Assembly (NCBI GenBank): GCA_051362555.1
Contig: CM120649.1
Location: 7,130,001-7,194,000, forward strand
DNA: 64,000 nt
Reading direction: 5' to 3'
Source: Lingula anatina
Lineage: Eukaryota; Animalia; Brachiopoda
Shown here: positions 1 to 64,000 of the stretch, one piece after another
How the letters are laid out: each line of letters begins with the position of its first letter
How positions within the stretch are numbered: position 1 is the first letter of the stretch
The notes under the pieces: model-generated
What the model was told of the DNA's origin: nothing
Database searches by the model: none
What the model saw: only the letters and a program-made list of their open reading frames with translations
Translations under genes and position numbers: made by a program

Positions 1-272
1 CCGAGGGGTTTCTTGCTAAATTATGGTCAGCTTAAGCGACTCTGATATCTGGCACGCCTACTTTTTTTTTTTTTTTTTTTTTTTGTGAAACTTGGGCTGG
101 GTCTAATGAAATTCTTGGGTTGTAAATACATTTTTCTTGTAGAAATGGACTCTTGGGGGGTGCAGCATATGTATAGCTTTATGCCAAAAAAAAAAAAACT
201 ATTTTGCTGTGCTCCTTTTAAATATTCAACAAAGCACTCTTTTCTAGTAACAGGTATTTCTCCTTGTTTCAG

Positions 273-1071
273 GCTCTCCTCTTCCTCATTGCACTGGACA
301 CTATAGGGATTCTACGAGGTTGGAAACTTTTTGACCATGCTTGTCACCTAGGTGGTGTTTTATTTGGACTGTAAGTATTTATGGACTTGACAACTCATAA
401 AATAAAGAAGTTAAAGCCTTATCTTTTACTGCATTGTATTATTTTGTAATTTTATATATTGTGCTTTGTTTTGCGGTTGTTGTTTTCTGTAGTAAGTGAT
501 TGTATGTTGTGAAATTCTAAGTTTTCAGATTTTTTTTAACTTTGTGACTGTTGTTTTCTGTTGCCTGTATGTTATTTGCTTTTCTGTCAAAAAAAAAAAT
601 GCTCCTTCAAATGATATTCTCCATGTACTGTTTATTAGACAATACTATTAATTGAAACTATTAATTAAGTTCCTTTTTTTACAGTTATGATAAAGTCTTT
701 TAGTCAGTTAAAGTCTTTTTATTTTGTCATGGAATTTGCATTTCGATTACCATAAATTCAAGAACTGTAGATCACTTTAACCTGACTTTTGAAGAAGTAG
801 CAAACTAATTTTTTTCACCAAAAATTAAGAAAAATGTGCATGGAATTTAAATTTTAGAATTTTAAAAGAAACGAGGCATCTGCATATAAAGAAAAGTAAG
901 GGTGGCAGTCACTGCATACATTGTTGTTATTATTATTACTATTATAATTGTTATTATTATCTTTTCAGCTGGTATGCCAATTATGGACGCAAATATTTAT
1001 GGAAAGACCCAGAAGCTACTGTGATGAAATTTTGGCATAAAATCAGACATGGAAGCAGAAAAGAAAAATAG
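273..1071 (+). CDS. PARL: Mitochondrial rhomboid protease PARL, last two coding exons (5' part lies outside the window)
   Basis: Exons 273-370 and 969-1071 have AG/GT boundaries and compatible phase 2. They translate to ALLFLIALDTIGILRGWKLFDHACHLGGVLFGL-WYANYGRKYLWKDPEATVMKFWHKIRHGSRKEK*. This matches the PARL C-terminus, including the catalytic His motif DHxxHLGG. Not in the ORF track. Confidence 0.92.
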
Positions 1072-2047
1072 AACTGTGCAAATATTGAGACTGATAGGCA
1101 AATTATTTCATGATTTTTTTTTATTTTGCAAAAATATCACAGATAAAGTATTATAGTACTTTTGACAGCAGTTTTTATACATTAATGATAATGTGATATT
1201 GGACACATTTATTATCTATTAATTATAGTAAAGCAGTATGTTACAGTATGTTAAAAAAAATAAAACATACATAAAATAAACATACATAAAATAAACATAA
1301 ACTGTATTCTGTACAGTTGCTCTTATGTAACAGTATATGTTGCTGTTATAAATTTCACCAGTTGTCTAATTTTTTTCAAAACTGAAAAATTTCCAAAGGA
1401 ATAGTTTAAGTGATTTGAATGTCAGGTTAACTGTAAAATTATATCTACTCTTACATTTTTTTTTTACAAATTTAGCAAATCCTTTTATTAAGATGCCCAT
1501 TTGTATGTTTTACTGTTTCTACAGATAAAGGCAAATTTCCCTACTATACTGACTCAGTAGTGATTTTTCTTTTCTGCTTAAATAGATTTATTACATATGA
1601 TGTAAAGAAAAAATATATTTCGTACAAGTTGTTGATTCTTGTACACTCAACCAAAAATAATTTTAAAAAACTATATAATGTAGCGGGAAAATATTCCGTG
1701 TATATAAAAAAGCAATGAATGTTACCATGGTGCATTATCCATCAAAACTTGGTTAAAAATTTAACTTTATGATTATTTAAAGTTTATTAGAATAACAGTG
1801 TTTCCGAACTTTTTTGTCCATTGTAGGATGAGGTATTTTTCACATGTGAAAATTAACATCACAGGCATCTATCACAGGGATCTATCAGTTTTGAGATTGC
1901 ATGAATTTTTAATTTGAATTTATATTGTAATTTGAAAATAACCTGCCCACCAAGGAAATGGTAAAATAAAAAGGAGGGTAGGTGGCCTGTACAAATTATC
2001 CCACGACTTCAAGACAGCTACTCTATGCTGCAGAACCTGCTGCGACG

Positions 2048-5000
2048 TTAAATCATAAACAAACCAAAATTAGTTGATCTATAATTCCTCTCAGAAAAAT
2101 ATAAACTCGCTATGTTATTGAGGCTAACATACACCTCGTCATTCTCCCTAAGGTCAAAAGTTCCGCTCAAAAACGAGGTCTGTACGTCGTAGCGCAGCGC
2201 CGAAGACCACCTATTTATACGGACCGCCCTCAAAAGCTCTCTTAGGGCTGAGCTTGCCGACTTCTTATGCACAGAGTGTATCAAAGGCGGATCATTTGAC
2301 GCTTTAAATAACACGCTTGCCCTGGTATATAAAAAGTATTTACCGGTGTGTTTAATGCGTATGTGTCCCGTGCTTGGAATGAAGGCGACGTTAAACAAGT
2401 GCGCGGCAGCATCGTTATACAGCCAGTGCTTCATGGTTTTGCTAGTACTTCCTAGAAAACGAAACTTCATTATTGATTATTTGTCGCGACAATTTCACTC
2501 CTCAAATTCACACATTTCAGAAAAGAAAAATAGCACTTAGATTGATATAGGTACACGAGATTACTTGGATAGTGGATGTATTCATTTACTTAATTGATCA
2601 ATAAGAAATATAAGACAATTTTATAGTCTGCTAAAAAAATGAATAAACGACTAAAAGGACGAGAACGACCACCCCAAAATATCATCCTATGTTACAACCC
2701 TTCCCTACAATCAGTTATTTTTATATTCTTTAAGAGAGACGGGAAGAGGAAGAAAAAAACCTTACATTTACGTCCTTGAACCTATTTTATGACAGAAGTT
2801 TCAAAAAAGTTTTACGTGTGTGTGTTGGAGGAGGGGAGGGGGGAGAGAAGATACTGTATTCCGGGTCATTAATTTAAGCCTAGATTACATTTGAAATGCG
2901 ATGCCCGTACGGTGCACGTATACTGCCAGTCATAGCAATTTCGTACGGCTTCTGAGCGGAGGTACACGCTGGCCTTGCGAAATCGCACGGAATCGTACGG
3001 ATTTAAGGCCATGTAATGTAGATATACTCGGCTTAGCCCTTAGCACCTTACGATTTCAAAAAAAAAAAAAAAAATTCGGACAATTTCATCGCACAGCGCT
3101 TGCGTAAATGTAATCTAGTCTTTACAGTAGGCCTACCTTCCGCGGCAAGATCCACCGTCGGGTTAAGGATTAAATGAGCTGACGATTTTAAAGTATTGGA
3201 CGATGGTGGCTGACGAAAAGAACGGTCTGAAATGGAATTTATGCACGATATGAACAAGAGAATTGGTATGACACTTTCTTGACGTGGAGAAAAATTTCTT
3301 GGAGCAATATTTAAAGCGTATAACAAAAGGACTTTGAATGTTTTTTCGCGTAACATTACGTAAACACTATAAGGGGTACCGTTAGAGTTGAGGGAGCGGG
3401 TGCTAAATATGAATTGTGCCTAAAATGTAACAAATACATTAAATAATTATTAGCACTCCCTTGTCTTAAAGAGAGAGAGAGAGAAAAACGAAATGTTTTT
3501 GTTTTAAACATGTCTCGTTTGCCAAAGTTACTTATAATTAAATAGTTTTTTTTGCCTCTCGTGCAATGACCTTAATCTCTTGGCGCTCACATCAACGAGT
3601 CAGTCACTTGGTCAAGGCCCTTTTATAAAAGGTGGAAATGACTTTCATGGGTGGAAAAAACGATTTAACTCAAACATTTTGCGTTAAAACCAGCTCCAAA
3701 GTTGGTTTTTAACGCACTAGTGGTCCCCTCACCTTCTTCAGCTTGTTGTATTTTCACATCCACATACTGAAAAGGAAAAAAGAAAATTGTGTTATTCATG
3801 GGAACGGGTGCATGAAAATATACCATACATGACCAGGGGTTGATAAATAATACGTTGTCAAATGTCTCAAGTAATCCTAATTCTTTGAAAGGTAGAAAGA
3901 TACCCGAAGGTTAGTTTTTTTGTTTGTGGTTGCAAAAGAAAACACATTTGATGCTAAGAAAAACATCATACGATGCACTCACACAAAGGTAGTCCCTTTT
4001 TGGTGTCTCTGCAAATTATACACCCCTAGACTTTCACAGATATCACAAAATCAGGAGGACGGTAGTTTGAATAAGCAGAAGTTGCAGTCAGTGAGCTTCT
4101 TCAAAAATTTCCTGACGGGGGCTTTGTTTACCCTGGGTTGATCAGTTGCTTTTATTAAGTTAACTCCTCCCGTGGTATCATGTTCAAATACATGATAAGT
4201 TTTAGTTAGTGTGCTTCTTCAAAAACTTCCTGAACGGGGGCTCTGTTTACCTTGAGTTGATCAGTTGCTTTTATTAAGTTAACTCCTCCCGTGGTATCAT
4301 GTTCAAATACATGATAAGCAATTATCTGTTTTAACAGAAGATGACTTTTTTAACCCCCGTATGCGTGTGTCTTAATCAAAGTGCCAAAATAGAAAAAAAA
4401 AACTGTAACCTACACATCTATATATATTGTTGACTGTTTTCTGAGCAATAAGGGTCGTTTAATTCGCACCAGGTATTCCTTTTGCTTTCAGCAATAAAAC
4501 TGTTAGTGGCGTCTAAATTTTATATTTTAATGACAAAACTCTGAATGTACGAATTGTTATTCTGTTCCTTGTATAATATACTAACTGTCGTAACTATTTA
4601 AACCAGGCTTGTTTCTGAAATAGCACATGCCTAGACAGCACACTTAAGGGGTGACAAATTAAAATACTGAAGTATTACAGCCCTCATTTCCCTGATTAAG
4701 TCTGACTGTCAGCAGACATTATATTGGCTGATAAATATCGGTGAATGTTTTATAGCTATTGACAAAAGAAACTATCACCGATACTCCCCCGCACCGATAC
4801 TCCCTCGCACTGGTACATCCCTGCACCAATACTTCCCTGCACCGACATTCCCCCACAATTACAGATATACTGAGGGGAAGTATCGGTGCAGGGATGTACC
4901 GGTGCGGCGATCTATCGGTGTGGGGTCGAATCGATGCGCATAATACAAAAAAATTATTAAGGGGGATAATCGGCGCGGGGGAGTATCGGTGTGGGGGAGT

Positions 5001-5829
5001 ATCGACATGGCATATTTTGTCATTATGAACCCCGCCCCCAGCCCTACCCCCCCCCCCCCCCCAATGCAGGGGTATGAATTTTAGTATTTTTTTCTTTCAG
5101 CTTACAGTGGTTTGAATATGTTAAACATTTTGTCATATGTAAATCACATTTTGCTGATTGTTCACAAGATATATCCCCTATGCCCTTTCACAAACTTCAT
5201 TTCAATTTCATTAAAGTGCAGTCTGTTTGGCGTTTATCTGATATTTCTTGCGGAATTTGTAAGCTCACCCATTGCAGGAGTTTATGAAACTGCGTCTGGT
5301 TTCGGGCGCAGCAGAGGTCGGGGTTCTTTTCCATTCTAAGTTCTTCGACCGATACGTCTTGGGAGAGGTCAGCGCATGGTATGCAGAGCGAGGAAAGGGT
5401 GTCGTCTGCTACGCCAGCTTGCTCGGCGTTGACGCTGTGCTCTGCCGTGTTGACGTAGGGATGAAAGGAATGCACCCCTACAGCAACCACCGCGCTAATA
5501 AGTAGGCAGGTTATAACCACAAACACTATGACCAATTTCCTGATACACAGTCTCAATTTTTTCACGTCTCCTTGCAATTTTTCTAAGTCTTTATCGGGGT
5601 TCTTTTTATTTTCTCTTCCTGGTGCAGCGATCGGGGTCACGGAGCGGACGGATTCACCGCCAGTGCTCAGTTGACTAACGCCGCTGTCACTGCTACGTTG
5701 TCGGGAATATGACGCTTGGTCACTTTCGTTTTCTCTGATTCTCGTGGAGACCCCGGGCACTTGACCGCTGTCACTGGTCACATAGATTAAGATTCCGTTG
5801 CTATGGTTGTCGATCGCAGGATGAGACAT
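2048..5829 (-). CDS. TNF superfamily ligand, copy 1 (type II membrane protein, TRAIL-like), ~362 aa
   Basis: Exons 5829-5269, 3766-3733, 3226-3137, 2451-2048, all GT-AG and phase compatible (0,1,1). TM segment LVIVFVVITCLLISAVVAVGV; THD strand A SAHL; TGKYFLY; C-terminal TNFGLFMI. Confidence 0.9.
2878..3120. mobile_element. Short MITE-like element in TNF copy 1 intron 3
   Basis: Inverted termini ctagattacattt / aaatgtaatctag about 240 bp apart, with TAA on the left and TTTA on the right. No coding capacity. Confidence 0.5.
4085..4319. repeat. Tandem duplication, 2 x ~118 bp
   Basis: The block gcttcttcaaaaa...ttgatcagttgcttttattaagttaactcctcccgtggtatcatgttcaaatacatgataag occurs twice in direct orientation. 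Confidence 0.85.
4776..5010. repeat. Foldback element built from ~16-bp units (gcaccgatactcccc) in two inverted arms
   Basis: The left arm has ~5 units of caccgatactccc; the right arm has reverse-complement units gggagtatcggtg. Confidence 0.75.
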
Positions 5830-6245
5830 CTTAGAAGTGCGTCTCGAAGTATATCAGGGAGGCATTTTTCAGGCCGAGGTGACGATTTTCCCCTCTATAA
5901 CAATGTAGAAATAACATAAAACTGCCTTTCCTACTTGGAATAAGAGTGAGAAATGACTGATATGAGTTTTAGCGCTAACGCTTTTGCTTTTATTTAACAG
6001 CGGTCATAAAACCATTGCACATTTTCTTCCAGTGTTATTTTAAGTTTTTTGCCTCCTTCGACGGAGAAAAATGAGAGCAAACAAAATCGATACTGAATGG
6101 ATCTTCTATAAATGAACAGGTCTGACCCGTGGTCAGTTAATTACAATTTTTTCGCTCTCTGCACTGATGAAATCAAATGTTTCTCTTTCAAATGAAAACC
6201 TGGTAGCATAAAACACCAACCATAACACGCGCCAAGTGCACTTAC

Positions 6246-6500
6246 CGACAGATCCGTTTAAGAAAAAATAAAGAGTCGACCAAGTGAGCCGTTTTCCCGC
6301 TCCTTTCACCACCGCCAGATGCGCAGCGCATCGGACCCTGGGGCGCTACAGTAGAAATACGTCCACCCCGGGGTTTTTACTGCACGCCTGAACTGTAGCT
6401 CGCTCTAGGCCACAGGTTTAACTGCCCTGGCTCGCGACGGTTGTTATTATTATGACACGCCACAAAGCGTGTGCTCGATGTCACTATATAAATAACCCCG
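6246..6500 (-). promoter_or_regulatory. Putative non-coding first exon and TATA-like box of TNF copy 1
   Basis: Minus-strand donor GTAAG at 6245-6241, GC-richer sequence above it, TATTTATATA at ~6495-6486, and an acceptor near 5895 upstream of the ATG. Inference only. Confidence 0.4.
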
Positions 6501-7002
6501 TACCTGGAACTTTGTCGTGTGGTTCCCCAAGATATCCAAGAAAAGCAACTTGTGCGCATGTCCAGCGGGAGATTTGGTTTCGTTTTTAAAACCAAAAGAG
6601 TAGCTACGTTGAAGTAAATATGCTTTTCGTTGAGAGACACAAAGTGTTTGTCGTATCTTTACGATATCTGAAAGCTAACATAAATGATCCAAATACAAAC
6701 AGATAAATAAAGAAAGAAAAGTAATATAACATTAATAATAAAGTTTTTCTTTGCAGACGTCGCGTCCGCAAAAAAAAAGTATAGGCTTAAGCTACAGAAT
6801 AGATTTCTGATATAAAGTTTCCCCGTACCTTTTAATTAAATTGACTTCGCTTTTCCAGTCAATCTATGTATATACTGTATATAAAATAAAATAAAAATAA
6901 ATAAAAAAATAAAAAAGCATGGTTTCGCCATATATTGTGAGCTAATGTTTAAACCTTTCTTGGAACGGTTAAATATATACCTTCTTCCTGGAAGAATGGG
7001 AT

Positions 7003-8045
7003 AATCGATCACATGTACGTTGGTTCTATCAATAGATTACACTTTTATGGGTGCTGCTCAGCGGAGGTTTTGACAGTGACACGACAGCCATTTAAACACC
7101 GATCCATGTCCTCTTTCGCTTACAAATTCTAAATGAATTTTCACTTCCTTGTGGCACACAAAAAAGTAGCTATAAGAATATTATGGTAATGGTGAATTTC
7201 TTAAGTATACAACATGAAAAACATTACGGTAACAAGTACTTTATTCATAAATGAGTTGTACATTTTTGATTTTCGCACGGATGGCCGGATAAGATGCTAT
7301 TGTTAACATTGTCTCTTTTGGAGTTTTAAACTCAAAGCCGTATTTTGTGTTCATTAGCCTATCTTTTGCATAGCTAATGGATAATAATTGATAGATGTCT
7401 ATGTTCAAGAACAAAACTATTCTTTGTTTGTAATAGAAAATAATGTATTCTAGTATTCAAAATGTCGCCAACAGAAGTTTGAACATTGACTATATTGTAT
7501 AAAGACTACTGATCATCAAACCAACATTAAAGAAGTCATTTGACTTCTATTAACACGTAAAATCGATCACATGCACTGTGGTTTTATCAATAGACTAAGT
7601 TTTAATTGGTGCTGCTCAGCTGAGGTTTTGACAGTGACACGAGAGCGATTTAAATACCGATCTCTGAGTTTCCTCTTTCGCTTACCCATTCTTAATGAAT
7701 TTTCACATCCTCGTGGAGCAAAGAAAGAAAGAAAGAAAGAAAAAGTAGCCATAAGAATACTATGGTTATGATGGTTTTTTTTATGCACACGCAAAGATAA
7801 AAAACATTACGGCAGCAAGTCCTGTGTTAATATATAAGTTATCTTATTTTGGTTTTTGCACGAATAAAGAAAGCACGCTATTGTTGTTCCTTTCGGAGTT
7901 TGAAACTCTTTTGCATATGAAAGAAAATAATTAAGGCACTCTAGTTTTCACAATCTCACAAACAGAAGTTTGAACATTGAATATACTGTATACAGATTAT
8001 TGATCATAAAAAAAAAAAAACATTGAAGAGGTCATGAAAAGGTGA
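7003..8045. repeat. Diverged tandem duplication, 2 x ~500-550 bp, upstream of TNF copy 1
   Basis: Units start aatcgatcacatg at ~7003 and ~7561 and share ggtgctgctcagc.gaggttttgacagtgacacga and aacagaagtttgaacattga. Confidence 0.8.
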
Positions 8046-8049
8046 ATTC

Positions 8050-8087
<38 letters not shown>

Positions 8088-8638
8088 GATTCCATGCTGG
8101 GCGAATAAAACCATTAAAACAAGTGAATATTTTCTTGCATAAGTAAATTTATTAATTTTTTTTCTCTATAACGAATATATATTTTAAGTTATCATAAGGT
8201 GAGGACATAATGCGTATAGCAAATTGCAATCTTCACATATGTACACCATATATATATATATCATTAATTACAATAATAAATGTAAGTAACCTGCAGATTA
8301 TGTTACAAAGTTTATACTTACGACTGTACAGAAAATCCTCTTACATTTCCCGTCACGTGGTATGTGACGTGATGACGTCGAACTTTGCTTTAAATTGTAT
8401 TTGTAATAGAAGGAATAGATATACAGGAAATAACCATCATGATAGGACCTACTGATGACTGATTAAATTTGAAATAAAAAAGTCAAAAGCAGAAAATTCA
8501 TTGATTGCGGTATGGTTTTTAAACATTAAAATGGCTTTTATGTGCCAAAAATTGCATGGATACATTAAATGGTATCAAATGTGTTTTTAATTTTCGAATA
8601 ATAAATGAGATAACTCTATTTTACCTGTTACATTGTTA

Positions 8639-9639
8639 AAACTAGAGCATCAGAGAGGCTATACCGCCTCCGGGTATTGTACCACCAGCTAGAGTAAGGG
8701 CATTTGTATGAAAAGCAAAGAAAGGGACACCACGTTCAGTGTTGTGCTTGACAAGCTCTATAAAATGCAGTAAACCAGACTTCTCAATTTTTTGGTAGAA
8801 AATTACAACCATAACAAAAGCGTGGGGAGAAGTAAACGGTCAAACCCAAGGTTGCAGTTAGATTGAGAATTTAGGACTACCCATCCAAGTTCAATAGTAG
8901 ACACAAGAGCTTGGAAATTTGCGGAGTGCGATTCATTGTGAAAAGTATTTCAAATGTCAATTTCAGGGCAATTGAACTTTTAAAAAAGGAAGTCATACTC
9001 GCCTACTCGCAATCTAACCGTGACCTTGAAATTCACCTTTGACCTACTTTTCGAGATAAACTGAACTTTGCAAATTTGCAAATTTCATTTTATTTTCTCC
9101 GCTGACTATTACGACGTTGTACTTTTTGATATAGCGCAACTCTTACCCCGGTAAACCGCATGGAAAACAAAAATCGGACACTATTTTTAGTATTGTGCTT
9201 GATAAGTTATACAAAATGCAACAAACAAGAGGTTCTACATGTGGCATTTACGGTTCCAGGATTAGAGAGAGTTTTCAGTTTCAGCATTTAATGGCTGCTT
9301 CTCCTGTGACCCCAAACTCACGAAGATGAAAGATGACCTTAAGCGTAACACCTTCCCATAATATTATAAGTTAGGTCTGTGTAGTTCCTGAAAATCGGTG
9401 CAAATAAATTTTTTGCCAAAAATTCATATTTTTAGAAAATTTGGCTCGTTTGACCTTGCCCAAAATTTACGTGGATTGAGTTGAGATTATGACCTAAATC
9501 CAAGAAATAGGTACGCAGGTCCTTGTAGTCTAGGAGGAGAAGCGGTAACAGTGTCAAGCCGGTGGATGCGGCGGATTCGGCGGACGAGAAGGGTCGGTAC
9601 TAAAACCACGGTTACCGCCAGCGCCTACGCTGGTGGTAC

Positions 9640-9643
<4 letters not shown>
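8639..9643 (-). mobile_element. HINE/DINE-like non-autonomous Helentron
   Basis: Subterminal inverted repeats tattgtaccaccagc (8675-8689) and gctggtggtacaata (9629-9643). Adjacent hairpin at 9613-9638, (gcgg/gcggat)n microsatellite near 9568, terminal stem-loop gaggc-tatacc-gcctc (8655-8670), and CTAGTT 3' end. Confidence 0.7.
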
Positions 9644-9682
<39 letters not shown>

Positions 9683-9759
9683 TGTCATTGAGCAGTGTGA
9701 AAGACGAGTGCACTAATAAAAATCAAGAGGTTTTTGAGTATATATCACAGTTGGCCTTG

Positions 9760-9815
<56 letters not shown>

Positions 9816-10277
9816 CTACACAGGGGATAGCGATTCTTGGTTACATTCATATTCACTCAATACTTATATACACTTTTGATCTTTACACATTCAGATTGGC
9901 AGTGAAGTTCATTTTGATTAGATTTCATCTCAATCTTAATTCGTCTCTGAACCCCTCTTATAATGGGAATTCTTATGATCAAAAATATTGTACAATGAAA
10001 ATCTACAAAAGATCCAAACACAATATCCAAAAGAAAAAGGAAAAAAATGAAGGACGAATTTTCTTTCCTTTTAGCTATTGGGTTTAACAAATGTTTAAAC
10101 ATTTGGAAAGGCGCTCTTTAATACAAAAGCCCATCTGCAAGCAAAGAAACGACCCTCACAATTTAAAGTCTTAAAAATTTACAGGGAGTAAACCTTTTAT
10201 GGTAAAAAGAAATATATCCGTTATTATGATGTAGTCATAACTCTTTTTTGCAAACCATTTGTGAAACAACTTGAAAT

Positions 10278-10717
10278 TTACAACATGTACAAACCAAAAT
10301 ACGTGGACTTAAAGTCGTTTATTTTCACCTTACTGAGGTCAGAAACTTTGACATACACCTCATCTCCCGCCCTCAGGTAAATCACCCCTCCTAGATAATT
10401 CGACTTGACCTCGAACGTTTTCTCCGTGGACCAACAGTTCGACTTCCGTCCTGTCATCATCTCTTCCTCTGCAGCGCGGCGGATGTTATTTCGGTAAATG
10501 GAGTGGACCACCGTTTCCCCACGTGGTTTTTGGGCGGAAGTGACGTCACTGGGCTGGTAGGTGAATAAGAACAAAGCCTGGCTGTAGATGAAGTACCGTC
10601 CTTCTTCTTTGATGACGAAACTGCCGGAATGTGAATGGAAGTCGACGCCGCTGAGGTAGCCAAGGCTGCCTTTGGCCCAGTTAGTGATGGTATACATTCC
10701 GTCCTGCCCTGTGAATG

Positions 10718-10763
<46 letters not shown>

Positions 10764-13700
10764 CATCATCATCATCATCATGATCACGTCCATCGATACT
10801 AAAACTGATAATTTCTAAATCATGAACTCAGACACGCCCTTTAAATATGCATACGTACTTTGGGTGTGAATATATATTAACAAAATATCTGATAGATGAT
10901 AGATAGGGGCTTACGGTACATGTGTATCAGTGATTCCAAGATTTAAATCGTGACACAAGGCTTTTAAACATTCATACACACACTGGACAAAAGAAGTGTC
11001 ACCCCCTAACTCAGAGTAATGAAAGTATGCAGATCTTGGGTACTTATAATGCCTGGTCTACTTATAATGTGACTGAGTATAAAACCGCTGTACCATGGAA
11101 TTGTATTGTTGGTCTTGTACATGTACAGCAAATGTTATTCCTGTCTTCCTCCAGTATGGCAAGATACAGGTAATTATCTAACGGTTATAAGTGCAAGTTA
11201 TTAACCTGAAGAGGCGGAATATAAGCAATGTCAGAATATCGATACAAATGAAATTGTTCAGTCAGAACCGTGCAGAGGGTCTGGTCTCGGTATAGAAACA
11301 CTGGATCAAGAGACAAATTGCCTCTGATGGGTCATCCAAGAAAAAAACAGGCCGTGAAGACCGACGACTGATTTTGATGTCCAGGTTGTCAAAGTTCGAC
11401 ACTGCTTGTCAGTTGACAACACAGTGGAACAATTTCACACATAAGAATGTGTCTGTGAAAATTGCTAGGCGTCGGTTACATGCTCAGAGAGTGTACAGCA
11501 GGGTAGCAAGACTGAAACCTCTTATATCGTTACAAAACAGGCAACGTAGAGTAAACTAGGGTCAACAGGATCTGGAACTGGACAGTTCATGACAATTGGT
11601 CCTATATATTTTTTCTGATGAGTGTCGCTTTGGTCTGACCTCTGATGACAGACGGGTACTACGCTGGCAAACTGCTGGTAAAGCATTTGAACCACATGCA
11701 CTGAATTTTCGAACCCGGAGCAGCATATTCATCATGGTGTGGGGCTGCATCAGCATCCATGGCTTGGGCGAATTGATAGTGGTTAATGGAAACATGAATC
11801 ACTAGAAATATATCGATGTTTTGGAGTCAGGCTTGCTACCATCTATTACTAACATGTTTGGTGAAAGGATTTATCCATCTGTTCACAAGGATGACAATGC
11901 TCCTTGTCACAGGCCCAGAGCAGTTGATGATTGGTTTGACCAACAGGACATTCGCAGGATGATGTGGCCTGCCCAGCGTCCGGATACAAACATAATAGAA
12001 AATGTGTGGAATGATATGTCAAAACTTTTTACAAATGCCCGTCTAACCAGCAGATAAACTCTGTTATATTCAGTGTTTCATGCTTGGGCCAGCATAAGCC
12101 CTGAACGCATCAGACAATTAAATTAATCCTTGCTTCGTAGACTGGCACCTATTATTAGGTCACGTGGCTATGTCACTAAGTACTAATTTTGGACTTGAAA
12201 CTACATATTTTGGTAGAATGTATATTTTGTTCTCATTTTGTGATTTTTTGTGAAATTTGATGTTAATAAAATGATACCAGGAGCATATCATTCCACAGTC
12301 ATTTATCTCCCCCATAGTATTGGCTCAGTAGGGGTGACACTTCTTTTGTCCAGTGTGTGTACTTTGGGCCTTAATAGATATTACCAATGTGCCAGTCAGA
12401 TGACAGACATTTAGGGATCCGATACAATGAAGTCAATACAGATTAGGACCGCACGTCTATTTTCACGCCGTTACCACGTGCTTACCTCGAAAACCGCGCG
12501 GTGTACTATTACCCCCGCGATAAAGCAGATGGGCAGACGGCTTATCTGACGTCATTGGTGAGGTGCCATTTGGGTGAGTGTGCAATGTGCCTAACAACGA
12601 CAAAGAAGATAATTATCAATCGTGTACAATGGATTGATATGTTCGATTGATGATTTATCGAAATATCTTTCTAAAACGAGAACGAAATGAGATTCTATTT
12701 GTACCAATATATTGTTTCAGGCAAGTACAATGGCTGATTGTTTTATAGCCTATCTTTGTTAATCAAGCTCTTCAACATGGAGGGGTATGAGTAGCCTTTT
12801 TAATCGGTAAGTGTAAGTATTAAAACAAAAACTGTTGCTTGAAAACATGAATAAAAAACATGGAAAACATACCCTCGGATCGGATGAGTCGGAGCTTTCG
12901 TTCCACATACTGAAAAAGTAATAAAATCCTTTGTCAGACATACAAAAAGTTATCAGTAAAAGAGCCAAAATATAGACCGGCATTTCAGTCGACTTTCCAT
13001 GGTCATCTGAAATTTAAAGGAAAAGGATGGAGGAAACTATTGGAGGGTAGTATTAATCAGTAATAATGCTATGGTTGAGTGACACAGGGATTCAGTATTG
13101 TTTTAAAATTCCTCATTTTCTCTAACGCCATCTGATCGCGCGAGCAGAAAGCATCGGAGTACAGGGGGTTATTTAAAAAGAGAGAGAGAGAGAAACTGCT
13201 TTGAAACATTGGCTTGGGTGCCGTAGTACTTGCAATGACCGTGAATACTGTAATGGGATCTGCTGTCTGTGTGTTTAATAATGGTGCGAAATCAAATCAG
13301 ACAAAAAATAATGTTGTTATTTTATCCGTCAACGCTTGCTTAAAGATGCGAAGTGTAAGGATTGTCTTCCTATACGATTTTTTTATGGGTAAACCATATT
13401 TTCCCTGGTACTAGCCATGACTCTGTAGCAAAATCCCTCAAACCACGCTTCAGCTTGTGGTTTTCAACTCCCGCCATAATGACTTCCGGGTTGTAGGCAA
13501 TCCTAAACTGTGTCAAGTTTAGATCATTGTTAAAATGAAACAAAAGGACGACTTCGCCCCAGATAAGTTCAACAAGACGTGGTTTGTGTAATAAATGTTT
13601 GTTTAAAATCTTAAACTTTGTCCCTTAAATACAATTCGGAGTAATTTATGTCGATCTTGTCATCCATATCAATGATGCAACAACGGATTTTAGATTAGCA

Positions 13701-15280
13701 TTAGCTGGAACAGATAACAGAAGGTTTTGTGTTGCAATTAAAATTCACTTATATAGTACAATACACTATCACGCAGAAGAGTGTGTTTCGGAGTACCCCA
13801 TTTCAGTAAAAATCCAATTCCCCAATTCCAAAACTTCCAAATTTTTCTGTGCTCGTTAACCGATATTTGGATCAGGTTGCACTACCCGAAATTTGGTTTT
13901 CCTGAAAGAGGCAAAAACAGAGCGCAGATAAAAAAGAACTGGAAAAACCATGTGCCATAAATAAGCGCCTTAATTCGAGACTTGTGACAGGACTTAAACT
14001 TGTAAATCTTTTTTACCCGGCCCTAGACTACGTCTACAAACACTTTTTTGTTACTGTTTACACGTATAACAGGGGGTGGCAAAGTGCCAAATTACCCTGG
14101 ATGTCTGCGCACGTTAAGTGGTTTCGCAATCTTTATCACAAGAACGGGTTAATCATTAGCTGGGGGAGCATGTGTCAGGGGGGACTGTAAACAAACTGCC
14201 AAAACACGGGACTTATTTTTGAGAAGTTTAATAATAGACCTTAGAATTAAATAATAAAAAATAGCAATAAATAAAAAACGTGAGTGATTCTCATAACCCT
14301 GCAATACTGACAAGTCTTCACCTGTCTTTCTGCTTGAGAACTCCCTCAAAATGCAACGGGTGTTTAACCTAATTTTTGATGATTTTGACGCTTACTTTAT
14401 TGTACCCCTGAAAAATTGCCCACTTGGTAATTTTCCAATCGATATATCGAGGCACGGAAACATGCACTACGTTTTGGCGCGCATTTATCTTTAATAGACC
14501 TAATATCTCTATCTTGGTTAATAACTTCCTTTCATAGATTATTAATATAATATAAACAGAGTTGGTATAGTGATTGTATCACAATCTTGGTTAATAACTT
14601 GCTTTTGTAGATTATTAATATAATATAAACGCAGTTGGCATTACCTTGCTGTTGGTCACTTTACCATATCTTTTTGTTAATGGTCCTAAATACTGCTTCT
14701 GACTTGCTGATTCATGACCGACAACTAATGGGTGGTATACAGAAGTTTACATTCCCCAAAGGGGTGGGGAGGGGGATCGAGGGCCAAGCATATCTCCTGG
14801 GTTGAGGTCATTAACTTGGGTAGCGCAATTCTCCGATGAAGGTGACGACAACAATTTCAGTAGTAACTGTAGTTTGAAGAAACGTTACTGCTTTATTCTT
14901 AGTGCACAGCATAGCTGATGGAATTCTTGATCCATTTCCCCAAGTTTTTAATAAAAGTAATATACTGTATATACAGGAGTCATTTTTATTATGTTTAGTT
15001 TTGTTTATGATACGCATTTAAATGAAAGATTTTTTTTATAAATTCGATTTCTTAGAACACAGATACCGACATGTTATGATAATATACAGCTTTATAGCAA
15101 ATAAATAGCAAATAAATAAATAAATAACACTCTCGTACACCAACGTCCTTACAGATATAAGGAATCTTCTTCATTAACTTGTATCTTTTTATAATGTATG
15201 TTATATAGCATTACGTACATGTATTTTTTCTTGTAGTTAAAGAGAGCCTTTTAATGTAAAACATTTCTGTGCTCAATAAA

Positions 15281-15334
<54 letters not shown>

Positions 15335-16124
15335 ACACAAGGTAGGATCACTATTTTGTGGACTGGGCACTCGCATGCACTTAGGTCAGTGTCCTTACAT
15401 AAGGTATCGATAAGATAACAGTTCCAGATACCGACATCGTCATATGACATGGTGAACTTGATTACAAGCCAAGTGCCCTATTTATACCATGTATACAAAC
15501 AATGCAATGTCAGTGCCAATCTTATGCAAACAATAATTAATATATACTGGCAGTGGTCTTGTCAGCTTGTAATCAAACCAGTGTTTGAAAAAAGATAACT
15601 TTGAAAATAAATAAGTAACCTGTTAACTTGCGAACAAAATGTGGACGCAACTGGTATTGTTTTGTAGTATCTTACAGGTACACGGTTGGTCTAATGTCAG
15701 CACGTTTATTTACGTTTGTGACGGCAGACTGAAGGCAGCGTTTTCTGATTGTATATCATTTATAGTGTGAAATTTGCGAACAACGCAATTGTTCTCTGAA
15801 AGATACATATTTCCGATCTCCTTTATTTAAATTAACAATAGCCAATTTTGGATAAATCAGTAAATTGCCGACCAATACAAACAACCAACACTGTATATAA
15901 ACACCACAATATCTGTACTGTACGTGAGAACCACAGTTATCATAATTTGTGGCAGGAAGATTAACCTTTGACTGATAAGTAAATAAACATAATCATATTT
16001 TTATTTATACAAACAGATCCATGTCAGTGTCAAGTTACTTTGTACACAATGAATACAGTGTAGATATACAGCAGTATGTGGGAACGTAACAGCATAATAT
16101 CTTTTTCCGACGACGAAAAAGCCC

Positions 16125-16185
<61 letters not shown>

Positions 16186-16419
16186 CCCCCATCCCATTCT
16201 AAAAAAAAATTCATGGTCTGTTTATTTGCCAAGTTTTGGTTAATCATAAAACAGACAAAAATATAAAAGCACCGAGAGCGTGCAACCTCCATTAAGACAA
16301 ATAATTAAGTAATAATTAATCTAATCATTTCGCCCTTAGCATATTTCATGTATTCATTAATTTATGAATGGATCATCACCCACATATGGAAGTCACGATC
16401 TAGTACAATGATTCACAAA

Positions 16420-16466
<47 letters not shown>

Positions 16467-17209
16467 CGATACATTCAGTACTGTTAGCCATATACTGCAA
16501 ACAGACTTACAAACTAACTTGCAAACAAACCGCCTGACCAACATACTTCGAAATCACCCTTTGGGATTTTGTAGTTACAAATCCACAACCACTTGACTTC
16601 CCGAAAGTGTCTCATTTAAAGTTCACTTACGGTTCTCAATCTATTCTAGAACATTTGGTGTTTTTTTTTTTTACAGATCTATTGTTGTTCTGTAATGAAT
16701 GTAACAGCTTGAGAACTGTTTTTGGGAAGTCCTTTAGAATGTCCTTGAAAAGATTAAGAATATTTTTCATTAAAAGAGAAAAACATTATGTTCTAGGACA
16801 GATTGAGAACCGTTAAATGAGCGTTAAATGAGACAAATTATCGCAGGGGCTATCCACACTGAGTGGGTATTTCATTGGTCAGCATTTGGAAAAGAGGAGA
16901 AATTTGGCATTGGATTGTCAAAGTGCTCACTTTGAACTTTTGGTCAATGTTTGGGTGCAACAAGGTCAGGTCAATGCGAGGCAACTTCTATACAATCATC
17001 GTGGACTTTGCCAAAGTTTGTAATCAGCGTATGATCAGCGTGTGATCATTCATTAGGTCAAAAGCACATGAAGCTCACTAGCATATGAGTGTACATGTAT
17101 ACGTTAGCATAATATTTCTCCGGCCATCTTTTGTTGTAATTGTAATCAATACAGCATGCACGCACAAACACGCACGTAACCACATGTGCACGCACAAACA
17201 CACACACAC

Positions 17210-17242
<33 letters not shown>

Positions 17243-18024
17243 TCGAGAAAGAGCGAGAAAGAGGTGCTAGGAATTGCATATAAACAAGGGCATGCTTCTT
17301 CGTACCTCTTTACAACACAAATTGAAATAAATAAACAAAAATCATGAAAATATTCTTGTGTCATCACTTTTACGGGCACGCAGATCCTATGAAAACAAAT
17401 ACACGTGTCACTCAATGTAGGCATATACAAATATTTTGATGCCTGATTCACGTAGTCACTGGCACCAAAATATTGGGACATAATAATAATAATAATGGCT
17501 TAGGGGAAGTTTGTATGCAAACTATATCTATGCGTAACGTAAACAAAATATTTTAGGCAGTGTCATAAAAAAGGGCCGTGTTAAACTAGATTATAACCGA
17601 TCAAAATCCGTGTACGTACCAAACGTTATTGGCATAATTTCTACCCATCGTGTTTCAACTATAATTAAAACAGATGAAAAATAAATCGTTCCTGAAGAAA
17701 AAGAATGCCTTTTTTTCTACCTATGAGGAATGAAGTATCGACCCTTATTCAAGGAACGTTTAGCTTTTTTTAGAAACAATTTTTTATCGTCAGTACACAA
17801 GAAACAAATTAAATGAATCAGAGTAAAACTCCTAAACCGAAAAGTATTCCAACAGCGACCATATCTCTGTTGGTAGGGATTTTTTCAAAATCATATATAA
17901 ACTTCCATTTTATCGCAGTTGTTATTATAAAGATAAGATACGTTTGATGAAATAGGGCCACAGAGATCAACTCGTAAATGTGGATTAAGAAATGTGCTCA
18001 AGTTGATAGGACCTGAAGTTGGAG

Positions 18025-18075
<51 letters not shown>

Positions 18076-18856
18076 GCTACTGAAATGAAAATAAGTACGT
18101 TAGTGGATAAAAAGGGTCTTACTCCTCCTTGGAATCTCTCTCAGCAAAGTAGCATGCAGAAGGCCAAATAACACACTACATTTTTTAATATGACAAACAA
18201 TAAAACAAATGTAAAAATGATGAAGGCAGTAATAACTTGATTAGTTGAGAAAATGAGACAAAAACGTAGTAATGATTGGATGGTGGATGGAGAGAGAGAG
18301 AGAGAGAGAGAGAGGTGAGAGAGGAGAGAAAGAGTAAAGCATTTCTCACCCTCTGTAACAACATATTGAACTGTGTTTTGTCCTTAGCACAGCACTCTGC
18401 CACGCCCTCTGGAGTCACCTGTTTGCGAAACTCCGCTATTATGGCGTTCTCCTCCGGGGACGTCAGCATGACGTCCGTGCACGGCAGGCAAAACTGACCA
18501 ATGGATGCCATTACGTCCCTAAAGTTCTCAATGTCCGAAGCGACACTGTTTTCGCTCATTATCACAAACGCCACAACTCCAACGTTAGCGACGGTCACGA
18601 CTACCGCCATTATTATGCTAGTGAATGCGACTTTCCCAATTCTTTTTACTTGCCTGTCATTTGGCGTCTGTGCCTCATAGTCTTTTCGTGCGTCGGCACT
18701 GTCAGAGCTAGATGCACTGCTTATCAGACTCGAGTCACTGTCTTGAGTGGAAACACTATCATTTCTACGCTGTCCTCGTGAATTGGGAACTACGTACGAA
18801 ATCCCGCCAACGGTGACGTTAACTTCAGGTCTCCGGCCACTGGGGGTCTTTTGCAT
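10278..18856 (-). CDS. TNF superfamily ligand, copy 2 (TRAIL/TNFSF10-like), ~359 aa
   Basis: Exons 18856-18350, 12909-12873 (YVERKLRLIRSE), 12590-12486 (KPSAHL), 10708-10278. Same intron positions and phases as copy 1. THD motifs GRYFIYSQ, NCWS, YLGGVIYLRAGDEVYV and TYFGLYML. Confidence 0.92.
10977..12359 (+). mobile_element. Tc1/mariner DNA transposon with a decayed DD34E-type transposase, in TNF copy 2 intron 3
   Basis: 29-bp TIR cacacactggacaaaagaagtgtcacccc at both ends, with TA TSD at 10975-76 and 12360-61. Transposase motifs FSDECRF, MVWGCIS, DDNAPCH and WPAQRPDTNIIENVW are broken by stop codons. Confidence 0.95.
16262..16578 (-). mobile_element. Short HINE-like element
   Basis: aaagcaccgagagcgtgcaacctcc is the reverse complement of the terminal stem-loop seen at 46612-46640. 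An (acaa/acag)n microsatellite lies near 16500-16530. Boundaries are approximate. Confidence 0.45.
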
Positions 18857-19741
18857 TGTTGCTGTTGTGGTTGTTGAAGATTTCTGGGCTCAGCGTTTCT
18901 GACGTCTGCCATAAATACCGCACCATGCATGTGCGTCTCCCTTGTCATCTGCCAGATGGCTATTTCTGTGAAACAAAAGACGAAACTATGAGTCAAAATA
19001 AAAAAATCAGACTTTGAGATTCAAGGTTGCCCTGCTGGCAACTTGCTCTATTTCACGTGATGGCAAGAGTTTCCCATGGCCTTGCTCCCCACGTCTGACT
19101 GCCTGATGTCAACAAACAAGTTTTCTGTAAAATAGGGAAGAAGACGGGCGCGTGGAGGCTGTGCTCCTTCACTGGGTCCATCTTTTGCGGGGATGCCAGT
19201 GTGTCCGTCAACGCGACGTCAGAATATGATGTAATTTAAGGACGACAGACGACTGAAGAGAGCAAAGAAATTTTCTGAATTGATACTGGGAGCGTTACAA
19301 CAGTGCATAGTCAGATCCAGTCCCGTAAAAGAGGGGAGAATGCCCCTTTTCCCCACCACACATTCTCAGTTAAAGGAATATATGATAAATCTTTTTACTT
19401 GTTTTCGATATGTGCGTGCCTTGTGTGTCATGGATAACTCATATTCCCGGGCTCAATTCTATAACAGATTTCTTTAAAACCATAAAAATAGTTCAGTTCA
19501 ACTAAGACAAGCAAGCAAACAAGCAAGAAAAACCTTTCCCGGCTTATGCTTTGGACAGATTTTTTGCAGCCTCTAAGTCCAATTTTTGTACTGCTGCCTG
19601 ACAGGTTGTCACTCATACTCATGCGATTTTTCGACATTTCACGAAAGGGGGAAAATATTACATAATTGAGGGTTTACACCTTGAGATGGCTTAAGGATGA
19701 AGTCCGGGGGGTGGGGGGGTGGAAAGGGTAAGGATGAAGAC

Positions 19742-19772
<31 letters not shown>

Positions 19773-21021
19773 CAGGAACGTGGCCATCTTTTTAACCAGA
19801 TTATACCAACAGGCTGCATATCAATAAAAAGCTTATTTCCTGTATTCATTTCATATCATTATTTTATTGCGTAATATCTATAAATACCTAGTGAAATAAT
19901 CAATCTGTGGCCCTGGTAGAGGGTATAATGTGAGAGGGTCCGTATATTACAAATGTAGTGATTGCAATAATACATAAAACTGCACTCCAAGCATTATCCG
20001 TGTCTGCATCATTAAAAATTTACAAAGACCAACATTCAAATTTTAAAGATGATGAATAGTTAACCTAGAAAAATGCGAAAGTATCTGGGTTTCTTGGAAC
20101 CCAAACCGCCACGCCACCCCATCTCTTTATCGCACAAATTCTAAGAACTGCAAGAACGTTCAAATGTGAAAGAAGTGTTCAGTGTCCAATATCAAGGCAC
20201 TCCACACCTGAATTCATGTTACAAAACTGGTTTTGAAAAAGGAAAAGAATGAATGCATGGCTGCAATTGAGATGAAAATAACACCAGTAAGACCGACCTG
20301 ACACATTTGTTATTCAAATTATTTGAACCCTTTTTTTCAGAGGACTGAAATAAAAAACCCGGACTGGGGGTGCATTTACACTCAATTTATGTCGACTCTT
20401 CCCGTGTAATCCTTCTCTGGTCTATCTTGTGTCATTATGGACTAAAAAATTGGCATTAAAGTTAAGGCCAACTTTCGACTTAGGCGCTTTGGTAAAATCG
20501 ACTGGAGTCAGCTTATTTCACTACGCTCTAGCAAATATATGGTTCTCGTTATAATGATATTGACCAGTATAAGCGTAACAAATGAATAAGTTTGGGGTTC
20601 ATTTTTGACAATTGGGAAATCAATAAAGAAAATATCGAAATAGTGGTTCTTTCATATCGATTTAGAATATGAAAACTAAGGCGAAGCAAACAACTTTGAC
20701 AGAAATGCAATATACAAAAAAAAAAAAAAAAAAAATTAAATAAATAAAAAAGACGGTACCAGGAAGCCCATTCAAATTCAAGTTTTATAGGCCTACCAGT
20801 ACAAAAGAAATCGGATCGATGATCAAATATACAGGTGTATTTGTGGCTCATTTACTTCTTTATGCTCTGTATTATCGACACAAGGTTAGGTGAAATAAGC
20901 ATTTGTTTGATCGTTGCTAAACCACTCGTCTAGTTTTTCATTCTCTTCTCGTTTCTTCAAGTCCACCGGGTAAAATACTAACTTTGGCTGCCTTGTTGAT
21001 ATTCCCTTTATTCTCTCTCAC

Positions 21022-21070
<49 letters not shown>

Positions 21071-21868
21071 CGATTAAAACTATACTGTACATAAACTCTT
21101 ACCTCCTTGGTTGTCTTGTCAAAAGTTCTATCTAAACTGTCGAAATGTTTTTCTTCTAAAGTATTATTCGCACCATAGAAAATGTCAGGATACAGTCAAC
21201 ACAATACAGAACTATTGGAGCACCGAAAATGTAAGGATGAACAAATATACAGCAATTTAACCGAAATAAGACATAAAATAATTCACGACAGTTCTAAAGA
21301 CGGGAATTTGAGTTCCAAATCGGGCACAGTGATTACAGCAGCCCTTGTTTCAGTTTCCCTTATCAAAGGTTCTCCGTAATCAGTTCTGTCCTTCAGTTGA
21401 ACGTCAACAGTAGCTCTTCACAGAAAGTTTGAAAAAGTCCGCCACTGCCACCTCATAGACCGCCTCTCTTCATTCACCCAAAACTGATCCTTTGGCGCTC
21501 GGAAAGTACTGCACAAGAAAATGTAATAACTACAGGTGAAATAGTGACTTTACCATAGGAAAAAAAGACTCCCAGTGACTTCACCCGCCAAATTCACGCG
21601 ATGACTTCACCCTCCATGGTTTCAGTTGCTACTTTATCCGGGGGGTATTGCCTTGCCCTCCCCACCGAGCGTCAGAGTGGATTTTCCGTTGACTTCACCT
21701 ACTATTTTCACCCTATTATCTGTGCCCGGGCTATGTTTATACGACGCACTTTGATTAAATAGGCAGAGGTAAATTGACACTGCGATAAAGGCATCATTGG
21801 CCAATCACCTGACTAGACGACAAGGGGTATTTTTAAGTACAGCCCTATTGTACATGTACGCGGAAGAA

Positions 21869-21895
21869 GGGGATTCCCCTAGAGTTGGAAAGTCC
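21869..21895. promoter_or_regulatory. NF-kB/Rel binding sites upstream of TNF copy 2
   Basis: Near-palindromic GGGGATTCCCC at 21869-21879 and GGAAAGTCC at 21887-21895 (reverse strand GGACTTTCC). They lie upstream of a candidate non-coding exon with a GTAAG donor at ~21102. Confidence 0.5.
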
Positions 21896-22014
21896 AATTG
21901 GCGGTATATATTCCAGCAGCGTCGGTAGATTCAGGATATCATGAACGGAATAAAATTATGTAATTCACTTATCCGTGTGCTGAGCGCCATGTCGCTTTTT
22001 TGAAAAGAAATACT

Positions 22015-22048
<34 letters not shown>

Positions 22049-22553
22049 TGTGTGTGAGCGCTCGCGCGTGTGTACGCAAGGGCGCTCGAGAGTAAATTTA
22101 TGCGACAAAGGCAGTCTGGGTAAACAGTCGCGTATTTGAAATTGAAGAATAAACAAACTGGAAGTGCTTATATTGACAAATATCAATATCGCAGACCCAG
22201 GCACGTAGTCTCGGCTGCTAAAATTTAATTTGATGATTCAGACCTACAAAATAGCCCCTTCGTCATGTTTTAAAAAATCCAAAAACCAAAGAACACATCA
22301 ACGTCATAAAATTTTCTATCTAATCTAAACAGGTGACTTACTGGGTACATAATCAAGCGGACGTCATGTGATAGAGAAAGAAGAAAAAAATAAACTGAAT
22401 GGATCCCCCTTCCCGTACGGCATTCGCGAGATTTGAGGGACTTTGAGACGTTTGCTGTAATTTTCTAGTATCAAAAATCGGGAATAATAATGTCAGTGCA
22501 TATGTAGTAGACGTAAATATTTTTCACACGAGGGCATATAAACATAAAGTTAC

Positions 22554-22589
<36 letters not shown>

Positions 22590-22596
22590 TGATAGT

Positions 22597-22800
22597 CCCC
22601 CAAGACTGCTCACCTCCGCCAAAAAATGGCAATAAAACATTTAAAAATGTACTGCAGTTGAAATTTGAATAACTTCTTTTCCCCTTGAATAACTGCCTAT
22701 CTTGTATAATTCATGATAATAACAAGAAAACTTTTTGAAATGTATTGTTCACTATCAAACTATCGACGAAAATTTCCTCTTTCGCTGGGTGAGGTGATAT
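22597..22800 (-). mobile_element. Short HINE-like element
   Basis: Inverted subterminal motifs tcacctccgcc (~22609) and gctgggtgaggtga (~22784), similar in layout to 46408-46643. Confidence 0.4.
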
Positions 22801-22958
22801 GAACTCAGTTTGTAAAACAAGCACGTTCCAACATAGTTGCTAAAATTACTTGACTGGCATAAGACTTCTTCTTCTTCTTCTTCTTATTATTATTATTATT
22901 GTCACGAAAAACATCCTGGTTTGGTAGGATGGAAAATTATACATTGAAAATTATCTGA

Positions 22959-22995
<37 letters not shown>

Positions 22996-25153
22996 AGGGG
23001 GTGTTTAAGTTAACACAGCTGACGAATAGCTTTAGGGAGTTAAAAATTCAAACTTGATGATCTATCGATATATGGATAAAGAAGATAACTTTTTCAGTGT
23101 GTGAGTGAGTCACCCACCACAAATCGAAACAAGTAAACAATGCTGATAAATCAAGATCACTTTAAATAATGAGTCACCAAAAATAGACAAAACTGTGCTA
23201 TGGAAGGTAGTTTATGACAGATATATTTTATTTTCAATTTTACCTCTTGTATACCTGACGATATACAAAGGAAAGAATAAGATATTCACTGATAATATTT
23301 TGTATTTGTATTTTGTCTTACGATCAGATGAATGCTTTGATTTCAGTATCAATCTAATGAAAACGTATACCCCTACTGACGGAATAGATAGCATTAATAC
23401 TCAAAACACCAACACTTATTACAAGCATCCGAAAAATAATCTAATGCTCGGAAAAAAATACAAAATTTCCCTCAACAAGTAGTGAGGGTTTTGCTGGTAC
23501 ACCTCTTTTTCCTCCTACTCCGGTATTTTATATCCATTGCGTAACAATGCGAATTCTATACCACTTGTTCCGAACAATTTTCTTCTTGGATTTTCCGTCT
23601 CCTTTTCCCTCCAATTTAGGAACCTCCTTAGTTGTCCATTGTCCTTAAAGATACATTTAAAGTCATTTTTTTGTCACAAAAGCCGATTAATTGCCCCCAT
23701 ATGCTGTACTTTCAAATAGTATAACTTAGAAAAATACCAAAAAAATCTTTAAATTATTACCAGAAACAATGACATTTGAACGGATTTTTTCTCCTGACTT
23801 TCTATGCTGTCAGATAAGAAGGTTAAATTAAAATTACGACCAAAATTTGAAGAAAGTGGAATTTAAAGCTATGTTATGTCTGATGAGGTGACTAATATTC
23901 GGTCATTACTTTGTCTTGTCGACTTAATTTGAGTACGTATGAGAAACTATTAGGAGTAGTTTATATGCGTTATGGGAATTCTCGTCCTCCGAAGCTCAGT
24001 TCAAATGATCAGGTCCTCATACCTCTTTACAATTTCGTATCGCCTAAAATACGGACAAACTCCATTTTGTGACGCCCTTTTTCTAAGGGGGTTGCAGATG
24101 CCTCACTTATGACTCAGATTGGTCGGAATAATAACAGATCAGCAAGATGCGTACGTAGTATATGCACTATAAAAGAAATGTGAACAAAAGTCGAATATTT
24201 TCAAAATCGAAACTCAAAATTCTATTAGATCAGTTATGATGTGCGCATAAAAGATCTTTATCTGTCACGCCTTCTAAAGCGGCTAGGGTGTAATTGACTT
24301 TCGTGCACGCTTAAACTAAATACAATTTAGCGAGAAACCATTCGGAGAAAGATCGATCCTGCCAGTACGATAGGGTATGGGAATGGTTCCTTTCTGTGAT
24401 AAGTGAATAAGTACCCGCGGCTGTGTTATGGCATATTGGCAGAATCCTTCGTATCACATTCATATTTCACGATAAATACATTGCAAACAATTCAAAGAAA
24501 TATGATCAATCTCATTTTTTCATTAATAAAGCAGTTATCACAATAAATATCGGAATTTGTGCTTGCTATCAGACCACGTGGACCTTCACAGGTGGCTATA
24601 CCTCCGTAATATTCTAACTTTGGACTACCTTTGCATGTAAGAAGGGATTTTTGAACGATTTGTAGATTAAAAAAATCCGTTTTAATGGCCAAACCGAACA
24701 GTTGTTATCCCTTTAAATACAATATGAACTGTATGCAACGATAGTGGAGTTCAATGCTCCCCTGAAAAGGCATAAATAGAAACAGGCATCAAACGAACAT
24801 AAGCCTGTGTAGGTAAAACTTACGTAAAGTGTAAAATTCGGTGCTAAAGGAGGAAGCCTGTGCATAGTGCATTTCAGGGATCGGACCCCCCCCCCCCAAA
24901 AAAAAAAAAAATAATAATAAAAAGATTAAGCTCTGAAATGAGTAAAAAAAATGCCACAAATACGTTCAGGTGTACGTGATTTCAACAAAAATGGGTAAAA
25001 ATATTAATGGGCGTGAAATCATGTTTGGCAGTGCTTTTGAACTCTAAAAGACAAAAAAAGACAAAAAAAAAAAATACAGTATTCAATATCATTATCTTAT
25101 TCGGACCATTTGAATACGAAAATAAATGCTGGGGGAACTGCGGAGTCCATTTA

Positions 25154-26726
25154 CTAAAGCCAATTTAGAGAATAATTAAAGAGGCGCGCATCGAGGTCGT
25201 AATGCCGCCATAGTTTTCTGATATCTGTGAGGTTGACACTGGTAAAATACTTCTCCCAGATCTCTGAGGAATAATGCTGCCGGGCTTTAGATGATGGAAA
25301 GTCGAACAAGTCCGCGACCCCTAGCAGCTCCAGCATCATTTTGACGTCACGACTCAGTGTTTCCCACCTGATGATGACGTCATAGTGAACCTCACATGGA
25401 CTGCACAATCGATTATAACTTTCAAAATGGATGTCATAGTCTTTTCTCGGGTCCAGAGATGAAATATACTTCACAAAGGCCGGAAACGAAACTCCCTCTT
25501 TTCCTGCGAGCTTTCCAGGAGATGGTTTGACCTCGAACATTTTTGCAATCTTTTTGGCAGTTTGGGGATATACAACATCATTCGTGACACCCTCAACCTT
25601 GTCTCTGTAGGCTGATACAAGTCGTTCTAGCGGGTGGCGCACTAGGATGACTTTTAAGTATGTTTTTAGTCGAAATTGAACACCAAACGGCGAAAAATGC
25701 TCCAATCTTGGTAGATATTTCCTGTAACTGGTGACCAAGCTTCCCCGATTATCGCCAAATTTAAAGTAATTCTCCTTATCTATATTGCCAGTCAAAGCAT
25801 AGAGCAGGCGTTTGGAGTTTGTGCAACCGACTTTAGGGATGGCGCAAAAAATCAAGCGGTGCCTGTCGTCAACGAACATCACGTGAGTAAACGGCCCTTT
25901 ATTTGCAGTGCTGCCGTCTAGTGATCTATTTGTCTTTCGGCACGTGGCTTCCATATGATTAACTCGGCGTTTCATTTCTTCTTTCCAGGAGTCAGGAACG
26001 CTAGACCAATTAAAATGCTAGGGAAAAAGTGTAAATTGTTCAAACGCATTGATAGAAAGATTGATACCTTAAAGGAACAGAATGTACATTTGACTTTGAC
26101 AGTGAAAAATTAAGGGAAGCAGTTGGCGGCTCATATACGGCCTATAGGCTGCATGTCAACAGGTTATTTCGTTGTAAGGCTTGGGATACTGACGTAGACG
26201 CCAACTAAGTGAAGAGTTAGAATTTCGATAAGAGATGGACCGAAAGAACCCCCCTACTAAAAAGTATTTAATCTCTTTTATATATGGGGCACCGACTTTA
26301 CACTTCAGCGGTTTCCCACAAATCAAGGTGCGTTTCTCATCAGCTGCTTCACTTCTTTAAAAATTCATTTTGAAGAAACCAAGTAAACTTCGATAAAGTA
26401 TAAAATAGAGTTATCATAAAAACTGTAAAAACTACCTGACATTTAAGCCTGGGAACAAACTAGATGCTACATGAAACATTTTCTCTATTAGGCCTACAAT
26501 GTGTTCACACATGTTGTAGCTGTTTAAAACCTACCTTTCGCCCAAGTTTCGTATTTCCCTTACTCCCAAATGACACTAAAAACAACAGAAATTAAAAAAA
26601 AATGAAAATCATCCAAATCATAAGATCTCAATTCCAATTAGATAAAAGAACCGATTTATGGTTTCAGTCTCCACAGTATGTACACTAATTATTTATATTT
26701 CATTTAATAAGATTAAAATATTGCAA

Positions 26727-26774
<48 letters not shown>

Positions 26775-27118
26775 GATCCACGGACCTTTATTTTTTATCT
26801 CTGGAACCATATCCTTATTCACAAAGGACACTAAAAACAATAGAAAATGAAACGTATGAAAATCATACAAATCATATGATCTCTACCCCCTTAAGATAAA
26901 AGAACTGTTTTAGTTTCTATAGTATGACAACCAATTATTTATATTCGATGTGATAAGATCAGTATACTACAAAGGAGAGAGAGAGAGAGAGAGAGAGAGA
27001 GGGGAGTTTACGTACCTTTTGGTAATAACTCAGGAACCATAACATAGCTAACCACGACAAGGAGACACAACAAAGTGAAAAATCTATAGTAGAGTGGGAA
27101 CTTGTATGTTGAGCTCAT
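25154..27118 (-). CDS. Carbohydrate sulfotransferase (Sulfotransfer_2, CHST11/HNK-1ST-like), copy A
   Basis: Exons 27118-27016 (signal anchor), optional 26830-26786, 26575-26535, 26017-25154. 5'-PSB motif CAIPKVGCTNSKR, 3'-PB motif VRHPLERLVSAYRDK, and CSPCEVHYDVI. Confidence 0.9.
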
Positions 27119-27279
27119 CTTCCTATAAAAATTACTAAATGCCAGAAACTTATCTTTCAATTCAGCACGTTTTAGACCAAACACAACATTACCTGTCTAC
27201 AGTTTCAGGATGGTTTATGAAACGAAGAGAAAAATCTGCGTAATGTGTACAGTCAGCAATTCCATATTATGATCTATTA

Positions 27280-27493
27280 GGGCGCATTCCCATAGATTTT
27301 AGATCGATCTATCCCCGTGGGGAGTCTCACTAGATTACTGTCAGATAATCCGGCTTAAATGTCCGTCCCGCCTACTACAAGCTGTAAGGGGGTAATTAAC
27401 TTTCGTTCCCGCTCGGCTGACAGCTATTTAGCGTGAAACCCCAGGGAGTTAGGTCGATCTAGTTGGATCGATCTTATCTCTGGGAATGGGTTC
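27280..27493. mobile_element. Tourist/Harbinger-type MITE upstream of sulfotransferase copy A
   Basis: Imperfect TIR gggcgcattccca / tgggaatgggttc with TTA TSD. Same family as 40951-41201 and the fragment at ~24260-24392. Not present at the corresponding position of copy B (~31760). Confidence 0.75.
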
Positions 27494-28643
27494 TTAGACT
27501 TGGTGAACACTTTGATAGATACTGAAAGTACGGAGGACCTCCACTACAAGAAATATGCAGACCATCCAATCATCTTTGCTGGTCCGAATTAATAATATAT
27601 TTTGTTTCCTTTAGTCTTTGTTTACATGTGATTTATTATTATGAATAGTATTTTTATACATGTATAAACCTTGCTAGTCCAGGGGACCTGTGATATTAAA
27701 AATATTGCGGGTCCTCTGGCATTTCAAGTGGTCTTGACCTGTCGGACAGGCAGTTAAGACATACTGCACTGAATAACGACTTATACCGCTGATACACATC
27801 TGAAATCATTTGCTGACGGAGCGTGTAAAATTGATATATACATGTACATGTATGATCATTAGATAAAGCATTTGAAACGTGAAAATTAAAATGATCAATT
27901 AAAAGAAAACACATTAAAAAATCAAATGAAATATTAGTCAAACCGAGAAATAGCTTAAGGGCAATAACTCGTTAAAAACATCTTTCTGTCTTTAAATGCA
28001 ACGAATGCCAAATATCGTTTTATATTACCTGTATTGCCTGCGAATGTGCAATGTGCCTATCCGTTTCCATGTCGCTCTACTTAATTGCTAATAAATATTT
28101 AATTTTTTACACGGGTCTGGCCTGTTTGAAATGAACAATTTATTCAAAAATGAATATTATGCGATTTTTTGTTAGCTGTAGGGTATTTCAAAATGATGAA
28201 TATCATCATATTTTTTTTGCTATTTATATCCCATCATGCCGAACCACACCCTCTCTACATCTCGCTCTTTCTCTCCATCTACCGATTTAAAATGTTTAGG
28301 TCATAGTTTGCGCATAGACAGACACAGCAGAGGTTCGTCTTATTTGTGAAAAGAAAAATGTTTCTAATATTGAAGATGAATAACATTTTAATTTACTTGT
28401 ACGGTTTATGTAGATATAAGGGCAAAATATTTACCATTGGTTCATCCCACAAAGGTATGCTGTATATATTAATGATCTCAGATATTGCACAATTAAAGGG
28501 ATAACAACTCTTGTTTCACAATAAATACATCGTAAACAACTCATAGAATTATAATCAATTCTATTTTACTACAAAACGCCGGTTTTAACTATTATTCTGG
28601 AATCTGTGCTTGCCATATACCACGTGACACCCCCCCCCCAAAA

Positions 28644-28674
<31 letters not shown>

Positions 28675-29041
28675 GTAAATAAATAAATAAATAAATAAAT
28701 AAAAATAAAAATGAAAATAAACAGGGACTAACTTAAAAGGTACAATTTATGTAAAGTGTAAAAATTGTTGTAAAAGGGGGAATGCCTGTACGTAGAAGAT
28801 TTCGGGGGTCGGACACACATCCCCAATAAAAAAATCAAACTCTGAAAGGCGTCTAAATGTCACAAACACGTTCTGGTGCACGTGATTAAATCAAAATTGG
28901 GTGAACTATTAATGAACGTGCATTTAAGTTTGGCAGTGCTTTTGATTTCTAAAAGACAAAAATACACTATTCGATGTCATTATCTTATTCGGACCATTTC
29001 AATACGAAAAAAAATGCTGGAAACACTGCTGACTCCCTTGA

Positions 29042-31428
29042 CTAAAGCCAATTTAGGGTATAATTAAACAGGCGTGCATCGAGGTCGTAATGCCGCCATA
29101 GTTTTCTGATATCTGTGCGGTTGACACTGGTAAAATACTTCTTCCAGATTTCTGTGGAATGCTGCCGGCCCTCGGATGTTGGGAACTCGAATATGTCCGC
29201 GACCCCTAGGAGCTCCAGCATCATTTTGACGTCACGACTCAGTGTTTCCCACCTAATGATGACGTCATAATGAACCTCACACGGACTGCACAATCGATTA
29301 TAATTTTCAAAATGGCCGTCATAGTCTTTTTTCGGGTCTAGAGATGAAATATATTTCACAAAGGCCGGAAACGAAACTCCCTCTTTTCCTGCCAGCATTC
29401 CAGGAGATGGGTTGACCTCGAACATTTTTGCAATCTTTTTGGCAGTTTGGGGATATACAACGTCATTAGTGACACCCTCAACCTTGTCTCTGTAGGCTGA
29501 TACAAGTCGTTCTAGTGGGTGGCGCACTATGATGACTTTTAAGTATCTTTTTAGTCGAAACTGAACACCAAACGATGAAAAATGCTCCAATCTTGGTAGA
29601 TATTTCCTGTAACTGGTGACTAAACCTCCACGATTATCGCCAAATTTAAAGTAATTCTCCTTATCTATATTGCCAGTCAAAGCATAGAGCAGGCGTTTGG
29701 AGCTTGTACAACCGACTTTAGGCATTGCACACAAAATCAAGCGGTGTCTGTCGTCAACGTACATCACGTGACTAAGCGGCCCTTTATTTGCAGTGCTGCC
29801 GTCTAGCGATCTATTTGTCTTTTGGCACGTGGCTTCCATATGATTAACTCGGCGTTTCATTTCTTCTCGCCAGGAGTCAGGAACGCTGGACCAACTGAAA
29901 TGCTAGGGAATAATGTGTGAATTATTTAATTGCATTCATATGAAGATCAGTATGGGATATTTTTTCCGAAGCATTGTCTTTGAATTTTTCCTACTTTTTT
30001 TCCGATTTAAAATGAAAACAAGGGTTTAAGTCTTTTTTCAGTAATCAATCTTTGAAGTGTAAATGTGACATCAGTTCTTTAAATGAATTCATTTTATTAA
30101 GCAAACAAAAATGCATGGCTGATTCTAATTCATACCACAACCATTAAAAGCATTATTCCATATTTGCAAAATTATCATCTGTGAAAGAGTTATACGCCTC
30201 ACAAAGGACGATCATATCAGTGTCTAGTCACAGCAAGGGTCAATGGTGCGTCTGGCCTCATCTGGCTGCTACTAGGGCTCTAAATCGGCGAAGTATTGCT
30301 TCTGACAAGATTTTTTGAAGTTTGAACTGGAATCATATTCAAGAAATTGATTGGGGCTGAATATCCTTGTATTTTCAGGTTTAGGTTTCTATAGATGACT
30401 ACTACTGGGGTTTGGCACCAACGTGAATTCCGCCCCAAATACAGATGCTACCACCGGTTGTATTTGTTTCTCTGTAGCAGCAAAACTGTACGAAGAATGG
30501 ATTCTGTTTCCCTATGGTAAGTTCTGGATGCCTTGGGCTTGGCCTCTGTGTAGGTACACTGGACTGGGCGTACCTCTGTAAGACTGTGCGGAGCGTTCCT
30601 TGTAACAGAAATATCTGTCTGGCAATGCCTATCTGTTTTGCACCATTCTGGCGCATATCAACAATGCTGTATCACACAGCTTCACTCAGTTTTCGTACCG
30701 TTACATCCGCTGGTTGTATGCAAAATCCTTTGCCGAAATATTGAGACTTTTTTGGCTGAACCATGATCTGCCATAGTCATATTTAACACCAAAGAAACCA
30801 ACACTCGTTACGTAAGGCAGCCGTGCTTCAGACAAGGTAGTCAGTTAATTGATATTGGTATAGCTGCCTATACAGATATATGTTTTCATAATTCACAAGT
30901 TTTAGAAATAAATTACACAGTTTTACCTTAACACATCTATGACACTATAATATTCCATATTAAATATCAAGTCTGTTTAATGACAAAACTGTTGTGCTTC
31001 AGCGGTTTCCCACAAATCAAGGTGCGTTTCTCATCAGCTGCTTCACTCCTTTAAAAATTCATTTTGCAGAAACCAAGTGAACATTCGATATAGTTAAAGA
31101 TACAGTGATCATAAAAACTATATAAAACTACCTGACATTTAAGCCTTGGAGCTAACTGGACGCTACAAGAAACATTTTCTCTAATACAATGTGTTCACAC
31201 ATGTTGTATCTGATTAAAACCCACCTGTCGTCTAAGTCTCGTATTTTCCTTACTCCCAAGTGACACTGTAAACAATAGATAATAAATCGTATGGAATATA
31301 ACGCATGAAAATCATCCAAATCATACGATCTTTTACTTCCATTAGAAATAAGAACCAATTTATTGTTTTAGCTTCTACAGTATGCACACTTACTATTTAT
31401 ATTCCATTTAATAAGGTCCAAATATTAC

Positions 31429-31466
<38 letters not shown>

Positions 31467-31600
31467 AAGAGAGAGAGAGGTTGAGGGGTTCACGTACCTG
31501 TTGGTATAAACCATGGAACCATAACATAGCTAATCACGACAAGGAGACACAACAACGTGAGAAATCTAGAGTAGAGTGGGAACTTGCATTTTGACCTCAT
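29042..31600 (-). CDS. Carbohydrate sulfotransferase (CHST11-like), copy B, ~334 aa
   Basis: Exons 31600-31498, 31265-31225, 29902-29042, phases 1 and 0. Same PAPS-binding motifs as copy A and a very similar protein. Confidence 0.9.
30190..30780 (-). mobile_element. Heavily decayed Tc1-like transposase relic in the copy B intron
   Basis: Fragments GAKQIGIARQIFLLQGTLRTVLQRY (HTH-like) and GGSICIWGGI (Tc1 GGxxxVWG motif). The segment is absent from the paralogous copy A intron. TIRs not identified. Confidence 0.55.
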
Positions 31601-32879
31601 CTTCCTATAAAAATTACTGAATCCGAGGATCTGATCTTTCAATTCACCACGTCTTACACCAAACACGTTGCCTGTCTTCAGTTTCAGGTTGGTTAATGAA
31701 ACGTAGAGAAACGAAGAGAAAATCTGCGTAATGAGTAGAGTCAGCAATTCCATATTACGATCAACTTGTTAAGTTCAGTACTCCATAAGGCTTACCAGAC
31801 TGAATAATCTCTTATTCAGCTAATATAAATCTGAGATGGTTTGCTGACGGACCCCGTGAAATTGAAATATAAAATCATCAAGATTAAGCGTTTGAAACGT
31901 GAAAATTAAAATGATCAATTATAAGTAAAAATTAAAATGAAACAGAAGTTAAATCGAGTACTACATGTGGCTAAAGGGTAATAATTCTTTATAACCCGCT
32001 TACTGTCTTTCAATGCAATGGATTCCAAATACCGTTTTGTATGTGCTATATCGTTTTAATAATACCTGTATGGCCTGCGAATGTGCAAAGTACCCCGCCG
32101 TTTCCACGTCGCTCTGCCGAATGGGTATTAAATATTTCAGTTTTTAATACGGGTCTTGTCGGTTTGACGTTAATAATTCATTCAAAAATGAATATGATGC
32201 ATTTTTTTATATGCTGTAAGGTATTTCAGGATGATAAATCATAACATTTTTTTTGCTATTTATATCCCATCTTGACGACCCATACACTCTCTACATCTAC
32301 CGCTTTAAAGTGTTTAAATCATGGTTTACTACGAAAACGCCGATTATAGCAATTATTCTGGAATCTTTGCTTGCCATTGGACCACGTGACCTCCACAGAT
32401 GGCCACCCTCTGTGAGCCTCTTAAGAGATAAGTATAAAAAATTATATTTAGAAAAAAAAAAGAGACTTATTTAGAATGAAGGAATAGATTTATTCACCAT
32501 TGGTAACAATGGAAAAGTCGGCGTTAACCCCAGGAAAATCTGTTTTTTGGCCAAAACGATCAGGGCTCGGAATCTCGAAAGGTTCGCTGTGTTGCGCACA
32601 CGCTCTAGCATGGCTAGCGTGCGCTATCCCGTATCTCGAAAGATTCGCTATTTTGAGCGCCTGCGCTAGCATGGCTAGCGTGCGCTATCCCGAATCTCGA
32701 AAGCTTCGCAAATCCCGGCCGTGCGCTAATGTCCAAATCACCATTAGTTTCGAGGCTATTATTTGCGGCGATACAAACAAGACGCAACTGTTTTTACGCA
32801 TGCGTTCTTGGTCATTATATTGAAATTGTCATAGCGGCTAGTTTTGTTGTTGTAAGAGAAAAATGCCAGGAAAATGCTA

Positions 32880-33066
32880 AAAGAAGGTGTGTGAGACGTA
32901 TAGATCCTATGGTAGAGTTCCAACCCCATATTTTTCATCAGAGATACCGCATGACGCAGGAGAATGTGCTCAAACTGACCAATATTATTGAAGAACCTCT
33001 GAAAAGACCGACTACGAGGTCTCGAGCACTGTCACCCACTACCCAAGTTCTTGCTGCTTTACGTGT
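32880..33066 (+). pseudogene. Harbinger (HARBI1-like) transposase N-terminal fragment
   Basis: FHQRYRMTQENVLKLTNIIEEPLKRPTTRSRALSPTTQVLAALR matches the HARBI1-type N-terminal HTH region. No DDE core follows. Confidence 0.75.
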
Positions 33067-34119
33067 AGGGCCTACTTGCATAGGATCTCTGAGTCTCACA
33101 CACACTTCCATATTCTCCTGGTATTTTTCTCTAACTCTCAGTTGGATCATTTATGAATCATTGTGGGATGAATAAGGATTATTTTTTCATTAAATAAAAG
33201 TAAATAAAATAATGAAAACTGATTTTCTCTTTAAAATTAATGTTAGATTTTATTATATTTTGCATATATTTTGCATATAATATTAATAACTGAAATTTAA
33301 AATAAGTGTACAAAATGACAAAGGTGTACAAATTTGATTTAATATAACAGCTAGTTTTCATGCAGGAAATTTAATAACAATTTCCAGGAATCAAAAAGAC
33401 TGATACTTTAAGTCAATTACTTTTGAAGTACACTTTCAATGCAAATAGGGCAAAATAAAATCACTTTTAAGTTTATGTAAGAAACAAAACAGACGGTCAA
33501 GTTATATTTTACATAATTTTTTTTTATTTTATGAAACAATAACATGATGAAACTATAAAATAAAATATAAAAATAATTTTATAAACAATTTCCTAAATGT
33601 ATATTCTTGTTTAAATTAAAGTTAATAAGTACAATATAAAAATAACAAGGACAAAAGCACATGAAAACTATCCCTTATAAAAGATTTGTAACAAATTCCA
33701 GTTCTTTGCTGAGGTCATAAACTTAGTTTAAAATACAGTACTGAATGATCAAACTGATGCACATATTGGAAATTACTGAATGAAAAATACTCACCTTGAA
33801 AATGCTAATATGTGAAAAAATTAATATTTCACACATTCACAGACAAAAAAATTAATAAATAAAAATAATAATTTACCAAAATTAATTTGCTCTGGATGGT
33901 TTTGAAACAAAATATTTTAATAATTTGGAACGCTCCTTATGAAAGTTTGACAATTCCCTTGCAATGTGTCATTTGAATTGCATACAGTAATATGGTCCAA
34001 TCCAAGTGATACTTAAAACAGCTAGTATGTGTCTTGGCAAAAACCTAAAATATCATGATCCCAATAAGATGCACTCACTGGTAAGTATCTACAAGAGACT
34101 CACACTTCAGTACATCCAA

Positions 34120-35347
34120 CTTCACTTCACAGTATTCTGTTATTTTTTCAAATACCACTTTGTTACTTTTGTCAATTTCTAATCTCTCCCTTTCTTACTG
34201 TAAACGCACTTTTTCTACTTTCAACCTCTCCTCCTCTAATGCTAAGCAATCCTTCTCTAGGTTGTAGAACCTTTCACTTACATCTGAAATTTGAAGATGT
34301 ATGTAATTATAATAATTAAATATAAAATGATACAATAAGAACTCAATCTTTTCAATATTCTGAATTTTACAGATACTGTACTTTTAAATCACTGTGATAA
34401 TTTTTCATAAATGAACATATTCCTGTTCAGTTGCAGCAACAGAAATGAAAAGCCGACTATGCGACAATGTTGAACACTTTCATAAGCTATATGTTTGAAA
34501 TTACCAATTAAGTTTTTTTTTGTTCATAAGTATAGAAATCAGTATAAATATATAGAGATATATGTATGTATAAAATATGCCTCCTGGTGACTGGACATTC
34601 CAATGGTACGTATGTCTGTGAAACTCAGTGTTGAAGTATTCATATTAAACAGAGTCTAAGTTAATTACTCTACTTCATATCATCTTGAGGTTCTTTAAGC
34701 AATTAAATATAAAACGAAGTTAGCCATTATGCAATTTAATATACAAATTCATTTTTAATAATAACAAAATAACACCTTCTTCTCCCACTCTGACAGACTG
34801 GGCCCCACACCATCACCTGTCTGCCGCACTGCCACACTGCTGCACGGCGTTTGGCCTCTTTGCGCTTAGTGCGAGACGTGAGGTCATGCCATTTTTTCCT
34901 GACCTCTCGGAAACTCCTCTTTATATGTGAAACACTAAAAACTCTAGAAGGAAAGCATTCATAATTTTAATTAAAAAAATATAAGAATCACCACTTTATT
35001 GCTTCATCATACATGTACATGACCATGTCAAGATGTGTTAATAGAGAGCAATTATAATTACTTTTATTGAATAACTACAACAACATACCAAACGAAATCA
35101 TCAATAAGCAATAATTAAATATAATGGATATAATTTCACCTTGGCAAAACAGACTACGATTCACAGAAGAGGACTGTTAATCATAATTTTCAACTTACTT
35201 TTCGGCAACTTCAGCTCATTGTTTTTCTTTGTTTTAAGAGTCACGGTGTTGGTGAAGGGGCTAAATAGTGTAGGTCTACACGAGACCTCCTCCACCAACA
35301 CCGCGAGCTCATCGGTTTTATAAACGCTCCCTACTGTGTTTCTCCAT
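34120..35347 (-). pseudogene. Harbinger Myb/SANT-like DNA-binding protein, disrupted and spliced
   Basis: Fragments DELAVLVEEV...LFSPFTNTVTLKTKK (~35320-35225), RSFREVRKKWHDLTSRTKRKEAKRR (~34920-34845) and a C-terminal coiled coil LEKDCLALEEERLKVEKVRL (~34260-34200). Frameshift/stop near the start. Confidence 0.7.
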
Positions 35348-35820
35348 TTCACGTGCGATTTACTATCGTCCCTCCAGATAGCAGGTGGGTGCAATCGCAC
35401 TAGCAAATAGCGCACGCTAGCTATGCTAGAGCGCGTGCGCAACATAGCGATCCTTTCGAGATTCCGAGCCCAGTTGTTATCCCTTTAGATACAAATAGCA
35501 ACTGAATGCCACGACATTGTGGTTTGGGGTAATTAACGAAGTTATAAGTTCAGTTAGATCAATGAAAAGGTATAAATTGAACCAGGCATCAAACGAACAT
35601 GCATCTGTAAGTACAATTATTGTATGAAGTGTAAAAACCGTTGCTCAAGTAGGAAACTCGTGCATAGCAGATTTCCGGGGTTGGGGACACATTCCCAAAT
35701 AAAAAGATTAAACTTTGAAAGGAGTAAATACGTTCAGGTGTACGTGATTTCAACAAAAATGGGTGAAAATATTAATGGGCGTGCAATCATGTTTGGCAGT
35801 GCTTTTGACTTCTAAAAGGC

Positions 35821-35980
35821 AACGAGGCAGCAAAGCTGTCAAATGTACAGACAAAAAGCAGAAAATAATGATGCACATGATAGGTTATTTTGTCAGTTTT
35901 GAAGAAATTCAACATACAGCTAAACAACAAAATAAACACCAAATTTTAATTATGCACAACCATTTAACCATTGGTAAGTA
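35821..35980 (-). mobile_element. 3' terminal fragment of the HINE family found at 42743-47199
   Basis: ggcagcaaagctgtcaaatgtacagacaaaaa is the reverse complement of 47162-47194. Similarity continues for ~150 bp. Confidence 0.75.
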
Positions 35981-36475
35981 TGGGGAAACTGTTGTTTAAC
36001 CCTGGAGAATGCATTTTTTGACAAAATGAACTGCTTCTATTTCTCTTCTGGCTGATTACATGTATTTCATGCTCTTAAAATAAGAAAAGATATAACAGGC
36101 CATTTATAACTTAGGCCATTGTTCATTATATTTTTGTATACTTTACCATGGGTACTAGTACTACTGTTATATAAACATTGTAATTTGGTTACTATGGGTC
36201 AGATGCCTAAAATTCCTGAATCAGGTGACAAAATTTAATCTTAACTTCTCAAATGACAATAAATTTCACATAATATTACAATATATATTAAAATTTTATT
36301 ACAGTCATGCTGTGTTTTTTAACTGACAATTCCAGAATGAAGTCTAGGGAAGAGTGATCTTTCAAGCAAGAAGATAACATTTTCATTTAGGAGGGGGCAA
36401 TTTATCCTAAAATTAATAAATAATCCTGAATAAGTGAATCCACTGAGTTTAAAACAAGTAAAACCCATACAGACA

Positions 36476-39400
36476 TCAAAAGATTTTTGAAAACCACTTC
36501 TGATAAAATGTGTTCTCTTCAACTTTCTTTCTCCTCTCAGTCCCATAAGTCATAGCATACACTGAGGGTCCTGGACGTAAAATTTGGGCACTACCGAGGC
36601 ACTCCTCTCCCTTGTAAAATGCCACATGCTGACCTGGAGTAATTCCCTTCACTGAGTCGGGACACGAAACTATCAAATAGTCATGCCCACAATAAGAGTT
36701 TGATGAAGCTAGAGTCATGGTACATTTTCGTAATTGTCCGCCATGATTCTGCTGGTACTCGCAGTCTAGCATTTCCGTCTCGACGAGCTTGAAGGGAATC
36801 TCGTGAATCCAGTGTGGAAGACGTGTGAAAAATGTCTGTGCAAATAATGCTGGATGGTCCTGGTTTGAGACCTGGTAATGATAATTAATAAGTATTATTG
36901 TTAGGAGACCTGGTAATGGTATTGAATGAATTTAACACCTATTGAAACTGAAATGCCAATTTCATGTAAATGCCCTTTGAACAGGGAGCAAAATGTTATC
37001 TAATGTGGTTAATCTTACAACAGTCCAAATGTATTTTTCAGTCATGCCGGTAGTTGCTAAAATAAAACATAATACATAATACATAATACACCTAATACAC
37101 AGTTTACAAAATGATTCAGCATCATTTTTTCTTTCTTTTCAATTATTAAATTTAACAATACTGAAATTAAGAAATCTTACAAATAAACTCTACATCACAA
37201 ACAGTATTTTCTAAGCAGATGTATGAGGAAAGAAATTAAGGGCAAATATCAGTAACAAACCAAGTGACTTACCACCATGATATCACAGGTGTTAGAATCT
37301 ACATCAGTTAACACTTCAGCTACGTACATCTCCTCCTTGTGTCCTTGAATGTGAACTTGTTGACCTACAGTCCAGGAAACAGCACCTAGAAAACAATAAG
37401 TTCGTCTTAGGGATGGCCATTGACTAAGAACACCTGGTTATACTGCTTAGTATTGTCCCTGCACCATTACTCCCCTGTGCATTGATACTCACCACTGGTT
37501 CAGATGAGACATACAAAAAGCATTTCGTAACTTAACTTTATTGAGAATATTGCTATCCTAAAATGACAAATGTTTTTAATCATCATTTGAAAACAAAAGT
37601 AAAAAACCTATAAGACTAAACTCCTCACTTTCTACAGTAAATTGGAGGAGCTGTTATACCTTGGGAGTGACTGAAAGCTTTGCAAGGTATAGCTTTAAGT
37701 TAGTAAAGAAAGTGGAAAGTTTTGTCTTACAAGCATTACCAACAGAAGCTATCAGGGGGCAGAGAGTTTGATGTGAGAGGCTATAAGATGTGAGAAGCCA
37801 CTTTCAGAAGGATGAGGTTGTAATGGAGGTGAAAGAGTACCACTTGCCTCATTACTTTGTGAACAAGTCTATAACTGATCATCAGTGATGTGAACACACT
37901 TATAAGCACATATTATAGATGTTAAAATGCGTTAGATGTGAGAGGCTATCAAGGACAGTGTGTTAGGTGTTAGAGGCTATCAAGGACAGTGTGTTAGGTG
38001 TTAGAGGCTATCAAGGACAGTGTGTTAGGTGTTAGAGGCTATCAAGGACATTGTGTTAGGTGTAACAAAATATAAGCTGAACTTGGAAGCGTGTTAGGTG
38101 TGAAAGAAATTTGGAAGCAGTATACATACTAACCGTGACAGAGCCATAACTCTAGCCACTCTCCCTGCTAATGTGGTTCATATCATGATTAAAACAAAGC
38201 AATTAATCAGCAATTAAACTTTACCATCATGTTCCCCAACTGTCTGACTTGTTTCCAGATCCACATATCTCCCTGGCTTGGGCAATTTATGCTAATTTGA
38301 AAATAAAGAAAAAGAAAGCTGATGTTACTAGAGAGAAATATGGTTCCATGTACTGACATGATCTTTGGTTGTAAAAAAAGATGGAAGAATTGACTTCATT
38401 GCTTTTAGAAAGGTGCTTTGGGGGCTGCTTAAACTTTCTTGAAACTGCCAAGAAAAAAAAAGCAGATTTCCAATTTAAAATAAATCAGAAAAAAAATCAT
38501 GTCTGTACCCTTGTATGTAACTGATGAAAAACCAAGACTTAAATTGACACAGAACTTAGTATTGTGACCATACAGTCAAAATAGACCTATTTATAATTAT
38601 AATATGTTTTTCTTCAATGTGTTAATGAAAATACAATTCAGCTTTATTACAAATTGAAAATTTATGCTTCATTGTAAATAAAATCTGAAATTGTGGCATT
38701 AAACTGGCATGTTAAGACACTAAATTGACTTGCAGGTTGCATATTTACAGTAACTTGCATTTTGAAAAAGACTGAAAAAAAATCAAAATTCCATATTTTC
38801 AAGTTAATGATGCTGTCACTGAGGGAAACAAAATTTATTCTATTACTAACCTCTGTCACAAATCTTTGGAAACTGCTTCTCCCATAGGAACACAAAGAGG
38901 AATCCTACCATAACAAATAACTATAATATTAAAATTACAGTGAACCTGAATAAGTATATAGCTCTTATTGGTTTTCATAAACAATGCAAATCTTTATCCG
39001 TTAACACAAGCGAATTTTTTCTATGACGAAACATGACAGCCCAATGAATAGACAGACAGACAGACAGTGAAATACTAGTAAAACTGTAACAGATAGTAGC
39101 CAACAAAGCATAAAAATCATTCAAACTGGAATTTGAAAGATGTTAAAGTTTACATGAATAAACCCTAGGTAGTCATAAAACAGAAAACAAGGAAAATATT
39201 GTTATTCCTATTCAATTATAAATCCTTTCAAAATTTTTTTTAATAACAGATGTCAAGCAATAAATGTACTTTCTGCATTTAATCAGTCTGTGCCAAAAAT
39301 TTTGAGCCAACTGCCTCTTTAGGCCACCAAGCTTATGATTCTGTTGACCTAAACCAGAACACTAAGTAGTAACTTAACAGATCTTCAAAACTTTTGTGTA

Positions 39401-41774
39401 TATACAATCCCAATATTGAATGACAGAATTTTATGTAGGGCTAGCATTTTAATGCTGTCCCCCCACCAAAATGCTGGCCCCCAATTAAAATGCCACAGAC
39501 TGTTTTAAACCAAATTGGACTTGCTTGGCAACCATTTCTGAATCACTGGGAATTGCTGTGGTACTGATGATAATTTTGCAGACTGCACCTGCATATAAAC
39601 ATACCTCTCCTTTTTTTACTATTGTGTCAAGGCCATTTTGAACAGCAATATCTCTGACAACTAGTGTGGGTAATTCGCCTATAGGAAACACCGTTTTCTG
39701 CAATGCTCTCTGGGAGACTTGTGACAAGGAATATGTTTGGTCTTTCAATTGCTCAGAGGCTCTCAGTAGTTTCACACCTGTAATAAAAAATGTGTCATCA
39801 ACTTTCTCGTTACATTAGTTGCATTATTTATTTTATCAAATTCTAAAAAGATTATGTTGGAGTGAGCATATTTCCTGTACACTTTGTTTAATAATGATAT
39901 GGCTTGGGTAAAACATAACAAAAATCCCATTATTCAAACTTCTTAACTTTTCCTAAATATTGATGTTTCAAAATAAAAATATTCATCATGTGCTCTTTTA
40001 AGAAACCTTCTTAACAAAATTTTTTTGGAAATTCAGATAAATATACAAGGCACAAGTTGCAACTGGAGGACATTCATTTACATTAAGACATCATGGATCA
40101 CATTTTGAGAAAACTTAAGTAGCTCGAAACCAAAACTTAACCTCTTGCTGGATCAACATTATTCCTGATTATATCCTGTGTTAGCCTGGCACCATGTCCT
40201 GTGGCAAAACCATGAGCTTTTATGTCATTTAACACATGGGATATAAGAGTTCCGAAGGTTATATGCTTATTACACACAGCATCCAGGCTGGTGAGACCAA
40301 GGTTTTGATTGCCTTTAGTTGTCTCTCTGTAAAATACAAAGCAAAAGCAAAATTAAATTTCAATTTTGAATGTAGGTAGTAATTATATCGAAATATTTCC
40401 TATTTTTGTCAAATATGAACTGCCTTGGAAGCTACTTTCAGAATGATGAGGTTGTAATGGAGGTGAAAGAGAACCACTCACCTCGTTACCTTGAGAACAA
40501 GTCAGTAACTGATTATCCGTGATGTAAACAGAGTAATACGCACATACTAAATATTATGCTTTTTTAAGTTTACAATGTAACTCGTGATTATTCATGTTTA
40601 AACTAGGAAATGACAAGCATTCTGCATGAATAAATGTGGCAAAAAAAATTGAGAAAGTAACTGGAACCCCCCCCCTCCCCGCAATGGCACTACCAAAGCA
40701 ACTCTTTGATTAGAAAATTTTCAGATTACAATATTCTTTTATGATAACAAATATGAAATAAATTTATGCTACTATCTTTTTAAAGGGCCACAGATAATTT
40801 TTCAAAGGATATTCACAGATATCTTGATCTCTGGCTAATTCTGAAGATTTCTGTAGTATCCAGTAATAATTTTGGCACAGACATATACAACTTCATCTCC
40901 TGGAGGCCTCTGGTGGAGAGGACATTTTTGGATGAAGTGCACTCAGTTAAGACTGGGTTCCCATGCCTAGATTGATCCATCTGGCTCAGTCTAACTCCCT
41001 GGGGAGTCTCACTAAATTGCTATCAACTTAACCGACTTAAATGTCTGTCACGCCTACCAAATCAGCTAGGGGGTAAAGATAATTACCCTCAAACAGCCTA
41101 ATTATTAGGCGTGACAGACATTTAATCTGGTTAAGTTGATAGCAATTTAGTAAGACTCCCCACGGAGATAAATCAATCCAAATATCTGTGGGAATGGTCC
41201 CTAAGATTATACTGTCAATGTTCAACGCAATTGAACTCCTTTCAAAGCTGACCTGAACACTTTGTCCCAATATTCTTTTGTCAGGTGCACTTCCTGCAGA
41301 GGTATTCCCAGCTGTTTGCAGACAAGGTGGGCATTTTCTGCTGCTTCTTCATTTTTGTCTTTAGACTCCCCACTTGGGTCGTCACTGACCAAGTGAACTC
41401 CACTGACTGTGAATCCTGAAAAATCCATACTAGTACAAGTTTTATCATACATCAAATCAATTTTTGTAAAATATTCATTTTGATATCCTGCATCTACAGT
41501 GTAGATGAGTGATGGAATTGTTAAAATTACAATACTAGAAAAGAAATATTTTAATAGATAGGATTTTCCAGAGTTTCTGTGTTTGTGACTATCAGCTTCT
41601 AAGTTCCACTTCGGCCGGTGCGAAAACGCAAATTATGTAACGTGTACCCGCATTTCTTTCAAGGCCAACGCAAACGTCCAACTTCTCACCTTTACTTTTC
41701 AATAAAAAAGCCGCAACAGCACTGTCCACTCCTCCTGACAAAGCACAAACTATATGCTTTGTTGATCTCAACAT
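36476..41774 (-). CDS. TRMU: Mitochondrial tRNA 2-thiouridylase TRMU/MTU1 (MnmA family), divergent, ~411 aa
   Basis: Exons 41774-41690, 41415-41253, 40326-40142, 39777-39605, 38904-38851, 38291-38225, 37385-37273, 36871-36476, all GT-AG, 1236 nt in frame. Motifs SGGVDS, DAVCNKHI, ATGH, KDQTY, DHPAL and PGQHVAFYKGEECLGS. Confidence 0.88.
37927..38065. repeat. Minisatellite, 31-bp unit x ~4.5
   Basis: gtgttagaggctatcaaggacagtgtgttag repeated in tandem within a TRMU intron. Confidence 0.9.
40951..41201. mobile_element. Tourist/Harbinger-type palindromic MITE in TRMU intron 2
   Basis: TAA TSD (40948-50, 41202-04). Long inverted arms ggggagtctcactaaattgctatcaacttaacc / ggttaagttgatagcaatttagtaagactcccc. 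Same family as 27280-27493. Confidence 0.8.
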
Positions 41775-41979
41775 TTCCCACGTAAATATGTTTTAAAGCG
41801 TTAACAGACTAACATTGTCTACCCTTCTGTTATGTCACAGCATGGAGAAGTAGGTCAGCTGGTGTTATGAAAGTAAACCGGAATTGATGATTTTTTGTAT
41901 GTGGAGTTCTGAAATTGTTAAAGGATGTGACGTCAGATCTGCGCAACACATTACTGCGCATGTAAACATTTATAACAGG
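41775..41979. promoter_or_regulatory. Bidirectional promoter shared by TRMU and SUCLA2
   Basis: Only 205 bp separate the divergent ATGs. Contains a full CRE TGACGTCA (41928-41935), NRF1-like TGCGCA motifs (~41940, ~41955) and an ETS-like CCGGAA (41878). Confidence 0.65.
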
Positions 41980-44900
41980 ATGGCGTCTATCTTGGCAAGA
42001 GGTGGGACATTTTTGCGTGGGACAGCTATTCGACAATGTCAAAAGGTAATTTAAGCTGTCAGTTGATAGATGACTCCTAGTGCCCTATGAATGTCAAAGA
42101 ATTCGATTTTTAAAATAATTTTAAAATATTTTATTTTGAATTTATATACTGTGCTATGTACGTCCGTTCGCTCTCCTTGACATTTCAACTTATTTGCAAT
42201 AAGCCGAGTTATTTCGAAATATCTTATTTTTCCCGTGTTTTTTATACTGTGAAAAATCAAATTATATACGCAGTGATAAAACTATTACAGATCGGAAGGT
42301 CTGTTTTTTTTTTTAATTTGAAATTTAACTTTGTTAGATTTGCTAAATAATTTTCTTTTGAAACGTATTTTGATAAATATATCAAGTGTGGAACCTTTAA
42401 GCACGCATTTGGGGCCGCGCATTTGTGTGCATTTGGCATTTTTTCAAGGTCAGAACATCACGATGTAAACTGCGTCTAGGTTTTCTCAGCTCAGTTATTT
42501 GCTATTTGACCAAGATTGCAACACTTTTCACTTTTGAGTGAAATTATTTGACAAGTTATTGAAGTAATAATGCAGTTAACAAAAAGTTTTGTTGTGTACC
42601 CTCATAAAATTTGTACATATGTAGCCATTATGCTTTCTGTCAGAATGAAGTACTCACAAATATCACATGGGGTTTCTGATTATGCAACATAACCTCCAGT
42701 TAGCTTCTTGTAAGTTGATCAGCATTCTCATTCAGGAAGTGATTTTTATGTACAGACACAGATGTGTCTGTACATATAGCCATCATCTGCGTCTGTCGTC
42801 GCCGTCGTCGCCGTCGTGCACTTTTACCGATAACACGATAAGTGGAAAACCATTTTGCCTTTTGATTTGAAACTTGCAGAACTGATGAAAATTCATAATA
42901 CGCAGGTCAAGTTCGAAAATCAGCATGATCGGGTCACTCTTAGGGAATTTATGCTGTTTTTTCACTTTTTTCAACATATATGCAGCACCGATAACACGAT
43001 AAGTAGAAAACCATTTTACCTTTTGACTTGAAACTTACAGAACTGATGAATATTCATAATACGCAGGTCAAGTTCGAAAATCAGCATGATTGGGCTATTT
43101 TGAGGGAATTTATGCTGTTTTTTCACTATTTTCAATATAAATGCAACACTGATAACACAATATAAGAAAAACGGATTGGCCAATTGTAATTATACTCACA
43201 GGAGTGGTCAATCTTACTAAAACGCAGGTTGAGTTCGAAAATCAGCATAATCAGGCCATTATTTTAGAAGTTATACTGTTTTTTTCACATTTCCTCAGAT
43301 TCAATTCTTAAGCATGTTAACAGTCTCATTATTTAACTAATAAGATGCCTAAAAGTGTTTGTTTGATATTTCCTGTATCTTTACAACATTGTTAGTTGAT
43401 TATGTAAAAAACATGGTAAACTTGTTATCATGTATTGTGTAATAAAGTGTCAAAAATGGAAATAAACTCATATCATTGCAGTTTGTCAGATTCAATCATC
43501 CACTATGTTCAGAATCTCAGAATGGAGGAAATTGGACATTTAACACTGTTCTATTGGTACTTTTCCCATTTCATCAATTTTTTTAGTTGGTCATATAAAA
43601 ATGGCAGTAAAATGTTTATTTTGTTTTATGTTAAAAAAGTGTTAAAAATGGAAATAAACCCATTTCAGAACAGTGCTGTCTTGTTCAGCATATATGCAAC
43701 ACCGTAAACACGATAAGTGAAAAACTGTATTACATTTTGGCTTGAAACTTACAGTACTGATGAATATTCATAATACGCCGGTTAAGTTCGAAAATCAGCA
43801 TGATCGGGTAATTTTTAGGGAAGGTATGCTTTTTTTTCACTTTTTTCAGCATATATGCAACACCGTAAACACGATAAGTGAAAAACTGTATTACATTTTG
43901 GTTTGAAACTTACAGAACTGATGAATTTTCATAATTCGCCGGTCAAGTTCGAAAATCAGCATGATCGGGTAATTTTTAGGGAAGTTATGCTTTTTTTTCA
44001 CTTTTTTCAGCATATATGCAACACCGTAAACACAATGTAAGAAAAACAGATTGGCCAATTGTCATTGTACTCACAGGAGTGGTCAATCTTGCTAAAATGC
44101 AGGTTGAGTTAAAAAATCAGTATAATCGGGCCATTATTTTAGGAGTTATGCTGTTTTTTCACAATTCCACAGATTCAATTCTTAGGCATGTTAACAGTCT
44201 CATAATTGAACTAATAAGAAATGTAAAAGTGTTTGTTTGATATTTCCTGCATCTTTACAACATTTTTAGCTGATTATGTAAAAATGATGGTAAACTTATT
44301 ATCGTGTATTGTGTAATAAAGTGTCAAAAATGGAAATAAACTCATATCATTGCAGTTTGTCAGATGCATTCATCCACTATGTTCAGAATCTCAGAATGGA
44401 GGAAGTGGGACATTTAACACTGTTCTATTGATACTTTTCCCATCTCATCAATTTTCTTCATTGGTCATATAAAAATGGCAGTAAACTGTTTATTTTGTTT
44501 TATGTTAAAATAGTGTTAAAAATGGAAATAAACCCATTTCAGAACAGTGCTGTCTTGTTTACATTTTGGCATTTTCAATATGTGACTTAAAAGTTCCATG
44601 GGCCTGAAGACTTTTGCTAGTCACATTTTCTGAATAACCATGATACTAATATTTTATAATTAAAAATTGATGGTCATTATGCTGCAAAACATTATGTAAT
44701 GTTGCATCAAAATTTGAAGAAACCCCCATTTTGGGCACTGCTCCCATGATGACCATTTAAGGAAAATCATGTCAATTACTGTTCTCAAACTTACAGGAAA
44801 GAAACATGGGTCTAAAATACAGCTTCAGTAGACAATGCAGTCTGTTTGGTAAATTTTTCTGGCAATTAAACAGTTTTCTGTGAAAATTTAATTTTTTACT

Positions 44901-47900
44901 TATTGGCATTTCCAAGGTGTGACTTAGAACCTCCATGGGCTTGAAGACCCATGCTAGTCACATTTTCTTAAAATCCATGACAGGTATAATTTATTATGAA
45001 AAATGGATGGTCATTATGCTGTAAAACATTATGTAATATTGCATCAAAATTTGAAGAAACCCCTATTTTGGGCACTGCTCCCATGATGACCATTTAAGGA
45101 AAGTCATGTCACTTACTGTTCTCAAACTTACAGGAAAGAAACATGGGACTAAAATACAGCTTCAGTAGGCAATGCAGTCTGTTTGGTAAATTTTTCTGGT
45201 AGTTAAGCAGTTTTTTTGTGAAAATGTAATTTTTCACATATTGGCATTTTCAATGTATGACTTAGAACCTCCACGGGCTTGAAGACCCATGCTTGTCACA
45301 TTTTTTGAAAATTCATGACACTTATATTTTATTATTAAAAATCGATGGTCATTATGCCGTTAAGCGTTATGTAATGTTGCATCAAAATAGAAGAAAACAC
45401 AATTTTGGGTGCTGCTGCCTTGATGACCATTATGGGAAAACTGTGTTACTTATGACTGTCAAACTTTCAAAAAAGAAACACAGGACTAAAATGCAGCCTG
45501 AGTTGGAAAAGCAGTCTAATTGGCTTCTTTTTCTGGAAGCTATACATTTTAGTGTAATATTCATTATCTTTTTGGCATATTCATTGTGGGACTCAGAGCT
45601 CCCATGGACATGAAGCCGAATGGTTATCATATTTTCTACATGTCCATCCTATTTATAGTCAATAAACAAAAATTGGTGATAATTATTCTCTAATTTATTA
45701 TGTAATGTTACATCAAAATTGACAACAATCTTTTTGCACTGCTACTGCAAACATTATGAAAAGAAAACTGTGCTACTTATTATCATTTTTAACTTACAAG
45801 TACGATTTTTAGGATTGGCCTTCAGCTCATATGAGAAAACCAGCTCTATTGGATTATCATTTTTATTGAATTTATGCATTTTTTGTGAAATTTTCATTTT
45901 TCTCATTCTGGCACTTTCTAAGTATAAACTTGAACTCCGATGGGCCTGAAGCCTTATGCTTTTAATTTCGTCTGTGTTACCTGTTGTGCATAAGTTGATG
46001 TTGACTGTGCAGTTAAACATAATGTATTATTGCATCAGGATTGGTAGTCTCCTATTTTGGGCATTATGGTTTTGTGCTTTTCTTAAAGTGTGACTTATGG
46101 GCCGAAAGACCTTTGAGTGGGTTAGTCTGTAAATTACCCTTGGGTATCACTAGATTAATTTCAGAGTTATAAAGTCATTTGCCTTAATAGGCCATTAAAT
46201 GAGATTACATAAAGCACACTTGTTGATATTTCCCTGTAAACTCCCAAAGGTAAAGCTCTCTGCTAGATTAATAATAAGGAAGCAGTGATAATTATGCAGG
46301 TAAATTTTGTTTAATATTGCAAATAAGTTTTAAATAATATATATATATATATATATATATCAAACTGGAAGATTAAAAGTTTGAATAGCATCTTCATTGG
46401 AATTATATTTACCTCAAGCTCTGCCAAGGAGGTCATATTTTCACCCCCGTTTGTCTGTCATCCACATCACACAAAAAGTTATGGACTGATTTTGCAGAAA
46501 TTTTCAGGAACTGTCGGAGGTGGGCCAAAGAGGACAATGATTAATTTTTTGTGGTGGTCTGGAACAATAATCAATCAATTATCAATAATAATCAACAATT
46601 GCTGACTTGGCAGTGGTCTGCACTCTCAAAGTGCTTTTCTAGCTTTGTTATGTTTTCCTTTATAATTTTTTCTCAAACACTTGCATTTGTGACTTTTAAC
46701 TCTCATCTGCCTGGGGCTCTGCACATTTTCTGTATTTCCACATAAGCAGTTGTATTGTTTTTTATGTCTTTAAACATTATGTAATATTATTTTATGCACT
46801 GTCATCATTTTTCAAATATTGAGAGTTTCATAGTGTGAATTTGAACTCTCATGGTCCTGAAACTGTAATTTTATTGAAGGGGTGGACCATCTTCTGGGTC
46901 TTCCTGAAGACAGTCAGGTTATTAAGTTTATATTGACTGGTATCTATTTTTTTCTGTTGGAAGACCATCAAAATGGAGGATGGATCAACATAGATACTTT
47001 GTAATACTGTCAGAAAATATCTCTGGGTCCGCTCCTGTTATTGACCATGTTACCTGTTGTGCAAGATTAAAATTCAGTGTTGACTGACAATGCTATTATA
47101 AGCATTATTTATTATTGCATCAAAATTGACAAAATGACCTGTTTTGCATCTTTATTTTCTGTTTTTTGTCTGTACATTTGACAGCTTTGCTGCCTTGTTT
47201 ATGTTTAAACCATTTGTAATTAGATAATTTAGTCCTAAATGACTGGCCAGTCAATATTTAGAACCCCTTGTTTTTCTGTACATTTCAGAAGGATATATCA
47301 ACATCTGATATTTTCTTTAATTGTTCTTTTAGAAATGAATTGGCCAATATTAGTAACTAAGCAGAATATACCTAGACAAAGAAAATCTGACTTGGGGACA
47401 TTTTAAGACAAAGGATAACATACTTTTTAATGATTTGAAGCATTAAGAAAAAGTTTTATTCACTAACTTGAGTCTGACAAGCAGGTTTAACCTGGGAGCT
47501 TGGTCATTGCAGATATTGGGAGTGACCCCCAGCTTGGATGGCCACCAGCAGTCGAGACATCTTTCCATCCATGAACACCAGAGCATGACCTTTCTGCTAA
47601 ATCAAGGAATCAGTGTCCCAAAGTTCAAAGTAGCCAAAAATGGCGAAGAAGTATATGCAATAGCTAAAGAGCTAGGTATGCTATCATTTGAGCAGCACAT
47701 TTAATTTTGATTTAGGAGTTTGAAGTTAAGCTATTTTGTCCAGATCAAACCTGAAACAGTGAACAGAAATTGAATGCAGTTTTTAAATTTTTACTGGTTC
47801 AGCTTTAGTTTTACTAGCACTTGGCTTGGAGCCAGTAGTAAAGTGGTTAAATAATCTCTTGGGACATTTCCAGGAGAGACCACAGACAGCACAGATGTGG

Positions 47901-50795
47901 TGGTCAAAGCCCAGGTGCTGGCTGGTGGACGAGGCAAGGGAGTCTTTGACAGTGGACTCAAGGGAGGGGTCAAGATTGTTTTCTCGTAAGTTTTTTTTCT
48001 CTTGATTTATATTAGGGGCGGTTGGAGGCCGTCTTGTGGGTCTTCTGGAAGAGGGTCAGAATTTTTCAAGTTTACATTGACTCGCATCTTATTTTTTCTG
48101 TTGGAAGATGGTGAAAAATAATGGAATATGGATCAACAAAGATAATATTTGGAAGACTGTCAGAATATATCTCGATTTGCCCCCTGCATATATGCCATAT
48201 ATGGAAGTTGACATGGATATAAACTTTTATAAGAAAATAGAAAAGTTAGATTTTTAAAAATTGTTTCAAAACACTGCATAGATCTAGATGACAAGATATT
48301 TCCACATCATTGCAGTTTATGTTTGTTAGAGTACAAGAAATGTTTGGCATCTGACACATGAGAGGATTTAAGCACCCATAGTGGGTAAATATGGTATGCC
48401 AGATAAAGATAAAATCATGATTAATGGTAATAATGTTTATTATTATAATTATGGATCTTTCTTTTCTGAATAGAGCTGAGGAGGCTAGAGACCTAGCCTG
48501 CAAGATGATAAACCACAACATAGTCACTAAACAGACAGGAGAGGCAGGTCGGCCCTGCAAGGAAGTCATGGTTTGTGAGAGGTTATATTCTAGGAGAGAA
48601 TGCTACCTGGCCATCACAACGGACAGAGCTTATGGGGTGAGTGAGAATTAGCTTTGGGGGAAGGAAGACATATGCAGCTCTTGGGGGAAGGGTAATAAAT
48701 GGCACATACGTAATATATGTGAGGTTTGGTATCAAGGTGATCAAGATGTTGCTTATGGGGCATAGATAATTCATAGCTTGAGGATACTTAAGACAGAGCT
48801 TATGAGATAGTAGTGTATGGGGTAAGTAAGAAAAATAAGGATAAGAGAAGTAAATTTCAGTGCTTAATCTCTACTGATAATGAATACAAAACATTTACAG
48901 TGTCATTTCTTACCAGATATAGCTCACTTGAGGTTTTATAATTTAGCTATTTACTGAGGGTGGTGATAGTGTAGGGTAAAAAAAATATGTCAGTTTATTA
49001 TTAATTTATTTCATTGATTTGATCTATGTTCTGTATCTAGGGACCAGTGATAGTAGCCAGTGCTGAGGGCGGTATAGATATAGAAGAATATGCCAGGGAA
49101 CATCCACAGGGAATTATTAAAGGTACTTATGAACTGAGCATGGTGGAGGGTGGATTCTCCCAAATGCATATAAATCACTAGCACTAGTTTCTTATTTGAC
49201 TCAATAAATTCAACATGCCAAGGGATAAACTAAATAAATCACTCGATCAACAACTGTAAAAGAGCTTTTAACTGCTCCTGTCTTGAAATTTTTCATCAGA
49301 AATTTAACCTACTTATCTGACGTTCTTATCTGCCCCATTTATATACAGCATAGAAAGCTAGCTGAAAAATCTGTTCAAATATAATTTTTCATTAAAATTA
49401 AATGGTGTCTTTTAGTAATTCTCTTAGTTATACTATTTGCTGGCATATAGTTTCAAATAGTAAGCATTTGGTCAGCTTTTGTGACGAAAATTTGACTTCA
49501 TGTGCATCTTTAAAGAACCCATTGACATCACTACTGGAATCCGGAAAGAACAGGCTCTCTCTGTAGCAGGACAGCTAGGATTTTCAGAAGGAAGGAAAGA
49601 AGAGGTAAATACTGGATTTTTTTTGCTGCATACTGAGTGTATTTATATTAGTCTCTCTATTGTTGGGTGATTGAAGTAAGATTATACATATTTGTTTATA
49701 TCAATGTTTTTTCAATTTGGTTATCAAAGAGGGAACACTTATCCTGAGCTTCAACAACATTCTTTGCAAATAATGTTTACTGTATATTTGGAAGTATGAA
49801 GTCTTTAATTAATTAAGTAAATGATTCAAGCCTCTTTTGTTCACAAAAGTGATGTTTTGATTTGTAGTTATAAAGTAGATGATAAATGTTTTCTATTCTT
49901 AGTATTCTTAGAAGTACTTTAAAAATATATGAAATGTTCTGGCAAGGCTAGCAGTGAAATAGCAAAGATCTCCCTAATTCTCTTCCAGGCAGCAGATTAT
50001 ATAATGAAATTGTACCACATGTTTTTGGACCTAGATGCCTCTCTTATAGAAATTAACCCTTTAGCTGAAGATATAAAAGGCAAAGGTTAGTGCATATTAT
50101 GTTAATTTTACAACAGTTACTTAATTGAGTGATTTAACACATGCAGTTTTCAACCTCTTTTTAGTTTTTATATGTTTGCTAAAATCTATTGAAACCTACT
50201 GGTTTGATTCATAGGCAATGTTTAGAACATTTTATTCAAATTTAAACCAATTTCTGAAAAATAAAATTACTTTAGTGAGTAGCACTTAAGGTGTTTAAAA
50301 AGTTTCAGACATTCAACTTGTGCTGTAGTAGAGATGATCCTAATTCAGTTTAAATTCTTTGGTATGTTTTGATTGACCAAAAAGTTTGACTTCAGAGTAC
50401 TTTTGTGAAACAAAGCCGTGCATTCATCCATTAATTCCTCTTTCATATTCAGTCTACTGTATGGACTGCAAGATCAACTTTGACGACAACGCCAAATTTA
50501 GACAACAAGAGCTTTTTGAACTGCAGGATTGGTCTCAGGAGGATGAGAGGGATTACAAAGCTCATCTGGCTGATCTCACTTACATTGGCCTGGACGGGGA
50601 TATTGGTTGCCTGGGTAGGTTGTCATTTTAATAGCAAAAAATGAAATTAGGATTAGTCAGCATTTAAAATTTTGATAAATTTTTAAGTCAGTTTAGATGT
50701 GGCTGAATGTAGTCAAAATAATTTGGTATTTTTCTTGAATTTGAGGTCTTATTTTGAAGTGGAGTGTGACCAGTATGGATTCTCACAATAATAAT

Positions 50796-50834
<39 letters not shown>

Positions 50835-63861: not shown

Positions 63862-64000
63862 CCTTTTGTTGTACGCTGCAAGTGCATTTTCTACTCAGAA
63901 AAATATCCATGTACAATTTATTCATAGTGTTTTTAATCATTTAAGAAATTGAAATAAAATAAATGCTGACCAACTTGCCACTTGGTATATTTGGTCGAGC

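Follow-up and report, generated by a model that had tools for sequence, protein, structure and literature searches.

The main finding of this study is that one intron of SUCLA2 in the brachiopod Lingula anatina is filled by a TTAA-bordered element that exists in many copies, and that this intron is spliced out exactly. With high confidence we read it as a transposon-made intron, likely a Kolobok-type MITE that entered an intact exon in an ancestor of Lingula and was probably tolerated at once, since the ends of the element make the splice sites. Animal intron gain is an open question, and in this conserved housekeeping gene one can see the element with its family, the exon as it was before and the product of splicing, so that this is likely one of the few clear examples of an animal intron of transposon origin.

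Anatomy and splicing of the intron

The window, by which we mean the whole 64-kb stretch of DNA analysed, contains the gene for the ADP-forming beta subunit of succinate-CoA ligase, within which the following features are placed.

41980..53265, + strand: SUCLA2 (succinate-CoA ligase ADP-forming beta), 12 coding exons; ends of the first intron deduced from the protein P0001
49041..49122, + strand: 5' part of the split exon, 82 nt of the ancestral 171 (RNA joint, outgroup contigs)
49117..49120, + strand: left TTAA, the target-site copy retained in the exon (sequence; at copy 2, reads of the family stop at the corresponding TTAA)
49121..49122, + strand: first two bases of the element, AG, which stand for the host AG in the mRNA (sequence, RNA joint)
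49123..49515, + strand: 393-nt intron with GT..AG ends, in phase 1 behind the Lys of IIK|EP (RNA joint in all four runs)
49492..49496, + strand: branch-point-like TTGAC inside the element (candidate), its A 20 nt before the last intron base
49510..49515, + strand: right TTAA plus host AG, forming the 3' splice site AAG (sequence, RNA joint)
49516..49604, + strand: 3' part of the split exon, 89 nt of the ancestral 171 (RNA joint, outgroup contigs)

The identity of the gene is clear: a protein search with one exon (22 proteins) returned Lingula anatina SUCLA2 (P0001) at 98%, with the next match at 75%, and the spliced protein of the window agrees with P0001 at 404 of 415 aligned residues. Three of the changes lie in the core and the others come from the provisional start of exon 2; the window sequence is not identical to the source sequence of P0001.

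The donor GT is formed by element bases 49123-24, while the element ends in CT at 49508-09. The first-pass annotation, made from the sequence alone, had proposed this arrangement, and every coordinate in it was recovered, namely TTAA at 49117-20, AG at 49121-22, GT at 49123-24, TTAAAG at 49510-15, an element of 389 bp and an intron of 393 nt; the TTGAC that it had placed about 20 nt upstream of the acceptor is likewise present at 49492-96, and its TGAC recurs in the two other copies of the family in the window. The donor scores 6 of 9 against the U1 consensus, as do four of the nine other SUCLA2 donors. Upstream of the acceptor the element supplies 10 pyrimidines in 14, and the acceptor itself is AAG, while the nine other SUCLA2 introns examined end in CAG or TAG. 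Excision of 49123-49515 leaves an open frame through IIK|EP, whereas retention of the 393 nt introduces stops. No special structure was found on folding the intron RNA (z 0.53).

From its first to its 393rd base the intron aligns over its full length, border to border, with the second copy of the element plus its flank, and element, TTAA and exon follow one another without any extra base. The 6-nt repeat at the two borders was rejected as proof by itself, as one of the nine other SUCLA2 introns examined (51118-52015) also has such a repeat (51112-51117 and 52010-52015); this control intron has no homolog in the window, and none of the nine matches the MITE family. The transposon origin is accordingly argued from end-to-end homology with a many-copy family together with the RNA joints, and not from the ends or the repeat.

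Splicing was followed in four of the nine RNA runs available under the species label, from three studies, mapped over 47400-57000. The joint 49122/49516, which skips 393 bases with GT..AG ends, occurs in all four (7, 8, 27 and 27 reads, 69 together), so that the predicted restoration of the codons by splicing 49123-49515 is borne out. This number compares with 66 and 67 joint reads for the two flanking SUCLA2 introns and with 52–75 for eight other joints of the gene (the joint at 50615, which was divided between two rows, is excluded). A rival joint for the MITE intron is absent among the 15 of 19 joints listed, despite in-frame AGs close by, and in both stranded runs its joint reads share the strand of the other SUCLA2 joints.

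The element, its family and its surroundings

Three copies of the element were found in the window.

49121..49509, + strand: Kolobok-like MITE copy 1, 389 bp, ends AG..CT, no ORF above 48 aa
56161..56537, + strand: MITE copy 2, 377 bp, TTAA on both sides, close to the common family form
23649..24003, - strand: MITE copy 3, left end absent, right end followed by TTAA (23645-23648)

Copy 2, which had been proposed as a full-length homolog, indeed aligns with copy 1 from end to end including both TTAAs (302/399 positions, 76%, E 2e-77), a divergence of 0.26 substitutions per site; their longest shared word is 21, and megablast does not link them. Copy 3 (24003-23645, minus strand), which the first-pass annotation had not listed, matches at 67% (E 5e-16), having lost about 13 nt on the left and kept its right end with the TTAA. 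Copy 2 lies outside any gene found, about 390 bp beyond the stop of a minus-strand GPCR ORF, and copy 3 is not an intron of any gene found in the window. In length (377–389 bp), in being non-coding (longest stop-free stretch 48 aa) and in number (three window copies and many more in the reads), the family has the features of a MITE.

The wider abundance of the family is seen in the reads. RNA depth over copy 2 is 55–410 per 320-nt bin, against roughly 3–20 in SUCLA2 exon bins, and loose ends with mixed flanks stand exactly at its borders, at 56157 (32–266 reads per run) and 56541 (24–419), which points to many loci having these ends, with homology stopping at TTAA. In all four DNA runs the contigs over 49191-49271 add up to a depth about 1000-fold that of a single copy, a figure that is inflated by overlapping short contigs and does not equal copy number. 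The consensus of the loose ends is nearer to copy 2 than to copy 1 and, given this and the divergence of 0.26 between the two, copy 1 is probably an older insertion. A family variant without 56280-56392 is carried by RNA runs X17 and X19. Copy 2 has no match among phage records, and the 27 matches of the left-end pattern in viral contigs, none of which extends past 33 aligned bases, were treated as chance.

Copies 1 and 2 are each flanked by TTAA left and right, copy 3 on the right, and the termini of copies 1 and 2 are AG ... CT, that is RR..YY; the TTAA duplication is read from the ends of the copies and not from a filled/empty pair. At TTAA, piggyBac elements have termini of the form YY..RR, and membership of that group was rejected, as copy 1 has AG ... 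CT. Kolobok is defined by TTAA with 5'-RR ... YY-3' termini, unlike piggyBac (PMC9587614), so that the assignment first made on these grounds agrees with the published definition. The Xenopus T2-MITEs, with their AGGRR, do not accommodate the family, whose ends are AGGTA and AGATA/AGATG. As to terminal inverted repeats, those of copy 2 match best (11/13, the top of 14 TTAA pairs listed); those claimed at the outset for copy 1 are weak, as its 9/13 is reached or exceeded by 12 other TTAA pairs of the window and is within noise when taken alone; the scan was thus rejected as proof by itself, since it does not single out copy 1. Within the 64-kb window there is no long element with ends of this type, and no transposase or autonomous partner could be linked. 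From its ends we regard the family as a Kolobok-like non-autonomous MITE.

Further TTAAAGGT sites occur in the window at 52172, 56538 and 42400 (minus), none of which borders a mapped SUCLA2 intron. A second end motif, AGGGATAACAAC, follows TTAA or TAA at 28493 (+), 24716 (-) and about 35492 (-) and probably marks another Kolobok-like family; one AGGGATAACAAC site lies 0.7 kb from the absent left end of copy 3.

Several other sequences of the window were recorded in passing. Intron 1 of SUCLA2 (5.5 kb) contains tandem arrays at 42826-45961 with spacings of 161 nt and about 337 nt. A repeat at 48017-48173, with many RNA reads showing loose ends and with a copy at 46887-47023, is an insertion inside an old SUCLA2 intron (47986-48473) and not a whole intron. 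At 49903-49909, contigs of all four DNA runs have about 40–49 other letters, the window representing a short allele of the next intron. A tRNA thiouridylase-like gene (36476-41800, minus strand; Pfam tRNA_Me_trans_C) lies head to head with SUCLA2 (41980, plus strand), the two starts probably being within a few hundred bases of each other. At 32563-35471 there is a 2.9-kb element with 65-nt inverted ends (94%), a Myb/SANT-like ORF and a 172-aa ORF without Pfam match, which resembles a decayed Harbinger-type transposon. The remaining features are two tandem TNF-ligand genes (2048-18889, minus), a broken DDE_3 transposase (11593-12057, plus), two tandem single-exon sulfotransferase ORFs (25154-29902, minus) and a rhodopsin-family GPCR (57499-59040, minus).

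State and origin of the insertion site

The spliced form is letter for letter the sequence of an empty allele, and RNA and DNA come from different animals; RNA alone cannot separate spliced from empty alleles, and DNA of the filled site is therefore needed. The explanation at stake is a harmful insertion that still segregates, with the joined RNA reads coming from insertion-free chromosomes. The identity of joined and empty forms in RNA speaks for it, as do RNA runs X17 and X19, whose fixed letters at some exon positions are not those of the window and which so belong to another population, for which the window does not imply the state of the insertion. At the four exon positions listed (49532-49570), runs X11 and X14 have the letters of the window, and they still show the joint. 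We read the differences between X17/X19 and X11/X14 as a sign that the species label covers more than one population or cryptic species.

Four of ten DNA runs, one per study, were used over 48300-50700. In X1, an 833-nt contig (48399-49231) crosses the left border; its depth is 73, where single alleles have about 49. In the most distant run, X10, contigs span both borders, the right piece with 24 differing and 31 extra letters, so that the insertion is present in DNA of different studies and with allelic differences inside. In X5, two contigs (depths 43 and 37) have their start at 49492 and so include 22 nt of the element plus TTAA, which is below the 31-letter rule. Among the rows listed for X3 there is no border-bridging piece, and its coverage gap at 49029-49109 was counted as no evidence. 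A joint of the empty site is absent among the 15 of 32 DNA joints listed for the four runs. Together with the distance of copy 1 from copy 2 given above, these observations stand against a segregating allele, which we consider highly improbable. An old insertion at or near fixation is the best reading of the data, and is not proven.

The ancestry of the exon was examined with the unbroken exon as search pattern, to which ten metagenome stretches matched; interrupted exons are undetectable by this design. Three of the stretches (L004, L005 and L009) are intron-free and probably cDNA, and were removed from the outgroup count. The other seven are genomic and have introns (six are distinct, L001 being equal to L007 over the stretch), and all are unbroken at the site. 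L002 and L010 have both introns that flank the exon in Lingula (offsets 0 and 171) and none at offset 82, which indicates an ancestral exon of 171 nt (82 + 89) and a gained intron. In L003 and L008 the next intron is at offset 129. Human SUCLA2 has exon ends at c.534 and c.802, bounding the same 268 nt, and skipping of its exon 6 shifts the frame (PMC10342173); an intron at offset 82 would give a human exon 6 of 186 nt, in frame, and the human gene should thus be without it, in agreement with the first-pass annotation. On these sequences the MITE intron is a gain relative to distant animals, those of the metagenome contigs and human.

It could be asked whether the element replaced or overwrote an older intron, or whether copy 2 was copied into the site via shared flanks during break repair. 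Copies 1 and 2, 7 kb apart, both sit in TTA-TTAA-AG, sharing three bases on the left and two on the right (about 0.3% by the base rates of the window, a figure computed post hoc), a coincidence that is unexplained and that favours such a process, and the outgroups compared are distant, with none close. Against it, there is no spare base between element, TTAA and exon, the genomic contigs of other animals are unbroken at the site, and pieces of the family consensus resemble copy 2 more, so that copies 1 and 2 are not a specially close pair. We judge this origin very unlikely and favour direct insertion into an unbroken exon. The absence of spliced reads, an intron at the site in outgroups and only partial homology of the two copies had been named beforehand as outcomes that would count against it, and none appeared.

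Mechanism, scale and relation to known introners

The process that we favour can be outlined as follows. A Kolobok transposase encoded elsewhere would have cut an exonic TTAA, into which the element inserted in sense orientation with duplication of the TTAA. As the sequence shows, the element starts with AG-GT, the AG standing in for the host AG and the GT serving as donor; only sense insertions bring a donor, because the other end, read backwards, begins AG-AT. The acceptor is the host AG after the second TTAA, with the pyrimidines of the element and TTGAC upstream, the latter being a presumed branch point. The RNA data show that the resulting joint is exact and as frequent as those of its neighbours, and the insertion would by now be old and at or near fixation.

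AG follows TTAA in 77 of 1182 readings in the window and in 2 of 22 in coding stretches and, with orientation taken into account, about 3–5% of exonic insertions would be scarless. By chance one to two introns are expected per 1000 neutral copies, or 3–23 for 3000–10000 copies, at an assumed coding share of 8–12%. One intron or a handful of them thus needs no specialisation, and the element most likely makes introns incidentally, being an ordinary MITE with fitting ends. In coding frames TTAAAG reads as Leu-Lys (phase 0), as xTT-Lys-G (phase 1, the SUCLA2 case) or with a TAA stop, from which it is predicted that introns of the family follow TTAAAG and so lie either at Lys (phase 0 or 1) or at a stop codon TAA. 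The earlier proposal that any sense insertion at an exonic TTAAAG gives a perfect intron follows from this geometry and has been seen once. The geometry depends only on the Kolobok TTAA target and the AG start, both widespread in animals.

A larger claim, compatible with this explanation and differing from it in scale, is that the family is a true introner, that is a specialised, exon-enriched family with many introns in Lingula and a target wider than TTAA, which surveys have overlooked. The meeting of one such intron in a single 64-kb window favours many over one, as does the TTA-TTAA-AG context of both full copies, and with 3000–10000 copies chance by itself would already give the numbers of introns stated above. 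On the other side, two of the three window copies are not introns (the third being the one for which the window was flagged), the other SUCLA2 introns examined do not match the family, and there is no excess of A after the right TTAA: 122/541, 141/525 and 23/47 reads (counts of reads, not loci, in the three of four RNA runs listed) against 485/1182 sites. An introner family is defined by at least four similar introns in non-paralogous genes (PMC12130899), and the same 2025 survey gives L. anatina zero families. This zero is weak evidence, as the method of 2022, in its description, requires intron similarity to begin within five exonic bases (PMC9860276) and SUCLA2-type introns would share six; megablast, moreover, misses the relation of copies 1 and 2, whichever BLAST task the survey used.

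Overall we consider a specialised introner family unlikely. It is an even chance that the genome holds four or more such introns, and somewhat less than even that Koloboks with AG-GT are ready-made introners at TTAAAG, with this family having seeded scarless Lingula introns uncounted by surveys. The first-pass annotation had spoken of a possible intron-gain system, which goes beyond one known intron, two of three window copies outside introns and a survey count of zero families for L. anatina. If the filter works as described, the survey is blind to the TTAAAG route and the scarcity of animal introners may in part be artefactual. Even if the SUCLA2 intron has no siblings, it stands as a clean isolated example.

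In the literature, single transposon-born introns are reported in many eukaryotes (PMC11282704), and a survey of 835 animal and land-plant genomes met with introners in no more than two groups of animals (PMC9860276). The 2025 table contains four rows that mention Kolobok, all from dinoflagellates and none finally classed as Kolobok (PMC12130899). Ten of ten full-length Xenopus Kolobok copies begin with AG (PMC6004289), and the word intron is absent from that paper. Searches found no work linking introners with TTAA or Kolobok with Lingula (the family may be catalogued in Repbase or in subscription journals), only one fungal paper, judged by its listing, for introners together with Kolobok, and, judged by title or listing, nothing on the SUCLA2 intron among publications on Kolobok with TTAA and introns or on Lingula intron gain from transposable elements. 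What is new is that a brachiopod has gained an intron, with support from RNA, from a Kolobok-like MITE; transposon-born introns as such are already known.

The SUCLA2 intron resembles those introners that carry the 5' and co-opt the 3' splice site, in that a short non-coding DNA element with a target-site duplication brings the donor and the target supplies the acceptor, and, as with known introners, mRNA length is unchanged and splicing is efficient (PMC9860276, PMC12130899). Unlike them, its TTAA duplication contains no AG, so that the acceptor comes from host bases beyond the duplication, and two element bases are exonic; it also differs from introner families in being a single known intron, in a brachiopod listed with no family. 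With Kolobok and the Xenopus T2-MITEs (PMC9587614, PMC6004289) it shares TTAA borders, RR..YY termini, the AG start, short imperfect inverted ends and many non-coding copies, while the AGGRR of T2-MITEs (PMC6004289) is replaced by AGGTA and AGATA, the GT supplying the donor. As transposon-made introns in marine animals, the MITE introns of Fritillaria borealis and the sea-urchin introner are comparable (PMC11282704, PMC12130899). The former have non-canonical ends and an altered spliceosome (PMC11282704), whereas the SUCLA2 intron is canonical GT..AG, and the urchin family consists of four members of about 7 kb of non-LTR type (PMC12130899), in contrast to the 389-bp DNA element described here.
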